Sequence record: PQ821640
Length of the DNA: 64,000 nt
DNA from: Escherichia phage SD2
Strand: one strand, 5' to 3'
Shown: piece by piece, positions 1 through 64,000 of the stretch
Layout of the letters: the number at the start of each line of letters is the position of its first letter
Position numbering within the stretch: the stretch's first letter is position 1
Translations under genes and position numbers: made by a program
The notes under the pieces: model-generated
The model's database searches: none
Seen by the model: the letters and a program-made list of their open reading frames with translations, nothing else
What the model was told of the DNA's origin: nothing

Positions 1-835
1 CTTTTAAAGATGCAAACGGAACTATTTCAAGGATCTTTTGTGCAAAACTCAATGCTTCACGATAAGAGTTGAAATATTTACGTACACGGTAACGACCTTC
101 CAATTTAGCAACACTCACGCTTACACCTGCTTCAATGAGTGAAGCATAGATTGGCATTTCACTTTCTGTCCACTCAAAGCTAACTTGTGTTCCTTTACAA
201 CTTTGTGCTCGCAAAGTCACTGTTAACATTTTTCTTTCATCTACTGCACAATTGATGCTGTGCCAGTGTGGATAAGCAAAATGATAATCTTTATCCTCTA
301 AAAGTTTAAAACCATTTTGTCCGAATTGTTCAAAGATGTTGTTGATTCTTTCTTGATTAATACCGCGTGAACTTGCTTCAAATACACAAGTAGGAATGCC
401 ATATTGTAAACTGTATGCCATTTCTTTTTCCATAGCAGCTTCACGGTTTTCAACAATATCCAACACCCATAACTTCTGTGCTTTTTCAGAACGTGTACGT
501 TGCCCCAGTTTAGAAAAACCTTCTTTATCATCGAATTTGTTAGTGATCCCTACTCGGAAGCCTAAATCTTTTCTCCACATTAGGTATACCACCATCTGAT
601 CATCTTTCAGAACATAAGGTGAAGCCCAAATACGATGGTTATGTGTCATATCTAAAGTCTTACCTTTAGCAGTAATAACATTCCTACCTTTTGTACGTGT
701 AGATAAAGTCTTATTTGTTACTTTTCTAAATGTAACTTTACCGTTAGAATAAGACTCTACCTTATCACCTATTTGCAGGTCTTTCATTGTAACCTGACCA
801 TTTTCGGTATTAAGTACCGTGTTTTCTGACACACA
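1..835 (-). mobile_element. putative intein (Hint domain, partial) inserted in helicase motif III
   Basis: Insert starts CVSENTVLNTENGQVTMKDLQIGDKV (block A-like, Cys1); TxxH block-B-like KGKTLDMTHNHRIW about 64 aa later; remainder of helicase motif III not seen before window edge. Confidence 0.5.
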
Positions 836-1597
836 TTGGAATTCATCACCAACTACCACAATTTGTTTTGCAGATTTAGCATTTCGCAGAATAGACAAGA
901 ATGCAGGGTTAACATCCTGGAATTCATCCCCAAAAATAATGTCATAACCAAGATCAGCACCAGACAATTCAAACAATTTTACATAGGTGTCGTGCGTCAT
1001 CAAAGTATCTGTGTTAGGGTCAATGCGCTCTCGCCACAATTGTTTTGCATACTTAACTACTTCTGTAATTAGTTTGTGTTCGTTAATACCTTTTCTTTTA
1101 ATATCTGCAAGATGTACACTAGGAAAATGTTTACGGCTGATAAAAGGATCATCCGAAAATTCAAACTTACCTACGGTTTGCTTGATCATTAAACCAATCA
1201 TAGCACGAGTTAAAAGTGTTTTCCCTCGTTTATCAATAAGATTATTAATCTTAAATTTCTTTGCTATCTCACTACCTGTACCTGCAACGTTAACATACTG
1301 TCCTTCTGGTCGGGACAGTTTTGCACGTAAACGATGATCCAGGAATTGATAGCAAATGGAATGCAATGTACGGCATTCTACATTTGGTGGCATCTTACGC
1401 CGTGCTTCTTCTGCCATGCTTTTATTGAAAGCTAAGTAAAGAATGCGATCTTCTGTACTGTTAGCCAGCAAATAAAGTGTTGACGTTTTTCCTGATCCAG
1501 ATTTAGCTTGGATAGTTAAAAACCGATGATCTGGAAAAGCCTCCTTAATAGCTGTTTGCTCTTCTGTTGGAGTAAAACTCAACTCTTTCTTAGCCAT
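1..1597 (-). CDS. UvrD/PcrA-like SF1 helicase, N-terminal part, interrupted by an intein; ORF runs off the window start
   Basis: Hand translation from ATG at 1597 stays open to position 1. Walker A AKSGSGKTST, motif Ia LAFNKSMAEEAR, motif II FGDEFQDVN, motif III VVVGDEFQ followed by Cys255 starting a Hint-like insert. Not in ORF track because no stop in window. Confidence 0.75.
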   Translation of the reverse strand, partial: MAKKELSFTPTEEQTAIKEAFPDHRFLTIQAKSGSGKTSTLYLLANSTEDRILYLAFNKSMAEEARRKMPPNVECRTLHSICYQFLDHRLRAKLSRPEGQYVNVAGTGSEIAKKFKINNLIDKRGKTLLTRAMIGLMIKQTVGKFEFSDDPFISRKHFPSVHLADIKRKGINEHKLITEVVKYAKQLWRERIDPNTDTLMTHDTYVKLFELSGADLGYDIIFGDEFQDVNPAFLSILRNAKSAKQIVVVGDEFQCVSENTVLNTENGQVTMKDLQIGDKVESYSNGKVTFRKVTNKTLSTRTKGRNVITAKGKTLDMTHNHRIWASPYVLKDDQMVVYLMWRKDLGFRVGITNKFDDKEGFSKLGQRTRSEKAQKLWVLDIVENREAAMEKEMAYSLQYGIPTCVFEASSRGINQERINNIFEQFGQNGFKLLEDKDYHFAYPHWHSINCAVDERKMLTVTLRAQSCKGTQVSFEWTESEMPIYASLIEAGVSVSVAKLEGRYRVRKYFNSYREALSFAQKILEIVPFASLK

Positions 1598-1598
1598 T

Positions 1599-2075
1599 TC
1601 AACCTCTCTTAATTTGTTTAACAAGCATAGGAACAAAATCTCGTTTTAAAATTTGTTCAATAATATGATCAGGTAGCTGTTGGAAATTATAATTAAACGC
1701 TACTGTCTCACCTTTAGGTGTTTCTACCCGCACATATAGCATGTTACGAAGTTTATCCACTTGTGCTGTATATTCTAAACCATGTAATTGATGCATTGCA
1801 AACATCAAATCATCAGTTTCAGTTTGGAATCTATCCCTTGTTTGCATCAAGGATAAGGTAAAAGGTAGATTTTCCCTAAGAGCCACCTTCTTAGGAATTA
1901 GTGAAGGGAAATACTCCCCAATAACTTCCTGTGTAAGCTGAATACACTCTTTTTCAAGTTGGTTTTGTTCCTTAAGTTCACAAACACTTTTTTGTAAAGT
2001 GTTAACCTCTTTTTGCAAAGCTGCTAGTTGAGCACTTAACTTTCTTTTTTGATTACGACCAAAACGTTTAGACAT
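1599..2075 (-). CDS. hypothetical protein (coiled-coil N-terminus)
   Basis: 158-aa ORF; SD AGGGGGA upstream of ATG at 2075; tightly packed with neighbours. Confidence 0.7.
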   Translation of the reverse strand: MSKRFGRNQKRKLSAQLAALQKEVNTLQKSVCELKEQNQLEKECIQLTQEVIGEYFPSLIPKKVALRENLPFTLSLMQTRDRFQTETDDLMFAMHQLHGLEYTAQVDKLRNMLYVRVETPKGETVAFNYNFQQLPDHIIEQILKRDFVPMLVKQIKRG

Positions 2076-2083
2076 ATTTCCCC

Positions 2084-2599
2084 CTAGTAAAACCCCTTAA
2101 CAATTTGTATTAACTCGGCACAACGGTTGACCAACTTTTCATCGTACAATACACGTTGTGGCATATGTTGTATAATATACTCCATTTGCTCATGCCATGT
2201 CCACTTTTCTTTTTTGTCCGGGATAACATCACTAGCACGAGAATTATCTTTTAATGTTTGTATAATCCAATTGCTTGGAAAGTGCTCTCCACCTTTTTTA
2301 AATGGTTTATAGTGGCCTAGAGTGAATTGAGAATCCCCTGTTAGAGCACCCAATTTATTTAGATGGATAATCAAACTACGAAACACGTAGTATTCATAGA
2401 TGTTATCCACCGTATAGCAAGCATAATATTTCAAGATGCCCTTATCTCGCGGATACTTACCAACATCCAGATTACACCAGTTGACATTTTCTGGATCATA
2501 GTTGTGTTCCTTAAGCCATATTTCTCTTTCATCAAAGTCTGGGTATATTACCGCCCTGCTTACAGAGTCAACAAGTGGAGATTGAGCATCAAAAAACAT
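2084..2599 (-). CDS. hypothetical protein
   Basis: 171-aa ORF; SD AAGGAA upstream of ATG at 2599. Confidence 0.7.
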   Translation of the reverse strand: MFFDAQSPLVDSVSRAVIYPDFDEREIWLKEHNYDPENVNWCNLDVGKYPRDKGILKYYACYTVDNIYEYYVFRSLIIHLNKLGALTGDSQFTLGHYKPFKKGGEHFPSNWIIQTLKDNSRASDVIPDKKEKWTWHEQMEYIIQHMPQRVLYDEKLVNRCAELIQIVKGFY

Positions 2600-2620
2600 T
2601 ATATTTTCCTTATTGGTTTA

Positions 2621-2986
2621 TTAAACGTTTTCTAAATCTTTTAAGGCATTACCCAACGTTAGAACAATAACATCGTTTGCTGCCTCTTCCCCATTGATAT
2701 TGGTGAAATTTGGTGTGACAAAAGTAACCATATAAAACTCGTCCACCTGGAAGACAGCAATAACACCGTCCATCTTAACATCTTGACGAAAGGAAAAACC
2801 AATCATCTTCTCTTGCAAAGGCATATCCCCTTCCTTCATTACTGCCAGGGAGTTTTCAGGAATGTTATATTTATCTGCTCCGATGTAGATGTACGTAATG
2901 TTATCTTTATCGTGATGATACAGGGTTGCTTTTTCCATATCTAAACCTGACAGATCAAATACGTTAATTTCTTGTGTAGTCTTCAT
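2621..2986 (-). CDS. hypothetical protein
   Basis: Track ORF 2621..3061 trimmed to ATG at 2986, which has GGGAGGA SD. Confidence 0.6.
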   Translation of the reverse strand: MKTTQEINVFDLSGLDMEKATLYHHDKDNITYIYIGADKYNIPENSLAVMKEGDMPLQEKMIGFSFRQDVKMDGVIAVFQVDEFYMVTFVTPNFTNINGEEAANDVIVLTLGNALKDLENV

Positions 2987-3350
2987 AAATATCCTCCCAA
3001 ATCCAATAATCATCTGTGTAAGTAGGATGCCTTTTATCCCACTCTGTTCTAGCCCAAGCAACCGCTGCTACCAATACATCACCATGACAAGGTTGAGGTG
3101 AGCAGAAGCAAACTAAGTCTTTCCCTTCTAATTCTAACAAATCCTCAAGAGTGATTTTACCACAACGAATTTGTTCCCACAACCACTCTTTATATCTTTG
3201 TATAGTTGATCCTCGTGGTTCATCATCCTTTAACTTAAAAGGATTTGCAAACTTTGAGGCTTTTAACCCCATATGAGGCATAGCTCTGCCAATGTACACT
3301 GCACCTTCAGGTATTACTTTACCTAAATGGTAGAAATTTAATACTTTCAT
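2964..3350 (-). CDS. DUF4326-like protein
   Basis: Track start 3374 is TTG; first ATG at 3350. Motifs VYIGR, NPF, LVCFCSPQPCHGDVL recalled as DUF4326 family. Confidence 0.55.
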   Translation of the reverse strand: MKVLNFYHLGKVIPEGAVYIGRAMPHMGLKASKFANPFKLKDDEPRGSTIQRYKEWLWEQIRCGKITLEDLLELEGKDLVCFCSPQPCHGDVLVAAVAWARTEWDKRHPTYTDDYWIWEDIYEDYTRN

Positions 3351-3351
3351 A

Positions 3352-3702
3352 TTAACCCAAACACATCTGTGCAATCAAGCCCTGTATAAATTTATTAGCT
3401 TCTTTACTGTCGTAATCAGTTTCTTCTGGATATCCATCTCCATCGTACACAACTGTACCTTCAATATACCCTGCCTCAATTAAGGCACGGATCATATCAA
3501 ATTGCCAGCATGAGTTACCAAATGGACGTTTACCATTAAAACACTCTTCTTCTCTCCATAACGTAGAGAGTAGTTGTCGGAAATATTCCCGTACAGTGAC
3601 AGTACCAAGATCTGAATCCTCAAACATAACATCCAGGGCATCAGGATTGCTTTTCTCTACATAAGGAATATATTTAACACCATTAATAGTTACATCAAGC
3701 AT
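3352..3702 (-). CDS. hypothetical protein
   Basis: 116-aa ORF; AAGGAGA SD; stop of upstream gene overlaps start (TAAATG). Confidence 0.7.
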   Translation of the reverse strand: MLDVTINGVKYIPYVEKSNPDALDVMFEDSDLGTVTVREYFRQLLSTLWREEECFNGKRPFGNSCWQFDMIRALIEAGYIEGTVVYDGDGYPEETDYDSKEANKFIQGLIAQMCLG

Positions 3703-4065
3703 TTATTTCTCCTTATCATCATATTCTAGGAACATATCTGCACGATATGCTTTACGCTCTTCAAACTTAGCAGGATCTACAACAATAAGCAATACAAGGT
3801 TAACATCTAAATACTTCTTAACAAATAGAAATAAATCTTTTCCACAGTTAAAACCTACACCAGTATAGGCATCCCCATATTGATCTACTGATTTAATCTT
3901 CTTACTAACCGTACACTCTATGCTATTCTTTTCTTCTTGGTATAAGGCTTTCCCACCCCAATATGTAAAGAATTTAGTACCGTCAGCACCAAGTTTAAAA
4001 CCTTCTGTTGCATGTCCAGCAAATGAAAGTAAACATAACCAAGTGATCATCAGGTACTTTAGCAT
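3703..4065 (-). CDS. hypothetical secreted protein (signal peptide)
   Basis: Start moved to Met19 (MLKYLMITWLCLLSFAGHA signal-like); overlaps stop of upstream gene. Confidence 0.6.
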   Translation of the reverse strand: MLKYLMITWLCLLSFAGHATEGFKLGADGTKFFTYWGGKALYQEEKNSIECTVSKKIKSVDQYGDAYTGVGFNCGKDLFLFVKKYLDVNLVLLIVVDPAKFEERKAYRADMFLEYDDKEK

Positions 4066-4066
4066 T

Positions 4067-4549
4067 TTAACCACCCAATTGCAAATGTTTAGAAAGAACA
4101 ATATCCCACTGATCACCACAACCGTTATCTATGCGGAACATAATGTACGTATCATCTTCTTCTACAACATATAACACCTCATAGGAATTACAACAGCCTT
4201 CCCAATTTTTAACAGCCTCTGGTGTATCATGTGTAAAAATTTCATTACCATCATACGACCAAAACAAAGGGGTGAGGTTTTCGAACGTCAGTAAAGTAGG
4301 GTTTACTTCATCTTTAACTGCTTCCTCATATTCTTTATGTGTTTGTACTGCTTTAGTTAGTGTACTCATGTCTATCTCCTTTTCTCCTTCTTGACTATGA
4401 AGGATAGCGAACTCTCTAAACTCCACCTCACGCCATGTTTTCAGGTAGTGCTTTATAATTTGATCAACATCTGCCTGTTCAACGTTACTTTTCAAGCAAT
4501 AGTAGTCATGGTCTTCACCCATTCTACCCCATATGCTATACATTGTCAT
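4067..4549 (-). CDS. hypothetical protein
   Basis: 160-aa ORF in operon-like array. Confidence 0.7.
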   Translation of the reverse strand: MTMYSIWGRMGEDHDYYCLKSNVEQADVDQIIKHYLKTWREVEFREFAILHSQEGEKEIDMSTLTKAVQTHKEYEEAVKDEVNPTLLTFENLTPLFWSYDGNEIFTHDTPEAVKNWEGCCNSYEVLYVVEEDDTYIMFRIDNGCGDQWDIVLSKHLQLGG

Positions 4550-4817
4550 CTGATTGATCCTTCACATTGTTCTTGGCATACACAGGAATAACATCATGGT
4601 GATCTTTATTACTTTCGTCTGTTAAAGCCCAAAACAACTTACCTGCCGGATGTTTAAAGATGTAAGCAATAGGTTCCTCTTCCTGTGCTTCTTTGCTACG
4701 GATGCCATCCCGCCAGGCAAGCCAAGTGTAGATCATCATCTCTTGACGTTCTTCTTCATTAGGCCACAGATGGGGTAGAAAGTTTTTATCAAACCATTGC
4801 TTAAATTCTTCAGTCAT
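4536..4817 (-). CDS. hypothetical protein
   Basis: 93-aa ORF; GGAG SD upstream of ATG at 4817. Confidence 0.7.
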   Translation of the reverse strand: MTEEFKQWFDKNFLPHLWPNEEERQEMMIYTWLAWRDGIRSKEAQEEEPIAYIFKHPAGKLFWALTDESNKDHHDVIPVYAKNNVKDQSDDNV

Positions 4818-4827
4818 AGTCTACTCC

Positions 4828-4992
4828 TTAGCGTACAAAGTTAACTTCTGCTTCTTTCAACTTTGACACTTCTACATAACCACCATGATCATCTTTAATC
4901 CATTCTTTTCCTTTACGGATGATAACAGGGTAGGTAGAGTGAGTAAGTTTAGGTACAGATCTTTTTGTTTTAGTGATAGAAATGTTTTGCAT
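4828..4992 (-). CDS. small hypothetical protein (54 aa)
   Basis: Hand-translated MQNISITKTKRSVPKLTHSTYPVIIRKGKEW...; GGAG SD; below track cutoff. Confidence 0.4.
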   Translation of the reverse strand: MQNISITKTKRSVPKLTHSTYPVIIRKGKEWIKDDHGGYVEVSKLKEAEVNFVR

Positions 4993-5052
4993 AGTAGTCT
5001 CCTTAGTAAATTTTACATAGAGTCTAGATTATTTAGTAGGTAGAGTCAATAA

Positions 5053-5319
5053 CTAATTACTGTTAGATCTGTACTCTGTCTTCCATTCACAATGGTAAAC
5101 TTCAACAGGTTCTAACTTCCAGTGTTCAGGAACTAGTTCAGGACAATATCTACAAAAGAGAAATAGATAGATAACTAAGACAGGTATTAAATAGTAAAAT
5201 GGTATACGATCATAACCATACTTACGAGATAACATGTAGACATATAGATAGGGTATAACAATTAATCCTATAACTATAAGTAAGAAGAGAAGTATAAACC
5301 TTAGTGTAGTAACATCCAT
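5053..5319 (-). CDS. hypothetical membrane protein
   Basis: 88 aa with long hydrophobic stretch; AGGAGA SD. Confidence 0.6.
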   Translation of the reverse strand: MDVTTLRFILLFLLIVIGLIVIPYLYVYMLSRKYGYDRIPFYYLIPVLVIYLFLFCRYCPELVPEHWKLEPVEVYHCEWKTEYRSNSN

Positions 5320-5397
5320 AGTATTCTCCTATACAGTAATATACTCTGTTCCTGCCCCTCCATGAGTGACAGGAACAATATCTATAGAGAATACTAA

Positions 5398-5458
5398 CTC
5401 GCTTCGCTCGTCACCTTTCAGGTTTAGGGTAGCATGTTTTTCTGAAAAAGTCAATACT
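5398..5458 (+). repeat. about 60-bp element, first copy (see 30747..30805)
   Basis: Same orientation on the plus strand although flanking genes are on the minus strand. Confidence 0.6.
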
Positions 5459-5483
5459 CTCCACAAAACTTTACAAAATACTT

Positions 5484-5756
5484 TTACATAGGTACAACAG
5501 AGTCTGTTTTGAAGTCGTACATATGATTTACACCTGTGATTTTTGACATAGAGATTGCACGTTTAGCACCTGCAATTACCTGGTCTGTCTTCTTAATCTC
5601 TTCACGGAACTTACGTACAGTTAGAGAGAAGAAACGATGATCCATCCATTGACGATTCACACGATCACGCTTGAAGTGACGGAAATCTTCAATCTGTTTA
5701 TTGCGCAATCGGCGCAGTACATGCAATAATTTATAGTAAGGGTGTTTATTTTTCAT
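5484..5756 (-). CDS. hypothetical basic protein
   Basis: 90-aa ORF; GGAGAA SD. Confidence 0.6.
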   Translation of the reverse strand: MKNKHPYYKLLHVLRRLRNKQIEDFRHFKRDRVNRQWMDHRFFSLTVRKFREEIKKTDQVIAGAKRAISMSKITGVNHMYDFKTDSVVPM

Positions 5757-5759
5757 AAT

Positions 5760-6188
5760 TTATTCTCCAAATCGAAAATCGTCAATATCATCAAACCATA
5801 CACAATGGCGAGTCCTTTCTTTTTCTGTTGCAGACATTGTTTCAACAGCTTTAGGACTAAGCACAACAGGAATGTAACGAACAGGTCGTTCATAATAGTA
5901 GCCATACTTTTCTGTATTAGCTGCCTCAAAGACTTTACGGCGTTCTTCAAGATCTTCTATGGTGAATCCTACCATATAACCATCATGTTTGCTACCCCAT
6001 CCTTCCTCACTTTCAACAATCGGGATATAAAAGCCGTTACGCGTCCCTGACGCTGGTTCCTCTTGAGCCTGAAGGCAAGCCTCCCATCCTGCTTTAAAGA
6101 CGTTATAGAGCGATTTACGCACGTTATGAGTGCCGCTTTCGCTTGCTGGATAGAGTTCATTAAACTTGTCTTGGATTTGTTGTGTCAT
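5760..6188 (-). CDS. hypothetical protein
   Basis: 142-aa ORF; AAGGGG SD. Confidence 0.7.
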   Translation of the reverse strand: MTQQIQDKFNELYPASESGTHNVRKSLYNVFKAGWEACLQAQEEPASGTRNGFYIPIVESEEGWGSKHDGYMVGFTIEDLEERRKVFEAANTEKYGYYYERPVRYIPVVLSPKAVETMSATEKERTRHCVWFDDIDDFRFGE

Positions 6189-6331
6189 ACTCGCCCCTTA
6201 GTGATTATTTGACCAGCTAAACAAATAGCTTGTAGTACAATAAAGAAGTAGCCTAATTTTACACTACCCAATACCCAGAATGCAATGTTTGCAAACAAAC
6301 AAAAAGTAATATTAAGTCTAAAGAATAACAT
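6185..6331 (-). CDS. small hydrophobic protein (48 aa)
   Basis: Hand translation MLFFRLNITFCLFANIAFWVLG...; start abuts upstream stop; stop overlaps next start (ATGA). Confidence 0.35.
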   Translation of the reverse strand: MLFFRLNITFCLFANIAFWVLGSVKLGYFFIVLQAICLAGQIITKGRV

Positions 6332-6532
6332 TTAATCCCCTTCATATTTAGGTAAAGGCATATATGCCACAATGGGAGGGTAATCAAAGTGAAAATGATG
6401 GTTCACCACAATAATCTTACCAGACATACTTTTATGCACTTCACAATACCCTTTTCCACCATCTTCCATTACCACCACATACTCACCTAGTGGGATATCG
6501 TATGGATCTTCTACTTTTACCCATTCTGTCAT
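6332..6532 (-). CDS. hypothetical protein
   Basis: Track ORF 6332..6598 starts at GTG with no SD; internal ATG at 6532 has GAGGAG SD and ATGA overlap with upstream small ORF. Confidence 0.55.
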   Translation of the reverse strand: MTEWVKVEDPYDIPLGEYVVVMEDGGKGYCEVHKSMSGKIIVVNHHFHFDYPPIVAYMPLPKYEGD

Positions 6533-6684
6533 TTTGTAGACTCCTCGTAGTAAGGTAAAGCCCTGATCAGTTGTTCTGAAGTGCCATTTTGCACCCACGT
6601 AACACCATTGTCAACAGAAACATACCCTTTTTTGTCAATAAATTTACGCAGACAGCCAGTGAACTTATTTTTGTAGATAACCAT
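6529..6684 (-). CDS. small hypothetical protein (51 aa)
   Basis: Hand translation MVIYKNKFTGCLRKFIDKKGYVSVDNG...; AAGGAG SD. Confidence 0.4.
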   Translation of the reverse strand: MVIYKNKFTGCLRKFIDKKGYVSVDNGVTWVQNGTSEQLIRALPYYEESTK

Positions 6685-6696
6685 CTTTACTCCTTG

Positions 6697-7050
6697 TTAC
6701 ATCCACAGGTTATGAAAATACTTAGCAAACAAAATACGACCTTCTAAACGATCTTGCCGTTGTTTTTCATTAACTTCTTCTGGTGGAGTTGAGTCCTTAA
6801 AAGAAGACTCCATTTTTTCAAGAATTTCTAACCAGTGTTCTGCTGCTCGTTCTTCCATATAAGGTAGATAGTCACCTTTAGCGTGTGGGTACATCCGACG
6901 AAGTAACCCACTAGGAATTTTAACATTGTTTGTGGCTATCACTTTTGCACGATACGCAGAAAGTGCATTGTAGATCAGTTTACTTAGTGTCACATCCAGA
7001 TCAAGAAGATCACTCTCTTCAAATTGAATTTCATCGTGTACAATTTTCAT
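6697..7050 (-). CDS. hypothetical protein
   Basis: 117-aa ORF. Confidence 0.65.
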   Translation of the reverse strand: MKIVHDEIQFEESDLLDLDVTLSKLIYNALSAYRAKVIATNNVKIPSGLLRRMYPHAKGDYLPYMEERAAEHWLEILEKMESSFKDSTPPEEVNEKQRQDRLEGRILFAKYFHNLWM

Positions 7051-7334
7051 CGTGCCTTCTCCCGATCTGCATCTAATTTCAACAAGAAATCTGTATACTC
7101 TTCCGAACCTTGGTGTAAAAACATGTGATAAGAGCTTACCAGTTTCTTCGTTGTCGTATAACGTTCCATTTCCCCAACAACACCTCCACCTAGTGTGTAG
7201 AGCACAATACCTTCAACTCCAACATAGGTTACTACTTCAACCAAGTCTGTGTTATCCCAATAGTAGTTAGGTGACACAATAAGATCGCCCACTGCCAGTT
7301 TAATGTTTGCTACTTCGTCTTGTGAATAATACAT
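7047..7334 (-). CDS. hypothetical protein
   Basis: 95-aa ORF; 4-nt overlap with neighbour. Confidence 0.65.
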   Translation of the reverse strand: MYYSQDEVANIKLAVGDLIVSPNYYWDNTDLVEVVTYVGVEGIVLYTLGGGVVGEMERYTTTKKLVSSYHMFLHQGSEEYTDFLLKLDADREKAR

Positions 7335-7346
7335 TTGGTTCTCCTC

Positions 7347-7640
7347 TCACATTAAGACACGTTTTGTGTTGATGGGAGCATCATCAAACATGTTAAGAAC
7401 ATTGTCAAGCAGTTTTACTAATTCATTTGTAATTTGTTCCCTTGAACGGGAGGAAGTGAGCACTTTGCTTTCACCAACAATATGCATAACTTTTATAGGA
7501 GCATCTAAAATGATGTTGTGCTGACGATCCTCTTCAAAAGAAGCCAACCATTTCTCATTGTTACCGTGCAAGGCTACAATCACACCAAAACCGTTAATTG
7601 TTTCAGAAATATTCTTAGTTGCTAAAGTAATGTTCATCAT
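7347..7640 (-). CDS. hypothetical protein
   Basis: 97-aa ORF; first gene of the leftward block next to the divergent region. Confidence 0.65.
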   Translation of the reverse strand: MMNITLATKNISETINGFGVIVALHGNNEKWLASFEEDRQHNIILDAPIKVMHIVGESKVLTSSRSREQITNELVKLLDNVLNMFDDAPINTKRVLM

Positions 7641-7696
7641 CTACCTCTTTTGTTACGATACACACAGAGTACCAGAAACTAATTTCAGATCAAGTA

Positions 7697-7724
7697 TTGA
7701 CATACTGTTTTATTGTGCTAATCT
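7697..7724 (+). promoter_or_regulatory. sigma70-like promoter (TTGACA-16-TAATCT)
   Basis: TTGACA at 7697-7702, -10-like 7719-7724, upstream of ORF starting 7757. Confidence 0.5.
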
Positions 7725-7756
7725 TAATGCATACACAAATGAGAGGAGATAAACGA

Positions 7757-8308
7757 ATGCAAAACACCGATCTGACTTGGGTAGAAGCCAAAGAAGCAAT
7801 GTTAAAAGGCAAACGTGTTAAACATAAATACTTTTGCGAAGGGGAATGGTTTGAAATGCGTAACCAATCCCTTGTAGACGAAAAAGGAAATAACATGGAA
7901 CAATGGTTCAAAAATGAAATTTGGCAGGGAACAGGTTGGTCTATAGTTGAAGATCAGCCTAACTCAAGCGCACTGTTTAGCCCTATTATGTATCGCGTCA
8001 TCGGTGCTTTAGTTGTTGATCACGGGATTGCAGTGGAAAAAGAATGCTGGGAAGAGGTATCTTTTTTCAACCTGGCTTCTTATGCAAAAAGCCATATGCA
8101 CTTGTTTGAAGAAGGGGGTGAATTTGTTCTTCGTATGCGCTATGGCAAAGAATTCAGATTACCACTTGATAATGATGTAGACACTGTTGTAAAATGGTTA
8201 GCAGAGCATTATGCTTACGATGCAATTTGTGGTCGCAGCTTCGGTAACGAACGCTGGGACATGATTTGTGAAAAATATGATTTTGAGCCGGAATACGGAG
8301 TTTTATAA
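7757..8308 (+). CDS. hypothetical protein with DUF2829-like N-terminus
   Basis: Track ORF began at TTG inside the promoter; ATG at 7757 has GAGAGGAG SD. N-terminus TWVEAKEAMLKGKRVKHKYFCEGEWFEM. Confidence 0.6.
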   Translation: MQNTDLTWVEAKEAMLKGKRVKHKYFCEGEWFEMRNQSLVDEKGNNMEQWFKNEIWQGTGWSIVEDQPNSSALFSPIMYRVIGALVVDHGIAVEKECWEEVSFFNLASYAKSHMHLFEEGGEFVLRMRYGKEFRLPLDNDVDTVVKWLAEHYAYDAICGRSFGNERWDMICEKYDFEPEYGVL

Positions 8309-8559
8309 TGTTAAGTATCAAACCTAAAATGATAACAGCAGATGAAGCAGACTTTATTTTCAAATGTGGACGTGTATGGAGAGAATTCACAAAAGGGAAT
8401 GAAGTGGTTGTTGTTGTCGAACACAAGATATCTATCCAGGATCTGTTTGGACAATATGTTGATGTTATTAAATTAGGTATTGACAAGGGTTTAGTTGAGG
8501 TGTTAACATTAGATCAAGTTGAAGCAGAGCACCTCGATAAAGTGGTGGTTGAATTTTAA
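8308..8559 (+). CDS. hypothetical protein
   Basis: 83-aa ORF; start overlaps upstream stop. Confidence 0.6.
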   Translation: MLSIKPKMITADEADFIFKCGRVWREFTKGNEVVVVVEHKISIQDLFGQYVDVIKLGIDKGLVEVLTLDQVEAEHLDKVVVEF

Positions 8560-8579
8560 AATACAGACGGGAGAAAGGT

Positions 8580-8753
8580 ATGAGTTTCTTTGTTACAGTA
8601 TTTATGGCTATCTGGATTGTAGTCTCACTCGTTCTTTTCCTGGTGGGTTGTCTGGAAGAGATTAAGAAAGCAGTTATTTGCGGTTTCTTTGGCTTTATTA
8701 TCTCTCCTGCCTGGATGTGGTTCTTCATTATGATTGGTTTCCTTAAAAGGTAA
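8580..8753 (+). CDS. small membrane protein (57 aa)
   Basis: Hand translation MSFFVTVFMAIWIVVSLVLFLVGCLEE...; GGGAGAAAGG SD. Confidence 0.5.
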   Translation: MSFFVTVFMAIWIVVSLVLFLVGCLEEIKKAVICGFFGFIISPAWMWFFIMIGFLKR

Positions 8754-8767
8754 GTGAGGAATAAAGA

Positions 8768-9205
8768 ATGAGTAAAACAAACGCAATCGCAGATAAAGCA
8801 ACGGATGTACTTCTGAACATGGTTAACGTCACTATTCAAACAATGAGTGATGTTGTGGAGTTTGGAAAACAACAAATTCCAGAAGTAATCCATCAATTAC
8901 TAGTGTGGAAAGCAGTATCCGCAGGTTTATGGCAACTTTTTAGTATTTGCTTTATGTTTATTACTTTTATTGCTGTGCGGAACCTCGTAAAAGCAATTAA
9001 AGATAAAGAATGCCTGTGGTCACGAGATCGCTATGGTGAAGTATCTGCTTTACCTATTGTTGGTCTTGTTGTCTGTGCTTTCTTTTTCTTTTTAGGATTT
9101 GTTATTTTCTTTTCGAATTTTGATTGGCTAAAAATCATTATTGCACCAAAAGTGTATCTGATTGAATTTGCTGCTGATTTAATTCGTTCATCTCAACAAA
9201 AATAA
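8768..9205 (+). CDS. hypothetical membrane protein
   Basis: 145 aa with several hydrophobic segments. Confidence 0.7.
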   Translation: MSKTNAIADKATDVLLNMVNVTIQTMSDVVEFGKQQIPEVIHQLLVWKAVSAGLWQLFSICFMFITFIAVRNLVKAIKDKECLWSRDRYGEVSALPIVGLVVCAFFFFLGFVIFFSNFDWLKIIIAPKVYLIEFAADLIRSSQQK

Positions 9206-9216
9206 AAGGGGTTAAA

Positions 9217-10344
9217 ATGAAATACACGATTTATGGTGATATTGTAAGTGTAAATAAAGATATGGGTGTGGAATCTAATTATCTTCCACCTGGATTCTAT
9301 ACTGTTAGTCGTGATCCCCTTGGCAATTATTTTTTAAGCCGTGGTAATCTAACAGGTGTACCGGATGTTCTGTATGGTGAAACAGAAAAACGAGCAAATC
9401 ACGTTATCCGTACATTCCATCGCCGGAGTGCACAAGGTAAAAATACAGGTTTGCTTCTGACAGGAACTAAGGGCAGTGGTAAAACTATGTTAGCCAAGCT
9501 CATTAGTCGTGACCTTGTAGAAGAAGGTATTCCAACTATTATGGTTACTCAAGCCTACAGTGATGCTAATTTCATTGAACTTATTAGCAAGATCACCGAC
9601 AAAGCAGTGATTATTTTTGACGAGTTTGATAAAGTGTATGAGAAGAAACAAGATCAAGAAGCACTTCTCACTTTGTTAGATGGTACTGGCAGTGGTAATA
9701 AACTGTTTATTCTAACTAAAAACAGTGGCTTTATCTCTGAATTCTTTCTAAATCGTCCTAGTCGTGTGTTTTATAATTTTAATTATGATAAAATCTCACT
9801 AGAAACTATGATTGACTATTTAGATAAAAACCTGGATAACAAAGCACACTTTGATAATTTCCAAAGACTTTGGGATGTAAGTTTAGAGTTGTCCTTTGAT
9901 GTGATCCAAGGTATAGTAGAAGAACTTAATTTCTACCCTGATTTATCCTTTAAAGAATGCATCTCTATGATGGGCGTTTCTTTGGGTGGTGGTAATAAAT
10001 GGGATATCAGCAGCGTTGTTATTAATGGAAAACTTCAGAAAGTTAGCTGGGTATCTAGTTGGCATAACTTCACACCTGCAATCTTTTTAGGTGGTTCGTG
10101 CACACTAGACGTGTACTTGTCATCTCCAAGTGATGCAGACTCTAAAGAAGCCCTTGCTAATAGCTCTTACGTGGTTTTTGATGATGAAGGCGATGCTCGA
10201 ATTCCATTGAATGCGACAAAAATGAAAGCAGATCTTATTACAGGCGGTAAAATCGTTGTGTTTAGTGATGATCCAGAAGATTCTTTCCGTATTGTTCTGG
10301 AACCAACTATCACCAATGGTGCAACTTTGGCAAGTGTGTTTTAA
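9217..10344 (+). CDS. AAA+ family ATPase
   Basis: Walker A GTKGSGKTMLAK; Walker B VIIFDEFD. Confidence 0.75.
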   Translation: MKYTIYGDIVSVNKDMGVESNYLPPGFYTVSRDPLGNYFLSRGNLTGVPDVLYGETEKRANHVIRTFHRRSAQGKNTGLLLTGTKGSGKTMLAKLISRDLVEEGIPTIMVTQAYSDANFIELISKITDKAVIIFDEFDKVYEKKQDQEALLTLLDGTGSGNKLFILTKNSGFISEFFLNRPSRVFYNFNYDKISLETMIDYLDKNLDNKAHFDNFQRLWDVSLELSFDVIQGIVEELNFYPDLSFKECISMMGVSLGGGNKWDISSVVINGKLQKVSWVSSWHNFTPAIFLGGSCTLDVYLSSPSDADSKEALANSSYVVFDDEGDARIPLNATKMKADLITGGKIVVFSDDPEDSFRIVLEPTITNGATLASVF

Positions 10345-10360
10345 GTAAGCCAGCAAATAA

Positions 10361-10385
10361 AAACCCGCTTCGGCGGGTTTTCTTG
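10361..10385 (+). terminator. rho-independent terminator
   Basis: CCCGCTTCGGCGGG hairpin followed by TTTTCTT. Confidence 0.75.
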
Positions 10386-10418
10386 CATTAATGCCAGATT
10401 TAATAAGAGGAGTAGTAG

Positions 10419-11408
10419 ATGGCAGCACCAAAATCATGGGAACAATATAAAGAAGAGTGTATACCAATAGCAGAGAGTAAGCAAATCCAAATCTTAGGAT
10501 GGACGGGACAATGGAAAGGGGTCCACACAAAACTTGATTTGTTGTGCCATTGTGGTTATAAATGGGATACTACAAGTATTAACAGTTTTAAATGTGGTAG
10601 CGGTTGTCCACAATGTAGGAGGAAGAATATAAGGAAGTCACAAACAATGTCCGACGATCAACATATTGCAGATTTCTTTTCTACAGGGGAATTTAAGGAA
10701 GGCACTATCTTCACTAACACAGGAACACGGGGTAAAGGATGTAGGAATATTATCTGGATGGTTGAATGTCCTGTTTGCTCTCATGATGAATATGTTCAAG
10801 CAGGTGTTTGTGATGGTAAATTTTACTCTGAAGGAGATAACCTTAAACGAGGGTATATTCCGTGTCGTTGTGGGAACTATCGGTATACAGAAGACCAGAT
10901 CACCTATAGGGTAAAAAAGGAAGTAGAAGGGAAAGGGTATGTCTGGGTAGATTGGATTACCAAACCCTCTTCTATAGGTAAGTTTAAATATCTTTGTCTT
11001 GTGCATGGTGAGCAGATAGGGAGTGCTAATAATTTATTAAGCCTCGGTCGAGGTTGTCCTATGTGTGCTGGTCATAGTCAGCAGCAGTTATATATTAATA
11101 TTGTTAAGGATGATAATATTATAGTTGCTCTTAAGTTTGGTATAGCTAAAGATAGTGATAGGCGATTAAACATTCAAAATAGCCGTAATCTGTTTTTTAT
11201 GGAACGTATTTGTTTATATGATTTTAGCACAGTGAAACAGTGTAAGGCTGCTGAAAGAGCTATAAAGAAAAAATTAAAAACTGGTATTTTAACAGCAAGA
11301 GAGTTGAAAGACGGTCATACAGAAACAGTAAGTGTTTCTGATTTGGAAAATCTTCAAAAAATTATTACACAATATGGTGGCAAGTTAGTATACAATAAGG
11401 AGGTGTAA
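10419..11408 (+). CDS. Cys-rich zinc-ribbon repeat protein, C-terminal T5orf172/GIY-YIG-like region
   Basis: Repeated CxxC pairs (CHCGYKW, GCPQC, CPVCSHDEY, CRCG, GCPMCAGH); AGAGGAG SD. Confidence 0.65.
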   Translation: MAAPKSWEQYKEECIPIAESKQIQILGWTGQWKGVHTKLDLLCHCGYKWDTTSINSFKCGSGCPQCRRKNIRKSQTMSDDQHIADFFSTGEFKEGTIFTNTGTRGKGCRNIIWMVECPVCSHDEYVQAGVCDGKFYSEGDNLKRGYIPCRCGNYRYTEDQITYRVKKEVEGKGYVWVDWITKPSSIGKFKYLCLVHGEQIGSANNLLSLGRGCPMCAGHSQQQLYINIVKDDNIIVALKFGIAKDSDRRLNIQNSRNLFFMERICLYDFSTVKQCKAAERAIKKKLKTGILTARELKDGHTETVSVSDLENLQKIITQYGGKLVYNKEV

Positions 11409-11960
11409 ATGCGGATTACTGATAAGTATGTGTTCTTCTTTTCAGCAAAAGATGAATTTAGCAACTGGTATCTATCATCTTTTATTGAACCTTTAGCACC
11501 CAAGTATAATAATTCTATTACAAGTTCTGTTGAATTTACTTGTGTGGAACAATATATGATGTGGAGAAAAGCATGTTTGTTTTATGATTACAGTATTGCA
11601 TCTTCTATTTTAACCGGAGATCTAAGATATACAGGAGAAAAAGAACAAGCATATTATAAGCGACTAGGCAGATTAGTTAAAGATTATGATGAAGATACCT
11701 GGACTTCTTTACGGGAGAAGATTGTCAAACGTGGTTTGTATCTTAAATACACACAAAATGAAGATCTCAAAAATAAACTTATAACCTACGCAGATAAGGA
11801 GTTCGTAGAGGCAAGCCCTTATGATTCTATTTATGGTATCAAAATGGGGATGTGGGATCGTGACGTGGAAAATAAGGACTGTTGGAAAGGACAAAATCTT
11901 TTAGGAAAATGGCATACAGACCTTGCTGTTTATCTAAAAGCACAATCTGATATTTCCTGA
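11409..11960 (+). CDS. NADAR (YbiA-like, DUF1768) domain protein
   Basis: FFFSAKDEFSNWYLSSF, EQYMMWRKA and GQNLLGKWHTDLAVYL align with my recollection of E. coli YbiA; AAGGAGG SD. Confidence 0.7.
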   Translation: MRITDKYVFFFSAKDEFSNWYLSSFIEPLAPKYNNSITSSVEFTCVEQYMMWRKACLFYDYSIASSILTGDLRYTGEKEQAYYKRLGRLVKDYDEDTWTSLREKIVKRGLYLKYTQNEDLKNKLITYADKEFVEASPYDSIYGIKMGMWDRDVENKDCWKGQNLLGKWHTDLAVYLKAQSDIS

Positions 11961-12020
11961 TATTTTGAAAATTTTTATTTTTATAAAAAGGGGTGTGGGT
12001 TTCATGTACGGAAATTCACC

Positions 12021-12041
12021 CTCTGAATAATATATTCAGAG
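12021..12041. repeat. perfect inverted repeat CTCTGAATA-ATA-TATTCAGAG
   Basis: 9-bp stem, 3-nt loop, read directly; overlaps a second palindrome CAGAGTA...TACTCTG (12037-12062). Confidence 0.6.
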
Positions 12042-12174
12042 TAAATATTATTTTGTACTCTGTTAATAAATTATTTAATTTGTTTGTTGGATTATGATAT
12101 CTGGTTTTTAAAAGGCATACTATCTCTTAACTACTACTTATAACAGAACAGTAAAATCATTTTTATAAAAAGGA

Positions 12175-12382
12175 CAAAATTATTTAAAGTTTTTACAGAT
12201 TTTTGGATACAAATTTTGAAAATGAAAAGTTCAAGTTTGGTCAAAATTATTTAAAGTTTTTGTATGTATTTCTATCCAGATTTTGAAAATGAAAACTTCA
12301 ATTTTTTAAAAATTCCCCAGTTTATTTAAAGTTTTTTTACCTTTTTCCGTAGAAAAATCAAAAATGAAAAGTTCAATTTCGT
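12175..12382. repeat. three tandem direct repeats of about 68 bp
   Basis: Each unit begins TTATTTAAAGTTTTT and ends TTTTGAAAATGAAAAGTTCAA; AT-rich, non-coding. Confidence 0.7.
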
Positions 12383-12400
12383 GTTTTTATGGGTATGCGT

Positions 12401-12515
12401 ATGATAATCATTCTCATTTGTAAATGAGAATCATTATCATTTAATTATGTAAATGATAAGCATTCTCACTAAGAGAATGAGAATCATTAGCAAATGAGAA
12501 TTTTTCTCATTTGCA
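12401..12515. promoter_or_regulatory. cluster of five or more Fur-box-like dyad motifs
   Basis: ATGATAATCATTCTCATT, AATGAGAATCATTATCATT, ATGATAAGCATTCTCA, GAGAATGAGAATCATTAGC, AATGAGAATTTTTCTCATT; compare E. coli Fur box GATAATGATAATCATTATC. Confidence 0.45.
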
Positions 12516-12772
12516 GAATAACGCGCAGGGGCGGTGTTTGTCTCGCGCTCCCGTGTCCCCTCGCCATACAATAAGAATAGCATAACCAACAACAAAAGCA
12601 AGCGATTATTTTTATCTTTACATTTCTTTACAAATTTATTTTAGACGAGCTACCGGCGATCAACCTTCCAACCAGTGCCCCTGGTATGTTAGCCCCGCCT
12701 TTACGCCGTGGGGGTGGCGCTTCCTCTTCTGTATGTAAAACAGTATAAGCCCGATCCCTGGGCTTGTCAAGA

Positions 12773-13039
12773 TTATTTTTTGTTTTCTTGCCAGGATAGG
12801 ACACCTAACCAAAAATACATGTCGCCCCGTGCCCCTGGCGGGATCTTGCTTTCCCCGCCGCCACTGCAAGCCCATAAATAACCATTTACGAACGTATCAA
12901 AGTGATCTATCTCTTCCACCTTATGATCGCCCAGGTTGAGAACGGTTTCAACCTTTAAGCCCGTTGCGCTTGCTACCTGGTGCACCGTGCCGCCTTGCCA
13001 GCCCAATGAGTGCATGAGATGTAAAGGAGTATTTGTCAT
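12773..13039 (-). CDS. hypothetical protein inside a GC-rich, compositionally atypical segment
   Basis: 88-aa ORF on the opposite strand to the surrounding plus block, within 12520-13130 which is visibly GC-richer; overlapping track ORFs in other frames judged spurious. Confidence 0.4.
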   Translation of the reverse strand: MTNTPLHLMHSLGWQGGTVHQVASATGLKVETVLNLGDHKVEEIDHFDTFVNGYLWACSGGGESKIPPGARGDMYFWLGVLSWQENKK

Positions 13040-13149
13040 GGTATCGCCCTTTCTTTGATGTGCGCCCTGGTTGGCGCGGTAGAAAGATAATAGCCGTTTC
13101 CTTTATAGATAGCAAGCAAAAAAGAAATGAAAAAAGATTAAAAAAATGG

Positions 13150-13209
13150 TTGACGTTCCTCACCTGGTAGCGTAGTATTCATCTTGTCGAGGGGCGGCAA
13201 TAGTGCCGC
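13150..13209 (+). promoter_or_regulatory. promoter (TTGACG-17-TAGTAT) plus 5' hairpin GCGGC-AATAGT-GCCGC
   Basis: Read directly; upstream of ORF 13234. Confidence 0.6.
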
Positions 13210-13233
13210 TCATAACAGAAGAGAGAAATAATC

Positions 13234-13506
13234 ATGGCATCATATAGCGCATCAATGATCGTAGCTGGCATCACTGGTAAACCTATGCGCGGTGGCGGAT
13301 CTTTCGCTAACATCAATATTGATGGACGTTTATCCCTGGACGCAGCGATCACAGTGGCACGGGAAACGTTTAAAAAAGAATGTAATTTCAATAAACAAGA
13401 TTATCTCGGTTTCGCTATTGAAAAAACCGCGCGATTTGTGGATTATAAAAGCCCGAAAATGATCGACACTACACTAAAAGCGCAAGATGTAGCGTTTTTG
13501 CTTTAA
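13234..13506 (+). CDS. hypothetical early protein
   Basis: 90 aa; preceded by promoter-hairpin cassette. Confidence 0.7.
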   Translation: MASYSASMIVAGITGKPMRGGGSFANINIDGRLSLDAAITVARETFKKECNFNKQDYLGFAIEKTARFVDYKSPKMIDTTLKAQDVAFLL

Positions 13507-13509
13507 GTC

Positions 13510-13569
13510 TTGACACTGAAAAATAATTTGGTAATATATACTCCATAAGGCGGGAAATGGTTTCCCGCC
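13510..13569 (+). promoter_or_regulatory. promoter (TTGACA-16-TAATAT) plus hairpin GGCGGGAAA-TGG-TTTCCCGCC
   Basis: Perfect 9-bp stem at 13549-13569, read directly. Confidence 0.65.
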
Positions 13570-13591
13570 AAAACAAAGAAAGGGTAACACA

Positions 13592-13954
13592 ATGAGCAAG
13601 CAAATCAATACTATCATGTTAAACCTGGTATCTTTCCGCGATGACGTGAAAAACCTTTCGCGTGATGCAGTGGATGCACGGATCGAAAGCTATCGCACAC
13701 AGATCGCAACGTTACCGCTGAAACGTGATCAACATGCCGCTAATATGATGCTTGATGCTATGATTAAAAAGATGATTCAATGTGATCTTACCCTGGCTTA
13801 TGAATATGCTGGCGATCTCTTTGTAACATATAGCAAGCCCGTTCCAGGTATGAGCACCACGGAAGAATTGCATGCCTTAAATCTGCGACAAGATGCATGG
13901 GATAACATGCGCCGTGTTATGGTATGGGTAGAAAGCGGTAAAATTTACGAATAA
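13592..13954 (+). CDS. hypothetical early protein
   Basis: 120 aa; AAGGG SD. Confidence 0.7.
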   Translation: MSKQINTIMLNLVSFRDDVKNLSRDAVDARIESYRTQIATLPLKRDQHAANMMLDAMIKKMIQCDLTLAYEYAGDLFVTYSKPVPGMSTTEELHALNLRQDAWDNMRRVMVWVESGKIYE

Positions 13955-13960
13955 AAACGG

Positions 13961-14014
13961 TTGACATTGCACTAAAACCTGATAAGCTATCTTAAAGCGG
14001 GAATTGTTCCCGCT
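13961..14014 (+). promoter_or_regulatory. promoter (TTGACA) plus hairpin AGCGGGAA-TTG-TTCCCGCT
   Basis: Read directly; -10 weak. Confidence 0.5.
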
Positions 14015-14032
14015 TACATAGGATAAAACTTT

Positions 14033-14179
14033 ATGAAACAATATGTAATGAGTATTCATACCAAAAACGGCGCTACTGTTACGACTCCGGCACGGTTTGC
14101 ACTTGTAAACCGTTGCAAGAGACTAAAACGAGAGTTAAAAAATAACCGTGCAACGGGCTTTAAACGCTGGGGAGGATAA
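14033..14179 (+). CDS. small basic protein (48 aa)
   Basis: Hand translation MKQYVMSIHTKNGATVTTPARFALVNRCKRLKRELKNNRATGFKRWGG. Confidence 0.5.
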   Translation: MKQYVMSIHTKNGATVTTPARFALVNRCKRLKRELKNNRATGFKRWGG

Positions 14180-14181
14180 TC

Positions 14182-14442
14182 TTGTTTTTTCTAAAAGTTT
14201 TTGATAATGTGATCGCTTTTGAACATGCTACAACGTTCGACCTGGCGAGATACGCTATCAGGTTTAAAGATAATGTTTATCCCCGTGCTGGCGGCGGTTA
14301 CACTATTTTTAATCATCGCAACGCGCAACTGACTGATGTAACTAATCCAGATCCTGGAGTGTATCGCATAGGCTGGCTACCGTCAAAAGACGCGGCAAGC
14401 ATGTTTAAGTTATGTAAACTACTAACAGAAGAGGCGAACTAA
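14182..14442 (+). CDS. hypothetical protein, TTG start
   Basis: GGGAGG 6 nt upstream of TTG; no in-frame ATG near the start. Confidence 0.45.
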   Translation: MFFLKVFDNVIAFEHATTFDLARYAIRFKDNVYPRAGGGYTIFNHRNAQLTDVTNPDPGVYRIGWLPSKDAASMFKLCKLLTEEAN

Positions 14443-14443
14443 C

Positions 14444-14998
14444 ATGGGGCGTGAATATGTGATCCAGTCCTGGGTAAAGCATGACGCAAATGATCCGCGC
14501 ATAATACCAGATGACATGATCGATCACATGGTGGGGTATAGCGGGGAGCAGATAGGAAATCGAGCGGCAAAGAGCAACGGCAACACCAGAACGAGATCCG
14601 TTCGCCCTGGATGGCTGGCAAATGGTAACGCTGACATTGCAAGCGCCGCAGATCCAAGCGATGACGCTAAAAATAATCCCTTGTATAACATTGATCCGGC
14701 TTTTAAGGTGTTGGAAGAGTATCCCGCTAAATTAGCCGCACTAGATAAAGCATACGAAGAAAAACGGGTGGCATGGACTGTATACAACACCGCTAAAATG
14801 GTGCTAGATGCAAAATTGATTAAAGCCCAGGAGAAGATCAATAAACTTGTTACCATAGCGCAAGAGGAAGACCAGGACGACCAGGAGGAAGAGGAAGAAA
14901 TCATGCCTATCCTGGAAGAGGAAGAGATCCAGCCATACATGCCGACGGAAGAGGAAAAAAGACAAGCCTTAAAAAATTATAAAAATTGTATTGTGTAA
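14444..14998 (+). CDS. hypothetical protein with acidic C-terminal tail
   Basis: 184 aa ending in an EDQDDQEEEEE-rich tail. Confidence 0.7.
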   Translation: MGREYVIQSWVKHDANDPRIIPDDMIDHMVGYSGEQIGNRAAKSNGNTRTRSVRPGWLANGNADIASAADPSDDAKNNPLYNIDPAFKVLEEYPAKLAALDKAYEEKRVAWTVYNTAKMVLDAKLIKAQEKINKLVTIAQEEDQDDQEEEEEIMPILEEEEIQPYMPTEEEKRQALKNYKNCIV

Positions 14999-15001
14999 GG
15001 C

Positions 15002-15057
15002 TTGACATATGCAAACAAGCCCCGTAATATGTACCACATAGAGCGGGGCAACGCCCC
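15002..15057 (+). promoter_or_regulatory. promoter (TTGACA-17-TAATAT) plus hairpin GGGGC-AAC-GCCCC, no ORF directly downstream
   Basis: Followed by a second promoter rather than an RBS. Confidence 0.55.
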
Positions 15058-15079
15058 ATAAGGTGAAATAAAAAATCAC

Positions 15080-15108
15080 TTGACACCTGAAATCAGTAAG
15101 CTATAATG
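15080..15108 (+). promoter_or_regulatory. sigma70 consensus promoter (TTGACA-17-TATAAT)
   Basis: Perfect -35 and -10 hexamers. Confidence 0.65.
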
Positions 15109-15144
15109 CTTATATAAATTAAAGCGTTACTAAGGAATAAAATC

Positions 15145-15510
15145 ATGGCTAAAAATATTAATGTTTCTGCTTATGCTACCCTGGCTAATACTGCTAAAAT
15201 TGAACTATCCAGCATTGAAGCGGTACATATTAGCGCCCGTCGCTGGTTTCAAAAGTCTTATGGTAATACTTATTTCTCTTTGATGGTTGACGTTGAGATC
15301 GGCGGTAAACTGATTGAAGTCGTTAACGTTCCGTTTCATTATGGTTATGGTGATCATTTTGATACCGTTGCCCTGGAAGAGTTTAGCAAGGTTATCAACC
15401 TGGAAGGTAAAGAGTTTTCAAATTATGCTTATCTTTCCCGTTTTTGCCGTGATAATGGGATCGCTGTATACAGTCATGCAAGCGATGTTAAACGTAAAAA
15501 AGATTTATAA
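15145..15510 (+). CDS. hypothetical early protein
   Basis: 121 aa. Confidence 0.7.
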   Translation: MAKNINVSAYATLANTAKIELSSIEAVHISARRWFQKSYGNTYFSLMVDVEIGGKLIEVVNVPFHYGYGDHFDTVALEEFSKVINLEGKEFSNYAYLSRFCRDNGIAVYSHASDVKRKKDL

Positions 15511-15516
15511 AAAGCA

Positions 15517-15576
15517 TTGACAGCACGAATAAAAAGAGTAAAATGTTTCATATCAGGACGGGGGAACGGTTTCCCC
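15517..15576 (+). promoter_or_regulatory. promoter (TTGACA-16-TAAAAT) plus hairpin GGGGGAA-CGG-TTTCCCC
   Basis: Read directly. Confidence 0.55.
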
Positions 15577-15599
15577 TCCTAACAAAGAGAGAAATAAAA

Positions 15600-15782
15600 A
15601 TGGCTAAATGCACTATTTGTAAGAAAGAAATAGTATTAGTTCCAAGCGCCCGTGAACGTGCCGCTAAGTTCGGTGGCAAACCGTCAGACTATACGAAAAT
15701 GTTTACTACCCATGCAGCTTGTCAAGTAGCAAAACGTTCACAAGAAAGCGTAGAATTAATGCGTAAACTTTCCAAAAAATAA
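15600..15782 (+). CDS. small Cys-containing protein (60 aa), possible zinc ribbon
   Basis: Track ORF started inside the promoter; ATG at 15600 follows GAGAGA; CTICKK...HAAC. Confidence 0.6.
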   Translation: MAKCTICKKEIVLVPSARERAAKFGGKPSDYTKMFTTHAACQVAKRSQESVELMRKLSKK

Positions 15783-15785
15783 GTA

Positions 15786-15844
15786 TTGACAAAGTATTTT
15801 ATTACTATATAATGGTTTACATCGAGAGCGGGAATAGTTCCCGC
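15786..15844 (+). promoter_or_regulatory. promoter (TTGACA-16-TATAAT) plus hairpin GCGGGAA-TAG-TTCCCGC
   Basis: Read directly. Confidence 0.65.
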
Positions 15845-15868
15845 CTCACTGAAAAAGAGATTAACATC

Positions 15869-16108
15869 ATGGCTAAATCTAAAATGTACAACGGTCACAA
15901 AAATAAAACTCATTGGAATGTAAGCCTTTGGATTAATAACGATCCAGGTTTTTATAATATGGCAAAAGAATTTATAGCCGTGAACAACAATAAAGATAAC
16001 GCCGCGCGTGAAATGATGTCATTACTTAACGAAATGGGCCAAAATACTACGCCAGATGGCTATAAATTCAGTAAAACCAGTATCCGCGCCGCTATGGTAG
16101 GAATGTAA
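15869..16108 (+). CDS. hypothetical early protein
   Basis: Start trimmed to ATG after the hairpin (MAKSKMYNG...). Confidence 0.65.
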   Translation: MAKSKMYNGHKNKTHWNVSLWINNDPGFYNMAKEFIAVNNNKDNAAREMMSLLNEMGQNTTPDGYKFSKTSIRAAMVGM

Positions 16109-16117
16109 TAAAAGCAG

Positions 16118-16177
16118 TTGACAACGTTTTTTAATCTGGTATAGTTTATCACATAGGGCGGGAAATGGTTTCCCGCC
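16118..16177 (+). promoter_or_regulatory. promoter (TTGACA-16-TATAGT) plus hairpin GGCGGGAAA-TGG-TTTCCCGCC
   Basis: Read directly. Confidence 0.65.
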
Positions 16178-16199
16178 AAATGAAAGAAAGGTTATCATT

Positions 16200-16427
16200 A
16201 TGGCTATCGTTATTGTTCGCGTATCCGGCACGGTTGGAATCTCCCAGGTAGTAGCAGTTATCACCGAGAAGAAAGGGGATGATCTTCACTCCTCCTTGAA
16301 TAGCTGGGCGGTCGCTAATTTCGGGCAATGGTCGAGCGTTGAGTATATCGAATCCTACCAGGTGCCAACGATTAGCCTAACCGATCTGAATGTTGATCGC
16401 TTATTGTGCCTGGATGGATTAAACTAA
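16200..16427 (+). CDS. hypothetical early protein
   Basis: 75 aa. Confidence 0.65.
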   Translation: MAIVIVRVSGTVGISQVVAVITEKKGDDLHSSLNSWAVANFGQWSSVEYIESYQVPTISLTDLNVDRLLCLDGLN

Positions 16428-16435
16428 AAATAATC

Positions 16436-16491
16436 TTGACAAGATAACTAAAATCAGTAAAATGTAATGCATAGGGCGGCAATAGTGCCGC
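16436..16491 (+). promoter_or_regulatory. promoter (TTGACA-16-TAAAAT) plus hairpin GCGGC-AATAGT-GCCGC
   Basis: Read directly. Confidence 0.65.
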
Positions 16492-16514
16492 TCATAGTAA
16501 GAGAGATTATCAAA

Positions 16515-16730
16515 ATGGCTAATATCCGCACACTGTTAAAAAATGCAAGTCAAGTTTTATTTTCAGATGACGAGTATTTCAACAAAGACATTACAGGCGT
16601 GAAAAATTTAAAAGACGTGAAGGATGTTATCGGTATCCGTGGATCTTTACGTAAAGGTGACATATACGGTAACAAGGTGCAATATAAACTATCAAAAGAT
16701 TATGATTTTACTTTGACAATTATTTCATAA
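16515..16730 (+). CDS. hypothetical early protein
   Basis: Start trimmed to ATG at 16515 (MANIRTLL...). Confidence 0.65.
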   Translation: MANIRTLLKNASQVLFSDDEYFNKDITGVKNLKDVKDVIGIRGSLRKGDIYGNKVQYKLSKDYDFTLTIIS

Positions 16731-16737
16731 AACTACT

Positions 16738-16797
16738 TGCAAACCTGGTAAAATAAAGTAAACTATATTCATTAAGGCGGTGGAATAGCCCACCGCC
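16738..16797 (+). promoter_or_regulatory. promoter-like region plus hairpin GGCGGTGG-AATAGC-CCACCGCC
   Basis: 8-bp perfect stem; promoter hexamers less clear (TTGCAA, TAAACT). Confidence 0.45.
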
Positions 16798-16820
16798 TAA
16801 CAAAGAGAAGAGGAAACATC

Positions 16821-16991
16821 ATGATCACTTTCGCTACCCGTGAAGCCGCTCGCAACGTTGCACGTAAAGTTAACGCCGCCAACCTGGGCGCTACGCTTAA
16901 AGCCCCGGTGAAAGATGAATCAGGAAAATGGATCTTTCCTGGTCTGCGTCACGCTGATAAGCTGGGGACATTAACGTTAAAAAATAAATAA
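16821..16991 (+). CDS. small hypothetical protein (56 aa)
   Basis: Hand translation MITFATREAARNVARKVNAANLG...; GAGGAAA SD. Confidence 0.55.
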   Translation: MITFATREAARNVARKVNAANLGATLKAPVKDESGKWIFPGLRHADKLGTLTLKNK

Positions 16992-16998
16992 TATCCGC

Positions 16999-17027
16999 TT
17001 GACAGTAGCATCATTTATAAGTAAAGT
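16999..17027 (+). promoter_or_regulatory. sigma70-like promoter (TTGACA-17-TAAAGT)
   Basis: Read directly; no hairpin of the usual type. Confidence 0.45.
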
Positions 17028-17121
17028 AACAACAACGGCGGGAAAATTATTGGTTATATATTGCAAGCATGATCATAACTTTGGCAAAATATCATAACGT
17101 AGCGTAATCGAGAGGAAAAAC

Positions 17122-17259
17122 ATGAACGCATCACAGCAGATCGAAAAATTCAACCGCAGCAAGGCGCGTAAAAATTGGAACGAAGAGATCACCAAGAAAG
17201 GCGATAAGCGGAACAAAACAAAAAGAGATCGCAGCACAAAAAGACACTGGAACGAATAA
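17122..17259 (+). CDS. small basic protein (45 aa)
   Basis: MNASQQIEKFNRSKARKNWNEEITKKGDKRNKTKRDRSTKRHWNE; GAGAGGAAA SD; terminator immediately downstream. Confidence 0.5.
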   Translation: MNASQQIEKFNRSKARKNWNEEITKKGDKRNKTKRDRSTKRHWNE

Positions 17260-17262
17260 CAA

Positions 17263-17287
17263 AAAGGGCGCAATAAGCGCCCTTTTA
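17263..17287 (+). terminator. rho-independent terminator
   Basis: GGGCGC-AATAA-GCGCCC then TTTT. Confidence 0.75.
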
Positions 17288-17377
17288 GCTTATATAGAGG
17301 CTTGTTACCCATAGGCAATGGTAACGCCAGGGCAAGCCTATAAATCAACGTTAGACGGCTTTACAGGAGCTTTAAAA

Positions 17378-17560
17378 ATGAGATTAGAAGAAATAAGCAA
17401 GGCACTAGCCCAGGGGCAAAGGTTATGCGCCCGATATCGTGATCAATATGGCTTTATAACTAGCGGCGTGATCCTGGGGATTGAAGGCAATAAAATTTTT
17501 ATTGACACGTTGAAAAACGTTGTATATAGTGACAATATAATCTCAATAAAACATATATGA
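17378..17560 (+). CDS. hypothetical protein (60 aa)
   Basis: Start at ATG after CAGGAG SD; track ORF begins earlier at 17318. Confidence 0.5.
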   Translation: MRLEEISKALAQGQRLCARYRDQYGFITSGVILGIEGNKIFIDTLKNVVYSDNIISIKHI

Positions 17561-17568
17561 GGCAAGAA

Positions 17569-17970
17569 ATGAAAAAATTATTGATCGCTGGTTTAATCTC
17601 TTTTGGCATGGTTGGAACATCTAGCGCGGCGATATCCTCCACAGTAGCAGAATTAAGCGCCGTTGATGCAATGGAAAACGTCATGATCATTAATAACGCG
17701 ATCCCCGATGAAATCATGGAGGATTCACACATGATCGCTTATGGTGCTGTTACACAATTAACGGCAAAAATAGATAAATCTATTGTTAATGGCTTAAATG
17801 AAGATGTACCATGTGAAATTATTACCAGTGTGCTAACGACTCAAAATTTTACGCCGTGGCTAAAAAGTATTCAAAAGGTACACAGCACCGCCGCAGATCG
17901 TAGCAATGAAAAACTAGTGTCAGCACTTGCAACGTATACCCTAGCAAAATGTACCGAGATAAAAGGTTGA
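17569..17970 (+). CDS. hypothetical secreted/periplasmic protein
   Basis: MKKLLIAGLISFGMVGTSSAA signal-peptide-like N-terminus; GAGG SD. Confidence 0.65.
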   Translation: MKKLLIAGLISFGMVGTSSAAISSTVAELSAVDAMENVMIINNAIPDEIMEDSHMIAYGAVTQLTAKIDKSIVNGLNEDVPCEIITSVLTTQNFTPWLKSIQKVHSTAADRSNEKLVSALATYTLAKCTEIKG

Positions 17971-17993
17971 CAATATAGAAAGCACGTTATAAG
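17967..17993 (+). promoter_or_regulatory. sigma70-like promoter (TTGACA-15-TATAAG)
   Basis: Read directly. Confidence 0.45.
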
Positions 17994-18015
17994 ATACACA
18001 ACAAAGGAGAACCAC

Positions 18016-18318
18016 ATGAACGGCATAGCTAAAACGTTTTTTCTTTTTTCTGGTGTAAATGATCCATCAATAAAAGTCGATAGTGTAAAAGAAAACAATA
18101 CTATCACCGCTAAATTGTTTCAAGATGAAACAAATAACGTGCTAATCATTAATCTTAAAGAAATAACGAAAGGTTATTATACTATTGCTTACCATGCGAT
18201 CTATCATGCGGGTACTAGTGAGGAAGTGCAAACAAGCAACAACGAAAGCGCGGCGCTACCTGGTGATCTGGTGCTGGGCGTTATCAGTTTAATTGTCAAT
18301 GATTTTTTTAAGGAGTAA
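18016..18318 (+). CDS. hypothetical protein
   Basis: 100 aa; AAGGAG SD. Confidence 0.65.
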   Translation: MNGIAKTFFLFSGVNDPSIKVDSVKENNTITAKLFQDETNNVLIINLKEITKGYYTIAYHAIYHAGTSEEVQTSNNESAALPGDLVLGVISLIVNDFFKE

Positions 18319-18322
18319 AACC

Positions 18323-18418
18323 ATGCCCTATTTACATTTATTTTTCGGTATCTTATTGACAGGATCTTTTTTCTTCTGTATGCTTGTTTCTATTGTAAAC
18401 CACGTTTTAAGACATTAA
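18323..18418 (+). CDS. tiny hydrophobic peptide (31 aa)
   Basis: MPYLHLFFGILLTGSFFFCMLVSIVNHVLRH; AAGGAG SD. Confidence 0.3.
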   Translation: MPYLHLFFGILLTGSFFFCMLVSIVNHVLRH

Positions 18419-18427
18419 GGAAACAGC

Positions 18428-18547
18428 ATGAAAATTATTCCCGTACAGTATAGCGTAATAAATCCAGCATATGAGGAAGGAAGGAAAACAAGCATGGCTT
18501 TATGTTGTATTACTACTATAGCCATGTTATTATATATTGTGTTTTAA
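18428..18547 (+). CDS. tiny membrane peptide (39 aa)
   Basis: MKIIPVQYSVINPAYEEGRKTSMALCCITTIAMLLYIVF; AAGGAAA SD. Confidence 0.3.
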   Translation: MKIIPVQYSVINPAYEEGRKTSMALCCITTIAMLLYIVF

Positions 18548-18576
18548 TAGGTTTTATAGTTGTACGCTTTAAAGGC

Positions 18577-18604
18577 TTGACAATTTTTTGTTATGCTTTA
18601 AAAT
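18577..18604 (+). promoter_or_regulatory. sigma70-like promoter (TTGACA-16-TAAAAT)
   Basis: Read directly. Confidence 0.45.
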
Positions 18605-18647
18605 ATATCTTGAAAACGGCAAAGGCCGCAAACAAAAGGGTAAAATT

Positions 18648-18971
18648 ATGAAATCTGTGATCGGTGTTTATTTGGATAACTCTGATTTTTTCTATCATCG
18701 TGCGCGTTTCCTTGATGCGATTGAAATGATAGAATCAGGCTTTAAAGAGTATCGCCTTGCACATGATGACCTGGAAGCATTACAGGGCAATAGTGTTTTT
18801 ACATTGCAAGCTAAAGCACTATGTAAAAGCCGGATCGACATTGCGAGCAAAAAGATAGAACGCGGCATGTCCTGGTTACGCACCGCAGAAATTAACATGG
18901 GGCAATGGTACGGCGAAAACTTAGAAAATAAACTCACTTTTGTAAATGTAGAAAATCTTAAAGATTATTGA
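18648..18971 (+). CDS. hypothetical protein
   Basis: Start trimmed to ATG at 18648. Confidence 0.6.
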   Translation: MKSVIGVYLDNSDFFYHRARFLDAIEMIESGFKEYRLAHDDLEALQGNSVFTLQAKALCKSRIDIASKKIERGMSWLRTAEINMGQWYGENLENKLTFVNVENLKDY

Positions 18972-19033
18972 TTGACAGCACGCCTGATAAGGAGTATATT
19001 GTATCTCATAGAGCGGGGAAATGGTTTCCCCGC
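18972..19033 (+). promoter_or_regulatory. promoter (TTGACA-17-TATATT) plus hairpin GCGGGGAAA-TGG-TTTCCCCGC
   Basis: Read directly. Confidence 0.65.
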
Positions 19034-19053
19034 CTTAACAGAAGAGATAAGAT

Positions 19054-19338
19054 ATGAAAATCACAAAAGCACTTTTCAACTATGCAGCACGTCGCGGATT
19101 ATGCTTATCCGTTGAAAATTTAGGAAAAGAAGATTTTTTGTGCTTTTGGGAGCTTGAGAATGATAATGAGTGGATCTTCTCTTATTCTATCTGCAAAGAT
19201 CAAAATGGTTGCTTGTTAACCTGGCACGGTAATATCTATTTGCCGGAAGAAATAAAACAAGAATTACCAGGCACGATCATGACTGAGAAACAGCTTAAGG
19301 AAGTGATCAATTTTGTAAGGCAAAACATTAAAAAATAA
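19054..19338 (+). CDS. hypothetical early protein
   Basis: 94 aa. Confidence 0.7.
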   Translation: MKITKALFNYAARRGLCLSVENLGKEDFLCFWELENDNEWIFSYSICKDQNGCLLTWHGNIYLPEEIKQELPGTIMTEKQLKEVINFVRQNIKK

Positions 19339-19339
19339 T

Positions 19340-19400
19340 TTGACAGTAGGCAAACAACGTAGTAAAGTTTACCACATAGGGCGGGAAATGGTTTCCCGCC
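19340..19400 (+). promoter_or_regulatory. promoter (TTGACA-17-TAAAGT) plus hairpin GGCGGGAAA-TGG-TTTCCCGCC
   Basis: Read directly. Confidence 0.6.
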
Positions 19401-19418
19401 AGAATAGAGAGAACTAAA

Positions 19419-19523
19419 ATGATTATTCTTACCATGATGTGCGCGGCGGTTATTATTCCTTTGATAACGCTTATTGTTTCTGAGATCGATGATCTTCTCT
19501 TTGAAAGAAGTTTAAAAAAGTAA
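19419..19523 (+). CDS. tiny membrane peptide (34 aa)
   Basis: MIILTMMCAAVIIPLITLIVSEIDDLLFERSLKK. Confidence 0.4.
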   Translation: MIILTMMCAAVIIPLITLIVSEIDDLLFERSLKK

Positions 19524-19585
19524 TTGACAACGGCTAATAAGCTGATAATATGTATCACATAGGGCGGGGCAATAAGGCAACGCCC
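19524..19585 (+). promoter_or_regulatory. promoter (TTGACA-17-TAATAT) plus weaker hairpin GGGCG...CGCCC
   Basis: 5-bp stem with long loop. Confidence 0.5.
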
Positions 19586-19603
19586 ACTAATGAGGGTAGC
19601 ATC

Positions 19604-19708
19604 ATGTTAGAGAAAATTTTCACGGTTGTAATAGTGGGCCTGGCGTTATCGGTTGGAGTGATTGCAACTATGGCTAACATGATCCTATCTTCCCACGGTA
19701 TCGGCTAA
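19604..19708 (+). CDS. tiny membrane peptide (34 aa)
   Basis: MLEKIFTVVIVGLALSVGVIATMANMILSSHGIG. Confidence 0.4.
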   Translation: MLEKIFTVVIVGLALSVGVIATMANMILSSHGIG

Positions 19709-19722
19709 AAGAGAAACACAAC

Positions 19723-20109
19723 ATGAAAACAGAAATCATTATTGAAATCATCAACGGTTATAAAGAAGCCTTTATTTTTGCTGAATCAGCAAGGGATCAT
19801 GAAGGTAATTTTATTGATAACTTAGACGATTATGATTTTTCAGATCAAGCCCATCAACGGATCATTAATGACGTAGCGGCTTATTGTGATGCCAATGATG
19901 CTGCTATCTCTGAGGCAATGAGCGACGGCGCAACAGCAAACCAGATCGGGAATGATTTACATTTTACCCGTAACGGTCACGGCGTAGGTTTTTGGGATCG
20001 CCCTGAAATATACACTACTAACACCGCCAACCGCCTAACAAATGCAGCTAGATTAATGCCATCGGTGCATGCTTACATTGGTGAAGATAATTTGATTTAT
20101 ATTGAATAA
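19723..20109 (+). CDS. hypothetical protein
   Basis: 128 aa. Confidence 0.7.
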   Translation: MKTEIIIEIINGYKEAFIFAESARDHEGNFIDNLDDYDFSDQAHQRIINDVAAYCDANDAAISEAMSDGATANQIGNDLHFTRNGHGVGFWDRPEIYTTNTANRLTNAARLMPSVHAYIGEDNLIYIE

Positions 20110-20115
20110 AAAGTG

Positions 20116-20174
20116 TTGACACCGATCCCCAATATGGTATTATTTACCACGTAGGCGGGAAATGGTTTCCCGCC
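20116..20174 (+). promoter_or_regulatory. promoter (TTGACA-16-TATTAT) plus hairpin GGCGGGAAA-TGG-TTTCCCGCC
   Basis: Read directly. Confidence 0.65.
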
Positions 20175-20198
20175 AGGTAATCAAAAAAGGTAAACATT

Positions 20199-20588
20199 AT
20201 GCGCAACCTGATTTCTGTTTCTAACGTTGAAAAATTTCAATCCTTGCAGGGTATCATTAACAACGTAGCGCCTTTTTTAGTCAATGGCTTGATTGCAAAG
20301 ATGAAAAATAAACATCATGCGGCATGGTCTGCTTATTGCTTTGATAATGATGAAAAAGCGGCTGAAATGATGTTAAATATGCTTTTGGATAGTGTAGAAT
20401 CATCTTTACCGGAAAACATCGCAGAAGAGATCACCTATCGTTATAATATGGCGATCACTTACCAGGAGGTTGCGCAATTCAACATGATGGATGATGACGA
20501 ACAACAGGATCAAGAAATGTTCTGGGAGTATGCAGATCGTCAATCGGCTTTTGATGAAAAGTTAGCGATGTATTATAACGAATATTAA
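20199..20588 (+). CDS. hypothetical acidic protein
   Basis: 129 aa. Confidence 0.7.
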   Translation: MRNLISVSNVEKFQSLQGIINNVAPFLVNGLIAKMKNKHHAAWSAYCFDNDEKAAEMMLNMLLDSVESSLPENIAEEITYRYNMAITYQEVAQFNMMDDDEQQDQEMFWEYADRQSAFDEKLAMYYNEY

Positions 20589-20602
20589 TACACGGTAAAA
20601 GA

Positions 20603-20630
20603 AAGGGGCGCACTAAGCGCCCTTTTTTGT
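20603..20630 (+). terminator. rho-independent terminator
   Basis: GGGCGC-ACTAA-GCGCCC then TTTTTT. Confidence 0.75.
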
Positions 20631-20973
20631 ATTCTTTTTTCACGATGGAAACAACACGTAAAGAATAGGCGTAAAGGTGGCGTAAAACAGCCTAAAACCG
20701 ATTATAACCGCTTAAACAAGGTAGGGATGATTAATCACCTTACCAGGATGAAAAAGCCGTTATAAAGCTATCTAGAGCGTTTAAAGCACATAGGAAATAA
20801 TTTGCTTTTTATCTTGCCTTTTATTCTGCTTTTGATTATTATTATGGAACGGGCGGCACCTGGGAGCAGGGGAAGATAATCACCGGACGATCTTATTATA
20901 TATTGATAGCTTCCACCTATCAAACAACAAAACATTAAAGAAATAAACTATCAAATCTTTACAATCTCACCTA

Positions 20974-21033
20974 TTGACACCGGATCGCCCTTATACTAAG
21001 ATGTATCACGTAGGCGGGAAGTGGTTTCCCGCT
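20974..21033 (+). promoter_or_regulatory. promoter (TTGACA-17-TAAGAT) plus hairpin GCGGGAAG-TGG-TTTCCCGC
   Basis: Read directly. Confidence 0.55.
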
Positions 21034-21051
21034 CAATATAGGAATCATATC

Positions 21052-21282
21052 ATGATCGAACAAATTAAACGCGCTGAGGCTATTAACGGCAATGTGATCT
21101 ACTCTGTCAGCAATAACGAAAAAGGCGTACCTTATGCAGCGGTGATAGTACAGCCTGACGGTGATTATTGGTTTACTGTATACGGATCTTATTCTTTTGG
21201 GCGTCCAGTACATGATAAAATTTTGAAAGTAGCTAATCCCACTGGGAAGAATATCACAGTAGAAAAATTCTTTGAAAAATAA
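21052..21282 (+). CDS. hypothetical early protein
   Basis: Start trimmed to ATG at 21052. Confidence 0.65.
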   Translation: MIEQIKRAEAINGNVIYSVSNNEKGVPYAAVIVQPDGDYWFTVYGSYSFGRPVHDKILKVANPTGKNITVEKFFEK

Positions 21283-21357
21283 CTTGCTTTATAGCCTCTG
21301 TTAATTTATAGTTATCGTGTAGGGCAAGCAATTTTAAACGGTAAACGAGGAATCTCC

Positions 21358-21741
21358 ATGAGCAATATCATCAACCTGGCGGCTACTGTAAACGGTAAAG
21401 ATTTTAACGGCGCTGTAGATCGTGATCCTATGTGGTACTTGTCAGTATTTAAAGGCGATCTGGTTGAAGTTAGAACAACCGAAGGGTATAGCGATGATTA
21501 TAAATGCGAGATCCATTTACATAACTGGTACACGGGGAAAACTTATGCGCTAAACCATGCGTTTATCGGGAAAATTGAATATCGCGAGATGATCGACGAA
21601 GAAACGGGGCAAGATTTTAGCGATTATGTTTATATTCGTTCAGAAACATTAGCCGAACGTTTGATCGAGAAAATGAAAGCAAAAAATAAAATTAATTTAG
21701 CTCATTGGCTTGATATAACAAACGATCCGGCTTATAAGTAA
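21358..21741 (+). CDS. hypothetical protein
   Basis: 127 aa; GAGGAA SD. Confidence 0.7.
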   Translation: MSNIINLAATVNGKDFNGAVDRDPMWYLSVFKGDLVEVRTTEGYSDDYKCEIHLHNWYTGKTYALNHAFIGKIEYREMIDEETGQDFSDYVYIRSETLAERLIEKMKAKNKINLAHWLDITNDPAYK

Positions 21742-21751
21742 ATAACATTTC

Positions 21752-21785
21752 ACACCAGGGCGCACAAAGCGCCCTTTCTTTTTTA
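21752..21785 (+). terminator. rho-independent terminator
   Basis: AGGGCGC-ACAAA-GCGCCCT then TTCTTTTTT. Confidence 0.75.
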
Positions 21786-21988
21786 CCTAAATAAAGATGA
21801 TAGCTTTTACCTATCAAAAACGTTCACCGAAAAAAGTGAATAGATCGCGGTATCGAGCTAATCAAGGAGCAGATGAACAACCATACCATGAAGATCATAA
21901 GGCGCTTACAACGTGTTTTAGACCGCTTATTTTTAATTTCTTCATGTAACTATCTGGCAAAAACAGCCTTTTTCTTGTCTTTCCTCTT

Positions 21989-22065
21989 AAATGATAATCA
22001 TTCTTATTTATAGCTGATTATTTATGCAATAAACTGAATAATGTAATAATGATAATCATTCTTAA
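21989..22065. promoter_or_regulatory. two direct copies of AATGATAATCATTCTTA (Fur-box-like)
   Basis: At about 21989 and 22047 inside an AT-rich non-coding region. Confidence 0.45.
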
Positions 22066-22890
22066 CTTAAGACCATCTAACCTATAAAATAATAAGTTAT
22101 CTAACTAAATTAAAACTAATTATCTCACCTTTATTTATAACTTACTGTTACTATCTCATTGATAACCTTATATTAAACAACAATAACTAATATAAATTAT
22201 TACTAAGCTAAATATAATCTATCTAACCTTTAAAACTATAATTATAATCTATCGAATTGTTGCACAAAGTAACTATTAAATTGTTAGTAACATTACTAAA
22301 TAATTAATATCCTATCTATTTATGATCTAATCTTTACCTTCCTATTTATTACCTAAATAATCATTTCATACCGTAATCATTTCATACAATAATTATAACA
22401 AGAAATATAATTAACAAGCGTATCATTAGCAGCCTATGCCGGACACATAGGCGGCTAATAATAACGCAACTACACACCCCACATAATAACCATCACCGAT
22501 AGTTATTATTTGTGCTTATGTAGCTTGCAACAACTGCAAGCGCAACAATATACATGGTATATTGTATTCCCTTACATTGTTGCGGTGCGTTATTATTAGC
22601 TAATGTTTGGAACATTGGCTATAATATAAGCTATCCAATAATAAACATAGTGAATAATAACCCTGATGATCATAATGCGCCACCTTCCAGGGGGCGCTAT
22701 GTGAACACAAAGAAATCTTTCTTGTCAAGAAAAATATTACCATTATTGCGCAAAATTATTTACATCTGAATAGATGGTTTTTCATACTATTGCCCCATAT
22801 AGCCTATCATTTGTTGAGCCTACTTTCTTAAAAGCGCAATAAATTAGAATTATCTTGATTTTTAGGGCGTTTTATAGTATAGAAAATATG

Positions 22891-22915
22891 CAAATGATAA
22901 TCATTATCAGTTATC
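22891..22915. promoter_or_regulatory. Fur-box-like site AATGATAATCATTATC
   Basis: 16 consecutive matches to the E. coli Fur consensus as I recall it. Confidence 0.5.
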
Positions 22916-23070
22916 TTCCACGGGTGGCACTATTTCACGCAGGATCATTTCATTTGGCAAGGTGTATATAGATGTTTAGACTTGCCAAGCCATTGATTTG
23001 CTTAGAATTTATCTGTTTTGTTGTGAGTAATGCCTTTCTTGCTCAGAAAATAATCAAAAGTCTTATAAGT

Positions 23071-23114
23071 CATTGAATGATAATGCAAATGATAATAATT
23101 CTCATTGATATTTG
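23071..23114. promoter_or_regulatory. degenerate tandem Fur-box-like motifs
   Basis: GAATGATAATGCAAATGATAATAATTCTCATTGATA. Confidence 0.4.
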
Positions 23115-23512
23115 AGGGGGACGGTCAGCAGAAATCGGGGGGCGCTGAAAATCGCGTTAAGCACCTCTCGCAAGCGAGCAGTATTTTGCGGCAAGTTATT
23201 GATATTATTGACTTTACGCTTATGAAAAGGGGGTGTGTCGAAATAAATCGGGTATACCGGAAAATTTTTGTGGCATAGATATTTATTTGTCTATATTATG
23301 TACAAAGGGGTGTGTTAAAAATATTAGGTATATATAGAATAATTGATAGGGAAATCCTATACTAAATCCTTCATTATTGCAGCGGGTGAAAGACAGAATC
23401 GAAGATGCAAATAATGCTTGCATTGGATAGAAATGTCTGTATAGTGGTTTGCATACCGCGCACGACGCGTTTCCATTTTCAATAAAATGTTAGCATTATG
23501 GGGAGGTAGAAA

Positions 23513-23980
23513 ATGAGCGAAAAACCAGTGAGAGCTTCCACAATATTGGAAGCATACCTGCAATGCGTTGTAGATTACGTCAAGAGAAACTCCAGCCTAC
23601 TGGACGTCTACCGTGCAGATGATGGCGATGTTGGTATTGTCTATGTGAAACACACTTTATCCGCGCGTAATGAGGTTTTCCGTGCAAGTATGTTAGGGTG
23701 TGATCGTGTTCGTGTGAACTATTTAGACCCGAACTATCGCCATGCTCTTGAAGATATTGAAGATTATCTTCCTCGCTGCCCGACAGGTAATGCAAAAGTG
23801 GCAGAAGAAGCCCCACAAGGTGTTGATTATCGTGTAGCCTTGTGGAAAAAGGCACGTCAACTACAAGTGCTGAATGAAATGAAAGAAGAGATTGAAAAAG
23901 AACTGAAAGAAGATTTTGGTATGCTTCCAAAAGACGCTTTGAAATGGTATGATGAACTAGGAGGAGAAAGTTATGAATAA
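23513..23980 (+). CDS. hypothetical protein
   Basis: 155 aa; GGGGAGG SD. Confidence 0.7.
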   Translation: MSEKPVRASTILEAYLQCVVDYVKRNSSLLDVYRADDGDVGIVYVKHTLSARNEVFRASMLGCDRVRVNYLDPNYRHALEDIEDYLPRCPTGNAKVAEEAPQGVDYRVALWKKARQLQVLNEMKEEIEKELKEDFGMLPKDALKWYDELGGESYE

Positions 23981-24149
23981 AGGAACTACTGTATATTTAG
24001 TGACTAAGAACACCCCAGGTTGGAATCAGTGCACAACAACTCCGTATAAGATTTGTGCAACATTGGAACTAGCACGACGTGCAGAAGCAGAAGTTGATGC
24101 TATGCGATACAGCTATGGTGAAATCATTCCTTTTACTCTTCAACAATAA
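23973..24149 (+). CDS. small hypothetical protein (58 aa)
   Basis: MNKGTTVYLVTKNTPGWNQCTTTPYKICATLELARR...; GGAGGAG SD; overlaps upstream stop. Confidence 0.45.
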   Translation: MNKGTTVYLVTKNTPGWNQCTTTPYKICATLELARRAEAEVDAMRYSYGEIIPFTLQQ

Positions 24150-24160
24150 GGATTTGTGTA

Positions 24161-24613
24161 ATGTTTGAAATTGGTAAAGTGTATCGTTTTAAGAACGCAT
24201 CTTATATCCGTAAGTTTGCTAATATGTCTGAGTGCAATAGCAGGATTGCTTCTTTCTTAGGTGATTCCTATTTTCGTGTATTAGATGTGGATGACTGGTA
24301 TGGTGTCACTGCTTTGCAATCCTTAGCAGGAGAACAAGAAATTATCGCTCAAAATGAAGGAGACTTTCTTCAGTGTTACACGTTGCTTGCAAAAAGTGAG
24401 TTTGAATACTTTGTAGAAGTATTAGAAGAAGCACCAAAAAGTAAACACGAAGAGAAATACCTGCTTGTAGTGGATGGAGTTCCGATCATGGAAACCATCT
24501 CCCGTGAGGAAGTTGAAAAAGAGGCAAAACGTTACAAACTGGATCGTACACAGAGTGTAGTCGAAGTCTATTCTCTTGTTGGTGTTGCAGATATTAATGT
24601 GACCATTGTATAA
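24161..24613 (+). CDS. hypothetical protein
   Basis: 150 aa. Confidence 0.7.
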   Translation: MFEIGKVYRFKNASYIRKFANMSECNSRIASFLGDSYFRVLDVDDWYGVTALQSLAGEQEIIAQNEGDFLQCYTLLAKSEFEYFVEVLEEAPKSKHEEKYLLVVDGVPIMETISREEVEKEAKRYKLDRTQSVVEVYSLVGVADINVTIV

Positions 24614-24825
24614 TATATATGTAATGACAGATACATTCTTCGTGTATCTGATAAGTCTCCTATGTTTGACTGGCGGGGCTGGTGGCTACTGGCTCCGATG
24701 CAAGGTCTGACTGACGTGGAAAAGGAGGCTTATGTGTATACAAAAGAAGAGATAGAAGATAGCCTTTATTTGACAGATAATATTAAGAATGGTATCTTTG
24801 AGTGTAAATTGAAAGGAGAGGAAGA

Positions 24826-25125
24826 ATGACTGTTACAGAAAAACTGCGCTGTATTGCAAAGCAAAGTGGGGAAGGCTTATGGTTTCCTATTGATGAAGTT
24901 ATTCAAGACTGTTATGATCAGGCAAAAACTGGCAAATACTCCAAGGCATTTAAACCATCTGTTTTCGGTTTGGATGACTACCCGACAAATGAACAAGCAA
25001 AGAAACGTCAAGTTGATTTGATTGATCTTGCTATGGAAGCACTACGAGAGCGTGGACTTAGTAAGGTGTATGCTTTAAACACCAAAGAAGGTTTTGTAGA
25101 TTCAGTGATCGTAGACTGGCATTAA
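24826..25125 (+). CDS. hypothetical protein
   Basis: 99 aa; AAGGAGAGGAAG SD. Confidence 0.7.
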   Translation: MTVTEKLRCIAKQSGEGLWFPIDEVIQDCYDQAKTGKYSKAFKPSVFGLDDYPTNEQAKKRQVDLIDLAMEALRERGLSKVYALNTKEGFVDSVIVDWH

Positions 25126-25134
25126 GGAGAAGCC

Positions 25135-25503
25135 ATGCAAGAGAATAATAAAGTGTGTAACATGAAAAGCAGCCCCTATTTGCTACAATTTTATGAGTGG
25201 TGGTTGGAACAAGAAGATACAAACTTTAGCAAAAAGCATTATGGTCTTTGCACGTGTCTTGTAGACTTCTTATACAACATTGCTTGGATAAAAGATGTTG
25301 AGAATGTAGCAAACCTTCAAGCCTCTGTACGAGAGGAAATGAAGGAACAGTTTAAGAAAGCAGGTTTGAACCATTTACATCCATTTAATACAGATTTCTC
25401 ACATTACTTTACAGAAACAGAGTTAGGCATTGCACACCTTAACAAAGAACGTGTACAATGGGTGATTGATCGTATTCGTGATATGGAGAAATACAATGGT
25501 TAA
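25135..25503 (+). CDS. hypothetical protein, paralog of 26127..26711
   Basis: Shares LLQFY, LHPFN and HLNKxRxxWV motifs with the 26127 ORF. Confidence 0.7.
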   Translation: MQENNKVCNMKSSPYLLQFYEWWLEQEDTNFSKKHYGLCTCLVDFLYNIAWIKDVENVANLQASVREEMKEQFKKAGLNHLHPFNTDFSHYFTETELGIAHLNKERVQWVIDRIRDMEKYNG

Positions 25504-25714
25504 GTTTAAAACTTTCTGTGCAATCTCTGTTTGTCTTATTCTTGCATACGTGTTATTCTCTGGTATCATTCGTTTAGGTGATCATATGGCAAGAGAAGCT
25601 CGTGAAAGTGAAGCTAAAAAAGAACAGTGTATTGTGTTCAAGCATCAAAGAAATGCTGAAAAGTTTCTCGCACTTGATTGCAATCGTTATGTATCTTATC
25701 AAATGTATGAGTAA
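25496..25714 (+). CDS. membrane-anchored small protein, paralog of 30205..30429
   Basis: N-terminal TM helix then C-x3-KH-x3-AE-x-FL; start trimmed to ATG at 25496. Confidence 0.6.
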   Translation: MVKFKTFCAISVCLILAYVLFSGIIRLGDHMAREARESEAKKEQCIVFKHQRNAEKFLALDCNRYVSYQMYE

Positions 25715-25723
25715 GGAGGATTT

Positions 25724-25948
25724 ATGGTAAAACGTCTGGAATGGGATGCGTGTACTGCTCACGCTTGTCACTGCGATATTGTGGAAGATCCTAATGGAGA
25801 AATGGTGTATTATGAGAACTACGAAGCATTGCACAATGCTGTGATTGCTTTGCTGGATGATATTAGCTCACGCTACCCAGGACAACAATTCACGTGTCCA
25901 CATATTCAACTGTTAGCCAAACTTACGGAGTATCCAAGTGTTCCATAA
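25724..25948 (+). CDS. hypothetical protein, paralog of 31078..31341
   Basis: Shares CDIVxDPxGxxV motif. Confidence 0.65.
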   Translation: MVKRLEWDACTAHACHCDIVEDPNGEMVYYENYEALHNAVIALLDDISSRYPGQQFTCPHIQLLAKLTEYPSVP

Positions 25949-26126
25949 TATGGGTGTCCCTGAACAACTACTCTTTATTGTAGGACTAGTAGGCTTATTG
26001 GCGGCTGGAGCTAAAGCCGCTTCTCACACGCGTCACATAATGTTAAGATTTCTATTCCTGCTCCCTTCTATCCTCGTACTACTAGTCATACTGATCGATA
26101 ACATTTTTCACAATTAAGGAGAGGTC

Positions 26127-26711
26127 ATGAGTAAAATTATACCAAGCAGTTATGAATTATTGCAGTTTTATGTATATTATATAGACTGGGTTACTAGATC
26201 GAATGTTAAAGACAATGCGATGTTTAGTAAAAGCATCTGTTTAACGGAAAGTATCTTCCGTTATTGGCACACAGGCAGAAAGTGTACACACAGTGAAGCT
26301 ATGCGCATTGTAGGTGAATACCTGGAGCAATTGCAAAAAGCAGAACTTCCTGTCCTTCACCCATTCAACGAATCTAAAGAAGAATTAGAACAAGAGTGTA
26401 GGGAAGGTAAGTGCCATTTGAATAAAAAACGTATTGAATGGGTAAGGCAACGTTTAGCCGATGCAGGAAAGACTCCTAGTGACTCTGACTATACGTGGTA
26501 CGATGTAGAGGGTTTAGTTCAAGGTTTTGAGGCTTGTGCTATAGATAATACCAACTTTGCCAAAATTTTATGCGAGGTTTATGATCTGGCAGATAAAATC
26601 CGAAATCAAGGATGGAAACAAGAGCATAAAGAATCATATGAACGTCTTGACAAGATTTTCAAACAGATCTATTCTAACCACAAAGAGATGTTCCAAATGG
26701 AGGATGTGTAA
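26127..26711 (+). CDS. hypothetical protein (paralog family)
   Basis: 194 aa; GGAGAGG SD. Confidence 0.7.
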   Translation: MSKIIPSSYELLQFYVYYIDWVTRSNVKDNAMFSKSICLTESIFRYWHTGRKCTHSEAMRIVGEYLEQLQKAELPVLHPFNESKEELEQECREGKCHLNKKRIEWVRQRLADAGKTPSDSDYTWYDVEGLVQGFEACAIDNTNFAKILCEVYDLADKIRNQGWKQEHKESYERLDKIFKQIYSNHKEMFQMEDV

Positions 26712-27394
26712 TGAAAGAGATTATGTTTGAAGGTCATCGTTACGAAGTCCCAGACAATGCAAATTTCATGGCTCGTGATATCACTGGAGATGTGTTCTGG
26801 TTTGAAGATGAACCTGTGTTTTCGAACAAACACTGGTTTTCACAACAATCTTCTTCTGAAAATATGACTTTTGGCTACGTAGAACCTAAAGTCTGTTGCA
26901 GAGCAGCTTCTTCTTTGGTAAAAATTTCCCAGGATGATCAAGAAAATACTCCAGATGTTGTTAGTGCACTACTGAAGTACATTGCAGAACTTGAGAAGAA
27001 AATTAAAGAAGCAGAAACTAAGGTGAAAGCACGATCAGCAATCATTGAAGCTATGTCTGAACGTATTTTAGAACTAGAAGATTTGTGTGGAGAGGCTTAT
27101 CAAGTGGTTGGTGCACTGGCTTGTGAAGCACAAATGTTTGAAACTTCAGAGCAAGTTTCACATATGTTAGATAATTTAAGTGAATGTAAAATGATTCATG
27201 ATGATGTATTGCCATTCTGTTGCAATGTTAACAAAACAGAGCAAACAGAAGATTCAGAAACAGTTTATGTTCCGCTAATGTGTGTTCCAGATCATCTAAA
27301 AGGTGTATTCTCTTGTAAATGGTCACTGTTGAGCGTTACTAATTGTGGTGAAAACTATTCTGCTAACATTGAATTGCTAAAACACGTTAAATAA
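26711..27394 (+). CDS. hypothetical protein with coiled-coil segment
   Basis: 227 aa. Confidence 0.7.
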   Translation: MKEIMFEGHRYEVPDNANFMARDITGDVFWFEDEPVFSNKHWFSQQSSSENMTFGYVEPKVCCRAASSLVKISQDDQENTPDVVSALLKYIAELEKKIKEAETKVKARSAIIEAMSERILELEDLCGEAYQVVGALACEAQMFETSEQVSHMLDNLSECKMIHDDVLPFCCNVNKTEQTEDSETVYVPLMCVPDHLKGVFSCKWSLLSVTNCGENYSANIELLKHVK

Positions 27395-27404
27395 GGAGAG
27401 TAAG

Positions 27405-27809
27405 ATGTGGTCTGTTAAAATCAAATATAATGCGCAGTATTATGGTGGAAAACCTTACGAAGTTGTTATTTGTGATTGTATCTCTAAAGACGTTGCACAG
27501 CTTTGTGGCGCTGGTGTTAGTGAAGCTATGAACAAAATGCATAATTCTACTGTGCGTTTCCTGGATCGGGATATTCCAGAAGATGTAAATGACTATGGTT
27601 ACGAAGTTATTTACAGTGAAGGTAAGAAGCTCTCTATTGAAGATGCACTTAAAGCACTACCTGCTATGTGCAACCCGACACCAGAAGCAGTTAAAGAGAT
27701 TTTACCAGAATCCAACCCCGATGAATATGCTTCTATGGTTGCTTCAGATATGTGGAATCTCTGTCGAGAAACTATGATTAAAAATCTTGTGGAGATGGCA
27801 CATGAGTAA
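27405..27809 (+). CDS. hypothetical protein
   Basis: 134 aa; AAGGAGAG SD. Confidence 0.7.
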   Translation: MWSVKIKYNAQYYGGKPYEVVICDCISKDVAQLCGAGVSEAMNKMHNSTVRFLDRDIPEDVNDYGYEVIYSEGKKLSIEDALKALPAMCNPTPEAVKEILPESNPDEYASMVASDMWNLCRETMIKNLVEMAHE

Positions 27810-28020
27810 AACGCACTTTATACATCCGTTTGATCCAAAGAACAAGGCGGTCATACACCGCCGTTGGACTGAAACGCGCATTACAAAATGTCCTGTGCCA
27901 GCAGCACAGGAATATAACAAAACATATAAAGCAGAATTCGTGGAGTACACCTTTGTGAATAACAAAGGGAAGGAGGTTTATGTTCCAGAATACTGCCTTT
28001 GGATAAAATGGGAGGAATAA
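27802..28020 (+). CDS. hypothetical protein
   Basis: Start trimmed to ATG at 27802; overlaps upstream stop. Confidence 0.6.
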   Translation: MSKTHFIHPFDPKNKAVIHRRWTETRITKCPVPAAQEYNKTYKAEFVEYTFVNNKGKEVYVPEYCLWIKWEE

Positions 28021-28187
28021 TGCAAACATTTTTTATCGACAAGTTCAACAAAAATATGAACACGTGGATGGCAACATTCACTATGCAATTTGCGTCATTT
28101 AAAGAGGCTCAAGAATGGTGCGATCAACACAAGGATTTTGATTTTTACTATCAAATTAATCCAAATCTCTCTCCAGAGGAGAAATAA
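28020..28187 (+). CDS. small hypothetical protein (55 aa)
   Basis: ATG at 28020 after GGGAGGA; TAATG overlap with upstream stop. Confidence 0.5.
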   Translation: MQTFFIDKFNKNMNTWMATFTMQFASFKEAQEWCDQHKDFDFYYQINPNLSPEEK

Positions 28188-28188
28188 T

Positions 28189-28533
28189 ATGTTGGCTGAT
28201 ATTGAAATCCTTATGTACCGACAAGGTATGATCAAGATGTGGCTGGATTCTTTTAGCAACATATACTGCACAGTGCGATCAGCAGAGGAGCGTAAAACGC
28301 TTATTTTATCTGCTATTATTGATAAACAACGTTTCTTCAAAGAAGTTTTGCAAACAGGATTCTCCGATGCAGGAGTAGAGATTGCAACTCTTAGTCTTGG
28401 GGTGCTGTCTTACTTGGAGTCCGTTGTTTTATATGTCTTCTCTTTAGAAGAAGACTTGCAATTGGAAGCATTAAAACTTATTCTAAATGCTGCAATTGAC
28501 ATAGAACAAAATCGAATTGATTCTTTTGAATAA
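28189..28533 (+). CDS. hypothetical protein
   Basis: Start trimmed to ATG at 28189 after GGAGAA. Confidence 0.65.
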   Translation: MLADIEILMYRQGMIKMWLDSFSNIYCTVRSAEERKTLILSAIIDKQRFFKEVLQTGFSDAGVEIATLSLGVLSYLESVVLYVFSLEEDLQLEALKLILNAAIDIEQNRIDSFE

Positions 28534-28549
28534 AAATAAGGAGAAAACT

Positions 28550-29008
28550 ATGCAAGAGGTTAAACATTATCCACATGGTCGTAGTTTTGTAGCTGTATGG
28601 CATGTTCCTGCTCGTAATGAACTGTTTTGTGCATCTTTTCATTATAAAGATGGACAATATTTCACCTATGACGAAACGATGGATGATTTTATCCCAGAGT
28701 GCGATCATGGGTATACACCAATGTTCTTTAAACGTATGAAAGCTCGTTTCTTCGTTACAGATGTTGATGGTGAACCTACTTGGCACATCGAAGAAGATTG
28801 GCAATATTCTGTGGATATTAAAGAAGCCCCAGAATGGGCTACACTGCTGGTACACGTCAAAACCCCTACCCTTGACGTTATGGCGTGGGTTAATCATGAT
28901 GATACCCATTTCCAATACATAAATAGTAGCACAGAAATTTCTGGTGAGATTATTGGTCGTTGGAAACCTACGAATCAGGTTGCTATTGTTGGATATAAGA
29001 CAGTATAA
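28550..29008 (+). CDS. hypothetical protein
   Basis: Start trimmed to ATG at 28550 after AAGGAGAA. Confidence 0.7.
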   Translation: MQEVKHYPHGRSFVAVWHVPARNELFCASFHYKDGQYFTYDETMDDFIPECDHGYTPMFFKRMKARFFVTDVDGEPTWHIEEDWQYSVDIKEAPEWATLLVHVKTPTLDVMAWVNHDDTHFQYINSSTEISGEIIGRWKPTNQVAIVGYKTV

Positions 29009-29009
29009 T

Positions 29010-29204
29010 ATGAAAAATAGCGTAGACTGGGATGATTTATCCGATTTTGAAAAATGGTTCTTAGGTAGTGGTTGTTATGCAGATGGGGATCTCGAAAGAG
29101 ATCCTTCTGGAAACTACACTATGCCATTAACCCAAGGTTTTTATGAGTGCTGGTGCGCAGCACAAGACAACGTACTGAATAAGGAGACAACACAATGCAA
29201 TTAA
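29010..29204 (+). CDS. hypothetical protein (64 aa)
   Basis: Start at first ATG after upstream stop. Confidence 0.5.
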   Translation: MKNSVDWDDLSDFEKWFLGSGCYADGDLERDPSGNYTMPLTQGFYECWCAAQDNVLNKETTQCN

Positions 29205-29434
29205 ACATCGGACAACCAATTTTTGATGCAGATACTGGTCAATATGCAGTAATTGTTGCTCGTATGAGCGGTGATGATTTTATTGTTTCAGAACTACTTG
29301 AATCAGATCCGCAACTGCGCGTAGTATGTGACCTATATCTTCGAGACGAAAGTGATCGCATTGCACTGAAAGAAGATGGTATGCTCTACTACACCTGGAC
29401 TAGAGATCCTGGGGTAACGGAGGTAGAGGTATAA
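29195..29434 (+). CDS. hypothetical protein
   Basis: 79 aa. Confidence 0.65.
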   Translation: MQLNIGQPIFDADTGQYAVIVARMSGDDFIVSELLESDPQLRVVCDLYLRDESDRIALKEDGMLYYTWTRDPGVTEVEV

Positions 29435-29733
29435 TGGTAAGGAACAGGGGTTTACATAAAAGAAGACACCTTACTTACTGGCATCGTAAAGTACATGAAC
29501 CTGTATCAAAGAAAGAATGGCAATACCTGCCTTATGGAAAGGAGCGAAGAAAGTATTTGTTAGCTCATTTAAGGGTACATGGTTCGCTTCCTGTTAACAG
29601 TAAGTGGCAATTGCAAACAGCTTATGACGAAGATATGAAATATTTGTTAAAGAGAGGCATTATTTGCCTTGTTAAGATAGGGCGATGGAAATCTCGTCAA
29701 TCCTATATCGTACTTAAACAGGAGAAACCATGA
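29434..29733 (+). CDS. hypothetical basic protein
   Basis: 99 aa. Confidence 0.65.
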   Translation: MVRNRGLHKRRHLTYWHRKVHEPVSKKEWQYLPYGKERRKYLLAHLRVHGSLPVNSKWQLQTAYDEDMKYLLKRGIICLVKIGRWKSRQSYIVLKQEKP

Positions 29734-29981
29734 ATATCAAAGATGTTGTAGCATACGTAGCAGATGAAGTTAAAAACCATACAAGTTTACTGAAAGTAAT
29801 GGTTGTGGTTAAAAATGGCATTGGACAAGTAAACGTACAACATGTCTTATCTGATACTGTATATAATGTGTTTGAATGTAAAGACACACCTCATGGAGTA
29901 CGTGTGGTGTATATTGATAACAATTTCAAAGAGTGTGTGAGACATACCTTAAAAAATGAGCTAAGGATCACAACCTTATGA
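29730..29981 (+). CDS. hypothetical protein
   Basis: 83 aa. Confidence 0.65.
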   Translation: MNIKDVVAYVADEVKNHTSLLKVMVVVKNGIGQVNVQHVLSDTVYNVFECKDTPHGVRVVYIDNNFKECVRHTLKNELRITTL

Positions 29982-30151
29982 GTTATTATGTTGTACCTTA
30001 TGCCAATAAGTGGAGAGTAAGAGAAACTTGTTTTCTATTCTCCTGGTGGGCTACATTCGGAGATGGTTGTGGAAATGATACAGGAAAGCCTGTAGAGTAT
30101 GACACAAAAGAAGAATGTGAACAGTGGATAAAATTAACACAAAGATGTTGA
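29978..30151 (+). CDS. small hypothetical protein (57 aa)
   Basis: MSYYVVPYANKWRVRETCFLFSWWATFGDGCGND... Confidence 0.45.
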   Translation: MSYYVVPYANKWRVRETCFLFSWWATFGDGCGNDTGKPVEYDTKEECEQWIKLTQRC

Positions 30152-30176
30152 CACGATCTTAACTTCTTGTTAGTAT
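30148..30176 (+). promoter_or_regulatory. sigma70-like promoter (TTGACA-17-TAGTAT)
   Basis: Read directly. Confidence 0.5.
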
Positions 30177-30204
30177 CAATGTGTACTAACGATAAGGAGG
30201 GTTT

Positions 30205-30429
30205 ATGAAGTCTGTAAACAAGTTGCAACAATTTTTGTTATCAACAGCAATCTTTTTGCTTTTGTTAATTGGTATTCTGTATGGTGCATCTAACTTATAC
30301 AATCTACACAACAATGTAGAACATAACATAGAGAAGTGCACCATTCTAAAACACAATAAACAAGCAGAAGATTTCTTAAAGAATAAATGTTACAACTACA
30401 TTGATTATGAGGAGACAAATAATGATTAA
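30205..30429 (+). CDS. membrane-anchored small protein (paralog of 25496..25714)
   Basis: AAGGAGGG SD; TM helix then CTILKHNKQAEDFL. Confidence 0.65.
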   Translation: MKSVNKLQQFLLSTAIFLLLLIGILYGASNLYNLHNNVEHNIEKCTILKHNKQAEDFLKNKCYNYIDYEETNND

Positions 30430-30664
30430 AGAATTAGGCATGCGAGTATACAGTGAGTGGACTCCAAGCAATGGCCCAGGAGTTGTTGCAGCTAAGTGTA
30501 TCAATGGTCGTATTGAGTACCTGGAAGGTTATGAAGATAATGAAGAGTTAGTAGATTATGCTAAATCTTTTATTGAAGATGATACAGACTTTATTGTATT
30601 ATATGATACAGGAGAGTTAGAGTATGGATATGATGGAGATGGGGATATCTTTGAACTTCAATAA
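30422..30664 (+). CDS. hypothetical acidic protein
   Basis: Start trimmed to ATG at 30422 after GAGGAGA. Confidence 0.6.
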   Translation: MIKELGMRVYSEWTPSNGPGVVAAKCINGRIEYLEGYEDNEELVDYAKSFIEDDTDFIVLYDTGELEYGYDGDGDIFELQ

Positions 30665-30746
30665 GAGTAGTAAGTAAGATATAAAGAGTGTATAGTTAGT
30701 AACATTACATATACTCTTTCCATGTATAACATGGAATATTCTCTAC

Positions 30747-30805
30747 CTCGCTATCGCTCGGTATATAAGATTAGGGTAGCATGTTTTTTACGAAAAGTAA
30801 AACTG
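30747..30805 (+). repeat. about 60-bp element, second copy of the one at 5398..5458
   Basis: CTCGCTATCGCTCG...TTAGGGTAGCATGTTTTTT...GAAAAGTAAAACTG versus CTCGCTTCGCTCG...TTAGGGTAGCATGTTTTTC...GAAAAAGTCAATACT. Confidence 0.6.
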
Positions 30806-30859
30806 TTTGTACCGATTGATAGCAGGTTTTTAATAGATTTTATCTATGAGGAGTAGAAA

Positions 30860-31078
30860 TTGTACAAATTATATAAAGCAAAAGATAAGTTTACGGGTAA
30901 TACATCTGGTTTCTATGTAACACCTCGTGGTGTTGCTGTGTTCGATTGGATCTCTGGTACTCCAGATCGTGAAATGATCTCTCTTGTAAAACTGTCGGAA
31001 CAAGAGTACACTTACGGTGACATTACAACATTCTATTCTCGTGCAGAAAATCCAAAACTGATCGCGGAGTGGGAATAA
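30860..31078 (+). CDS. hypothetical protein, TTG start
   Basis: GAGGAG 7 nt upstream of TTG. Confidence 0.5.
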   Translation: MYKLYKAKDKFTGNTSGFYVTPRGVAVFDWISGTPDREMISLVKLSEQEYTYGDITTFYSRAENPKLIAEWE

Positions 31079-31341
31079 TGGTTACACGATATGGCTTAGA
31101 GGTGTACAGCCAAGGTGCTGCTGGTCAGTGTGATATTGTACCAGATCCAGAAGGGGATTATGTTCTTCTTGCTGATTACAATAAGCTAGAAGAAAGACTT
31201 CTGGCTGTGTATGCTAAAGAAAACAAAACAATCTGCCCTTATTGCAGTGGAATGGGTTGGGTGGTTGCAGATGTTGGACAAATGTACGAATGTGTGCCTT
31301 GTAAAACCACAGGATTTATTGAAAAGGATACTGACAAATGA
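31078..31341 (+). CDS. hypothetical Cys-containing protein (paralog of 25724..25948)
   Basis: ATG at 31078 overlaps upstream stop (TAATG); CPYCSG...CVPC. Confidence 0.6.
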   Translation: MVTRYGLEVYSQGAAGQCDIVPDPEGDYVLLADYNKLEERLLAVYAKENKTICPYCSGMGWVVADVGQMYECVPCKTTGFIEKDTDK

Positions 31342-31586
31342 CTGTAGCAGATAAAATGAGAGAACTGGCAGAAAACGCAGAACTTAACAAAGCAAAGGAT
31401 AGTCTACAAAATATCTACTCGTATATTGAGAGAGCAGCTAAAGATGGAGACAGAGAAGTTGCTATATATACGCTTTATCCAACTTTTGTAAAAGTTAACT
31501 TGGATGCTGAAGGTTTTTCAACTTTTATTGATACAGAAACATCTCATTACGACGAAAACTTTACTCGAATAGTTATTCGATGGTAA
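31338..31586 (+). CDS. hypothetical protein
   Basis: 82 aa. Confidence 0.65.
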   Translation: MTVADKMRELAENAELNKAKDSLQNIYSYIERAAKDGDREVAIYTLYPTFVKVNLDAEGFSTFIDTETSHYDENFTRIVIRW

Positions 31587-31691
31587 ATTTCTGACATTTA
31601 TACGCCCTGGCTACCTGGGCGTAATAAATTCAGCTTATATTTGATCCGCGCCTTCGGCGCTTAGGCAAAGCCACGCCACACAGGAGGGTTT

Positions 31692-32102
31692 ATGTTCAAA
31701 TGGTTAAAAGGGTTTCTAACATCTTTGGCAGAACCTAAGCAAGATGTTATTAAAAGCTCTATCACAGGAAAACCGCTTGTTATAGTCACAGGCGGCTTTG
31801 GTCATGGGTTTTCTCTTAAACAAACAGATATAGGTTTACAGGGGTGTCTGATTAGCTTTAGAATCACTCAATTAGGAGATAATAGACAAACAATCTTAGA
31901 TCTTTTCAATGGGGAGTTTGATGATTATTTATCTAAGAGGGATAAAGAACGTCTGATCGAGCATATAAAACACCGCTATGAGCGTGGTGGTTACTATTTA
32001 GAGACAAAACGTAATTCACAAGGTGATCTTGACATAGTTAGCATAGCGTGGGATAATGAATTTAAAACTAAACTTGGTAAACTTCTGGAGGAGTTATGGT
32101 AA
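31692..32102 (+). CDS. hypothetical protein
   Basis: 136 aa; AGGAGGG SD. Confidence 0.7.
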   Translation: MFKWLKGFLTSLAEPKQDVIKSSITGKPLVIVTGGFGHGFSLKQTDIGLQGCLISFRITQLGDNRQTILDLFNGEFDDYLSKRDKERLIEHIKHRYERGGYYLETKRNSQGDLDIVSIAWDNEFKTKLGKLLEELW

Positions 32103-32278
32103 ATATTAAAACAGGTGATATTGTACGTCTTGCCAGCGAAGAAATGTTAATGACTGTAATGGTATCTACTTACGATACTTGCGAAGTGGTGTGGTTTGAT
32201 GTTAATGAGCAACTACAGAAAGCTACATTTGATAAACGTATGCTTCGTAAAGTTGAAGAAGTGAAGGAGGAAGAATAA
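32096..32278 (+). CDS. hypothetical protein (60 aa)
   Basis: Overlaps neighbours by a few nt. Confidence 0.55.
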   Translation: MVNIKTGDIVRLASEEMLMTVMVSTYDTCEVVWFDVNEQLQKATFDKRMLRKVEEVKEEE

Positions 32279-32279
32279 T

Positions 32280-32492
32280 ATGGGAATGTTGCTTCGTGTT
32301 TTTGTGTTTCTTATGTTCTGGATTATCGTTGGTAACGGTATTGTATTTTTGATTTTTCCTGAAGTGATGACAGGTAATGAAAATAAGGCAGTGCCTTACA
32401 TTATGCTTATCGGTTACGGTATTGGTACACTTGGACTACTGTTTGCTGATTGGTTAATCAATACTTTGTTCTCTAAGTACAGGAACAACTAA
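32280..32492 (+). CDS. small membrane protein
   Basis: 70 aa, two hydrophobic segments. Confidence 0.6.
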   Translation: MGMLLRVFVFLMFWIIVGNGIVFLIFPEVMTGNENKAVPYIMLIGYGIGTLGLLFADWLINTLFSKYRNN

Positions 32493-32493
32493 T

Positions 32494-32766
32494 ATGTCGG
32501 AAAACTTACCTAATGTTTTCTTTTGTTTTGTAGATGGTGTTACACAAGAAATTATAGTTGACGAAGAAGGTATGTTTACTTATTTTGCATCTGAAGAAGA
32601 GGCAAAACTATCAGCTATGAAATGTATAAGCCAAATGTCAGTACCTGCTGTCAACAGGTTCGGTATTGCCCAGGTGTATAAAACAGTAACAGAGTTTACA
32701 CCAGATCGAAAACTAACTTTTCTTAACGTTCACTTTGTTTGTAAGTTTAGTGAACTACGACATTAA
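32494..32766 (+). CDS. hypothetical protein
   Basis: 90 aa. Confidence 0.65.
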   Translation: MSENLPNVFFCFVDGVTQEIIVDEEGMFTYFASEEEAKLSAMKCISQMSVPAVNRFGIAQVYKTVTEFTPDRKLTFLNVHFVCKFSELRH

Positions 32767-32780
32767 AAGCAGGAGTAAAA

Positions 32781-33380
32781 ATGAAAGAATATTGGAGTGG
32801 TGAGAAGGGCTTGCTAAAGCCAGGGATGCTTTTGCGAGTAAAGAACATGTTGATCACACAAGATTACATAATGCCTAATCCTGGAGCATTAGTAGAATTC
32901 CTTACTGCGCGAGATCAACCTGGGGTTGGTGAAATGTGGATTGTAACGTGGATATCTCTCGATAGTAAATTGCGCGTTGCTCCTATTGACCCAAAACACT
33001 TGGAATCTCCTTACGCCAGCATTGATTCTCGGATCATAGATTTGGCTAGAGTTTATAAAGCTAGGACTGGTGTAGAATTAGATGTAGAAATTTTAAATCA
33101 ATGTATTGACTTCTTACCTGAAAAAGTGCATAATGCACAACAAGAAGATAGCAGTTTAGAAGTTATTCTTCTGAATGATGGGATGTTCTCTGGTTTAGCA
33201 TCTGTAGATTTTCCAATAACATTAAGATTGTTACCTGGAGAATACGTACTGGATGAAGATACTATTGCTATATCCTCTAAAATTTTAGAACTCATTCCAG
33301 GTGCAAGGTGTGTTGGTGATACATCTTCCTTGCTGTTTACTCTGAATGAAGAAGCCGTTATAGTTAAAAAGGAGAAGTAA
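32781..33380 (+). CDS. hypothetical protein
   Basis: 199 aa; AGGAG SD. Confidence 0.7.
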   Translation: MKEYWSGEKGLLKPGMLLRVKNMLITQDYIMPNPGALVEFLTARDQPGVGEMWIVTWISLDSKLRVAPIDPKHLESPYASIDSRIIDLARVYKARTGVELDVEILNQCIDFLPEKVHNAQQEDSSLEVILLNDGMFSGLASVDFPITLRLLPGEYVLDEDTIAISSKILELIPGARCVGDTSSLLFTLNEEAVIVKKEK

Positions 33381-33485
33381 ATGATGACGTTTATTGTTGG
33401 TGTTGTTGTTGGTTATTTTGGTCACAAGTATCAGGATGTTATCATCGCTAAAGTTGACGAAGTAATCGAAAAATTTAAACACTAA
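33381..33485 (+). CDS. tiny membrane peptide (34 aa)
   Basis: MMTFIVGVVVGYFGHKYQDVIIAKVDEVIEKFKH; GGAGAAG SD. Confidence 0.4.
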   Translation: MMTFIVGVVVGYFGHKYQDVIIAKVDEVIEKFKH

Positions 33486-33536
33486 TTTTCTAAAAGGCTG
33501 TACTATTGTGCAGCCTATCTTTCAAAGGAGAGTAAA

Positions 33537-33710
33537 ATGTTCAAAGATACCAATTATAAATGTGTACATTGTGGTAAATCTTTTGGTGATCACCAAGCTA
33601 AGACGTTCAATTGTCCACGAAAAGGGCGAGGTAGCTTTAAAGGTTTTAATCCATCCCACGTTTATTCTCCCAACTACGAGAAACCAGAAGAAGAAAAATT
33701 TGTAATCTGA
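33537..33710 (+). CDS. small zinc-ribbon-like protein (57 aa)
   Basis: MFKDTNYKCVHCGKSFGDHQAKTFNCPRKG...; AAGGAGAG SD; replaces overlapping track ORF 33508..33705. Confidence 0.5.
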   Translation: MFKDTNYKCVHCGKSFGDHQAKTFNCPRKGRGSFKGFNPSHVYSPNYEKPEEEKFVI

Positions 33711-33719
33711 GGAGGCAAT

Positions 33720-34007
33720 ATGGAACTAGTACAAGAAGTTTATGAAAAACTAAAAGAAGAGAGTCTTGATTGGCCTGAACATGCTCTTATTGTCGTCAAA
33801 GATACTAATGGTGAAATAAAATTCTCAAGTGTGAGTGAAGACGATGTTGTTTTAAGTCCTACAGGATATTATATGAGAGGTGTTACGTGTCTGTTCAACA
33901 CCAAAGTGTATCCTGAAGTTAAACTTAGTTACGGTGAACCTGATCATCCAGAAATCGTTACACGTAATGAATATGAAAATTATTATTTTGCTCGTGAAAG
34001 CAAATAA
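33720..34007 (+). CDS. hypothetical protein
   Basis: 95 aa; GAGGAGG SD. Confidence 0.7.
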   Translation: MELVQEVYEKLKEESLDWPEHALIVVKDTNGEIKFSSVSEDDVVLSPTGYYMRGVTCLFNTKVYPEVKLSYGEPDHPEIVTRNEYENYYFARESK

Positions 34008-34015
34008 GGAAAACT

Positions 34016-34339
34016 ATGCAAAAAATAAATACTGGTTCTCGTCCTAAACAGAAGCAAACAAAAGCAAGGGTATCTTATGTTGATAACTCTTGTTATAATT
34101 TCAAAAATGTTAAAGAAGTTATCATTGATGAAAAAGAAGGTTTGATTCACATTTCATCTGAACGTTTGAAAGGTAGTGTTACTCTTCGTGAGAATGTATC
34201 TATACCTATGAAAGTTGTGGTTACACTCTGTGTTGATAAGCCAGATGTTGTTAACTACTATGTGTTCCGTGATAGTTGTATTTCATCACATAATAAGATT
34301 TTTAAATCTTCGCACGTTAAAACAAAACACATTGTATAA
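34016..34339 (+). CDS. hypothetical protein
   Basis: 107 aa; AAGGAAA SD. Confidence 0.7.
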   Translation: MQKINTGSRPKQKQTKARVSYVDNSCYNFKNVKEVIIDEKEGLIHISSERLKGSVTLRENVSIPMKVVVTLCVDKPDVVNYYVFRDSCISSHNKIFKSSHVKTKHIV

Positions 34340-34344
34340 CACAT

Positions 34345-34370
34345 AAACCCGCTTCGGCGGGTTTTCTTGT
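34345..34370 (+). terminator. rho-independent terminator (same module as 10361)
   Basis: CCCGCTTCGGCGGG then TTTTCTT. Confidence 0.75.
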
Positions 34371-34424
34371 ATATACGCTCTTTATCTGTTATAAACACTT
34401 TTACCATAAACAATAGGAGGTATT

Positions 34425-34646
34425 ATGTCTGTAGTTGTAGAAGGTAGTATTGGTTTCTTAGTAGATAACCCTCACCCTTTCGTGGTTAAGGTTCATATTC
34501 AAGAAAAGGTAAGCAACAATACGTGGCTGTGCTTGTTAGATAGTAAGATACACTCTTATACAGAGGTTTATCTTCACACTTGGCAAATTGGTACAATAAC
34601 AGCAGAGGATGAATTGATAATTGAACTATATGAACGAGATCTATAG
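34425..34646 (+). CDS. hypothetical protein
   Basis: 73 aa; AGGAGG SD. Confidence 0.65.
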   Translation: MSVVVEGSIGFLVDNPHPFVVKVHIQEKVSNNTWLCLLDSKIHSYTEVYLHTWQIGTITAEDELIIELYERDL

Positions 34647-34727
34647 ATGACTTTATTAGAGAGTATAGTAGTGTTAATCATCTTTATCATTGTTGTCATA
34701 GGATATTTTACAGAAGACTAAAATAAA

Positions 34728-34759
34728 GCCCCTAGAATCGCTTCTAGGGGCTTTTGTTT
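34728..34759. terminator. bidirectional terminator at the convergence of plus and minus blocks
   Basis: GCCCCTAG-AATCGCT-TCTAGGGGC flanked by A-run upstream and T-run downstream. Confidence 0.7.
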
Positions 34760-34821
34760 GTATTAGGTAGGGAAACGTATTACTAAAATAAAAAGTGCGT
34801 TAGAATGCGTTACAGGAGGTT

Positions 34822-35079
34822 TTAGGAATGCATAAAATCTTCTTCAGGGCAGGTTGAGAGATAAGAGATGCACGTTGGGACAACAACAACATTGTCTTTA
34901 AGGTTTTCAACCAAGCCTTTTGTAATCCCAGCCACTGCCCCGTTAATATCTGCTTGACGGATACCAAAGCCTTGTTGTGCGGATAGATAACAAAATCCCT
35001 CACCTTTCTGTTGATTGTTATTGAAGTAATAAACGTAGTGCATCATAAAATGGTCTTTAACGATTTGTTCTGTGGTCAT
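34822..35079 (-). CDS. hypothetical protein
   Basis: 85 aa; AGGAGA SD. Confidence 0.55.
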   Translation of the reverse strand: MTTEQIVKDHFMMHYVYYFNNNQQKGEGFCYLSAQQGFGIRQADINGAVAGITKGLVENLKDNVVVVPTCISYLSTCPEEDFMHS

Positions 35080-35090
35080 AATATTCTCCT

Positions 35091-35114
35091 ATAAGAAAAG
35101 GGGCTTTCGCCCCC
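35091..35114 (-). terminator. rho-independent terminator
   Basis: GGGGC-TTTC-GCCCC with T-run on the minus strand. Confidence 0.6.
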
Positions 35115-35123
35115 TTGGTTAAG

Positions 35124-35936
35124 TTATTTAGTCAAATGATCTTCTATCATTTTTATGAAAGCAGGATTGCTAAAAGCATCTGCGGCCTTTTCTCGATAAA
35201 CAAAGACTCCTCTATCTTCGTAAAGAAGAGTTTCTTCGTAATTAATTCCTGGGTTAACAACAATCATTTTTGTACCCATATTAAGTGCAGGGAATAATTC
35301 CCAATTAAAATTGATAACTTGGTTTGAACATCCTACTACTACAACCAAATCTTGCATGGTCAAAGTATCAAACAAGTGAGCCATATCTGCATACAAAGGT
35401 GCAGCCTCACCAAAAAATACAACATTAGGCTTCACCCAGTTGTAATCATCTATGTTTATACTGTTGTAACCAATATCTACCAGTGTTTTGTAATCCCCAG
35501 GATGCATACGGTAAACTACTTCAGGAAGATATCCGTGCACGTGGATAACAGAATCCCTGTCTACACCTGCTCGCTCTAGTAGATCATCAACGTTTGTTGT
35601 CAAGTTTACTACTTGGTTAGGATATTCCTTAAACCACTTTGCTATTTGAATATGTGCAGCATTAGGTTGTACATCTTTAAGCTCAACACGTCTTTTGTTA
35701 TAAAATTCGTGTGTTTTGGCATACAAATCCATACCGTTTTCGTCTACACCACCAACCACTGGAAGATCTGGTGATGTTCTCACACGATAACCTGCTTGGA
35801 AAGCTCCAATATCGCAGATCTCTTCTAAATCCCATTCTTCCCATAAGGCACGACCACTATCTGTGTCTGTTCGGAATGTTCGAATCCCACTGTCTGCACT
35901 TAAACCAGCTCCACTAACAAAAATTACTCTTCGCAT
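35124..35936 (-). CDS. Sir2-family (sirtuin-like) NAD-binding protein, no Cys4 zinc module seen
   Basis: GAGLSADSGIRTFR, TTNVDDLLERAG, HVHG, PNVVFFGE, VVVGCS match sirtuin core motifs as I recall them. Confidence 0.75.
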   Translation of the reverse strand: MRRVIFVSGAGLSADSGIRTFRTDTDSGRALWEEWDLEEICDIGAFQAGYRVRTSPDLPVVGGVDENGMDLYAKTHEFYNKRRVELKDVQPNAAHIQIAKWFKEYPNQVVNLTTNVDDLLERAGVDRDSVIHVHGYLPEVVYRMHPGDYKTLVDIGYNSINIDDYNWVKPNVVFFGEAAPLYADMAHLFDTLTMQDLVVVVGCSNQVINFNWELFPALNMGTKMIVVNPGINYEETLLYEDRGVFVYREKAADAFSNPAFIKMIEDHLTK

Positions 35937-36493
35937 TCAATATCCTCTTCGTAATCATCATACCAAGAAGATGCGTCGTAACGCTCTTCCTCTTCAAAAT
36001 CCCAATTAATTTCTACTCCAAAATCTAAAAACAATTTAACAATGTTTTCTGTAGAATAGTATTTATCATAAGCGTTAGCTAGTTCCCAATACTTATCACT
36101 CAATTTTTTATAATTAGGATCATTATAATCATGAGCTACTTTATCACCATAATCATACATCTCTTGTTCAGCTTTAAGCATAGCTTCTGGTGTAAGAAGA
36201 TTAGGGAACGGACGATTTCTTTCTTTTAACTTAGAAGCAATCCAGTTTGCAACATTCGCCACTTCACCATCTCGATTATCACCTAAACAACTTGCATAAT
36301 CTCCATCTTCGTAAGTGCCTAAATCCCCACTGACTTCATGTACAATAGATGAATACGATCCACACGTTTCACAATCTGAAAAAGTGTCTACTGTTGTAAT
36401 ATCAATAGATAAAACTGGTAAAGCCATAGCTTCTTTCACACAAGCCTCCTCATATAATAACATATCATCAAAACCCATATATCCTCCAGACAA
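35924..36493 (-). CDS. hypothetical acidic protein
   Basis: 189 aa. Confidence 0.7.
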   Translation of the reverse strand: MSGGYMGFDDMLLYEEACVKEAMALPVLSIDITTVDTFSDCETCGSYSSIVHEVSGDLGTYEDGDYASCLGDNRDGEVANVANWIASKLKERNRPFPNLLTPEAMLKAEQEMYDYGDKVAHDYNDPNYKKLSDKYWELANAYDKYYSTENIVKLFLDFGVEINWDFEEEERYDASSWYDDYEEDIECEE

Positions 36494-36520
36494 ATAAAGC
36501 CCCTGGTTGGGGGCTTTGGT
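36493..36520 (-). terminator. rho-independent terminator
   Basis: AGCCCCCAACCAGGGGCT hairpin with T-run on the minus strand. Confidence 0.6.
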
Positions 36521-36533
36521 TAAGTTTTACGGA

Positions 36534-37145
36534 TTATACCAGACTTTTAAGGTAGTTGTCAAGTGCTTCTTGATCACCTTGACAAACATAGCAACGGAAG
36601 TCTTGAGCAGAAGGTTCTTTGTCCTCTTCCCAATCCCAATAGACAGTACCTTTGTAGCGTGAACCTGGGAACTCGAAGTACGCTACATGGGTAATATGGT
36701 GTGGGCCACCCCAAAACTCTGTAAAAGTAAATTGAGGATACGCTGCTTTAACTGTATTTTCAAACCAAGTTTTACGATCTAATGCTTCGTTTATAAAATA
36801 AGCATGGCGTTCCATTTCATCCCAATCTTTCCAAACGCATTTTTCATCCAAAGAAAAAACAAAATTCTCACTGTTAAAATCGTCTGTATCTGATTCCAAA
36901 ATATCATAATCATGTGCGCTAGGTATCCACCATCCAGCTTCTAATAGTGCTTTCGCAGGTACAAAACCTTTTTCAGCGTATTGATCAAATTCTTTTACTC
37001 TACGTACAGTGCAGTATTCATCTTCACCACCAATGTCCAGTATACAAGCGCCTTTGCGTCTTGCTGCAAGACCATGTGTATCAAAAACTACAACACTACC
37101 TTCACCATCTTCACGATCTACTTGATATGCAACTTTTTGAGTCAT
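36534..37145 (-). CDS. hypothetical protein
   Basis: 203 aa. Confidence 0.7.
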   Translation of the reverse strand: MTQKVAYQVDREDGEGSVVVFDTHGLAARRKGACILDIGGEDEYCTVRRVKEFDQYAEKGFVPAKALLEAGWWIPSAHDYDILESDTDDFNSENFVFSLDEKCVWKDWDEMERHAYFINEALDRKTWFENTVKAAYPQFTFTEFWGGPHHITHVAYFEFPGSRYKGTVYWDWEEDKEPSAQDFRCYVCQGDQEALDNYLKSLV

Positions 37146-37268
37146 ATTACCCCCAATGTATATGGGAAATTAACCAAAAGATAAATTCCCAAAAACACCA
37201 ACCAAGAAAAGTTAATGGAATTATAAAAGCTATCAAAGCAGTCTTCCAGCCTTTCCACAATGTTTCCA

Positions 37269-38258
37269 TCATTCCTCCATACACTTAAGAATATGTGCAA
37301 TGACAGGTATAGTCCAACCATTACCTAACATCTTATATGCTTGTGTGTTACTACTTACTTTAAAGTAATCATCTGGAACACCTTGTAAGCGGCAACACTC
37401 TTTAACCGTTAACTTTCTATAATGCACACCTTCACTCAATTTTTCAAAGGCATCCAGATATCTTCCAGGTGGAATGTAAGCTAATAGTACGTCTTTCGGC
37501 ACAGTCGTGAGGCAACGAGTTTTTTCACTGTCCTGAACTTCCAAGCAATGTACCAAACGATCAGTTTTAGATGTACTACGTTTGCCATTTTCATTAATTC
37601 TACGCCCATATATTGCCGCTGGATAAAAAACCAGTTGTCTGCGACTCTTTTCAAAATACTGTTCTATATTACCACCTTTGGCATAATTTGCATCTATGCA
37701 ATACGCCTTGTCCCTGTCTACAATACTATCATCTTCAATGATATCTTGCAACACTTCATTGGTAATATCCCAAGGCTTTATTTCCCAATTGCACCAGTAT
37801 AAACGTTGTCTATTCTGTGCCGTGAAATCTGCGGAGTTAATGAACACAGGATCAACACCTAAGTAACTTGTGATCACGTTTTCCCACTCCACCTTCATCT
37901 TAACGTTTTCAAGCATGAACTTAACATTAGGGTTAAACTTTTTAATATGTTCAAGGATTTCAACATATTCAAAGAACAGTTTAGATCGCGGATCTTGAAA
38001 GTTCAAACCCTTACCAGAAGAAGAGAAGCCTTGGCACGGACTACCACCTAGCAAAAGATCAATTTCTCCCCACGGGATATCCCATTCTCTCCATTTTGTA
38101 ACATCACCTAATTGAACAATATCTGGAAAATTGGCTTGGCTTTCAGCTATGGCAAATTTGTCCAACTCTGAAGCATAATACTTATCTACTTCAATACCTG
38201 CACTTTTTAGTGCAAGCATTCCTCCTGACATACCATCAAAAAGACTTAAAACTTTCAT
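37269..38258 (-). CDS. DNA (cytosine-5)-methyltransferase
   Basis: Motif I FDGMSGG, motif IV GGSPCQGFS, motif VI ENV. Confidence 0.9.
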   Translation of the reverse strand: MKVLSLFDGMSGGMLALKSAGIEVDKYYASELDKFAIAESQANFPDIVQLGDVTKWREWDIPWGEIDLLLGGSPCQGFSSSGKGLNFQDPRSKLFFEYVEILEHIKKFNPNVKFMLENVKMKVEWENVITSYLGVDPVFINSADFTAQNRQRLYWCNWEIKPWDITNEVLQDIIEDDSIVDRDKAYCIDANYAKGGNIEQYFEKSRRQLVFYPAAIYGRRINENGKRSTSKTDRLVHCLEVQDSEKTRCLTTVPKDVLLAYIPPGRYLDAFEKLSEGVHYRKLTVKECCRLQGVPDDYFKVSSNTQAYKMLGNGWTIPVIAHILKCMEE

Positions 38259-38671
38259 TATTGCTTCTTCTCCTTAACACTAGCTGGTAATTCTGCCTTA
38301 AGGCAGAAGTTTAAACGGTAAGCCTCATTTTCATTTAAAAGTACAGATTCACACGATAACCAGAACAAGAGATCCTCAATACTAGGACTGTGAAGCCAAC
38401 AGTGCAGAAGAGAATGTTGTTCTATATCAATGTAATTTAGCAACAAGCCTTGTAAGGCGTAACTAGTTCCTGTCGTTTTTGCTTTTTCAAGGATGATATT
38501 GTGTTTACTAACAACCTTCTTTCTAAGACCAAACCATTTATTAACAACAACAGTCTCTTCTTGTAGTTGTTTTCTTATTTTCTCACATTCTTTAACTACA
38601 ATCTGCATCTTATCCACTGCTGATTGAAGTTGTTCTTTTGTTGGGTTTACAAAATAGTCACTATAATACAT
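38258..38671 (-). CDS. hypothetical protein
   Basis: 137 aa; sigma70-like promoter immediately upstream on the minus strand. Confidence 0.65.
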   Translation of the reverse strand: MYYSDYFVNPTKEQLQSAVDKMQIVVKECEKIRKQLQEETVVVNKWFGLRKKVVSKHNIILEKAKTTGTSYALQGLLLNYIDIEQHSLLHCWLHSPSIEDLLFWLSCESVLLNENEAYRLNFCLKAELPASVKEKKQ

Positions 38672-38726
38672 ACTAATCTCCTCTTCTGTTTTTGTGTAGT
38701 TTATTCGAAAAAACTGGTGTTGTCAA

Positions 38727-38747
38727 CAAAAAACCCGCCGAAGCGGG
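38727..38747 (-). terminator. rho-independent terminator (reverse complement of the 10361/34345 module)
   Basis: Minus strand reads CCCGCTTCGGCGGG then TTTTTTG. Confidence 0.75.
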
Positions 38748-38753
38748 TTTATA

Positions 38754-39011
38754 TTATTCTACAGGAATTTCTTCACCAAGAGAAACTTCCAAACGGAATG
38801 CTTTACTTTCAATACATTCACTACCTTTTAAGAAATCGAATTGCACTATAGACTGACTTAATAGAATAGATAGAATCACATCGCAATCTTCACTAGGAGC
38901 CAGATGTTTGTATTCTTCCTTCAAGGTAACATCATAAAAACATAAATCCCCTACTCCTAGTTCATCCCATCCTTCCCACGCATCTACAAAGTTAAACTCT
39001 AAACCTTTCAT
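38754..39011 (-). CDS. hypothetical protein
   Basis: 85 aa. Confidence 0.6.
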   Translation of the reverse strand: MKGLEFNFVDAWEGWDELGVGDLCFYDVTLKEEYKHLAPSEDCDVILSILLSQSIVQFDFLKGSECIESKAFRLEVSLGEEIPVE

Positions 39012-39532
39012 ACAACCTCCTCGTAATTGTTATTGTGTTTTACTGTCTCAACATACAATAAAGATTCCATCTGTAAGACATTACCAGAAATAATAAATCC
39101 ATAAGCCATTTCAGATGTGTCTATATCATACGCCCCGTCTTCCGGTTTAGCAAAGTGTAAAACTATTTCATCTGGGTTTTCTTCATCCCATATTTTAGAA
39201 ATTTTCCGAACCAGAATATTAGCTAAAATAGTTGACATTCGGGATAAAGCTGTATCCTCGTATCTTTTAAAACCTAACCAATAGAGGTTAAGAATTTCTA
39301 CTTCTTCTTGTGTTAAGTTTTTGTCTAAAGTAATCAGATCTGTAGGATACATCGTTTTTGTTGAATCTACTATTACAAAACCTGGAGTGTTATGAAAAAC
39401 AATCTTAACTTTATCACGTATGAAGTTTAAACCTTGTGCCTCAACTATATATTGTATTGTAGGTACAATATCGTTTGTTACATCAATAAAGCTATCTTTA
39501 ATGACGCTTATATTATTTCTGGACAAGACCAT
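39008..39532 (-). CDS. hypothetical protein
   Basis: 174 aa. Confidence 0.7.
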   Translation of the reverse strand: MVLSRNNISVIKDSFIDVTNDIVPTIQYIVEAQGLNFIRDKVKIVFHNTPGFVIVDSTKTMYPTDLITLDKNLTQEEVEILNLYWLGFKRYEDTALSRMSTILANILVRKISKIWDEENPDEIVLHFAKPEDGAYDIDTSEMAYGFIISGNVLQMESLLYVETVKHNNNYEEVV

Positions 39533-40091
39533 TCTCCTCTAAAATAGGTTTAATAAATTCGAAGATTTGTTTTTTACTTTTACCTCGAATATTAAAACAA
39601 GGAACATTAAACTTTTTAGCCAACATCCAAGCTGTTCTTGTACCACCTAAAGGATCTCCATTTTTATCTGTATTTGCACAAGCTAAAAGAAAACAAGATG
39701 GTTTTGGATTCTCAAGATCTCTGCCAAGAACTTGGTGGATATTCCTTTGATGTAATTTTTTAGCACCTTGAGATAATCTGTCCCAAGCAGGATGCAATTC
39801 TTTTGCATATTGCAAGGTTAGAGCATAGTTTACACTATCTGGTCTGTCAAGAACAATAACCTCTCCCTCTATCTCATTACCTTTAAACGAAGGCCAAGGA
39901 ATGTATATTTCTTTCTTTGTATTGTTTCCACTATCATATACCCCGCATTCAAATGCGGAATCTGCGCCTTCTGCTTTACCAGATCGTAAAATGAACCATG
40001 TAGATAACCATTTGGCAACAGCTACCATAGTGTCCCATTCTTCGTCTGTAATATCTCTGCTACCAACACCTGTGTAGAATAAATCGCTCAT
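39513..40091 (-). CDS. putative SLOG/DprA-like Rossmann-fold protein
   Basis: Track ORF trimmed to ATG at 40091 (AAGGAGAA SD); GVGSRD and SGKAEGADSAFECG resemble DprA/LOG-type motifs; tentative. Confidence 0.5.
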   Translation of the reverse strand: MSDLFYTGVGSRDITDEEWDTMVAVAKWLSTWFILRSGKAEGADSAFECGVYDSGNNTKKEIYIPWPSFKGNEIEGEVIVLDRPDSVNYALTLQYAKELHPAWDRLSQGAKKLHQRNIHQVLGRDLENPKPSCFLLACANTDKNGDPLGGTRTAWMLAKKFNVPCFNIRGKSKKQIFEFIKPILEENGLVQK

Positions 40092-40101
40092 GGTTTTCTC
40101 C

Positions 40102-40422
40102 TTAACAAGTAATATTGGGAATAATACTGGGAGTAACAATTGGAGTAATAGGGTACGTAAACCAAGGGCTTCCAATTTCCCAAGGACTATAAGGTGTACG
40201 AGGATCAAATGGAGGCGTTACTTGAGGCTTTTTCCAAATCTCCGCTAGTTGTTTCTTCCATTTATCCCTTGCTGTATCGTTATCTTCATCCAACTGTTCG
40301 TCATTATCTTTTATTTCTGATTTTGGAAATAAAAGCTCTTTGACTAACTCAACGTCTTCCGTTTCAATAGTAGTTTCTTTCGTAATATTCCCTACCGTCT
40401 CTTTAATTGTGACTTTATACAT
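40102..40422 (-). CDS. hypothetical protein
   Basis: 106 aa. Confidence 0.6.
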   Translation of the reverse strand: MYKVTIKETVGNITKETTIETEDVELVKELLFPKSEIKDNDEQLDEDNDTARDKWKKQLAEIWKKPQVTPPFDPRTPYSPWEIGSPWFTYPITPIVTPSIIPNITC

Positions 40423-41168
40423 TAGTCCTCCTCTAAAGTAGAATAAAATTGTAACGTATTTGAATCATCAAAATATGCAAAGGTTAAATTACCATTGAAC
40501 ACAGATCCAGTATCCATATATACCCTATTACTGCTAATTACAGGTTTAGGAACATAAGAATGCCCGTGAAATACATAATCTACTCCTGAAACTCTAGGAA
40601 GAAGAATCCCTTCAAGGGCGCAATCTATCATATCACGATCCCACATTAAAGATTCTGTGAATCGAGATACTTGTTCTTTATTCATATTCGAACAAAATGG
40701 CAAAACTTCCGTCACTGGTAGATGTTCCAAAACTGAAGGATATCCTCCGTGAATAAAGCCTAGTTTCATATTACGATAGTTGACAACAAGTACAACAGGT
40801 AAATCTTCTAGCATCAAAGCAAGAGCAGTTGCACCTTCTTCTCCACACTCATTTAGAACTGTATGGCCTCCGTTCTGAAACCAACATTCGTAATATCGCC
40901 TATCACCTTCTAGCAACCCTTTAATCATCATATCTTCGTGATTTCCACGAATAGCATAGCGATTTAGCTTTCTGGTGAATTCAACGGTACAACGAAAATT
41001 CTGCTTGCCGCGATCTGTAAGATCTCCTAAAGATACAACAACATCTTGATCTCGAATACCTAAAGTATTAACACCTTTCTGGTATAAATCAAAGCAACCA
41101 TGTAAATCACCAATAATAAACAGGTCTTGATCATCTTTTACACTAATTTCTTGATATACTAGCATCAA
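40422..41168 (-). CDS. Ser/Thr protein phosphatase (calcineurin-like metallophosphoesterase)
   Basis: GDLHGC, GDLTDRG, GNHE motifs. Confidence 0.8.
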   Translation of the reverse strand: MMLVYQEISVKDDQDLFIIGDLHGCFDLYQKGVNTLGIRDQDVVVSLGDLTDRGKQNFRCTVEFTRKLNRYAIRGNHEDMMIKGLLEGDRRYYECWFQNGGHTVLNECGEEGATALALMLEDLPVVLVVNYRNMKLGFIHGGYPSVLEHLPVTEVLPFCSNMNKEQVSRFTESLMWDRDMIDCALEGILLPRVSGVDYVFHGHSYVPKPVISSNRVYMDTGSVFNGNLTFAYFDDSNTLQFYSTLEED

Positions 41169-41491
41169 CTCTCCTCAAAATCCATAAGTATAAAGATATT
41201 AACTTTACCTTCTATATTATGTTCTACAACAAGATCTGCAAATTCTTTGTAGGCTTTTTCTTCTATTTGCTCAATGTGAGACGCTACATCTTTGTATATA
41301 GCGTCACCATCTACTTTAACAAGGAGGAATAGAGATCTTACCTCAATCTCTTTATTTTTACGGGGTAGAAAATCGACGGCTTCTTGTATACGCCAGCCGA
41401 GATACCCTGGAGTCCTTTGAATATCCTCCAAATGACTTTCTAAGATTTCCCTTCCTTTGTCTATTAAAGCCTGTTCTGTCGTTATTTTCAT
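41165..41491 (-). CDS. hypothetical protein
   Basis: 108 aa. Confidence 0.65.
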   Translation of the reverse strand: MKITTEQALIDKGREILESHLEDIQRTPGYLGWRIQEAVDFLPRKNKEIEVRSLFLLVKVDGDAIYKDVASHIEQIEEKAYKEFADLVVEHNIEGKVNIFILMDFEES

Positions 41492-41501
41492 CCCCTTCTC
41501 C

Positions 41502-42074
41502 TTAATGTGTTAATGAAACTGCGTAACTAAACACAGGTTCAGATATTACATCGGCTACAGTAATAAAAACGTCCTCATCTTGCGTTGTTTCTACACGACA
41601 TACAGTTACACCATTTACCACAAATTCAACGCAATGTGGAATATCTTCACAAACGAATGTAGTGTAAGTAACACCCAAAGCATCATACAAAGATTTAACA
41701 GTATTTGCAAGTGCCGCAGTTTCTTCTTTTTCTGAAACAATGAATGCTGTAACAACAAGATTGTTTGCATAGTTTAGACTGTCCTCTATAGCCAATGATT
41801 TACAAGGTAGTAATGCAAAATATTTACCTGGTTTAATCAGACCTGCTTCCCATTGATTCAAAATTGCCTGGGATGGTTTAGTAATATAAAACAGATTTTC
41901 ACTTGGGTTATCAATATTACTTCTGGCAATACAACGTGAAGGATTATTAATATCAAACACATGATCAAAATCTACACAAACTGGTAAACTGAAAGGTGTA
42001 AATTTTTTACCTAATAATCCTACTGCTGACAATATGTTTGCTGTGCTTATCTTCCCGTTAAAAGCTAAACGCAT
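41502..42074 (-). CDS. hypothetical protein
   Basis: 190 aa. Confidence 0.7.
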   Translation of the reverse strand: MRLAFNGKISTANILSAVGLLGKKFTPFSLPVCVDFDHVFDINNPSRCIARSNIDNPSENLFYITKPSQAILNQWEAGLIKPGKYFALLPCKSLAIEDSLNYANNLVVTAFIVSEKEETAALANTVKSLYDALGVTYTTFVCEDIPHCVEFVVNGVTVCRVETTQDEDVFITVADVISEPVFSYAVSLTH

Positions 42075-42085
42075 ATTTAACTCCT

Positions 42086-42289
42086 TTAACTAGCAACCGT
42101 AACTTCCGAACTTTCTTCTTTCGTACTATCTACGATATGCCTGGTGGCAATATACGAGACTTGCCAGTTACCATCTGGTGTAGTCTCAATAAGTACCCTA
42201 TCTACTTCGAGAAAATGCAAAAATTCAACCATCGCTCGCTTCGATAGGAATTGTTTTTTAACAGTCTCCTCAAAAGATTGAACTGCCAT
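42086..42289 (-). CDS. hypothetical protein
   Basis: 67 aa. Confidence 0.55.
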   Translation of the reverse strand: MAVQSFEETVKKQFLSKRAMVEFLHFLEVDRVLIETTPDGNWQVSYIATRHIVDSTKEESSEVTVAS

Positions 42290-42298
42290 GTTTCCTCC

Positions 42299-42961
42299 TT
42301 ATTTAATATCCAATTTTGCACAAAGACGTTGTACCGCTTTGGCATCGAACAAACTCCCACGAATAGTTCTCTTTCCTGATTCATTCAGATGCTTTGCAAT
42401 CGTCATATATGGCGTTTTACAAGCTCTGTATGCAACTAAAGAATCTTTTAAAGAAAGCGCAAACTCTTTTGAGCGTTTTGCTTCTTCTGTTTTCGTATAA
42501 TCTGTTCTTTTGTATTTAGGGTTTGCTGCACCAAGAAGCGTTCCCTTCGCTTTTGCTACCTTAAGGCTCTTCTTAACACGATCAGATATTGCACGAGCCT
42601 CTTCTTCTGCCAGAACTGCTAAAATATTTATTATCATATTTTCAGCGGAGGGCATAGTTGCTATCCGTACATTAATCATCTCTAACAAGGTTGCAACAGA
42701 AGCTGTGTTACGTCCCAGACGGTCAACCTTAGCAACAACAAGTGTAGCACCTGTTTCTTTGCAAAGATTAACAGCTTTTACAAGCTCTCTACGTTGCTTC
42801 CAATCGCCTTTACCAGAATAAAACTCTGCAAAGCTACCTACAATAGTATAATTTTCTTGTGAATCCAGGAAGCGTTGGATATCTGCTTCCTGTGATTCTA
42901 TACCATACTGGTTGCCTTGTTGTTTCTTCTTAGAAAGTCGATGATACAGTACAAACTTCAT
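42299..42961 (-). CDS. small serine recombinase (resolvase/invertase family)
   Basis: N-terminal YHRLSKKKQQ with catalytic Ser, VAKVDRLGRN motif, C-terminal HTH-like segment. Confidence 0.85.
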   Translation of the reverse strand: MKFVLYHRLSKKKQQGNQYGIESQEADIQRFLDSQENYTIVGSFAEFYSGKGDWKQRRELVKAVNLCKETGATLVVAKVDRLGRNTASVATLLEMINVRIATMPSAENMIINILAVLAEEEARAISDRVKKSLKVAKAKGTLLGAANPKYKRTDYTKTEEAKRSKEFALSLKDSLVAYRACKTPYMTIAKHLNESGKRTIRGSLFDAKAVQRLCAKLDIK

Positions 42962-43018
42962 AACACCCTCCTGTTCTGTTGCAGGAAGTATGCACTACCT
43001 TAATGTTAAAGTCAACAG

Positions 43019-43234
43019 TTAAGTAGTGGTAATATCATCCTCTTGAATATCAGGGTCAACTTCTGCAAAGATAGCCTCTACAGGAATTTCTTCACCTGCT
43101 ATTCTAGAAAGAAGCACTGAACCAATAGCTTTTGCGTGTTCTTCGGATTCCGCATAAACATTAGTTCCTGTGTCTTTTTTCTTAGTTTCGTTAAAATATA
43201 CCAGATAGTAATTGTATGCCATTATTCTTCCCAA
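43019..43234 (-). CDS. hypothetical protein
   Basis: 71 aa. Confidence 0.55.
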   Translation of the reverse strand: MGRIMAYNYYLVYFNETKKKDTGTNVYAESEEHAKAIGSVLLSRIAGEEIPVEAIFAEVDPDIQEDDITTT

Positions 43235-43473
43235 TCGTTGTTACGAGCACTTTCAAGAACCTTGACAACTTCTGCGTACTCTACAGCTAAACCAGCACAC
43301 ACTTCAGCTTGTTTTGCAATTGCTTGCTTAAAGAACATAGCGATTGCAACACTCTGTGTTGTGTGAATGTTATCTGCTTTAGTTGATACATGAAGATCAA
43401 AATCTTCTTCATCAAAGGTGAGTTCCATAGTAACAATAAATTTCTCGGTCATAAAAATGCTCCTCTTAAACAA
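43222..43473 (-). CDS. hypothetical protein
   Basis: 83 aa. Confidence 0.6.
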   Translation of the reverse strand: MFKRSIFMTEKFIVTMELTFDEEDFDLHVSTKADNIHTTQSVAIAMFFKQAIAKQAEVCAGLAVEYAEVVKVLESARNNDWEE

Positions 43474-43975
43474 AATAGAAAGGTTGAGTTAAACCCAGCC
43501 TGTTTTTTGGGTCGTAGACGTACCAAGCATATGCTGTCTTGTCAGTACCACCTGCAACAAAAGATGGTCGTTCAGAAAGAACAATCAAATTTGTTGGTGG
43601 ATTCTGTTTATGGAATTCCCTTCGTTTAATAGACTCTAGGAACCCAAGACGCAACAAGTATATGCAAACGTCTGCTTCTTTTAAGCTCTTTTGCAAGAAC
43701 TCAAGTGCAAGTCTGAATGGTGGATTTGTGATTATAATATCCGGCTTAGTATGCCATTCGTGGTTAAAATAATCCTTCCCTTCTTCTAACTCACAATATT
43801 CTGATCCTTCTGGAAAATATTGATAAATTGCAGCAGCAGCGCCTTTACATGGTTCTGCAAAAATAAAACCTTCTTCTTTAAGGTTATTAAAATCTATTAC
43901 ACTAAATAATGCATTTATACATTTTTGTGGAGTAGGATAGTAATCAGTTGGTGGACGATCATACTTATTTGCCAC
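43466..43975 (-). CDS. DNA N6-adenine methyltransferase (phage type)
   Basis: Catalytic NPPF in DIIITNPPF and an N-terminal Tyr/Pro-rich segment. Confidence 0.75.
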   Translation of the reverse strand: MANKYDRPPTDYYPTPQKCINALFSVIDFNNLKEEGFIFAEPCKGAAAAIYQYFPEGSEYCELEEGKDYFNHEWHTKPDIIITNPPFRLALEFLQKSLKEADVCIYLLRLGFLESIKRREFHKQNPPTNLIVLSERPSFVAGGTDKTAYAWYVYDPKNRLGLTQPFYFV

Positions 43976-44393
43976 TACTTAAAATCTCCTCTTTTGTGAT
44001 TTCAGGGTTTTCTTCAAAAACCATAATATCTCTTAAGAACGTTAATTCTTCCATAGATACTGGTATTGTATCTTCTTCTGTTTTTCGTTTACATAAGTCG
44101 TCAAGAAAGTTTTTAACGCTTTCTGACACATCATAAAATTTCAACAGTTGATAATCACAGGAGGAGATCCTATCTAGTTCTAACATTCTTTCTAAGATAT
44201 TTTCTGTGTTGCCGTACAACACACGAACTTCTCCGAAAGGGTTGACTAAATATTGTGAAGTTCTGAACCATCCCTTTTTAGATACAGTGTAACGCTGTTC
44301 TGCTAAACTTTCAATAAAATTTTTAGCCCTTTTACAGTTTTGTTCTAAAGAGTAGTAGGCTTTTTCTACAAAGATTACAGGTACTGGTAACAT
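43965..44393 (-). CDS. hypothetical protein
   Basis: 142 aa; AGGAGGA SD. Confidence 0.65.
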   Translation of the reverse strand: MLPVPVIFVEKAYYSLEQNCKRAKNFIESLAEQRYTVSKKGWFRTSQYLVNPFGEVRVLYGNTENILERMLELDRISSCDYQLLKFYDVSESVKNFLDDLCKRKTEEDTIPVSMEELTFLRDIMVFEENPEITKEEILSSGK

Positions 44394-44407
44394 ATCTCCT
44401 CCTAATA

Positions 44408-44424
44408 ACCCCCGTGAGGGGGTT
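44408..44424 (-). terminator. intergenic hairpin (possible attenuator or processing site)
   Basis: AACCCCC-GTGA-GGGGGTT; no clear T-run. Confidence 0.35.
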
Positions 44425-44433
44425 TATGTTAGA

Positions 44434-45087
44434 TTAATTATCAGAGGATACTTTATCAAGTTTTTCAGAGACTGTCAATACTTTTTCTTGTGATTCTTTC
44501 ATTTCTGCTAAAATACTTTCAGCTTCATCACTATCAGGATCACCAGTCAACAGCATACTAATTAGTTGCTCCTTGCTGAAGTTCAGAATATCTTCCGCTG
44601 TTAGCTCCAGTTGTTCTTCAATCTCTTCGACAAAAGTTTCACCGCCTGAAAAAGCATCTCGTAGTTTTGCAACTTCCATCGCTTCTTCTGGGGTTGCCCC
44701 AGCGTCTAAAGCTGCTAAAGCAAAATCTGCCCCACTACCAACAGCATAGTAATCTTCAGTTAAAGGATATGCTCGCGTTGGATTATTACCCTCGTGCATA
44801 TAAATTTTACCGTCTGGGTGAACAACCAATGCCACAAACTCTTCATCTTCTTTATCAGGATCTGACTGGATCACCAAGCCTGGGATTGTCTCTTGTGCTG
44901 CCTGGCACTGTAAGTTTTGTTCGAACCAAGAAAAGAAAGTCAGGATAGAAGACAGACGTCCTGCACCACCAACAAGGTAATCCCCAATTTTACGCACTTT
45001 CTTGAAATTTAAAGTGTCTACTCGATTACCTACTGTTACTTTACCGTCAGATAGAATTTTGTTATGTGTTGCAATAATTGTTGTCAT
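44434..45087 (-). CDS. HslV-like N-terminal-nucleophile peptidase with acidic C-terminal extension
   Basis: MTTIIATHNKILSDGKVTVGN, FxxVRKIGDYLVGGAG and AVGSGADFALAAL resemble E. coli HslV as I recall it; Thr2 as putative nucleophile. Confidence 0.7.
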   Translation of the reverse strand: MTTIIATHNKILSDGKVTVGNRVDTLNFKKVRKIGDYLVGGAGRLSSILTFFSWFEQNLQCQAAQETIPGLVIQSDPDKEDEEFVALVVHPDGKIYMHEGNNPTRAYPLTEDYYAVGSGADFALAALDAGATPEEAMEVAKLRDAFSGGETFVEEIEEQLELTAEDILNFSKEQLISMLLTGDPDSDEAESILAEMKESQEKVLTVSEKLDKVSSDN

Positions 45088-45578
45088 TGTACTTCCTCCT
45101 GTAGTGTTTTAAGGACTGCTTTACCACCGCTTACATACTTACGTAGGTAATCAATAGCTCTTAGTGTTTCTTTATCCACAAGAATTTTATTGGTTCTTGT
45201 TAGTGGATGATTTAGTAAATCACTGCAATTTCTTACTAACATAGATTTCTTGTGAAAGATACTGCTAAGAAAAAGAAGTTTAGAATCTTCTTCATCAATC
45301 AGGAGTAATTCTGAATTAGACCCAGCTACATTTATTATACACTCAAACAAGCCTTCTTGACTATCAGATAATTCCTGGTAATATTTAGTTAGCCAATCCT
45401 CTCCTTTTAACCAACTAAAAAACATCTGAACTTTTTGCAAAGTTGTCATGTTCTCTAAACGAAGAGATATTTCTTTTTCAATCTTGTCAATATAAATCTG
45501 TCTAAACTCATTCGGCTTAACTAAGCCAGCTTGATAGCATTCATCAATACCATTGCGATCAATCTCAATTAGCGTCAT
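45084..45578 (-). CDS. hypothetical protein
   Basis: 164 aa. Confidence 0.65.
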   Translation of the reverse strand: MTLIEIDRNGIDECYQAGLVKPNEFRQIYIDKIEKEISLRLENMTTLQKVQMFFSWLKGEDWLTKYYQELSDSQEGLFECIINVAGSNSELLLIDEEDSKLLFLSSIFHKKSMLVRNCSDLLNHPLTRTNKILVDKETLRAIDYLRKYVSGGKAVLKTLQEEVQ

Positions 45579-45614
45579 TTAACCTCCATAATAGGCATCC
45601 TTGCCTTGTAATTA

Positions 45615-46367
45615 TTAATATACTTCCGTGATGAACTGAGACAAACGGGAACGTTGGTTATCAGCAGTTGTCATTTCAACATAACCAATAAAATCTACAA
45701 TAGCTTCCCTTTCTCCTTCTTCGTTAATAGGAACAACACGATCTAACAAATCACCTAACCCGTTAGCTCTTCGTTTAATTGCATATGTTTGATTAACATC
45801 GCCCATAATGACAATACGTGTATTAAGACCTGCTCGCTCAAGGAGAAGTTTTACTGTGTTTGGTGACATAAGTTGAACTTCATCAATAAGAATAATGCTG
45901 TTATCCCACGTAGCACCTAGTGCATAGTTCGGAATATTAAGTTCAATTTTGCCACTTGCAATATCGTTTTCCAATTTATTTGCAGTCATAAACTGTTGGA
46001 AAATTCTTTTAGTTGACTCGTAGTGTGCTGCTAGTTTATCAGTCTTATCTCCAGATAAGAAACCGATTTGGTCATCACCTACTTCTGTCGGGTTTTTAAG
46101 GAAAATCAACTTTCTGAAGTCACCAGCTTTAAGCATTTGCAATGCTTTCCATAGTGCTGTTGTCGTTTTTCCTGTTCCTGCTGGGGCATTCACAATGGTT
46201 AAATCATTCCAAACCATGCTTCTTACAATAGCTTCTTGATTCCCAACAGGGGTAAATTCATCAAGACGGTAATCATCATTTCCTACTGCTTTAGCCGCAT
46301 AACGACTGGCACGTTTGTCATCATTGGCTGCTGATTGACGACGAGCCTTTGCGGTTTTATTTCCCAT
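45615..46367 (-). CDS. phoH: PhoH-like ATPase
   Basis: Walker A APAGTGKTTTA, Walker B ILIDEVQ. Confidence 0.85.
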   Translation of the reverse strand: MGNKTAKARRQSAANDDKRASRYAAKAVGNDDYRLDEFTPVGNQEAIVRSMVWNDLTIVNAPAGTGKTTTALWKALQMLKAGDFRKLIFLKNPTEVGDDQIGFLSGDKTDKLAAHYESTKRIFQQFMTANKLENDIASGKIELNIPNYALGATWDNSIILIDEVQLMSPNTVKLLLERAGLNTRIVIMGDVNQTYAIKRRANGLGDLLDRVVPINEEGEREAIVDFIGYVEMTTADNQRSRLSQFITEVY

Positions 46368-46379
46368 GTTTGCACTCCT

Positions 46380-46405
46380 TATAAAAGGGGCTTTCGCCCC
46401 TTTGT
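46380..46405 (-). terminator. rho-independent terminator
   Basis: GGGGC-TTTC-GCCCC then T-run on the minus strand. Confidence 0.7.
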
Positions 46406-46906
46406 TTAGTTATAAGCGTCTAATGTTCCAGTTTTAAGCACCTGAATTACACGCTCTGCGCGATTAGGCGTTTGGCGATACCATTTACTTTTACGTAAAT
46501 TTATAGAGGCTTGAGTATAATATGAATTACTCACTAAAGTCAAGCTATTTTTGAAAGATTCTGCACCTTTCAATCCCATTTGAAATACCATATTAATAAT
46601 AGCCATTTTACGATTAGGACTTACTTTATCGTAAATAGGAGATAATATGGTGCTTGAATGGATTTGTTGTATCGCTTTCTTTACGTCACTCTCAAAGATT
46701 CTTCTAGCTTCCGCTTCAGTAATAACTCCATTGGTTTTTCTACCTACTAAGTTATCAAGAATGCGTATAGCTTCTGCTTTATCTTTGAGTTTTGTCAGAA
46801 GGTGTCCAATACCAACTGTCCAATACCCTTCGGTATCAGGATATACAGTTAGCTTTAGTCCTTCATCAAAACGTAACATATCAAACACATCAACTACTTT
46901 AGCCAT
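46406..46906 (-). CDS. T4-type lysozyme (GH24 endolysin)
   Basis: DEGLKLTVYPDTEGYWTVGIGHLL closely matches the T4 lysozyme N-terminus as I recall it. Confidence 0.9.
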   Translation of the reverse strand: MAKVVDVFDMLRFDEGLKLTVYPDTEGYWTVGIGHLLTKLKDKAEAIRILDNLVGRKTNGVITEAEARRIFESDVKKAIQQIHSSTILSPIYDKVSPNRKMAIINMVFQMGLKGAESFKNSLTLVSNSYYTQASINLRKSKWYRQTPNRAERVIQVLKTGTLDAYN

Positions 46907-46918
46907 GTTTTCCTTATA

Positions 46919-47062
46919 TTAGTCGCCCTCCCCATGATCTAGCTCTTGAAACAGTAGGTGTTCAGGAGACATTTCACGTTTAGGCTTCGTCTTTTTAGTT
47001 TGGGACTTAAGCTCTGTTGCCAAAGCACGAGAAAAGATCTTACGTTTCTGTTTACCTTTCAT
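46919..47062 (-). CDS. small basic protein (47 aa)
   Basis: MKGKQKRKIFSRALATELKSQTKKTKPKREMSPEHLLFQ...; GGAG SD. Confidence 0.4.
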   Translation of the reverse strand: MKGKQKRKIFSRALATELKSQTKKTKPKREMSPEHLLFQELDHGEGD

Positions 47063-47066
47063 ATTG

Positions 47067-47333
47067 TTACTCCGCAATCTGAGCCATGAATTCACGTAGT
47101 TCAGAAAAACCTCCTACGTGGGTTAGCTGTTCACCATCTTCCACAAAAATCTGAGGAAATGTGCGTGGTAGAACACCTGTTTTCTCTAAAACCAGATTCT
47201 GAATCTGATCTAAAGAATAGTCTTCATCTAAGGTAAGATATTTAAAATCCTGTTCACGCTGTTCTAGTAGAATCTTAGCGTTAGTGCAGAAAGGACAATT
47301 TGGTTTACCGTAGATAATAAAATTCATTTTCAC
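47067..47333 (-). CDS. glutaredoxin-like protein
   Basis: CPFC active-site motif in IIYGKPNCPFCTNAK. Confidence 0.85.
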   Translation of the reverse strand: MKMNFIIYGKPNCPFCTNAKILLEQREQDFKYLTLDEDYSLDQIQNLVLEKTGVLPRTFPQIFVEDGEQLTHVGGFSELREFMAQIAE

Positions 47334-48160
47334 TCCTTGTTTAAAAGTATAGTTAAAGTTCTTACAATACCGCTATCAACACTTCGCGGATTTAAAGTAG
47401 GATCTGTTTTTAAATAAGATGTTGCTGGTCTGACTGCTTTGGAATTATAGGTTGAAGCAGATACAGGATTAACTGTAACAGATAAATCTATAACAAGAAA
47501 TATCTTTCGTGCAAAATCATACCAAGAAATATAATCTGCACCTGCATAGTGTACAATTTTACTATTTACACCATCTTTTACAAGTTTAAAAATTGTTTCT
47601 GCAAGATCAGGTGCATAAGTAGGACATGACAAATGATCACATACTACATTAAATTCTTTTTGACCACCGTTGTAGCGTTCCAACATAGTTTTCAAAAAGT
47701 TATGTCCAAATTCACTATAAACAGAAGCTGTTCTGATAATAAGTGCTGTAGGACAAACTGTTTGTACTAAAGTTTCACCTAATTGTTTACTGTAACCGTA
47801 GGTGTTCAAGGGGTTTGTTTTACTATCTTCTGTGCCAGCAACATGCCCATCAAAAACATAGTCTGTTGAAATATGTACAAACTGTATCAGTAAATCATTA
47901 CATGCTTTGGCAATGTTTGTTGCACCGTATGCATTAACATTTATACAGGTGTTAACATCTTCTTCAGCTTTATCTACTGCCGTGTAAGCCGCACAATTCA
48001 CAACAACATCAGGCACATGCTGTACAAGACTATTCATAACATCTTTAAAGTTGGTAATGTCTACATCACTTGCTTCAATCAAAATAACATCTTCGGGCGC
48101 AACTTTTGCCAAAGACTGTCCTAATTGACCTTTTGAACCAAAGATTAAAAATTTTGTCAA
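47330..48160 (-). CDS. rmlD: dTDP-4-dehydrorhamnose reductase
   Basis: N-terminal Rossmann FGSKGQLG; last gene of an rmlB-A-C-D array; overlaps rmlC by 4 nt. Confidence 0.8.
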   Translation of the reverse strand: MTKFLIFGSKGQLGQSLAKVAPEDVILIEASDVDITNFKDVMNSLVQHVPDVVVNCAAYTAVDKAEEDVNTCINVNAYGATNIAKACNDLLIQFVHISTDYVFDGHVAGTEDSKTNPLNTYGYSKQLGETLVQTVCPTALIIRTASVYSEFGHNFLKTMLERYNGGQKEFNVVCDHLSCPTYAPDLAETIFKLVKDGVNSKIVHYAGADYISWYDFARKIFLVIDLSVTVNPVSASTYNSKAVRPATSYLKTDPTLNPRSVDSGIVRTLTILLNKE

Positions 48161-48711
48161 AATATGATCTCCTTTAGTGTTTTGGCTTGCTGATCTTTTT
48201 GTGACAAGATAGGTTTAAAATTAATATCATTAAAGATTAAATCAAAACCCCAATCAATATTGATATCTGGATCATTCCACGCAAGACTACACTCTGAAGT
48301 CGGATCGTAATATTCTGTACATTTATATTCAAAATCAGCAATGTCACTAATCACAACAAAGCCATGAGCGAAACCAGGAGGAATCCAAAATTGTGTTTTA
48401 TTCTTTTCAGATAAGAGAACACCTACCCATTCTCCAAATGTTGGACTACCAACCCTAATATCTACAGCAACATCATAAACTTCACCACGAACACAACGTA
48501 CTAACTTCCCTTGTGGGTTTTTCTTTTGAAAATGAAGCCCACGTAGAACTCCTCGAATAGAACGTGAGTGGTTATCCTGGACAAAGTTTTGTTTACCTAT
48601 GTATTGATCATATAAAGCCTGATTAAAACTTTCTAAGAAAAAGCCACGTTCATCTCCGTAAACGTCAGGTTGAATGATCAACAAATCTTCGATTTTTGTT
48701 GCTTGAATCAT
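48157..48711 (-). CDS. rmlC: dTDP-4-dehydrorhamnose 3,5-epimerase
   Basis: Cupin-type RmlC sequence; operon context. Confidence 0.85.
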   Translation of the reverse strand: MIQATKIEDLLIIQPDVYGDERGFFLESFNQALYDQYIGKQNFVQDNHSRSIRGVLRGLHFQKKNPQGKLVRCVRGEVYDVAVDIRVGSPTFGEWVGVLLSEKNKTQFWIPPGFAHGFVVISDIADFEYKCTEYYDPTSECSLAWNDPDINIDWGFDLIFNDINFKPILSQKDQQAKTLKEIIF

Positions 48712-48723
48712 TTAATTCCCCCT

Positions 48724-49593
48724 TTATTTTAATTTAAGTAAATACTTACCGTAGTCTGTTTTACTTAAAACCTCTCCAGAATTTTTTACAGAATCTAAAG
48801 TAATCCATTCATTTTTAAAAGCAATCTCTTCCAGGCATGCAACCTTCATACCTTGTTGCTTTTCTATTGCATGAACAAATTGAGATGCCTCCATAAGACT
48901 TTCATGTGTTCCTGTATCCAGCCAAGTGAAACCTCTTCCTAGTTTACAGACACGTAAAGTTTTTTCTTTCCAGTACATCTCATTTATATCTGTAATCTCT
49001 AACTCCCCTCTAGCAGAAGGTTTAACGCTCTTAGCTTTCTGTATAACAGAATTATCGTAAAAGTACAAGCCTGTGATTGCGTAGTTGCTTTTTGGTGCTT
49101 TTGGTTTTTCTTCAATACTCACCACTGTACCTTCAGAATCAAACTCAACAACACCAAATCTTTCAGGATCATTTACGTGATACCCAAAAATATTAGCTCC
49201 ACCATTCTTTTCAATATGTTCTTTAGCAGAATCTAAAATGCTACCAAAACTCTGACCAAAGAATAAATTATCACCTAGCACAAGTGCTACAGAATCTTCA
49301 CCAATAAAGTTCTCACCAATAATAAAGGCTTCTGCTAAACCTTTTGGGCTGTTCTGTACTGCATACTGTAGGGAAATACCAAAAGAAGAACCATCACCTA
49401 AAAGATTTACAAAATTAATTTGATCTTCTGGTGTTGTAATTATTAGTATTTCCCTAATTCCAGAAAGCATTAGGACAGAGAGTGGATAATAAATCATAGG
49501 CTTATCGTAAATTGGTAATAGTTGTTTACTAAACCCTTTAGTAACTGGGTAAAGTCTTGTTCCGCTACCACCTGCTAAGATAATACCTTTCAT
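48724..49593 (-). CDS. rmlA: glucose-1-phosphate thymidylyltransferase
   Basis: [18 protein letters not shown] signature N-terminus. Confidence 0.9.
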
Positions 49594-49601
49594 ACTCCTC
49601 C

Positions 49602-50591
49602 TTAAACTTTATTTTCCCACCACTCTTTGTTATCTACATACCAATCAATGGTTGAATAAAGTTTTTCTTCAAATGTGCCTTTAGCTTTCCACCCTAATTC
49701 CTTTTCAATCTTATAAGGATTCACTTCATATCTTAGATCATGCCCAGGTCTATCTGTAACCATCTCAATTAGGCTACAAGCATCTGTTTCAGATGGATAC
49801 ACCGCATCCATATAATCACAAATCATATAGATTACATCAATATTAGTTCTAGGGTTTCTGCTCCCAATATTATATGTTTCTCCAGATTTGCCTTTAGTTA
49901 CTACTAGGTGTAATGCTTCTGCGTGATCGTCAACGTATAACCAGTCTCTTACTTGAAGACCATTGCCATAAACAGGGATTGGTTTATTCATCAAGATATT
50001 TGTTATCGTTTTAGGTATTAGTTTTTCTGGATGATGATATGCTCCAAAATTATTTGAACAATTTGTTATAACTGTCGGAATACCATAAGTACGATGCCAC
50101 GCTCTTACCAAATGATCGCTTGCTGCCTTAGATGCAGCATATGGACTACTTGGCTTATAAGGATTCTGTTCTGTAAACGGATAATCCCCTTCTTCCAGAT
50201 CACCATACACTTCATCTGTTGAAATATGATGGAACATTTTAAGATTTGATTTATCTCCCATTAAACGAACAGCTTCTAGAAGATTAAATGTCCCAACAAT
50301 ATTTGAATTTATAAAAACACTCGGTGATGCTATTGAATTATCTACGTGACTTTCTGCTGCAAGATGCATTATATAATCTGGATTAACATCTGCCACAATC
50401 TTAGCAGTTAACTGCGCATTTGTCAAGTCAACACGACAAAACTTTACATTGGGTGTTTCTGATAAATTTCTAGGGTCTGAAGCGTAACCCCATTTATCTA
50501 TAACGTAAATATCATTTTTAGTATTTTTAGCCAGGAAACGAACTACCGCACTTCCAATAAAGCCTAAACCACCTGTTACTAAGTATTTCAT
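49602..50591 (-). CDS. rmlB: dTDP-glucose 4,6-dehydratase
   Basis: GGLGFIGS Rossmann motif and YAASKAASD catalytic YxxxK. Confidence 0.9.
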
Positions 50592-50785
50592 TTAGTCTCC
50601 TTCCAATTATTCCCTTCAGTAAAAATAATACCTTCATAAAACAACCATCTGGAACCTTTTTCAACAGGAACAGGAAGCTCTTCTTCAGTAAAGTTATAAA
50701 CCTCTCTAGCATCTTCTAAAAGTGATGCAAATGTTTTTGGACTTACTGTTACGCGAGGAGCATTGATCAGTTGATCTAGCATCAT
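50588..50785 (-). CDS. hypothetical protein
   Basis: Track ORF 50588..50878 trimmed to internal ATG with AAGGAGG SD. Confidence 0.5.
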   Translation of the reverse strand: MMLDQLINAPRVTVSPKTFASLLEDAREVYNFTEEELPVPVEKGSRWLFYEGIIFTEGNNWKETK

Positions 50786-50798
50786 TCTACTATCCTCC

Positions 50799-51125
50799 TT
50801 ACCAAACGTGTTGAGAAATAATAGTTTCCGTTTCAATGTTATATTTTTCAAGAAGTTGTGCATAGGCTTCTTTTGCATTCTTATTTAGTTGCTCAAGATC
50901 TACAGCTACACTTCCTTCGCCACCTTCTAAATAAATCCCATATATGCAATAAGATGCATCAGCGTCATAGAAAGGTGAGATACGGCTTAAATCAAGACCT
51001 TCTTGTAAGAACCAATTAAAATCTCCATCAAATTCTTCTTCAATTCTAGGATCTTCTCCTACAGCCTCTTCCCATTTATTAAAAGGCGCACCCTGTAATA
51101 TACGCCATGCAATATCAATTCCCAT
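50799..51125 (-). CDS. hypothetical acidic protein
   Basis: 108 aa. Confidence 0.6.
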   Translation of the reverse strand: MGIDIAWRILQGAPFNKWEEAVGEDPRIEEEFDGDFNWFLQEGLDLSRISPFYDADASYCIYGIYLEGGEGSVAVDLEQLNKNAKEAYAQLLEKYNIETETIISQHVW

Positions 51126-51261
51126 TATCTTCCTCCTCTTCTTTTTCTTCCGTATGAACGAAACCTAAACCGTTACAATTCCAACAAGGAATAAATTGTT
51201 CCATACTAACAATAAAATTCCCAGTGCCACCACAGACAGGACAAATACTTACATCATCCAT
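51115..51261 (-). CDS. small zinc-ribbon protein (48 aa)
   Basis: MDDVSICPVCGGTGNFIVSMEQFIPCWNCNGLGF...; GGAG SD. Confidence 0.4.
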   Translation of the reverse strand: MDDVSICPVCGGTGNFIVSMEQFIPCWNCNGLGFVHTEEKEEEEDNGN

Positions 51262-51263
51262 TA

Positions 51264-51470
51264 TTAAAGCTCCTCAATCTTTTCTAACATCTGTTTTAAC
51301 TCATTCTCTGTTAACAGAATTTCTGTGATACCATCATAAGTTTCTACCATCAGAGTAAAACATTTTTCTCCATCTGAACACACAAAAGCGCCACCTTCAT
51401 CTTCTGTTAAGTCAGAATTAATATCTACATCAACAAAATCAATCATCTTTTTCTCCTTTGATAATTTCAA
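51264..51470 (-). CDS. hypothetical protein
   Basis: 68 aa. Confidence 0.6.
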   Translation of the reverse strand: MKLSKEKKMIDFVDVDINSDLTEDEGGAFVCSDGEKCFTLMVETYDGITEILLTENELKQMLEKIEEL

Positions 51471-51657
51471 ACTTGGCTACACCATTAACTATAATATGAC
51501 CGCATGACATAACTCCTAGCCAATGATCACCATTCTTTTTTAAACGTTTGCCGTAAACATCACAGAAACCATTCTGTAATTCGGAAGCCTCATAAGAGGC
51601 TCCCTTTTCGAAAACGTCTTTGAAGTCAGAAATTAATCCAACACAAAGTAGTTTCAT
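51439..51657 (-). CDS. hypothetical protein
   Basis: 72 aa; TAATG coupling with nrdB stop. Confidence 0.55.
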   Translation of the reverse strand: MKLLCVGLISDFKDVFEKGASYEASELQNGFCDVYGKRLKKNGDHWLGVMSCGHIIVNGVAKFEIIKGEKDD

Positions 51658-52742
51658 TAGAAGTCTAACTCCTCGTCATCACTTACATCTTTATTTGCTG
51701 AATTCAGTTTGTAAGCTGTAATTTGGATCTCCTGTGCTGCTGCTTGAATTTGATCTGGATTTAACCAAACATCCATCCAAGGCAGTGGACTTTTCTTCGG
51801 TGCACGGAATTTGTGTTTCATTTTCAGTCTGCGATAGATAGGTGCAGCATTGAAGTAAACCCAAAGTTTGAACAACTCTGCGTTACCACCAACGATAACC
51901 CTTCCTTCACTAAACAGATAGTCACACCAATCTTCCTCTTGTCCAACTACCGTGTCAAGAATTTCTGTCAGAACGTCGATATTATCTTCGTATACTTTTC
52001 TCCAAACAGGATCTTTCAGCAGTGCATCAATAATAGCATAATCCATTTTAACGTGCAATAGTTCATCCAACATAATTTTTTGAATGAGTTTAGCTGCACC
52101 TACAAACAGTTGCTGCTCTGCTAAAGCAAATGTTGCAGCAAAAGAGGATATGAATTGAATGCCTTCCAGACCGATAAGTGCAATCATTCCTTTCAGGATC
52201 AGTAGACGAAGGTTATCATCCTTCTCAATCAGACCTAGAGCATATTTATGTCCTGCTTCTGCCAGATCACTCATTACCTCTTCAACTATACCCATCCTTT
52301 GGAAGATTCTTTCATTCTCCATAATCTGATCGATAACTTCATTTGGATTAGGGATACACTGACGAATAATTTCAGAATATGTCAAAGCGTGTAAAACTTC
52401 CATTTCCGATTGCTTCATCATCATTGCACATGCTTCGTTGTTGCTTAAAAATGGTGCAAACAAAGTGATAATTGATTTAGCAAGTGAATCATTTTCCCAT
52501 TGGAAAGATAGGTTTTTGATCATAACATCATAGTTGCTTTTAGAACAAGCTACGAAATCTTTTCGTGTCTGATCTAAGTCTACTTCGTTTTCATCCCAAT
52601 CTTGCTGTTTTTGTAGTTTGTACAGACGATGCATTTCTGGGTATGTTACATTAATAGAATCAAAAATACCTAACTGTTCTCCCAAAAATACAGGATAGAA
52701 ACCTTCTTTGTAAGTGTCGTTGTATAAATTAATCGCTGCCAT
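51657..52742 (-). CDS. nrdB: ribonucleotide reductase class Ia beta subunit
   Basis: Di-iron ligand region (EVLHALTYSEII) and overall R2-like sequence; GGAGG SD. Confidence 0.9.
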   Translation of the reverse strand: MAAINLYNDTYKEGFYPVFLGEQLGIFDSINVTYPEMHRLYKLQKQQDWDENEVDLDQTRKDFVACSKSNYDVMIKNLSFQWENDSLAKSIITLFAPFLSNNEACAMMMKQSEMEVLHALTYSEIIRQCIPNPNEVIDQIMENERIFQRMGIVEEVMSDLAEAGHKYALGLIEKDDNLRLLILKGMIALIGLEGIQFISSFAATFALAEQQLFVGAAKLIQKIMLDELLHVKMDYAIIDALLKDPVWRKVYEDNIDVLTEILDTVVGQEEDWCDYLFSEGRVIVGGNAELFKLWVYFNAAPIYRRLKMKHKFRAPKKSPLPWMDVWLNPDQIQAAAQEIQITAYKLNSANKDVSDDEELDF

Positions 52743-53064
52743 TTAAATCCTCCACAATATCACACATTGCTTTTATTGTATCAATGTGTTTTCTCTCCAT
52801 ACCATTCTCTATGTAAGCCTTCTCTAATGCGTTCCATACACTCTTTGTGAGTAGTACAGTAACCTCTCCATCATATCTTGCCCTGGTTAAAGCATACCAG
52901 GTAGCTTCGGGATCATTGGAAGCCCATATTTCAACACTGGAAAATTGAAAACCTGCAATATAATGGCAACACCAATCGAATGTAAAATCTTTACTATCTA
53001 CCAGTGTATAATTTCCCCAACGTCTTTGTGGTGTTGCTCCAGGTAATACAACTAATGTAGGCAT
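52729..53064 (-). CDS. hypothetical protein
   Basis: Track ORF trimmed to ATG at 53064, which follows the nrdA terminator and an AAGGAGG SD. Confidence 0.55.
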   Translation of the reverse strand: MPTLVVLPGATPQRRWGNYTLVDSKDFTFDWCCHYIAGFQFSSVEIWASNDPEATWYALTRARYDGEVTVLLTKSVWNALEKAYIENGMERKHIDTIKAMCDIVEDLNGSD

Positions 53065-53074
53065 ATTCCTCCTT

Positions 53075-53096
53075 AAGAAAGGGGGACAAAGCCCCC
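53075..53096 (-). terminator. rho-independent terminator after nrdA
   Basis: GGGGGCTTTGTCCCCC then TTTCTT on the minus strand. Confidence 0.7.
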
Positions 53097-53104
53097 TAGT
53101 TTCA

Positions 53105-55366
53105 TTACATCTTACAAGCCTCACAACCAGATTCTTCATCTTCTTGAGCGAGTGAGGTTGCCGATTTTGTTCTACTATTTAGATAGTACAAAGATTTACC
53201 ACCAAGTTTTGCAAACTGAAGGATATATTGCATTTCTGATTTAATGGATAAACGACCACCTTCCATCTTAGAATAGTCAATCCACTTATCACATGATGCA
53301 CCTTGATCTAAGAATTTAGTCAATAATCCATATGCTTCAGCCATATCTTTATCTGGCGTATCCCAAGCCGATTGGTAAATATCTTTTAGTTTATCATAGT
53401 CTGGCACAATAAATAGGACATTACCTTTTTGGCTTTGTTTATAAACTATAGTATCACGTACAGGATACACAGAGTTAGTCGTATTACTTACGAGACTACT
53501 GGACTCATTCGGAGCAATAGCTGCTAATACACTATTTCGGATACCGCCTTGTGCAATGATATCTTGTCGTAAACCTTCCCAATCCATTTTAAGTTTAAAA
53601 TTGCCAATATCGTCTACAGCTTTAGCGTAGGTATCAATAGGCAACCATCCTTCAGGCCATTTGGTTTTATGCATCCATTCTGCATTACCCTTCTCTTTTG
53701 CCAAACGAAGAGAAGCTCTTGCTAACCAGTAATAATGCCTTTCTGCTAATTCGTGAATTAGTTTTTTGCCGTAAGGATCTGAATAAGTAACAAAATTACT
53801 TGCCAGATAATGTGCAAGGTTTGTAATACCTACACCGATAGACCTACGTGCTTTAGCAGTGATTTCGTTATGTTTAAACGGATACTGCATTGTTTCAATA
53901 ACATTATCAATAGTTAGAACTGTATAATATGCAACATCTTCATATTCTTCTGGTGTAACACGACCAGCTACAATAGAAGACAGGAAGCATAATGCCAATT
54001 CTTGATCTTCTGTATTCTCACCTGTGAAAAGATCAGTTATATTGTGAAATGCTTTCGTAGGTAAGAAAATTTCTTGGCACAAGTTTGACTGATAAATAAC
54101 ATCCTTAAACGGAGTATGCCTATTAGCATTATCCGCAAAGAACATATAAATACGTCCTGTCTCTGCTCTTTGTGTAATAATTTCTGCCAGAAGATCTCGT
54201 GCTTTTACAAACTTCTTCTTAATACGTTTGCGACTAACTTTTTCATATACTTCTTCAAACTCTTCCTCGCTTTTATAAAGCGCCTCATAGAGTTCTGGTG
54301 CTTCGTCATAACTAACTAGCATCCAATCTTTACCTTTTGCTGCACGGCGCAGGAAAGCATTGTTTACTACGATAGAGTAATCAAGTTTATCTACTCGTTT
54401 TTCACTAACAGTAGTTGGGTTTTTCAAACGTACCAGATCTTCAAAATCAGGTTCTAATATTGTAAACGTTACTGTTGCACTTCCACCACGACTTGCTTGT
54501 TTTGATGCTCCAACACTTGTCTCCATCCATTTCAGATATGGTAAAAGACCACCGTGAACAATACGGTTGTTCTTAACACCTTGTCCTGTAGCACGGGTTT
54601 GGAGGTTAACACCAATACCTGCATTATTCAATGTATATTCATGCGCAAGATAGTTAGCAATTGCTAAAGATTCTGCTGTATCATCTGCTCTAAACAGACA
54701 ACAAGAAGCACTACCTTTAATCTTAGTACGCAAAGTTGTTAAATAAGGCGATGGTAAATTAATCTTAAGATCACTTACGTAGGTATATAGACGTTTAATG
54801 TCTTCTACTCTGCGATCTTTTGGTTGAATTTCCATTACCTTCATTGCTACACCAATGAATAAAAACTGTGGTGATTCAAAAACAACATCATTGATCGCAT
54901 CTTTCACAAGATACTTATCAACCATCTGGCGCAGTACGGAATAACCATAAGTTAGGTTTTTATCGTGATTGACAATTTTACCAATCTCAATAATTTCTTC
55001 TTCTGTATAATCCATTTTTCCCCAATAGCCTTTACTTACAGACATATTGTAGAAATCCAGGAGGGAGGGGATATTGTGATATCCCCCATGAGCCTGTTTA
55101 TAAATCATACCAAGAAGTAACCGACCTGCCATATCACTATATGCCTGATCTTTCTTATCAATACATGCTGCTATCATAGCTTTATGTAAATCACGAGTAG
55201 GCACACCGTCGTAACAACGTTTAACAGCTTCAAGTTCAATTTCAGACCAATTTAATTTACCAGCAGCAAACTCTGACCATTTACGAAGTTTTTCTGGATT
55301 AAATTCTTCTTTCTTGCCGTTTGTTTTTGTTACATAACGGATAGATTTGCTTAGATACTGAGTCAC
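53105..55366 (-). CDS. nrdA: ribonucleotide reductase class Ia alpha subunit
   Basis: 753 aa aligning along its length with my recollection of E. coli NrdA; C-terminal CEAC pair; apparent GTG start with AGGAG SD. Confidence 0.95.
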   Translation of the reverse strand: MTQYLSKSIRYVTKTNGKKEEFNPEKLRKWSEFAAGKLNWSEIELEAVKRCYDGVPTRDLHKAMIAACIDKKDQAYSDMAGRLLLGMIYKQAHGGYHNIPSLLDFYNMSVSKGYWGKMDYTEEEIIEIGKIVNHDKNLTYGYSVLRQMVDKYLVKDAINDVVFESPQFLFIGVAMKVMEIQPKDRRVEDIKRLYTYVSDLKINLPSPYLTTLRTKIKGSASCCLFRADDTAESLAIANYLAHEYTLNNAGIGVNLQTRATGQGVKNNRIVHGGLLPYLKWMETSVGASKQASRGGSATVTFTILEPDFEDLVRLKNPTTVSEKRVDKLDYSIVVNNAFLRRAAKGKDWMLVSYDEAPELYEALYKSEEEFEEVYEKVSRKRIKKKFVKARDLLAEIITQRAETGRIYMFFADNANRHTPFKDVIYQSNLCQEIFLPTKAFHNITDLFTGENTEDQELALCFLSSIVAGRVTPEEYEDVAYYTVLTIDNVIETMQYPFKHNEITAKARRSIGVGITNLAHYLASNFVTYSDPYGKKLIHELAERHYYWLARASLRLAKEKGNAEWMHKTKWPEGWLPIDTYAKAVDDIGNFKLKMDWEGLRQDIIAQGGIRNSVLAAIAPNESSSLVSNTTNSVYPVRDTIVYKQSQKGNVLFIVPDYDKLKDIYQSAWDTPDKDMAEAYGLLTKFLDQGASCDKWIDYSKMEGGRLSIKSEMQYILQFAKLGGKSLYYLNSRTKSATSLAQEDEESGCEACKM

Positions 55367-55377
55367 TTCCTCTCCTA

Positions 55378-55638
55378 TTAATTGTGCATGTTTAGAACAT
55401 CTACATCATAACCGCCACGCATCTCATTATATAAGCCATTTGCGTATAGAAAACCTTCAAAATGATCTATACCTTCAAAACCTTTTGCCTTTGCTTTGCG
55501 GTCTGCTTCTTGTCTTTTTGGTGATAATCTTTTAGATGTATCAAGGATAACTGTTACATTGCAACCTAATGTTTCATCAAAATAGACTTCAATTTCACAG
55601 CCTTCATATTTATTACTTTCTGTCATTTGGCCTCTCAA
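55378..55638 (-). CDS. hypothetical protein
   Basis: 86 aa. Confidence 0.6.
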   Translation of the reverse strand: MRGQMTESNKYEGCEIEVYFDETLGCNVTVILDTSKRLSPKRQEADRKAKAKGFEGIDHFEGFLYANGLYNEMRGGYDVDVLNMHN

Positions 55639-56049
55639 TTAGAATTCAGAATCATCATCTCGTGATGGATCATGTTCATTTCCGAAGTCTTCCATTTTGA
55701 TATGAGAGCTACCCCAACCTGTAAAATCTTCTTCTCCAAAGTGCAAAATATCTACACCTTGATAGATTCGCTTATATTTATAGTCTTGTCGAACTGGGAA
55801 AGTATACAATGTAGTATTTGCAAACACCACACGTCGATTGTTGTTACTACGAATATTAACACCACGTTCTACTGTATAATGTCCATCGGTAGACATACCA
55901 AGCATTACTAATGCTGCTCGCAATGTGGTGTTATGATACTCGTGAGGAATTTTTCCTCCGTGCTTTTTAGCCATTTCTTTCCAGATCGGTGTAGCCTTAA
56001 TGGTAGACATACTTACGGTCGCCCAAATGGTTGTATTAATTAGTGACAT
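55639..56049 (-). CDS. hypothetical protein
   Basis: 136 aa. Confidence 0.6.
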   Translation of the reverse strand: MSLINTTIWATVSMSTIKATPIWKEMAKKHGGKIPHEYHNTTLRAALVMLGMSTDGHYTVERGVNIRSNNNRRVVFANTTLYTFPVRQDYKYKRIYQGVDILHFGEEDFTGWGSSHIKMEDFGNEHDPSRDDDSEF

Positions 56050-56146
56050 AAATTCTCCTTCTCTCTTTTAAGGAGAGCATAGCTCTCCTAACGTTAGCCT
56101 ATACTACACGAATCTCAATTAAAAGTCAACTATAATTTTAAGTTGA

Positions 56147-57118
56147 TCACCATTTTGTATGGTTCGTCAAAAGTTGACGATGTTGAATCCAACCACAGAA
56201 GTTTCCACTCCACAAACGATGTTTACGATCCATATGTGTAATACCTTCTTCCCAAGAGGAAGGGAACGGAGGAATATTAATACCACCTTTCTGTTGTTTT
56301 AATCCTGACAAATCCATTTCTTTCATTGGCGTTGCCTGGTGTTCAAACGGAGATGCATGTACCTTTTGTCCAGACAGCAAACGAGAATAGATATCCAATG
56401 CTTTATCTTTAGTATCATTCAACTTACGATAACTTACCTGAGCGCAACAAGAAGCTGAAATAGCTTTTGCTTCATCTTCTGTCAACATTTTCTCGTTGGA
56501 GAAGGTTTCACCCAAGAAATAACGGATCATACCAGTTTCTGGATCTCGATCACGATTAACGTAAGGTGTATGCCATTCCCCTGGGAAAAGAAGATATGGT
56601 TCAGAAGATTCATACAGTTTTTTAATTTCTTTAGCAAGAGCCTCAATAGTAGGATCTGCATCAGCATCTACGCGCAACCACAAGAAGTTTTCTAGCTCTG
56701 TAGTGGTTACTACAGTCTTCATACGCTGAAATGGTTCTAGTAGGCGGTTTGCAACCTGTTTATGATAACCAGCAAGGGCAAACTCTTCTGCAAAACGTGC
56801 AGCACTTAGCGCAGCCAAGTCCCACCATTCTTTTGCAGTGTAACCTGCATCAATCAGGGCATCGTGATCTGTGCCTTTATCTTGCATACCTGGTTGGTTA
56901 GCACCAAAACGATAAGGACGTGCTGGAGATTGCCGTACCATTTCAATCAGGGTTTTAACAGGGATAGCTCGACTTGATGCTGCATTACGAGAAAACAAAC
57001 GATGCGTCATCAATTCAGAGTGAATGATTCGAGGATATTCAAGTTCAAAGGTAACAATATCCTTACCTTCGGATGTTTGAGAGTGTGCAATAATTTTTGC
57101 TGAAATAGAATTTGTCAT
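56147..57118 (-). CDS. ThyX-family (flavin-dependent thymidylate synthase-like) protein with atypical THR motif
   Basis: VTFELEYPRIIHSELMTHRLFSRNAASSRA aligns with the ThyX FTF...RHRxxSxNxxSxR region, but the first Arg of RHR is Thr; 323 aa, longer than typical ThyX. Confidence 0.6.
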   Translation of the reverse strand: MTNSISAKIIAHSQTSEGKDIVTFELEYPRIIHSELMTHRLFSRNAASSRAIPVKTLIEMVRQSPARPYRFGANQPGMQDKGTDHDALIDAGYTAKEWWDLAALSAARFAEEFALAGYHKQVANRLLEPFQRMKTVVTTTELENFLWLRVDADADPTIEALAKEIKKLYESSEPYLLFPGEWHTPYVNRDRDPETGMIRYFLGETFSNEKMLTEDEAKAISASCCAQVSYRKLNDTKDKALDIYSRLLSGQKVHASPFEHQATPMKEMDLSGLKQQKGGINIPPFPSSWEEGITHMDRKHRLWSGNFCGWIQHRQLLTNHTKW

Positions 57119-57127
57119 TATTTCTCC

Positions 57128-57718
57128 TTAAGGTAGTAAAATACTTTCAATTTCTTCCCACTGATTATTTAAACCAGTGATAATTACATTAGGAAGTTTC
57201 TTTAACTCTTCCAAATATGGATCTTCGTAAATAGTGTTGAAATATATTTTCAACGTTTCATCTGGAAACAGGACAAGATTTTCAGCCCTATCGTCAATAG
57301 TTACATCGCAAGGTAATAAGTATTTTTCTTTTGTTGCGAAAAAACCATTACCAGATGTTCTACTAAAATCCACTTTATCTAAAGATCGTGTTACGTGTCT
57401 ATATTTAGAACTAAGGTGTCCACCCTTAGTGTGACTCGCTATAGATATATTAGCTCCATTTGCAATTATACGATGAACAACATCTGTACTATTAGGTACT
57501 ACTCCCATAGTATCATATAGATGTTGGTTATCCCAAAAAGAGTAAGGATCTACACCAAATTGCTTTTTAAAATCAGGGAAATATTTCGTAATATCATAGT
57601 GCACAGTTTTATGTGTCTTATCAAATTTGATATTAGATCTACTTACCGCATTTAACCAATTTAACCATTCTATATCCGCTGGAGCTATTACTAAATCCCA
57701 ATCACATACTAGACGCAT
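57128..57718 (-). CDS. putative HAD-type 5'(3')-deoxyribonucleotidase
   Basis: Track ORF trimmed to ATG at 57718 (AGGAG SD); DWD near the N-terminus (VCDWDLVIA) resembles HAD motif I; tentative. Confidence 0.45.
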   Translation of the reverse strand: MRLVCDWDLVIAPADIEWLNWLNAVSRSNIKFDKTHKTVHYDITKYFPDFKKQFGVDPYSFWDNQHLYDTMGVVPNSTDVVHRIIANGANISIASHTKGGHLSSKYRHVTRSLDKVDFSRTSGNGFFATKEKYLLPCDVTIDDRAENLVLFPDETLKIYFNTIYEDPYLEELKKLPNVIITGLNNQWEEIESILLP

Positions 57719-58265
57719 TATTTCTCCTGTTATAACATTTTCTACACATTGTTTCGTAAATGTCTTCTCCTCCAATAACAATCTGTTCTTTAGAGTCGAT
57801 AAGTCTAGCATTGAAAATAGCTTTTCTTCCACATTTACAAATGCTTTTCAATTCTGTAATTGAATCTGCTATGGCTAATAACCGTTCAGAACCTTCAAAC
57901 AATTCTGTAGCAAAATCTGTTTTAAGTCCATAGCAGAATACAGGAATATCGTAATTATCTACCACATCTCCAAGAATGTCAACCATATCTTTAGTTAGGA
58001 ATTGTGATTCATCCACAAATACTGCATCTACTGGATTTTCTTTAAGTTGTGTATAAATTTCCAGCATATCTTCTTTTGTTTTAACTGGTTTTGCTTCCTC
58101 TTTAATACCTATCCTGGAAGCAATAGCACCACCAGATCTGGTATCTAAAGCTGAAGTTAAAAGAAGAACTTTCATATTTCTTTCTTTATAGTTCCAAGCT
58201 GTTTGTAGAAGATGTGTGCTTTTACCACTGTTCATCGGACTATATCGGAAATAAAGTTTAGCCAT
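57702..58265 (-). CDS. tdk: thymidine kinase
   Basis: MAKLYFRYSPMNSGKSTHLLQTAWNYKERNM closely matches the E. coli Tdk N-terminus as I recall it; C-terminal CxxC pairs. Confidence 0.9.
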   Translation of the reverse strand: MAKLYFRYSPMNSGKSTHLLQTAWNYKERNMKVLLLTSALDTRSGGAIASRIGIKEEAKPVKTKEDMLEIYTQLKENPVDAVFVDESQFLTKDMVDILGDVVDNYDIPVFCYGLKTDFATELFEGSERLLAIADSITELKSICKCGRKAIFNARLIDSKEQIVIGGEDIYETMCRKCYNRRNNASSM

Positions 58266-58310
58266 ATTTTCTCCTCTAACGCTCCCGTTTGTGGGAGCGA
58301 TAATACTTTA

Positions 58311-58886
58311 TTATTTCTCTTCGTCAAGAAGAATTTTTACTATTTGTTTTCTTCGCTTACTTACTGTACTTTCTGGTGAAATTCCGCGCTTCGTTAGCCA
58401 ATTTTTATCCTTTTTAGACTGGCATAAAGCTATCGCTTCCTTCTCCGCTTTTGCTTCCCTGAATGTCATATCGTGCTTGTCAGCATAAGCTAGGATAGCG
58501 TTACACTGCTTACAAACTACACGCAGGTCGTCTTCTGTTACATACAATAGGCGTAAAACAAAACTTGGGATATCTTCATAACAGGTTAATGTACCTGCTG
58601 CATTAATATGGTCTACTTGAAAATCTTTCATACCTCCTGTATGTCCACACAATTCACATTGACAATTCCAAACCTGTTTCGGTTTGCCTGTTTTCTTATC
58701 TAAAACTACATTGCCATCTTTATCCAACCTATCGGCTTTAAATCGTACAGATTGGATCTTTTTTATCTTATTCGGGTGTCTCACCCATGCTTTCCTTAAG
58801 CAACCCCTTAAATATGTATAAAAGGCTGCTTGAGTTTTCCAAGGTGTTCCATCTCCCCAAATAACTTTAGGTTCTTTATTTTCCAA
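58311..58886 (-). CDS. HNH-family endonuclease
   Basis: CQCELCGH...FQVDHINAAG...CKQCN pattern. Confidence 0.6.
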   Translation of the reverse strand: MENKEPKVIWGDGTPWKTQAAFYTYLRGCLRKAWVRHPNKIKKIQSVRFKADRLDKDGNVVLDKKTGKPKQVWNCQCELCGHTGGMKDFQVDHINAAGTLTCYEDIPSFVLRLLYVTEDDLRVVCKQCNAILAYADKHDMTFREAKAEKEAIALCQSKKDKNWLTKRGISPESTVSKRRKQIVKILLDEEK

Positions 58887-59076
58887 TAGTGCTCACCTTT
58901 TTAGCTACATAATCTCCAGGTGGAATGTTATATTTAAAGAAAAGCATACGGTCTAAACCCGCCTTACACATGTTTTCTGGGATTGTGATTGTATATAGGA
59001 GTTTATCTCCACGTTTATTGTATATTTTATATACTTCACCCTCTCCGTATTGTTTACCGTGAGAAGCCATCCACAC
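58876..59076 (-). CDS. hypothetical protein
   Basis: 66 aa. Confidence 0.55.
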   Translation of the reverse strand: MWMASHGKQYGEGEVYKIYNKRGDKLLYTITIPENMCKAGLDRMLFFKYNIPPGDYVAKKVSTIGK

Positions 59077-59455
59077 TCTCCTTCAATTGTTCAATAGCAT
59101 CTGCTGCTTCAATATACTTACCTTTATACATTGCTTTTAAAGCCTTACGAACAAGATCATCGTCTGTGTATAAATCAATTAGCTGATTAGCTAACTCAAT
59201 TTTTACAGGATTTTTTAAGTTAGGGTAGGCTTCATACAACATATTGTAATATTTATCACTCAATTCTTTTTCAATATGAATAACGTGAATCGCTTTGTTT
59301 AGGTTGATCACACGATCACCTTTGTTTCGACAAGCATACTTAGCTAATTTAGTGAAACAAGGAGTTGCACCAATTAGATATGCAAGTTCCAAAGGTTGCA
59401 TACGCATACGTTTGTAGTGATCACCATCAATTTGAATATCCAGTGCTGTAGTCAT
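59054..59455 (-). CDS. hypothetical protein
   Basis: 133 aa. Confidence 0.65.
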   Translation of the reverse strand: MTTALDIQIDGDHYKRMRMQPLELAYLIGATPCFTKLAKYACRNKGDRVINLNKAIHVIHIEKELSDKYYNMLYEAYPNLKNPVKIELANQLIDLYTDDDLVRKALKAMYKGKYIEAADAIEQLKESVDGFSR

Positions 59456-59465
59456 AAATCCTCCA

Positions 59466-59490
59466 AAAATAAAGGGGCTTTCGCCCCTTT
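59466..59490 (-). terminator. rho-independent terminator
   Basis: GGGGC-TTTC-GCCCC then TTTATTTTT on the minus strand. Confidence 0.7.
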
Positions 59491-59493
59491 TTA

Positions 59494-60456
59494 TTAAATT
59501 CCAATAACAGTGTTTACACGCTTCTCTTTGCTACGCAAATTAACACGTCCACGAGACAGGCTATTACATGATGTGCATCTTAGCACTTGGAATGTACTAA
59601 CCGCTGTTGTGTAAACCTTACCAGGAACAACTTCAAGGTGCTCTTTACCGCAACGAGGACAACGAAGTTTTTCATCGTCATAGAATGCAGATACGTTAGG
59701 ATGTTGTGGAATCCACGCACGAAGTTTGATGTAAAGATCTCTAAGAGAAACAACATCACCATCATTGTATGTTTGCATACGGAAGAAGGCGTGTCTGTCT
59801 CCTTCACAACATGCTTTCCACAAAGGAAAACCTTCATTATCAAGTTTAAAGTTTTCTGTATCAAAATACAAACACATTTCTTTAAGCGCATTAGAAGGTA
59901 GTGCAAACTGCTTCTTAGCTGCCTTGAGTGTATCAATTACAACATAGTGTGATGGTGGCTCCATACCGTGAAAAGCAAAACGTTGGTTAATATAAGCCTT
60001 ATCAAACTTAATACCGTTGTGCGCGATCACAATATCTGCATCGTCAAGCAAGTGCCACAGATCTTGACATAATTCCCAATCATCTGTATGATCTATGTCA
60101 AACAGAGGGTAATTGCTAAGGTTCTTACCTTCTACTTCTCCTGTTTCTAAATCAGCAGATGAATAGGAAAGCAAGTAACCTCGACGAATAACTTGTTCAG
60201 GTGCAATAAAGGCTTTGAAACGTGAGAAGCTATACACAATCTCCGGTGCTGTCTCTACGTCAATAATTTTAATTACTGGCCCACCTTTATCTTGCGGAGC
60301 ACCGCGATGTGGTGAATTTACACGAGCTAAGTAATCATTTACTGTGCTCTTCTTAGTAGAACTTCCCAACACCTCTTGTGCAATCTTACGCGAAGAATAA
60401 CCTTGTGCTTTCATAGATACAATCAAGGCTTTCTGTTCGTCTGTTAATTTACTCAA
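59494..60456 (-). CDS. DEDDh-type 3'-5' exonuclease with N-terminal HTH and C-terminal zinc ribbon
   Basis: IIDVETAP (Exo I), VIAHNGIKFDKAYI (Exo II), TYNDGD (Exo III-like); CPRCG...CTSCN at the C-terminus. Confidence 0.65.
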   Translation of the reverse strand: MSKLTDEQKALIVSMKAQGYSSRKIAQEVLGSSTKKSTVNDYLARVNSPHRGAPQDKGGPVIKIIDVETAPEIVYSFSRFKAFIAPEQVIRRGYLLSYSSADLETGEVEGKNLSNYPLFDIDHTDDWELCQDLWHLLDDADIVIAHNGIKFDKAYINQRFAFHGMEPPSHYVVIDTLKAAKKQFALPSNALKEMCLYFDTENFKLDNEGFPLWKACCEGDRHAFFRMQTYNDGDVVSLRDLYIKLRAWIPQHPNVSAFYDDEKLRCPRCGKEHLEVVPGKVYTTAVSTFQVLRCTSCNSLSRGRVNLRSKEKRVNTVIGI

Positions 60457-61487
60457 TGTTCCTCCTGCTCTGAAATATATGCTTGTAGCATACTTTCAAA
60501 AGTTGTTTCATCATTCGCCCAACGTTTCATATATACCAACTGAAAAATTGTCTCTATCCATTCGTCAGTTGTCATCTCTACTTCTTCACCATCCCAAGAA
60601 GTAAATTTAACGCCATCTGGGAACCATTCATAATACTGATCTTTAACTGTCTGAAAAAGTTCAGCCTGTGTTTTACATTTGGAAATAAGATTAAAGCAAG
60701 TAATATCTCCAAACTTAACATCGAAATCTTGGTAAGGTCGAATACTATCTGTCTTATCGCCCATTAGCATTTGATAAGCTAACCAGTAACTACCCCAACC
60801 CTTAATTTCTTTTTTCTTACCTTTTTCTACGATCCAGATATCACCGATAGATTCATCAATCAGAATAATACAAGGATTTTTATAAACACCATCCTCTTTA
60901 TAAAAGTTAAAGAGTAAACTTGGTGTGTGCAAGCTATCTTTGTCGATAGATGCTACAATATGAGAAAACTTACCAGTTTCCTTGTAGGCTTTATACCCTG
61001 CATACCCATAGATTTCTAAAGCATCATCTGCCTCAATACCAGTAACAACGTCACCGTTATGTTTTTCAACTAGATAATCTTTAGTATCTGATAAATGGAT
61101 TGGTCTTAAATCTGATCGTTCTGATTTATATTCTTTTGGCATTTTGAAAGAATGCCGGAAGGTTTTTCCTACCCCGATGACACCGCAATACTTTTGAAGT
61201 TTTAGGTGATCCATCATCTGGGTTATTTTTGTCTTTGCAGCTTGAAACGTAAAAGAAATATTATCTGGGACTATTTGAACATCTTTTATTTCAAAATCTT
61301 CTCTAGAGAACAACTTTTTACCAGAAGCTTCGCGTTGCGCGTTAAGTGCTCCTAACCATCCTCCAATATTTTTTGAAGATTTACCCCAAAAATCTGTTCT
61401 TGTTTCAAACTCTTTTACATTACCGGAAGCCTTGTGTACAGCGTGGATTTTTCTTTGTTCTAAAGCTGAAGACGCTTGGAACGCCAC
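60453..61487 (-). CDS. putative 5'-3' exonuclease / flap endonuclease family protein
   Basis: MLMGDKTDSIRPY resembles the FEN GDxxDNIPG motif; tentative. Confidence 0.45.
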   Translation of the reverse strand: MAFQASSALEQRKIHAVHKASGNVKEFETRTDFWGKSSKNIGGWLGALNAQREASGKKLFSREDFEIKDVQIVPDNISFTFQAAKTKITQMMDHLKLQKYCGVIGVGKTFRHSFKMPKEYKSERSDLRPIHLSDTKDYLVEKHNGDVVTGIEADDALEIYGYAGYKAYKETGKFSHIVASIDKDSLHTPSLLFNFYKEDGVYKNPCIILIDESIGDIWIVEKGKKKEIKGWGSYWLAYQMLMGDKTDSIRPYQDFDVKFGDITCFNLISKCKTQAELFQTVKDQYYEWFPDGVKFTSWDGEEVEMTTDEWIETIFQLVYMKRWANDETTFESMLQAYISEQEEH

Positions 61488-61579
61488 TTGATCGTAGTCT
61501 ATTGCAAGAATTGTGTTCTCGTCAACATATTTGTGCAGGTCTTCCGGTTGGATTAAAATGTAACCGCTAATATTACCTC

Positions 61580-61795
61580 CTATTCATCATCATCTGAACT
61601 CTCTGTTGAGAATGTTCGTGTGTAGGGACACTGACGACTTGCAGAAACCTCTATAACCTTGTCGTACATACCGTTAGAGTAAAAACAGTATTTTGTACTT
61701 CCAGAAACTTGTTCTCCAGAATTAATTAAAGTTATTTGACCAGCATAAGAATAAGAACTGATTACTAAAAGTAAACCGACAAGAAGTTTTTTCAT
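61580..61795 (-). CDS. small secreted protein
   Basis: MKKLLVGLLLVISSYSYAGQ signal-peptide-like N-terminus; GGAG SD. Confidence 0.6.
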   Translation of the reverse strand: MKKLLVGLLLVISSYSYAGQITLINSGEQVSGSTKYCFYSNGMYDKVIEVSASRQCPYTRTFSTESSDDDE

Positions 61796-61869
61796 GGTGT
61801 GTCTCCTTAAAAGCCCACCTAACTAAGTAGGTAGGCATATTAACACATATTAAATTAGTAAGTCAAGTA

Positions 61870-62754
61870 TTATTTTTGAATAGTTGACTTGATAAGGTCT
61901 TGCATAATACCACGGATTTCGTTAAAGCACAGAAGGACAGATGCTTCAAAAGATCCTTCTTCATCATTAAAGTATTTAGGGAATTTAATACCACTCAACT
62001 TAAATTCTTTATCAACAATAAAGTTAACGAAACCGTCATATTCCAGGCCAATGGCAACAACGTGCTTACCATCTTCCATAAGTTCTACTGCACGAGATTC
62101 ATAAAGGGACTCTTTACTCCATACAACCACACCTTCCGAATCTTCAAGTTTAATATAATTACCCAGGGTCAGTCGTTCAGCCTCATGTTCTTCTAAGATG
62201 GTATCAAAACCTTTAATAATGGCTTCTTCGTGTACACTAAACGGCAGAACTGGGAAAGTACCCAACACCTCACGAAGAAATACAGCAATATCTTCACTAA
62301 TTTTCTTAGAACCATTAAGAACATAGGTAATACTGTTTTCAGTGTCTACAACAACATAGTTATAGAAATCATCTGCCTCTGTTTCTGGGAGCAGAGAAAA
62401 GACAATATCAGCCTCAATTGCTTTTTTGCTTTCTTTGTCCAAGAAGAACTCTTTAGTAGGATTTGCAGCAATAAACTCTTGTTCCATCTCCTGGAGTTTT
62501 TCATTAAGAATGCGTTTAACTTTCTTCTTGTTAACTTTCTTAACAGACTGCCCTACTTTAATAACCTCTAAACCAGAGAACACTTTTACATAGGAACCAT
62601 CATCTTCAAAACGAACAAGACCAATGGTATGTGCTTGTTGCCCCTGTGCCACAACAAAATCCAGCGGTTTGTCTGTTACTGTGTTCAGTGCTGAAATAGA
62701 CAGACCATCACCAGAAATCAGGGTTACGCAAGATTTGAAATTTTTAGCAAACAT
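61870..62754 (-). CDS. rdgC: RdgC-like recombination-associated protein
   Basis: Track start is TTG; ATG at 62754 has GAGGAG SD. SLLPETEADDFYNYVVVDTEN...LREVLGTFPVLPFS aligns with my recollection of E. coli RdgC. Confidence 0.6.
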   Translation of the reverse strand: MFAKNFKSCVTLISGDGLSISALNTVTDKPLDFVVAQGQQAHTIGLVRFEDDGSYVKVFSGLEVIKVGQSVKKVNKKKVKRILNEKLQEMEQEFIAANPTKEFFLDKESKKAIEADIVFSLLPETEADDFYNYVVVDTENSITYVLNGSKKISEDIAVFLREVLGTFPVLPFSVHEEAIIKGFDTILEEHEAERLTLGNYIKLEDSEGVVVWSKESLYESRAVELMEDGKHVVAIGLEYDGFVNFIVDKEFKLSGIKFPKYFNDEEGSFEASVLLCFNEIRGIMQDLIKSTIQK

Positions 62755-62764
62755 AGTTTTCTCC

Positions 62765-63043
62765 TCAAATAACAACTACAAAATATTTTACACCATCATA
62801 TTCGACAATATGATCAGGATATTTAAATCCTTTATAAGATTTACCAAACAGACTAACAGCTTCATTAGCTTTGTTTTGCGGATTACTCAACCACTGTTCT
62901 TCTGTGTAAAACTTAAATTCTGTTCTCTTACCTTCTTTTTCTAAACCAACAATTTCCTGTGTGATATCTTCAATACCTGCATTCTTCAAGGATTTAATTA
63001 CCTGACGCAAACCGTGTTTAAAGATATCTTCTGCTGTTAACAT
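62765..63043 (-). CDS. hypothetical protein
   Basis: 92 aa; GGAGG SD. Confidence 0.6.
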   Translation of the reverse strand: MLTAEDIFKHGLRQVIKSLKNAGIEDITQEIVGLEKEGKRTEFKFYTEEQWLSNPQNKANEAVSLFGKSYKGFKYPDHIVEYDGVKYFVVVI

Positions 63044-63056
63044 AATACCTCCAATA

Positions 63057-63072
63057 AGCCCCCGAAGGGGCT
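63057..63072. terminator. intergenic hairpin (possible terminator)
   Basis: AGCCCC-CGAA-GGGGCT; T-rich on the plus side only. Confidence 0.4.
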
Positions 63073-63079
63073 TTATTTC

Positions 63080-63802
63080 TTAAGCAATGATTGCTGCGAT
63101 ATTAGGTTTAACAAAGGTAGATGGCTTCATAATTTTACCTTTGTCATCAAAGAATACGTATACCTTTTGAACTTCGTTATATACAGCATGTACTCCAGTA
63201 TAAGAACCTTCTGCACGATCTTTGCTTCGCATCTCGATAGCATCACACTCTTTTTCAAGAGCTTCAACAATATCCTTAGTTTCCCAAATAGCCAGGAGTT
63301 GCTTCTTGGTAGGATACTTGGACTCATTGCTATTCAACACTTCACGCATAACCTTCTTCTCGTTATAAACAGAACGCACCAAAGTATCTCGTGCCATACG
63401 TGTAAGTGTAAGAGACATTAGGGCAAATTGCAAGTCATTTTCTACCATTTTATCAAATTCAATGATAACATCGTAAATGTTTTCTGCCAGAACATCTCCT
63501 GTCGGCATTTCCAGAGCTTTATCAACACCTTCTTTACCAAAGAACATAAACGCCAGGTAGGATGCTACCACAAAAATATCTGCTGCTGCATCAAGTAATT
63601 CAACGTGATCATTTTCCTGTGCTGCTGCTTGGAACTCTTTTAGTTCTTCTCGTACAAAAGAAAGTTGAGCTTCAAACATCTCTTGAGTAAACTCTGGAGT
63701 TACGCCACCACGTGCCTTAGCATTCCAAGCAACAATTTGATCGGCAGCTTTGATAAAGAAGCTATTGTCCACTTTTACTTGTTTGAAAAAATTCTCGATC
63801 AT
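63080..63802 (-). CDS. putative MazG-like nucleotide pyrophosphohydrolase
   Basis: EELKEFQAAAQENDHVELLDAAADIFVV resembles the MazG EExxE...D motif; tentative. Confidence 0.45.
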   Translation of the reverse strand: MIENFFKQVKVDNSFFIKAADQIVAWNAKARGGVTPEFTQEMFEAQLSFVREELKEFQAAAQENDHVELLDAAADIFVVASYLAFMFFGKEGVDKALEMPTGDVLAENIYDVIIEFDKMVENDLQFALMSLTLTRMARDTLVRSVYNEKKVMREVLNSNESKYPTKKQLLAIWETKDIVEALEKECDAIEMRSKDRAEGSYTGVHAVYNEVQKVYVFFDDKGKIMKPSTFVKPNIAAIIA

Positions 63803-63811
63803 TATTTCTCC

Positions 63812-63991
63812 TTATTTAAAATATTGTTCTAACAAAACACTAATGCGAACTACCGATTCGCCCATATACGCCCCAGCACAGAGGAAAACAACAAATCTAC
63901 AAAAATTGCAGTACCATTTGTTCACTGGAAACGAGGCTAACATTATAATTGCAATAGCAATTAACATCATAAGAAATGTTACTAATACCAT
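63812..63991 (-). CDS. small membrane protein (59 aa)
   Basis: MVLVTFLMMLIAIAIIMLASFPVNKWYCNFCRFVVFLCAG...; GAGG SD; below track cutoff. Confidence 0.35.
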   Translation of the reverse strand: MVLVTFLMMLIAIAIIMLASFPVNKWYCNFCRFVVFLCAGAYMGESVVRISVLLEQYFK

Positions 63992-64000
63992 ATTTACCTC

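Follow-up and report, generated by a model that had tools for sequence, protein, structure and literature searches.

The 64,000-nucleotide stretch of Escherichia phage SD2 DNA (PQ821640) analyzed here, referred to below as the window, encodes intact RmlB, RmlA, RmlC and RmlD proteins in four contiguous genes, and we propose, with a probability of roughly 0.4, that this operon is an accessory supply line which feeds the glycosyltransferases of the phage for the decoration of a non-DNA acceptor, most likely virion proteins. The proposal builds on the observed gene identities, intact motifs, operon structure, a distribution that matches that of the glycosyltransferases, and the dispensability of the genes, and from these we infer the activity of the enzymes, the use of dTDP-rhamnose by a phage glycosyltransferase and the probable acceptor. 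The existence of the operon is settled; the remaining question is the use to which a strictly lytic coliphage puts an activated deoxy-sugar.

The rml operon and its surroundings

The window derives from a Justusliebigvirus, a phi92-like coliphage, and is 99.3% identical to PD114. An earlier note on this DNA had placed four contiguous minus-strand genes in the order RmlB-RmlA-RmlC-RmlD at 47330-50591, and these coordinates proved exact, with the ORF list and the equivalog scores in agreement. The operon and its immediate context consist of the following:

50588..50878, minus strand: small hypothetical ORF upstream of rmlB, operon context (ORF list)
49602..50591, minus strand: rmlB, dTDP-glucose 4,6-dehydratase, 329 aa (TIGR01181, 1G1A, motifs)
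48724..49593, minus strand: rmlA, glucose-1-phosphate thymidylyltransferase, 289 aa (TIGR01207, 1IIM, motifs)
48157..48711, minus strand: rmlC, dTDP-4-dehydrorhamnose 3,5-epimerase, 184 aa (TIGR01221, 1DZR, motifs)
47330..48160, minus strand: rmlD, dTDP-4-dehydrorhamnose reductase, 276 aa, TTG start (TIGR01214, 3SC6/1VL0, motifs)
47067..47333, minus strand: glutaredoxin gene, operon context, outside the pathway (Pfam Glutaredoxin, 45 bits)

The genes for all four steps of the pathway are contiguous on a single strand, their junctions ranging from -4 to +12 nt, and a Shine-Dalgarno sequence precedes each of the four rml genes. From the upstream ORF to the glutaredoxin gene the junctions are -4, +8, +12, -4 and -4 nt; at one end the stop of the small ORF and the rmlB start share 4 nt, and at the other the glutaredoxin gene overlaps the rmlD stop by 4 nt. 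The small ORF has no Pfam match and corresponds to a shorter hypothetical protein in the PaulScherrer annotation. The wider neighborhood had also been named correctly, with glutaredoxin and lysozyme on one side and nrdB, nrdA, a ThyX-like gene and tdk on the other: glutaredoxin, the ThyX-like protein and thymidine kinase were identified by Pfam, and the endolysin, NrdB and NrdA from the annotation of a relative. Promoter and terminator consensus sequences were scanned for in the surroundings of the operon, and the 39 promoter-like sites detected, versus 41 expected, are at the chance level, so the boundaries of the transcription unit could not be drawn from it. No tRNA genes or Rfam families were found in the window.

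Identity of the four enzymes

NCBIfam equivalog profiles with curated cut-offs were used to establish the identity of all four Rml proteins, and each protein scored above its cut-off: RmlB with 444 bits against TIGR01181 (cut-off 365), RmlA with 471 bits against TIGR01207 (cut-off 361; residues 2-288 of 289 covered), RmlC with 260 bits against TIGR01221 (cut-off 156) and, by a modest margin, RmlD with 254 bits against TIGR01214 (cut-off 224). The Pfam assignments agreed with those of NCBIfam, and alignments to solved structures spanned most or all of each protein. The best solved matches were the S. enterica enzymes for RmlB (1G1A, residues 1-327, E 4e-117), RmlA (1IIM, residues 2-288, E 2e-124) and RmlC (1DZR, E 6e-64), and for RmlD they were the Firmicute RmlDs 3SC6 (Bacillus anthracis) and 1VL0, with E-values of about 1e-44 (5e-44 for 3SC6).

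The motifs of the four enzymes are likewise intact. RmlB carries the Rossmann GxxGxxG motif and the T-D-E and YxxxK catalytic residues, its motifs being a 14-residue stretch (letters not shown) and YAASK, and its gene follows a GGAGA Shine-Dalgarno sequence. RmlA has GGSGTRL at residue 8, LGDN at 106, EKP at 162 and LDTGT at 225, and the positions of its nucleotide-binding loop, catalytic Asp and Lys are identical to those of 1IIM in the alignment. RmlC has RGLH, KLVR, HGF and YDPTSE, and the first two of these and the Tyr-containing YDPTSE are kept relative to 1DZR, with the catalytic His, Lys and Tyr in place. RmlD, the TTG start of which lies behind an AAGGAG Shine-Dalgarno sequence, has GSKGQLG, STDYVF and YGYSK, and with them the Thr / YxxxK triad of a short-chain dehydrogenase. 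The view of the earlier note that this virus makes an activated deoxy-sugar is, as a predicted activity, well supported, as are the gene identities, and judged from their sequences all four proteins are probably active enzymes.

An end product other than dTDP-L-rhamnose would result if the divergent RmlD reduced C4 with the opposite stereochemistry, giving a stereoisomer such as dTDP-6-deoxy-L-talose. In favor of this, RmlD is only 30 bits over its equivalog cut-off, at most 44% identical to its best cellular relatives, and different by 46% between two phage genera. We nevertheless regard it as very improbable, given that the best solved matches of RmlD are all true RmlDs, that its score does lie above the curated threshold, and that the catalytic Thr and Tyr-x-x-x-Lys are conserved.

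Conservation and loss of the operon in related phages

The rml operon of phi92-like phages was already known, and its presence here is not a new finding, since both the operon and a hypothesis of DNA glycosylation were published by Olsen et al. (2020) and the genes are routinely annotated, the operon in more than 100 GenBank genomes. The operon of phi92, phAPEC8 and other Stephanstirmvirinae (Olsen et al. 2020; BASEL, Maffei et al. 2021) shows no material difference. Across 55 Justusliebigvirus records its identity is 98-99%, and as to the rml operon the window adds one further isolate of that genus; the Phapecoctavirus operon is homologous, with RmlA 71% and RmlD 54% identical to those of the window. 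A recent capture of the operon from a host was considered and rejected: a megablast search of 5,426 complete E. coli genomes found nothing nearly identical to it, RmlD shares at most 44% identity with cellular homologs, and the codon composition of the operon is phage-like. Together with the distance of RmlD from its cellular homologs, this codon composition indicates a long-standing phage gene set.

Across these relatives RmlC and RmlD are the conserved core, and RmlA and RmlB are often missing. RmlA matches 87 Escherichia-phage records versus 106 for RmlD, and rmlA is absent or truncated in some relatives. ESCO37 has lost RmlA and RmlB and kept RmlC and RmlD; among the viable isolates with losses one is without RmlA and RmlC, and another is without RmlA only. 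Natural pathway-null isolates are cardinal, Eryne and ESCO37, and since viable isolates with a broken pathway exist, any benefit of the operon must be conditional. All enterobacteria make dTDP-4-keto-6-deoxyglucose via RffH and RffG for enterobacterial common antigen (ECA), and rmlC and rmlD are carried by only some serotypes. Because of this division among hosts, RmlC and RmlD would be the indispensable additions brought by the phage, and RmlA and RmlB may merely raise flux.

Glycosyltransferases of the relatives

The earlier note saw no obvious glycosyltransferase and suggested searching the rest of the genome. For the window the observation stands, as no homolog of the relatives' enzymes was found there, but beyond it the observation fails: in close relatives, four genes for soluble glycosyltransferases lie some 21 kb ahead of where the window begins, and none is visible here because the window stops short of that cluster. 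In the relatives the cluster adjoins a primase/helicase gene, and some 70 kb separate it from the rml operon. Two of the four enzymes are GT4-like GT-B paralogs (GT-B model pLDDT 94.7; fold matches GlgM, PglA, BshA, GtfC and Gtf3), the third is of the GT-A type, with FDDD and YGxED as invariant motifs (model pLDDT 88.6), and the fourth is called a glycosyltransferase on the basis of its PHROG family only. None has a segment of transmembrane level, the top 19-residue Kyte-Doolittle average being 1.21. The fold searches led to the generic GT-A and GT4 classes and pointed to no acceptor, and a sequence search of the PDB gave no match for bas60_0050 (GT-A-like), bas60_0048 (GT-B-like) or bas60_0051 (187 aa).

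Equal counts of taxon names came from searches with RmlD, with the GT-A enzyme and with the GT-B enzyme, namely 106 Escherichia, five "Campylobacter", three Justusliebigvirus and three Phapecoctavirus, and 8-10 Klebsiella-phage relatives were found in addition. This suggests, short of proof, that one set of records was hit in all three cases, and hence suggests that the glycosyltransferases co-occur with RmlC and RmlD across the subfamily; within one phage subfamily such a matching distribution could be mere shared ancestry. In a more distant relative (L098), an NDP-sugar dehydratase/epimerase gene is inserted within the glycosyltransferase cluster. Further afield, in six distant viral contigs whose head-gene families differ, the GT-A gene shares its strand with the terminase-portal-capsid genes and lies upstream of them at a distance of 1.5-5 kb. 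A GT-B homolog adjoins it in five of the six (L099, L103, L105, L107 and L108), and in L110 its neighbor is a different, family-2-like glycosyltransferase. No rml genes were found within 10 kb of this module in the distant contigs.

The distance of the operon from the glycosyltransferases also fits an explanation with no dedicated acceptor. On this reading the genes would be a metabolic accessory, the product of which regulates a pool, either as a sink for dTTP or sugar nucleotides or through feedback inhibition of host RmlA/RffH, or enters an unrecognized small-molecule pathway; or else the operon would be a decaying passenger. It lies in a nucleotide-metabolism block, is coupled to glutaredoxin and is often degraded in nature, and a Ter-type "nucleoside-like metabolite" cluster sits beside the glycosyltransferases. 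Against this, the four genes are intact with their catalytic residues kept, at 98-99% identity in more than 50 Justusliebigvirus genomes, and RmlC and RmlD have been kept across genera diverged to 54% identity, which implies purifying selection for the end product; moreover, waste of dTTP is hardly to be expected of a phage that has 150 kb of genome to replicate. On balance we doubt this explanation, and rate it marginally below a role in the host envelope (see below).

DNA as a possible acceptor

Three acceptors had been listed in the earlier note, namely DNA, virion proteins and the host surface, and they fare unequally. Glycosylation of the DNA was suggested there, as in Olsen et al. (2020); on this reading a hydroxymethylated base would receive rhamnose in the manner of T4 glucosylation, by which restriction would be evaded. 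The placement of the operon among nucleotide-metabolism genes, and of the glycosyltransferase cluster beside replication genes, is in line with this idea. The GT-A enzyme scores 23.3 bits against the TET-associated glycosyltransferase family PF20691 (TAGT), which is below the gathering threshold of 27.5, and matches the T-even beta-glucosyl-HMC glucosyltransferase family phrog_842 with an E-value of 5e-5 over the DxD region only. Genes for a Dcm-like C5-methyltransferase, a MazG-like protein and a divergent ThyX-like protein lie in the window as well.

The published phenotypes, however, disfavor DNA. In the BASEL study these phages were "exceptionally susceptible" to restriction-modification systems (Maffei et al. 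2021), and phiPATM and phiPau are described in the literature as BREX-sensitive by seven orders of magnitude and as outside the BrxU-sensitive class; BrxU cleaves DNA with 5mC, 5hmC or glucosyl-5hmC. The genomes of PATM and Paula carry both the rml operon and the glycosyltransferase cluster. A scan of about 50 proteins from the window and a complete relative genome, non-exhaustive for small proteins and remote homologs, turned up neither a ThyA-type hydroxymethylase nor a TET/JBP domain, and the sole thymidylate-synthase-like gene is that for the divergent ThyX-like protein. The phage relies on several DNA methyltransferases, and in the fold search with the GT-B model the top 50 matches include neither of the T4 alpha- and beta-glucosyltransferases (AGT, BGT). 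T-even phages are likewise lytic myoviruses with glycosyltransferases among early or replication genes, but they have a hydroxymethylase and UDP-glucose glucosyltransferases and no sugar-nucleotide synthesis of their own, whereas in phi92-like phages no hydroxymethylase was found and the fold ranking is unlike T4 AGT/BGT. Judged from the literature, the T-even pattern of resistance to restriction-modification and BREX with sensitivity to type IV systems is not seen in phi92-like phages, the DNA of which behaves as unmodified towards restriction-modification, BREX and BrxU. We therefore consider DNA glycosylation very improbable, the least probable of the explanations weighed here.

The host envelope as a possible acceptor

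A second alternative is that the phage remodels the host envelope by placing rhamnose units on the LPS core, ECA or another envelope glycan, or that RmlC and RmlD divert dTDP-4-keto-6-deoxyglucose from ECA synthesis, so that superinfection would be blocked or progeny kept off debris. The Fuc4NAc branch of ECA shares RmlA- and RmlB-type steps. According to the literature, the receptors of these phages are ECA as primary and the LPS outer-core glucose as terminal receptor. GT4-like and GT-A enzymes often act on undecaprenyl-linked glycans, and the fold matches include PglA, TarP, TarM and RmlT. In addition, the module in the distant contigs occupies the usual accessory slot between tail genes and terminase, and since this is the classical place of host-conversion (moron) genes, the context fits host-surface modification equally well.

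Taken together, the envelope variants nonetheless seem unlikely to us. Strictly lytic phages leave little time for surface turnover, no membrane-embedded Gtr-type components or transmembrane segments were found, and the annotations include no flippase, polymerase or ligase; with depletion of ECA as the aim, RmlA and RmlB in the operon would be counter-productive. Gtr-type serotype conversion belongs to temperate phages with GtrA/GtrB/GtrC membrane proteins, and the phi92-like glycosyltransferases do not share these features. The annotation has a "putative site-specific recombinase" but no integrase, and the organization of the genome is that of a lytic myovirus.

Comparison with known rhamnose and glycosylation systems

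The bacterial rmlBDAC/rfbBDAC genes of Salmonella enterica and of E. coli O-antigen clusters encode this set of four enzymes too, and the catalytic motifs are shared. The enterobacterial gene order is B-D-A-C, in contrast to B-A-C-D in the phage, and the phage RmlD resembles Firmicute and other non-enterobacterial enzymes, unlike that of the enterobacterial operons. Unlike the bacterial clusters too, the phage operon lies among nucleotide-metabolism genes and adjoins no O-antigen glycosyltransferases, flippase or polymerase.

Capsid/virion glycosylation has been reported for the Cluster F mycobacteriophages (Che8, Rita; Freeman et al. 2023), and Che8 is the phage in which it has been demonstrated; as in the coliphages, the glycosyltransferases are phage-encoded, there in cassettes, and the position of the distant contigs' module directly upstream of head genes is counted as a further likeness. 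The coliphage GT-A enzyme has a weak but significant similarity to Pacc40 gp98 (~26% identity, E ~1e-7), which extends to about 60 other mycobacteriophages, and Pacc40 gp98 lies in a right-end cassette at a position equivalent to that of Che8. A link to Che8 at the protein level was rejected, as gp108-110 compared with the coliphage profiles gave an hhalign probability of <1% for all three. A difference is that the Che8 and Pacc40 cassettes that were examined have no sugar-nucleotide synthesis genes alongside.

Giant viruses (chloroviruses, mimivirus; review PMC4691112) glycosylate autonomously, and mimivirus has a UDP-L-rhamnose pathway. As in phi92-like phages, activated-rhamnose synthesis and the virus's own glycosyltransferases are combined in one virus; the giant viruses, however, use the eukaryote-type UDP-rhamnose route and their capsid/fiber glycosylation has been demonstrated, whereas phi92-like phages have the bacterial dTDP pathway.

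Proposed role and significance

For the supply line that we favor, the four genes would act as a functional, translationally coupled operon, converting glucose-1-phosphate and dTTP via dTDP-glucose, dTDP-4-keto-6-deoxyglucose and dTDP-4-keto-rhamnose to dTDP-L-rhamnose, and would thereby secure the donor sugar in any enterobacterial host. The recipient enzymes would be the phage's own conserved four soluble glycosyltransferases outside the window, and these may decorate phage (virion) proteins or, less likely, a host envelope glycan. We speculate further, and more tentatively, that dTDP-L-rhamnose synthesis and the four glycosyltransferases form a self-contained system that puts rhamnose-containing glycans on virion proteins; a remoter version would have rhamnose on DNA at certain motifs only, unnoticed by restriction, BREX and BrxU assays. 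In the literature searched, we found no experimental follow-up on rhamnose in these phages and no report of a glycan on phi92-type virions.

The glycosyltransferase link, the published evidence against DNA and the pathway-null isolates, which are ready controls, make the acceptor question directly testable. These phages feature in therapy cocktails and in model collections (BASEL, Durham), and a sugar on their virions would bear on how antibodies recognize them, on their stability and on their interaction with the host. If the proposal is true, phage virion glycosylation extends beyond actinobacteriophages, and phi92-like phages would match, among bacterial viruses, the autonomous glycosylation known from giant viruses, possibly as the first case in a phage of a Gram-negative host.

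The dTDP-L-rhamnose operon and its surroundings

The four minus-strand open reading frames that the earlier note had read as rmlB, rmlA, rmlC and rmlD were found at exactly the coordinates proposed for them (47330-50591), and each product scored above its cut-off, the cut-offs being the curated NCBIfam equivalog thresholds.

Genes of the rml operon
49602-50591, minus strand, RmlB, 329 aa; TIGR01181, 444 bits (cut-off 365)
48724-49593, minus strand, RmlA, 289 aa; TIGR01207, 471 bits (cut-off 361)
48157-48711, minus strand, RmlC, 184 aa; TIGR01221, 260 bits (cut-off 156)
47330-48160, minus strand, RmlD, 276 aa, TTG start; TIGR01214, 254 bits (cut-off 224)

The Pfam assignments were concordant for all four proteins, and alignments to characterised, crystallised enzymes spanned most or all of each of them: RmlA, RmlB and RmlC matched Salmonella structures (1IIM, E 2e-124; 1G1A, E 4e-117; and 1DZR, E 6e-64, respectively) and RmlD matched a structure from Bacillus anthracis (3SC6, E 5e-44). 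None of the catalytic and cofactor motifs is missing: GGSGTRL, LGDN, EKP and LDTGT in RmlA, YAASK and one further 14-letter motif in RmlB, RGLH, KLVR and HGF in RmlC, and GSKGQLG, STDYVF and YGYSK in RmlD. A Shine-Dalgarno sequence precedes each gene, and the junctions, with a small ORF on the upstream side and the glutaredoxin gene on the downstream side included, are -4, +8, +12, -4 and -4 nt, which makes the rml genes a translationally coupled operon. This dTDP-L-rhamnose operon is real and intact, and very probably functional.

The neighbors that had been named for the operon (glutaredoxin, endolysin, NrdB, NrdA, a ThyX-like protein and thymidine kinase) were also correctly recognized. The 'thymidylate synthase' at 56147-57118 (minus strand) is a divergent ThyX-like protein of 323 aa that passed Pfam Thy1 with 37 bits but, at 35.8, fell short of the ThyX equivalog (cut-off 87.9). 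The long minus-strand block that holds the operon includes further accessory genes.

Further genes of the minus-strand block shared with the operon
35124-35936, minus strand, sirtuin-family protein
37269-38258, minus strand, Dcm-like C5 cytosine methyltransferase
44434-45087, minus strand, HslV/proteasome-like subunit
57128-57832, minus strand, NT5C-like 5'-nucleotidase (just under the Pfam threshold)
63080-63802, minus strand, MazG-like PRA-PH pyrophosphohydrolase

On the plus strand, an AT-rich unit of ~75 nt occurs three times in tandem in an intergenic segment at 12159-12379 (repeat family D2), a possible regulatory or origin-like region. A repeated cassette is present in seven copies ahead of small early ORFs at 13500-21050 (plus strand), with the hairpin GGCGGGAAATGGTTTCCCGCC conserved in each copy (repeat families D1, D3, D4 and D6). 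At least three copies have a sigma-70-like promoter (TTGACA ... TATAAT-like) immediately 5' of the hairpin, and two of these promoter-bearing copies have a ribosome-binding site and start codon just 3' of it. The cassette is similar to the mobile 'promoter-early stem-loop' cassettes known from T4-type phages.

The region shares 99.3% identity with Escherichia phage PD114 and 98-99% with 55 records of the genus Justusliebigvirus, phi92 itself among them. These relatives belong to the phi92-like myoviruses (subfamily Stephanstirmvirinae), and the rmlA-D functions are already annotated as such in most of the 55 records. The presence of the operon amid DNA-metabolism genes was termed 'peculiar' by Olsen et al. 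(2020), who proposed glycosylation of hydroxymethylated nucleotides; given that report and Maffei et al. (2021), both the earlier note's observation and its leading hypothesis of a DNA acceptor are in print. No experimental follow-up on rhamnose in phi92-like phages was found in the searchable literature. The operon itself is already known; the point of interest is the identity of the acceptor.

Five records under the name 'Campylobacter phage' were also matched, A150 (MG065639), A145 (MG065645), C3 (MG065656), A110a (MG065689) and B15 (MG065650). They are ~98.6% identical to coliphage genera, the first four to Justusliebigvirus and B15 to Phapecoctavirus, and all five probably represent a mis-assigned host or coliphage contamination.

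Glycosyltransferases outside the window

That no glycosyltransferase is obvious holds for the 64,000-nt window, in which no homologs of the relatives' glycosyltransferases were identified, but not beyond it: in PaulScherrer (MZ501100), a close relative with a complete genome, four glycosyltransferase genes stand side by side at 47.6-50.8 kb, adjoining primase/helicase and DNA polymerase genes and ~21 kb before the window's start point. The cluster recurs with 98-100% conservation in 53 Justusliebigvirus records, PD114 and phi92 (gp163-166) being two of them. Two of its products are GT-B paralogs (phrog_7162, Pfam Glyco_trans_1_2); a GT-B structure model (pLDDT 94.7) matched the folds of GT4 enzymes such as GlgM, PglA, BshA and MshA, with the best mutual TM-scores to GtfC and Gtf3, elongators of O-glycans on serine-rich proteins. 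In the GT-A enzyme the F-D-D-D and Y-G-x-E-D motifs are invariant, and its model (pLDDT 88.6) matched generic GT-A enzymes. The fourth protein, of 187 aa, is a glycosyltransferase by PHROGs name only. Membrane-spanning segments were found in none of the four.

The glycosyltransferase set varies within the genus, as two 'Justusliebigvirus alia' records (OZ035770 and OZ035799, ~46.2-48.4 kb) have only 72% of the cluster covered at the nucleotide level and a single GT-B place (72% amino-acid identity) instead of the two seen in relatives. Just past the PaulScherrer cluster (51.5-62.1 kb; loci L003 and L004) is a Ter-type 'tellurite-resistance' set comprising TerD, vWA-TerF-like, TelA and TerC genes, after which come macrodomain, phosphoribosyltransferase and HAD genes. 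That record labels the four Ter-type genes only as hypothetical, and the set is an odd system for a strictly lytic coliphage. A vWA-TerF-like gene is also beside the glycosyltransferase cluster in the distant viral contig L098.

Translated searches with RmlD, GT-A and GT-B gave equal counts when matches were tallied by taxon name rather than by record-by-record identity: 106 Escherichia-phage, 5 mislabelled 'Campylobacter', 3 Justusliebigvirus and 3 Phapecoctavirus per query, together with 8-10 Klebsiella-phage relatives. These counts are consistent with co-occurrence of RmlD and the glycosyltransferases throughout the subfamily as well as in related Klebsiella and Citrobacter phages; part of this pattern may be due to shared ancestry. 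The GT-A and GT-B genes are neighbors even in IMG/VR contigs in which identity has fallen to 33%, and in L098, an intermediate relative, an NDP-sugar dehydratase/epimerase gene is inserted within the cluster.

Candidate acceptors

The most likely role of the operon is that it would supply dTDP-L-rhamnose to the phage's own glycosyltransferases for transfer to an acceptor other than DNA. Rhamnose on phage DNA, as suggested by the earlier note and Olsen et al. (2020), is disfavored by published phenotypes and by gene content. In the BASEL study phi92-like phages were 'exceptionally susceptible' to restriction-modification systems (Maffei et al. 2021), and phiPATM and phiPau showed a BREX sensitivity of seven orders of magnitude and fell outside the BrxU-sensitive group, BrxU being a type IV enzyme that cuts DNA with 5mC, 5hmC or glucosyl-5hmC (Picton et al. 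2021). The operon and the glycosyltransferase cluster are both present in the sequenced genomes of PATM and Paula, the latter tied to the BREX/BrxU studies. In addition, no ThyA-type hydroxymethylase or TET/JBP dioxygenase was identified among the ~50 proteins scanned, and matches to DNA-glycosyltransferase families were sub-threshold and restricted to the DxD region. A sparse, motif-specific DNA modification is possible.

Virion proteins are indirectly suggested as the acceptor by what the GT-A enzyme is related to and by where its gene is located. Its only remote phage relatives are right-end-cassette glycosyltransferases of ~60 Cluster F mycobacteriophages, a cluster with reported capsid glycosylation. 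In six distant contigs, which differ in their terminase, portal and capsid families, the GT-A gene is 1.5-5 kb upstream of head genes on the same strand; a GT-B homolog is beside it in 5/6, and in contig L110 its neighbor is a different, family-2-like glycosyltransferase. However, gp108-110 of the mycobacteriophage Che8 did not match the coliphage glycosyltransferases, and the slot upstream of head genes is also the classical position of host-conversion genes. As such, remodelling of the host envelope stays a serious rival to virion glycosylation, with some support from the reliance of phi92-like phages on ECA and the LPS core as receptors (Maffei et al. 2021).

Origin of the operon and natural deletions

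Among the genomes of 185,579 species no cellular protein was above 44% identity to RmlD, the codon composition of the operon is phage-like, and no near-identical copy was found in 5,426 complete E. coli genomes. All Enterobacterales make dTDP-4-keto-6-deoxyglucose for enterobacterial common antigen with RffH and RffG, whereas rmlC and rmlD are present in some O-serotypes only. On these textbook grounds RmlC and RmlD would be the required contribution of the phage, needed to obtain dTDP-rhamnose whatever the host. A boost in flux would be the part played by RmlA and RmlB, and hosts with their own rhamnose synthesis would make the entire operon superfluous. E. coli K-12 carries rfbBDAC genes of its own, which would mask an effect of the phage operon.

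RmlD was matched in 106 Escherichia-phage records versus 87 for RmlA, which is mostly absent from the Klebsiella-phage relatives, and of the four only RmlC and RmlD are present in Phapecoctavirus ESCO37. A deletion of 545 bp joins RmlB(1-310) to RmlA(159-289) in the Justusliebigvirus 'Eryne'. In 'cardinal' (PQ567651, 53305-54213; locus L111, 2501-3409) a 2.3-kb deletion has removed RmlA and RmlC and fused the RmlB N-terminus in frame to the RmlD C-terminus, giving a 302-aa chimera. The fusion point is inside the homologous short-chain dehydrogenase catalytic region of the two genes, and the deletion looks like recombination between the paralogous rmlB and rmlD of the operon. ESCO37, Eryne and cardinal are viable isolates despite their incomplete pathway genes; Eryne and cardinal have kept the glycosyltransferase cluster, and its GT-B gene was seen in ESCO37. 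These natural deletion variants make the acceptor question experimentally tractable.

What the first reader, a model, noticed from the sequence alone, without database searches (positions are those of the whole stretch)
56147..57118. ThyX-like protein with THR replacing the canonical RHR motif
The region aligning to the ThyX signature reads MTHRLFSRNAASSRA, so the first Arg of the RHR motif is Thr, and the protein is about 323 aa. Together with tdk, a nucleotidase-like gene, nrdAB and the rml operon this could mean a modified pyrimidine pathway rather than ordinary dTMP synthesis.
Basis: partly seen in the sequence, partly recalled or inferred. Interest (0 to 1): 0.55.

Follow-up and report, generated by a model that had tools for sequence, protein, structure and literature searches.

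The report
Rearranged phage flavin thymidylate synthase
This phage gene belongs to a large phage-only branch of the flavin-dependent thymidylate synthase (ThyX) family whose parts are in a different order and whose hallmark arginine has moved, but it most likely still makes ordinary thymidylate rather than a modified DNA base.

Summary
A 323-aa ORF on the minus strand (56147-57118) reads MTHRLFSRNAASSRA where ThyX has RHRx7SxRY.

The Thr is not a one-off change. It marks a large phage clade, present in 1034 of 50,697 phage records, including N4 gp30-like, rV5, ICP1 and PaP1 gp110 proteins. The window itself is a phi92-like E. coli myophage.

The clade keeps the ThyX residues S88, R90, R147, R174, H53 and S30. 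It replaces R78, E86 and Y91 with Thr, Ala/Ser and Ala, and it misses the TIGR02170 equivalog cut-off.

Profile-profile alignment shows a permuted order. ThyX 59-199 matches residues 19-174, and ThyX 20-61 (helices plus His53) matches residues 219-262. The few members with Arg/Lys at position 38 mostly lack the clade's Arg/Lys44, which suggests the positive charge moved. Inteins cluster at these motifs.

I do not find support for a modified-pyrimidine pathway:
- phi92-like phages are exceptionally sensitive to restriction;
- this is the only thymidylate synthase in the closest annotated genome;
- relatives co-occur with dCMP deaminase;
- thymidine rises when PaP1 infects its host.

Best reading: a divergent, permuted but ordinary dTMP synthase (about 0.65). 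No member has been tested biochemically.

The parts
56147..57118 (-). ThyX-like CDS, 323 aa plus stop; ortholog of the 'putative thymidylate synthase' of phi92-like phages (PHB05 gp072), N4 gp30-like proteins, rV5 and PaP1 gp110
56597..57064 (-). Residues 19-174: ThyX core, collinear with T. maritima ThyX 59-199 (strand beta3, the RHR helix, the substrate loop, the helical domain and the R174 helix)
56966..57010 (-). Residues 37-51, MTHRLFSRNAASSRA: the clade's version of the RHRx7SxRY signature. T38 stands for R78, H39 for H79, R40 for R80, R44 for Y84, N45 for N85, A46 for E86, S48 for S88, R50 for R90 and A51 for Y91
   Evidence: column counts T 113/118, H/S/R/A invariant, R/K44 113/118
56672..56674 (-). 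R149, invariant; equivalent of ThyX R174, the residue that activates dUMP
   Evidence: role of R174 from PMC8316439
56333..56464 (-). Residues 219-262: the relocated ThyX N-terminal module (helix 1, helix 2 and the His53 loop). S229 stands for S30, H254 for H53 and PFEH for PFEH. It lies after the core instead of before it
   Evidence: hmmsearch piece; hhalign E 2.4e-5 with a single sequence; prob 89-94%, E 2.3e-6 to 1e-7 profile against profile; sequence
56465..56596 (-). Residues 175-218: linker with three predicted strands and the clade-invariant H183-x-P185; no detectable counterpart in canonical ThyX
56150..56332 (-). Residues 263-323: clade-specific C-terminal tail with invariant R314 (GWIQHRQL); no detectable counterpart in canonical ThyX and no detectable similarity to the N-terminal half
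57128..57832 (-). Upstream neighbour, a weak NT5C-like 5'(3')-deoxyribonucleotidase candidate (PHB05 annotates a shorter 196-aa product)
   Evidence: Pfam NT5C 22.9 bits, below the 24.8 cut-off
57702..58265 (-). Thymidine kinase (tdk)
   Evidence: Pfam TK 185 bits
53105..55366 (-). Class Ia ribonucleotide reductase large subunit (nrdA); nrdB is at 51657-52742

Best explanation
The gene encodes a member of a large, essentially phage-restricted clade of the ThyX (Thy1) superfamily. I propose it is a working flavin-dependent thymidylate synthase: it binds FAD, is reduced by NAD(P)H, takes the methylene from CH2-THF and converts dUMP to dTMP. That would supply thymidylate to a 37% G+C phage growing in a 51% G+C host, and to the phage's own dTDP-rhamnose pathway.

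Compared with canonical ThyX the chain is circularly permuted. The core (ThyX 59-199) comes first. The helix-helix-His53 module that normally precedes it (ThyX 20-61) follows at residues 219-262. Clade-specific linker and tail segments complete the fold.

The residues that bind and activate uracil and bind the phosphate are kept: S88, R90, R147 and R174 correspond to S48, R50, R125 and R149. So are the flavin/folate-side residues S30 and H53, as S229 and H254. Three canonical residues on the deoxyribose/flavin-N1 side are replaced by small ones: R78 by T38, E86 by A/S46 and Y91 by A51. Their roles are inferred to be taken over by clade-specific residues, most probably R/K44 for the R78 guanidinium, with R314, H183 and R30 as other candidates.

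What is shown: homology, fold, permuted order, residue conservation, the position 38/44 covariation, gene context and phyletic distribution. What is inferred: FAD binding, oligomeric state, catalytic activity, dUMP as substrate and which residue replaces R78 or Y91.
For: Homology and fold:
- Pfam Thy1 above threshold.

Permutation:
- Three non-collinear HMMER pieces against T. maritima ThyX.
- hhalign of a canonical profile against the clade profile: 59-199 to 19-174 (E 2e-7) and 20-61 to 219-262 (E 2.3e-6; 1e-7 against the C-terminal half alone).

Conservation across 118 representatives at 37-63% identity:
- H39, S48, R50, A51, R149, S229, H254 and R314 are invariant.
- R125 is found in 117/118, N144 in 117/118 and T38 in 113/118.

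Charge relocation: a basic residue at position 38 goes with a non-basic residue at 44 in 3 of 4 sequences, against 2 of 114 otherwise (Fisher p 1.5e-4). The four are only 35-43% identical to each other.

Inteins: they interrupt clade members at six or more sites, all at these motifs (after H33, R40, F42, S48, near R149, after H254). That is typical of functionally critical sites.

Biological context:
- No ThyA or second ThyX in the window or in the whole PHB05 genome.
- Window G+C is 37%.
- The gene sits among tdk, nrdA and nrdB.
- In N4-like roseophages this gene and dCMP deaminase appear together (PMC2784036, PMC11934525).
- PaP1 gp110, a 51%-identical ortholog with the same motif, is highly expressed while thymidine rises in infected cells (PMC5377924).
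- phi92-like phages are exceptionally sensitive to restriction (PMC8594841).
Against: - No member of the clade has been tested biochemically or genetically in any paper I could find.
- The protein scores 35.8 bits against the 87.9-bit cut-off of the TIGR02170 thyX equivalog.
- R78 is described as the conserved Arg that stabilises FADH- at N1/C2=O (PMC11940539). Its PolB equivalent H-bonds the ribose O3' (PMC5003785).
- Y91A slows the T. maritima enzyme by more than 100-fold (PMC8316439). The equivalent Y99A nearly kills PolB.
- All three residues around the sugar 3'-OH are missing here, so substrate or chemistry could differ.
- The PaP1 thymidine rise is correlational.
- Restriction sensitivity excludes protective hypermodification but not every subtle change.
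- I could not inspect model coordinates, so the proposed stand-in residues are untested in 3D.
Confidence: 0.65

Rival explanations
1. Neofunctionalised ThyX-type enzyme. The rewired pocket uses a different nucleotide (dCMP, UMP, a di- or triphosphate, or uracil within a polynucleotide), or it releases a different product such as 5-hydroxymethyl-dUMP formed by hydration of the exocyclic methylene intermediate. Either would feed a modified pyrimidine.
For: - R78, E86 and Y91, the residues around the flavin N1 and the sugar 3'-OH, are all replaced by small residues clade-wide (roles).
- The TIGR02170 equivalog cut-off is not met.
- The phage encodes RmlA-D, and the near-identical phage PHB05 has four annotated glycosyltransferases.
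Against: - The uracil-recognising and activating R50 and R149 are invariant, and no acidic or amide residue suggests cytosine recognition.
- The clade is found in more than 1000 phages, including N4-like phages, rV5, ICP1 and PaP1, which lack the rml genes.
- Vequintavirinae and phi92-like phages are exceptionally restriction-sensitive.
- The gene co-occurs with dCMP deaminase.
- Unmodified thymidine rises in PaP1 infection.
- There is no other thymidylate synthase to make the dTTP that the phage DNA and RmlA need.
Confidence: 0.12
2. A thymidylate synthase with impaired or altered redox chemistry that depends on a partner. Without R78 and Y91 the protein may need a phage or host factor (a reductase, flavodoxin or another subunit), or it may form a non-tetrameric assembly in which the C-terminal module acts in cis.
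For: - About 150 extra residues with invariant H183, P185 and R314 have no ThyX counterpart.
- The His53 module is placed differently in the chain.
- In canonical ThyX, H53 comes from another subunit ('monomer-3', PMC11940539).
Against: - No conserved neighbouring partner gene: the ORF downstream here and the one downstream of PaP1 gp110 are unrelated.
- Neighbourhoods differ between clade members.
- The AF2 monomer is compact and confident on its own, with pTM 0.92.
Confidence: 0.13
3. A catalytically dead ThyX relic with a binding or regulatory role, for example sequestering dUMP or FAD.
For: - Loss of two residues regarded as conserved and catalytically important.
- Weak scores against the curated models.
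Against: - Eleven invariant and about 33 nearly invariant positions across sequences only 37-63% identical, including every uracil- and phosphate-binding Arg/Ser and H53.
- Inteins home to these motifs.
- dN/dS of 0.18 is reported for the Rhodovirinae thyX genes (PMC11934525).
- The gene is retained in more than 1000 lytic phage genomes next to nrd genes.
Confidence: 0.05

Closest known systems
Canonical flavin-dependent thymidylate synthase ThyX (T. maritima TM0449, M. tuberculosis Rv2754c, PBCV-1 A674R, H. pylori; Pfam PF02511, TIGR02170, EC 2.1.1.148)
   Same: - Same H-R...S-x-R signature core, the same R147, R174 and N169 equivalents, and the same S30/H53/PFEH module.
- Same genomic role as the sole thymidylate synthase beside nrd and tdk genes.
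   Different: - The chain order is permuted, with the 20-61 module after the core.
- It is about 100 residues longer, with a clade-specific linker and tail.
- R78 is Thr, E86 is Ala/Ser and Y91 is Ala.
- There is a conserved R/K at the Y84 position.
- It falls below the TIGR02170 equivalog cut-off.
- T. maritima ThyX does not even find it by tblastn.
- Its activity has never been measured.
PolB (S. cacaoi), a ThyX paralog that methylates UMP as well as dUMP (PDB 4p5a; PMC5003785)
   Different: - PolB keeps the canonical order and keeps R86, E94 and Y99, the equivalents of R78, E86 and Y91. Its Y99A mutant is nearly dead.
- Its specificity rests on Loop 1 and Loop 2 tyrosines, for which I found no counterpart here.
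- PolB works in antibiotic biosynthesis, not phage DNA replication.
Uncharacterised orthologs annotated as thymidylate synthase: N4 gp30 and N4-like roseophage proteins, rV5 'FAD-dependent thymidylate synthase', Vibrio phage ICP1, Pseudomonas phage PaP1 gp110 and PAK_P-type phages
   Same: Full-length homologs at 33-53% identity covering both halves. PaP1 gp110 has the identical ELMTHRLFSRNAASSRAIPV motif. They are members of the same clade.
   Different: Nothing essential differs. These phages lack the rml cluster, which shows that the enzyme is not tied to it.
ThyA-type pyrimidine hydroxymethylases and methylases of phages with modified DNA (T4 gp42, SPO1 gp29, the ViI and M6 dUMP hydroxymethylases)
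   Same: They also transfer one carbon from CH2-THF to C5 of a pyrimidine nucleotide before replication (PMC8989533).
   Different: They have an unrelated fold and chemistry. No ThyA homolog exists in the window or in the closest annotated genome, PHB05. No flavin-dependent equivalent of these enzymes appeared in the papers I read.

Membership tests
ThyX / Thy1 superfamily (Pfam PF02511) | Match to the Thy1 profile above the gathering score | tested here: met
   37 bits against 24.8, but only profile positions 59-186 of 191, on residues 22-170
ThyX / Thy1 superfamily (Pfam PF02511) | ThyX three-dimensional fold | tested here: met
   [not shown]
ThyX / Thy1 superfamily (Pfam PF02511) | Canonical order of elements: N-terminal helices and His53 before strand beta3 and the RHR helix | tested here: not met
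   ThyX 20-61 aligns to residues 219-262 and ThyX 59-199 to residues 19-174. The order is permuted.
Flavin-dependent thymidylate synthase proper (TIGR02170 equivalog, EC 2.1.1.148) | Score above the curated equivalog cut-off | tested here: not met
   35.8 bits against 87.9
Flavin-dependent thymidylate synthase proper (TIGR02170 equivalog, EC 2.1.1.148) | RHRx7S signature (Myllykallio 2002, as used in PMC2826268) | tested here: not met
   The sequence is T-H-R-x7-S. The first Arg is Thr in 113 of 118 clade representatives; H and S are invariant; the second Arg is R in 93 and K in 8 of 118.
Flavin-dependent thymidylate synthase proper (TIGR02170 equivalog, EC 2.1.1.148) | Conserved Tyr after the S-x-R (Tm Y91), proposed general acid and partner of H53 | tested here: not met
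   A51 is invariant. Role of Y91 from PMC8316439 and PMC11940539.
Flavin-dependent thymidylate synthase proper (TIGR02170 equivalog, EC 2.1.1.148) | Residues binding and activating dUMP: S88, R90, R147, R174 | tested here: met
   S48, R50 and R149 are invariant and R125 is present in 117 of 118
Flavin-dependent thymidylate synthase proper (TIGR02170 equivalog, EC 2.1.1.148) | Flavin/folate-side residues S30 and H53 | tested here: met
   S229 and H254 are invariant within an aligned AQVSY...H-x-SPFEH module, but at a permuted position
Flavin-dependent thymidylate synthase proper (TIGR02170 equivalog, EC 2.1.1.148) | FAD-containing homotetramer with active sites built from three subunits | not testable with these tools
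   Only a monomer model without coordinates or ligands was available
Flavin-dependent thymidylate synthase proper (TIGR02170 equivalog, EC 2.1.1.148) | NAD(P)H- and CH2-THF-dependent conversion of dUMP to dTMP; complementation of a thyA mutant | not testable with these tools
   No experimental report for any clade member was found. There is only correlational data for PaP1.
Flavin-dependent thymidylate synthase proper (TIGR02170 equivalog, EC 2.1.1.148) | Complementary distribution with ThyA (one thymidylate synthase per genome) | tested here: met
   No ThyA or second ThyX by tblastn in the window or across the whole PHB05 genome, and none annotated. The general anticorrelation in jumbo phages is reported in PMC7824862.
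PolB-type UMP/dUMP methylase | Canonical ThyX active site plus Tyr99 and the Loop 1/Loop 2 tyrosines that confer UMP use | tested here: not met
   [not shown]
ThyA-type pyrimidine hydroxymethylase (modified-base pathway) | Homology to the ThyA/dCMP-hydroxymethylase fold | tested here: not met
   No Pfam hit other than Thy1. tblastn with E. coli ThyA gives only noise, E above 7.

The most novel reading that the evidence does not exclude
The clade is not a plain dTMP synthase. Its rewired sugar and flavin-N1 side (R78 to T, E86 to A/S, Y91 to A) gives it a different substrate or product, for example 5-hydroxymethyl-dUMP, a methylated cytidylate or uridylate, or uracil in a polynucleotide. That would make it the first flavin-dependent route to a non-canonical pyrimidine in phages, present in more than 1000 sequenced phage genomes.
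Probability: 0.12. Interest if true: 0.75.

Novelty: new variant of a known kind. Interest (0 to 1): 0.4.

Why it matters
ThyX is a drug target and a textbook case of flavin-mediated methylene transfer. R78 and Y91 are treated as conserved catalytic residues.

A clade found in about 2% of sequenced phage genomes lacks both residues and has its parts in a different order, yet looks fully under selection. It includes the model phages N4-like, rV5, ICP1 and PaP1. This would show either that these residues are dispensable or replaceable (here probably by a relocated Arg/Lys) or that the annotation 'thymidylate synthase' on more than a thousand phage genes is not quite right. Either outcome can be tested with one recombinant protein.

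For this window, the practical result is that the gene gives no reason to expect modified DNA.

Tried and rejected
- **Single-sequence AF2 model:** useless, pLDDT 34. I replaced it with the alignment-based model.
- **phmmer of the single protein against PDB sequences:** no hit even at E 10. Only the clade profile finds ThyX.
- **C-terminal half as a degenerate second Thy1 repeat, with 'QHR' as a second RHR:** hhalign of the N-terminal half against the C-terminal half finds nothing, prob 0.2%. Rejected.
- **520-680 aa clade members as tandem duplications, possible intermediates of the permutation:** rejected. They carry inteins (Pfam Intein_splicing plus HNH) with clean C...HN|S/C junctions.
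- **A conserved partner gene downstream:** the 136-aa ORF here and PaP1 gp111 are unrelated.
- **afdb50 fold library:** not available. BFVD added only other 'thymidylate synthase' labels.
- **The search for related loci with the alignment:** failed. With the single protein it gave only 4 MAG contigs, so I could not test for cellular genomes that rely on this clade alone.
- **Papers with RHR mutagenesis and the folate site (PMC2258874, PMC3465422):** not held.
- **Literature searches for any biochemical work on this clade, or for a described ThyX permutation:** nothing found.
- **Model coordinates:** I could not read them, so I made no 3D check of which residue sits where R78 or Y91 would be.

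Full report
**1. What is there**

The interval 56147-57118 holds one long ORF, on the minus strand, of 323 aa. The + strand reading is full of stops.

The window is a phi92-like E. coli myophage (Justusliebigvirus, Stephanstirmvirinae). A 4-kb stretch around the gene is 99.0-99.7% identical to phages W22, PHB05, muut and others, where the gene is annotated 'putative thymidylate synthase'.

- thymidine kinase (Pfam TK, 185 bits);
- a weak NT5C-like ORF (22.9 bits, below the 24.8 cut-off);
- nrdA and nrdB;
- a complete RmlB/A/C/D set.

**2. Family assignment**

The protein passes Pfam Thy1 (37 bits against 24.8), but only over residues 22-170 and profile positions 59-186. It matches PHROG 85. 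It fails the curated thyX equivalog TIGR02170, with 35.8 bits against 87.9. The single sequence finds nothing among PDB sequences.

The family is very large:
- More than 7400 hits among 90% clusters.
- 4969 representatives of 50% clusters at E<=1e-3, of which 1493 are at E<=1e-30.
- Full-length tblastn matches in 1034 of 50,697 phage records. These include rV5-like phages, Vibrio phage ICP1, PAK_P/PaP1-type Pseudomonas phages, N4-like phages ('N4 gp30-like'), Caulobacter, Stenotrophomonas, Achromobacter and Flavobacterium phages.

A pattern scan of one genome per bacterial species, which finds close relatives only, gave 4 hits, all on MAG contigs. As far as I could see, the clade is viral.

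**3. The Thr is a clade signature, and it is not the only change**

I aligned 118 representatives that are 37-63% identical to the query (A1). The counts are:
- T38 is found in 113 of 118.
- H39, S48, R50 and A51 are invariant.
- R40 is R in 93 and K in 8.
- Position 44 is R or K in 113.
- N45 is found in 115.

Mapped on T. maritima ThyX:

| ThyX residue | Phage residue |
|---|---|
| R78 | T38 |
| H79 | H39 |
| R80 | R40 |
| Y84 | R/K44 |
| N85 | N45 |
| E86 | A/S46 |
| S88 | S48 |
| R90 | R50 |
| Y91 | A51 |
| R147 | R125 |
| N169 | N144 |
| R174 | R149 |

The uracil- and phosphate-binding set is therefore intact. Three residues on the flavin-N1 and deoxyribose-3'-OH side are replaced by small ones.

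The literature gives these three residues real roles:
- R78 is 'a conserved arginine' whose guanidinium points at N1/C2=O of FADH- (PMC11940539).
- The PolB equivalents of R78 and E86 H-bond the ribose O3' (PMC5003785).
- Y91 H-bonds H53 and is a proposed general acid. [quoted passage not shown]
- The equivalent Y99A nearly abolishes PolB activity.

**4. Permuted architecture**

A profile of A1 searched against PDB sequences hits only ThyX entries, and in three non-collinear pieces:
- clade 213-256 to chain residues 31-72 (helix 1, helix 2 and the H53 'TPFEH' loop);
- clade 24-53 to chain residues 73-102 (the RHR...S...R region);
- clade 131-174 to chain residues 168-211 (the R174 helix).

hhalign with T. 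maritima ThyX alone gives 61-199 to 21-174 (E 1.1e-5) and 21-60 to 220-261 (E 2.4e-5).

I then built a profile of 120 canonical ThyX sequences. My recalled T. maritima sequence proved 100% identical to the deposited chain. With that profile:
- ThyX 59-199 aligns to 19-174 (probability 93.6%, E 2e-7).
- ThyX 20-61 aligns to 219-262 (89%, E 2.3e-6; 94.3% and E 1e-7 against the C-terminal half alone).

The relocated module carries the invariant S229, which corresponds to S30 (it H-bonds flavin C4=O), and the invariant H254, which corresponds to H53.

Residues 175-218 (invariant H183-x-P185) and 263-323 (invariant R314) have no detectable ThyX counterpart. The two halves are not repeats of each other.

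I could not read model coordinates, so the permutation rests on sequence profiles and predicted secondary structure, not on a 3D superposition. I found no paper describing it.

**5. Two further observations bear on function**

First, covariation. Four of the 118 sequences have a basic residue at position 38, as canonical ThyX does. Three of those four have a non-basic residue at position 44 (C, N, F). Only 2 of the other 114 lack R/K44 (Fisher p 1.5e-4). The four are only 35-43% identical to each other, so this is not one recent lineage. This is what one expects if R/K44 supplies the charge that R78 supplies in ordinary ThyX. No phylogenetic correction was made.

Second, inteins. The 520-680 aa members are not duplications; they contain inteins. 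The inteins sit after H33, R40, F42, S48, near R149 and after H254, that is, exactly in the conserved motifs of both halves. Inteins typically occupy functionally critical sites of replication and nucleotide-metabolism enzymes. This argues that both the THR...SSRA loop and the relocated His module are parts of a working active site.

**6. Biological context**

- *Sole thymidylate synthase.* The closest annotated genome, PHB05, has no other thymidylate synthase, DHFR or dCMP deaminase annotated. tblastn with E. coli ThyA and T. maritima ThyX finds nothing but noise in the window or in that genome.
- *Demand for thymidylate.* The window is 37% G+C. RmlA also consumes dTTP.
- *Link to dUMP supply.* In N4-like roseophages the gene appears together with dCMP deaminase, and dN/dS is 0.18 (PMC2784036, PMC11934525).
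- *Experimental correlate.* PaP1 gp110 is a 51%-identical full-length ortholog with the identical motif. It is highly expressed during infection while thymidine rises, and PaP1 also encodes dCMP deaminase (PMC5377924). This evidence is correlational.
- *Restriction sensitivity.* Vequintavirinae and phi92-like phages are 'exceptionally susceptible' to type I, II and III restriction-modification systems 'despite a putative dTDP glycosylation machinery' (PMC8594841). This argues against hypermodified thymine.
- *Independence from rml.* The rml genes are specific to the phi92-like group, whereas the enzyme is spread over many unrelated phage groups. The two are not a unit.

**7. Verdict**

The identification as ThyX-like is right. 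The suggested modified-pyrimidine pathway is not supported.

The most likely reading (about 0.65) is a divergent, circularly permuted, phage-specific flavin-dependent thymidylate synthase that still converts dUMP to dTMP, with the R78 charge relocated to R/K44.

The protein is a member of the Thy1 superfamily. Three features used to define ThyX proper were tested and not met: the RHR motif, Tyr91 and the equivalog score. The canonical element order is also not met. I therefore file it as a new variant of a known kind rather than as a plain ThyX.

No member has been assayed. An altered substrate or product (about 0.12), dependence on a partner or a different assembly (about 0.13) and a non-catalytic role (about 0.05) remain open.

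I rate the interest as moderate. It is a concrete, testable puzzle for ThyX enzymology and for the annotation of more than 1000 phage genes, but probably not a new pathway.

Noticed in passing
Clade members P0133, P0139, P0141, P0142, P0162, P0203, P0208, P0229, P0234, P0239, P0247, P0248, P0249, P0255, P0261; locus L007 5663-7579: Many homologs of 520-680 aa carry inteins, some with an HNH endonuclease. They sit at six or more different sites, all in the conserved motifs (after H33, R40, F42, S48, near R149, after H254). This is an intein hot spot in one small enzyme.
   Followed up: partly
window 47330-50591 (-); PHB05 locus L002 47083-49805 and L003 1-454: The window has a complete dTDP-L-rhamnose pathway (RmlB, A, C, D). 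The near-identical phage PHB05 has four annotated glycosyltransferases next to the primase/helicase. The target of this 'dTDP glycosylation machinery' is unknown, and the phages remain restriction-sensitive (PMC8594841).
   Followed up: partly
one search hits H9-H12 (MG065639, MG065645, MG065656, MG065689): Four records named 'Campylobacter phage' with host C. jejuni, all about 146 kb, are 99.4% identical to this E. coli phage over the 4-kb query. They are probably mislabelled or contaminant genomes.
   Followed up: no
window 58311-58886 (-): A 191-aa ORF between tdk and the next gene is annotated as an HNH endonuclease in related phages. It has no Pfam hit at E<=0.001. It may be a free-standing homing endonuclease inside the nucleotide-metabolism cluster.
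   Followed up: no
window 57128-57832 (-) and 57702-58265 (-): From its first GTG, the NT5C-like ORF overlaps the 3' end of tdk by 131 bases. PHB05 annotates a shorter 196-aa product. The Pfam NT5C match is below threshold (22.9 against 24.8), so the nucleotidase assignment is tentative.
   Followed up: partly
window 55378-56049 (-): Two small ORFs (136 and 86 aa) between the ThyX-like gene and nrdA have no Pfam match. The first is unrelated to the ORF that follows the PaP1 ortholog.
   Followed up: partly
PHB05 loci L001-L003 (outside or partly inside the window): The phage genome is rich in unusual accessory genes: Sir2, a DprA-like protein, PRPP synthetase plus nicotinamide phosphoribosyltransferase, TerC and tellurite-resistance proteins, an HslV-like peptidase, RNA ligase, and both aerobic and anaerobic ribonucleotide reductases.
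   Followed up: no
locus L005 (metagenome contig, T4-like context): A clade member that keeps RHR (P0222, RHRALSRNVSSSRA) lies in a T4-like gene neighbourhood with RegA, dUTPase, DsbA and a family B DNA polymerase. This position is where such phages might be expected to have td (ThyA), so it may be a case of non-orthologous replacement.
   Followed up: no

Follow-up and report, generated by a model that had tools for sequence, protein, structure and literature searches.

The question raised by positions 59494–60456 of the Escherichia phage SD2 sequence (record PQ821640) is whether the protein encoded there, whose counterpart in a closely related phage is named ‘DNA polymerase exonuclease subunit’, is a proofreading subunit, a nuclease directed to particular targets, or a free-standing enzyme of phage DNA metabolism. 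The source is a phi92-like E. coli myophage (genus Justusliebigvirus, subfamily Stephanstirmvirinae), as indicated by comparison of positions 57000–64000 of the window (the whole 64,000-nucleotide stretch of DNA that was analysed), which are 99.0–99.4% identical to many Justusliebigvirus Escherichia phages, including vB_EcoM_PHB05 (NC_052652). The gene is listed as an open reading frame on the minus strand (59494..60456; 320 codons plus a stop codon, with a TTG start), exactly the coordinates given in a preliminary description made from the sequence. Its product corresponds to PHB05 gp078, which carries the RefSeq name quoted above; it is 100% identical to the homolog P0001 and matches the phage protein family PHROG 403.

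The TTG start appears credible from three features of the sequence: a Shine–Dalgarno motif, AGGAGG (60461..60466, minus strand), lies four bases 5′ of it; it overlaps the TGA stop codon of the upstream gene (TTGA); and homologs at 70–80% identity share the N-terminal start MSKLT(D/E/S)EQK in the alignment. The overlap of start and stop codons suggests that translation of the exonuclease is coupled to that of the upstream gene. At the other end, a terminator-like hairpin (59471..59490, minus strand) begins 4 bases past the stop codon and reads AAAGGGGC GAAA GCCCCTTT, followed by ATTTTT. Two terminator-like hairpins were found against 1.5 expected in 3.2 kb, and the hairpin and T-run at 59471–59490 are, by position alone, suggestive of a possible intrinsic terminator or attenuator. 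The hairpin is GC-rich and occupies part of the 38 bp that separate the exonuclease stop codon from the following gene (59054..59455), inside a long run of genes on the same strand.

We aligned 44 homologs (28–80% identity to the query); an AlphaFold2 model of the full-length protein, also computed from 44 homologs, had a mean pLDDT of 93.2. The central part of the protein (residues 61–250; 59707..60276, minus strand) forms an alpha/beta domain in the model and carries the three motifs of a DEDD exonuclease, ExoI (D66-x-E68), ExoII (N147-x3-F151-D152) and ExoIII (Y230-x3-D234). The ExoI D-x-E motif, ExoII, the ExoIII acidic residue and the RNase H-like fold together place it in the DEDD superfamily. 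Invariant columns of the alignment are D66, E68, D152, K204, L212, W213, Y230, D234, C266, C269, C294 and C297. The ExoIII tyrosine and aspartate, Y230-x3-D234, are present in 44 of 44 sequences, and no histidine is conserved among them in the ExoIII region; residue 207, which aligns near H162 of the Pol III epsilon subunit, is histidine in 19, asparagine in 13 and threonine in 12 of the 44, and is asparagine in the SD2 protein. The DEDDh subgroup (epsilon, RNase T, TREX and ExoI/X), with its H-x4-D signature, was rejected on these grounds. The Y-x3-D motif and a fold that is closest, in structure comparison, to polymerase proofreading domains instead identify the enzyme as a DEDDy exonuclease, PolB-like rather than DnaQ-like.

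The exonuclease domain is followed by a Cys4 zinc ribbon (residues 262–306; 59539..59673, minus strand) with the pattern C266-x2-C269 ... C294-x2-C297. Its four cysteines are invariant in all 44 homologs, down to 28% identity; the model shows three strands (residues 274–283, 288–294 and 300–306), and homologs match the Lar, PaaD and Zn_ribbon families of Pfam. As judged from the alignment, the conservation of the ribbon and of the catalytic residues is far beyond chance. The protein ends in a basic C-terminal tail (residues 307–320; 59497..59538, minus strand) with the family consensus NLxxKE, which follows a conserved SRxR motif that includes the near-invariant R302. On the N-terminal side, the exonuclease domain is preceded by a linker (residues 48–60; 60277..60315, minus strand) that is modelled at a pLDDT of 73–77 and is gap-rich and variable in length in the alignment.

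The N-terminal residues 1–47 (60316..60456, minus strand) form a three-helix helix-turn-helix (HTH) domain of the type found in LuxR/GerE proteins, resolvases and transposases, an assignment that comes from the modelled helices and from profile matches of homologs. The helices span residues 6–17, 22–30 and 33–46 (pLDDT 87–95 in the full-length model), and the domain modelled in isolation is again a three-helix bundle (pLDDT 90.3). The SD2 protein itself matches Pfam HTH_38 below threshold (E 0.036; 14.3 bits, cut-off 27), and homologs match HTH_38 (12/44; best E 4e-6), HTH_23 (6/44) and GerE (6/44). A profile of the domain searched against the PDB retrieved the HTH of NarL (E 4e-4), followed by those of the Sleeping Beauty transposase and of Tn3/gamma-delta resolvase. 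Foldseek comparison of the isolated domain returned the DNA-binding domains of LuxR-type proteins, IstA, Tc3, Pax and GcrA at TM scores of 0.6–0.78, with E-values that are non-significant for so short a query; these model-based neighbours are supportive of an HTH identity and fall short of proof.

The preliminary description had proposed a DEDDh exonuclease flanked by an HTH-like N-terminus (SMKAQGYSSRKIAQEV) and a zinc ribbon (CPRCG...CTSCN), and had called for a domain search that might instead reveal an epsilon-like subunit of the standard kind, lacking additional domains. Both additional domains are real. The proposed N-terminal segment falls within the modelled three-helix bundle, and the HTH assignment is borne out by that bundle, by the homolog matches to HTH_38, HTH_23 and GerE and by the NarL profile match; the ribbon holds on its four invariant cysteines and three-stranded sheet. 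The exonuclease module also stands, but its subtype does not: it is DEDDy.

The protein is a typical representative of a phage family that is very large and already catalogued, and is neither new nor surprising as a gene. PHROG 403 matches it at E 5.8e-108 over residues 5–319 of the protein (the profile has 321 positions), so that one existing family profile already takes in all three modules. The Pfam family PF13482 (RNase_H_2) also matches, at 27.9 bits against a cut-off of 22, and homologs match PF13482 (42/44), PolB_exo1 (16/44) and PolB_exo2 (16/44). Relatives were found by tblastn in 1586 phage records, including 608 of Mycobacterium, 217 of Escherichia, 214 of Pseudomonas and 95 of Vibrio phages, with phiKMV-like phages and ICP1 present among the matches listed. 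Searched with a profile, a set of 1.84 billion cluster representatives yielded 7630 clusters at E<=1e-3 and at least 3062 clusters (50% identity) at E<=1e-30, mostly of 256–350 aa.

Members of this family have a conserved core made up of exonuclease and zinc ribbon, and an N-terminal module that is optional and exchangeable. The N-terminal position may hold an HTH, another short helical segment, a NUMOD1 motif, a second ribbon, or nothing; the module is absent from forms of ~260 aa and from Lilac gp114 and Ramsey gp38 of mycobacteriophages, and the phiKMV gp24 homolog of phage PT2 has a different N-terminal extension of ~90 aa. In the homologs P0046 and P0079 the place of the HTH is taken by NUMOD1, P0063 and P0067 have a second CxxC...CxxC ribbon, and P0104 has an additional N-terminal region of 135 aa that matches no family. 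Among 24 diverse metagenomic homologs that carry the HTH, at identities down to 19%, the S-T-V core of helix 3 (the third helix being the usual recognition helix in HTHs of this type) and R23 are invariant; variants of helix 3 include ESTVRN, which keeps the S-T-V core, in Cronobacter phage PBES 02 and ESSIRH in ICP1.

The length of family members also bears on their relation to polymerases. None of the 150 best representative clusters is polymerase-sized, the longest being 448–587 aa, and the extra length of the long members that were checked is accounted for by an intein-like insertion or by an N-terminal extension without family assignment; we therefore rejected the idea that the family consists of polymerase fusions or fragments. 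Three long members (P0139, 571 aa; P0143, 587 aa; P0194, 576 aa) contain an insert of ~255 aa exactly within ExoII, with the junctions VLVGHN/CVHKDT and SGYAMHN/CNNFDIPII. The insert carries intein hallmarks (a first Cys, a terminal His-Asn and a +1 Cys) and has no match to Pfam or PHROG models at 1e-3. In replication-type proteins, inteins usually lie within conserved active-site motifs, and we read the insert in ExoII as marking a functionally important site.

The gene immediately upstream, which it overlaps, also encodes a nuclease. This 344-aa protein (60453..61487, minus strand) belongs to PHROG 107, is labelled 5′-exodeoxyribonuclease in several records, is homologous to the annotated exonuclease PT2_gp22 of phage PT2 (E 2e-7), and shares 41% identity with an exonuclease from Cronobacter phage PBES 02. 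It had no match in a PDB sequence search or in Pfam, so that its identity as a 5′-exonuclease comes solely from PHROG 107 and from homology to PT2_gp22. The same block of the window holds genes for RdgC, a MazG-like pyrophosphohydrolase, an HNH endonuclease, thymidine kinase and ThyX, and ribonucleotide reductase also lies within this nuclease, recombination and nucleotide-metabolism block of the phage. Between the exonuclease and the HNH endonuclease (58311..58886; PHROG 1985, with a weak endonuclease VII-family match) are two small conserved genes on the minus strand (59054–59455, PHROG 10946, 133 aa; 58876–59076, PHROG 4903, 66 aa). Downstream of thymidine kinase, an ORF listed with a GTG start (57128–57832, minus strand, 234 aa) overlaps the thymidine kinase gene (57702–58265) by 131 bases; the RefSeq product PHB05 gp073 is shorter (196 aa), and the GTG start is probably wrong.

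A similar arrangement is present in unrelated lineages: the Krylovirinae (PT2), the Vequintavirinae (PBES 02), ICP1 and the Nankokuvirus RP11. A PHROG-107-type exonuclease and endonuclease VII lie upstream of the DEDDy exonuclease in PT2 and PBES 02, and in ICP1 the PHROG-107-type exonuclease is ~4 kb upstream. The downstream genes encode a dNTP pyrophosphohydrolase in PT2 and thymidylate synthase in PBES 02, ICP1 and RP11, the last of which has ribonucleotide reductase there as well. Both exonuclease families match exactly 217 records with an organism name starting ‘Escherichia’, and this equality suggests that the two co-occur. Several records named ‘Campylobacter phage’, with C. jejuni given as host, were also retrieved: A145, C3 and A110a (MG065645, MG065656 and MG065689; also MG065672 and others) are 99.0% identical to the window over the 7 kb from 57000 to 64000, and in A141, A135 and others both exonucleases are 38–40% identical to those of SD2, as in the E. 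coli phages bov25_3 and FV3. For all of these records, C. jejuni as host looks doubtful.

We consider it somewhat better than an even chance (a probability of roughly 0.55) that the protein is a free-standing DEDDy 3′–5′ exonuclease, equipped with a ribbon and an HTH, that trims DNA 3′ ends as part of a phage nuclease and nucleotide-metabolism module. We infer that its substrate is DNA. The DEDDy site would remove nucleotides from 3′ ends and, by analogy with the two-metal-ion chemistry of the DEDD superfamily, would be expected to use two metal ions. The ribbon, the basic tail and the HTH may act as nucleic-acid tethers that hold the enzyme on DNA, the small HTH being joined to the DEDDy core by the flexible linker. 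Produced together with the overlapping and apparently translationally coupled 5′-exonuclease, the enzyme could serve as its 3′-end-processing partner, trimming 3′ ends and flaps in replication or recombination intermediates of the phage, finishing the degradation of host DNA to mononucleotides, or both. Such a role would resemble in its logic that of T7 gp3/gp6 or T4 DexA. The synteny described above marks a broad DNA-metabolism block and does not tell roles in recombination, salvage and replication apart.

The database names suggest a different role, in which the protein would bind to the PolA of the phage (in phages that lack a polymerase, to the replicase of the host) and edit 3′ misincorporations in trans as DnaQ epsilon does for Pol III. 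The nearest folds of the exonuclease are indeed polymerase proofreading domains, its sequence matches epsilon weakly, and the N-terminus of phiKMV-type PolA has atypical ExoII and ExoIII motifs, making it possible that in the phiKMV lineage the separate DEDDy exonuclease is a trans-acting substitute for polymerase editing. (In the DNA polymerase of PT2, L005:523-1500, the N-terminus has ExoI as LDLETE, an ExoII region reading AHNAMFES and no obvious Y-x3-D.) Against this, the match to the epsilon equivalog reaches 28 bits where the cut-off is 196, the signature is DEDDy and not DEDDh, polymerase-sized members are absent from the 150 best representative clusters, and in PHB05 the gene lies ~61 kb from the PolA-primase/helicase block, beside nucleases and nucleotide-metabolism genes. 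The PolA of the phage itself (PHB05 gp153, 859 aa) is T7-like, with a polymerase domain that aligns with T7 DNA polymerase, and retains canonical editing motifs at its N-terminus (TFDIESN, GHNIINFD and YCIYD, corresponding to DxE, NxxxFD and Yx3D). Furthermore, in the temperate cluster-F mycobacteriophage Ramsey the family is clearly represented by a protein that has DxE, Yx3D and the ribbon, and no polymerase is annotated among Ramsey genes 32–108 (genes 1–31 we take to be the virion structural arm). The intact motifs of the PHB05 PolA and the Ramsey member without an annotated polymerase make a dedicated or obligatory proofreading subunit unlikely, and we regard editing in trans as an improbable role that still deserves some weight; in phages with a proofreading PolA of their own, the exonuclease is probably not a polymerase subunit. 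The preliminary view, which spoke against a simple proofreading subunit, agrees with the extra domains, with epsilon scores that are far too low, and with the PolA and Ramsey observations.

That view had also favoured a targeted nuclease, a reading that the evidence does not support. The HTH (or, in relatives, the NUMOD1 or second ribbon) might recognize a genome end, a nick, an origin or an element of a competitor or host and so deliver the exonuclease to it; the DNA-binding modules in the N-terminal slot are indeed swappable and of types (HTH_38, HTH_23, HTH_7 and NUMOD1) characteristic of transposases, resolvases and homing endonucleases, and a flexible linker joins the module to the exonuclease. 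Many members, however, have no N-terminal module (the ~260-aa forms, Lilac gp114 and Ramsey gp38), which indicates that it is not needed for the core function, and an exonuclease requires a DNA end, not a sequence. The retention of the S-T-V core of helix 3 across diverse homologs argues against phage-specific sequence recognition, and this conservation, together with R23 and the dispensability of the module, is more easily reconciled with generic DNA contact or with a conserved partner than with a site specific to the phage. With an HTH that is optional and exchangeable on an exonuclease–ribbon core and conserved in helix 3, recognition of such an element by the HTH is in our view quite unlikely, and it is a long shot that exchangeable modules across the family bring the enzyme to defined places or structures in DNA (genome ends or nicks, for example, or the DNA of a host or a competitor). 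If they did, the family would comprise targeted nucleases that destroy DNA ends, or act against competitors or defences, and not housekeeping trimmers. Least expected of all is an enzyme of counter-defence or RNA metabolism, one that degrades retron or DRT cDNA or signalling oligonucleotides, or processes RNA 3′ ends: the family is widespread in unrelated phages, as such a role might have it, but its best structural matches are DNA-polymerase editing domains and the gene lies within a core DNA-metabolism block, not in an accessory or early region. Trimming of DNA 3′ ends by a free-standing enzyme is the reading that we favour.

We found no functional study of any family member in the literature, ICP1 gp189, phiKMV gp24 and the phi92/Stephanstirmvirinae phages included. 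The nearest report concerns Girr gp37, a ‘DnaQ-like exonuclease’ of 273 aa from a cluster F1 phage, overexpression of which was moderately toxic to M. smegmatis (PMC11075535); its cluster and size suggest that it belongs to the PHROG 403 family. Three other papers that we considered were set aside: one on serine-integrase RDFs concerns a calcineurin-like exonuclease that is unrelated (PMC11795197), a preprint on DRT10 describes an SSB-like trigger protein, also unrelated to this family, and one on lambdoid Rec modules treats DnaQ-like nucleases in general terms only. Basic biochemistry on PHROG 403 exonucleases would fill a real gap. The present analysis also amounts to a correction of annotation for a family that is found in ~1,600 sequenced phages and thousands of metagenomic clusters, and whose members are routinely named ‘DnaQ-like’ or ‘DNA polymerase exonuclease subunit’. 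What we find is an exonuclease of the DEDDy, PolB type that stands alone and in which the zinc ribbon is obligatory.

DnaQ, the epsilon subunit of Pol III, is a DEDDh enzyme (H-x4-D) without an HTH or zinc ribbon, whereas the SD2 protein has Y-x3-D; its scores against the NCBIfam epsilon equivalogs NF004316 (28.1 bits, cut-off 196) and TIGR01406 (20.6 bits, cut-off 222.7) lie far under their cut-offs, and on this ground, as well as on its DEDDy signature, membership in the epsilon family was rejected. T4 DexA and E. coli ExoI and ExoX are likewise DEDDh enzymes, free-standing DNA exonucleases that have neither ribbon nor HTH and are not close in sequence to the SD2 protein.

Bacillus subtilis MrfB (YprB; PDB 8UN9), the bacterial representative of PF13482 that has been characterised, is a stand-alone DNA-repair exonuclease on a different branch of that Pfam family; our family profile matches its structure entry weakly (E 0.015). 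COG3359-type members, to which it belongs, bear TPR repeats (Majorek et al. 2014), and MrfB acts together with a helicase, MrfA. The SD2 protein differs in having an HTH and a zinc ribbon and in having no adjacent helicase partner. Pfam found no TPR repeats in it or in the 44 homologs, the C-terminus being a zinc ribbon, and its neighbours are an exonuclease, RdgC, an HNH endonuclease and hypothetical proteins; it is not of the MrfB/YprB type. The mrfB gene (formerly yprB) is part of a mitomycin C-specific repair pathway (10.1101/426304).

The nearest kin of the catalytic domain is the editing domain of family-B polymerases (archaeal PolB, Pol epsilon/delta, E. coli Pol II and T4/RB69 gp43), at identities of 8–19%. 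The SD2 protein, in contrast, is free-standing, adds an HTH and a zinc ribbon, and at 320 aa with no polymerase domain is not itself a family-B DNA polymerase. A search of BFVD viral structures gave the same picture, with family members on top (LKA1 gp34 being the best match) and PolB enzymes making up most of the remainder, and in a published classification the phage PF13482 cluster F.23 was placed beside the PolB exonuclease clusters (Majorek et al. 2014; PMC3985635). It is with this PHROG 403/PF13482 cluster, F.23, that the SD2 protein agrees from end to end: its relatives of this type, which include the PT2 homolog of phiKMV gp24, LKA1 gp34, ICP1 ORF189 and the ‘DnaQ-like’ exonucleases of mycobacteriophages, have the same architecture, the same DEDDy residues and the same Cys4 ribbon, and the N-terminal module is the sole difference.
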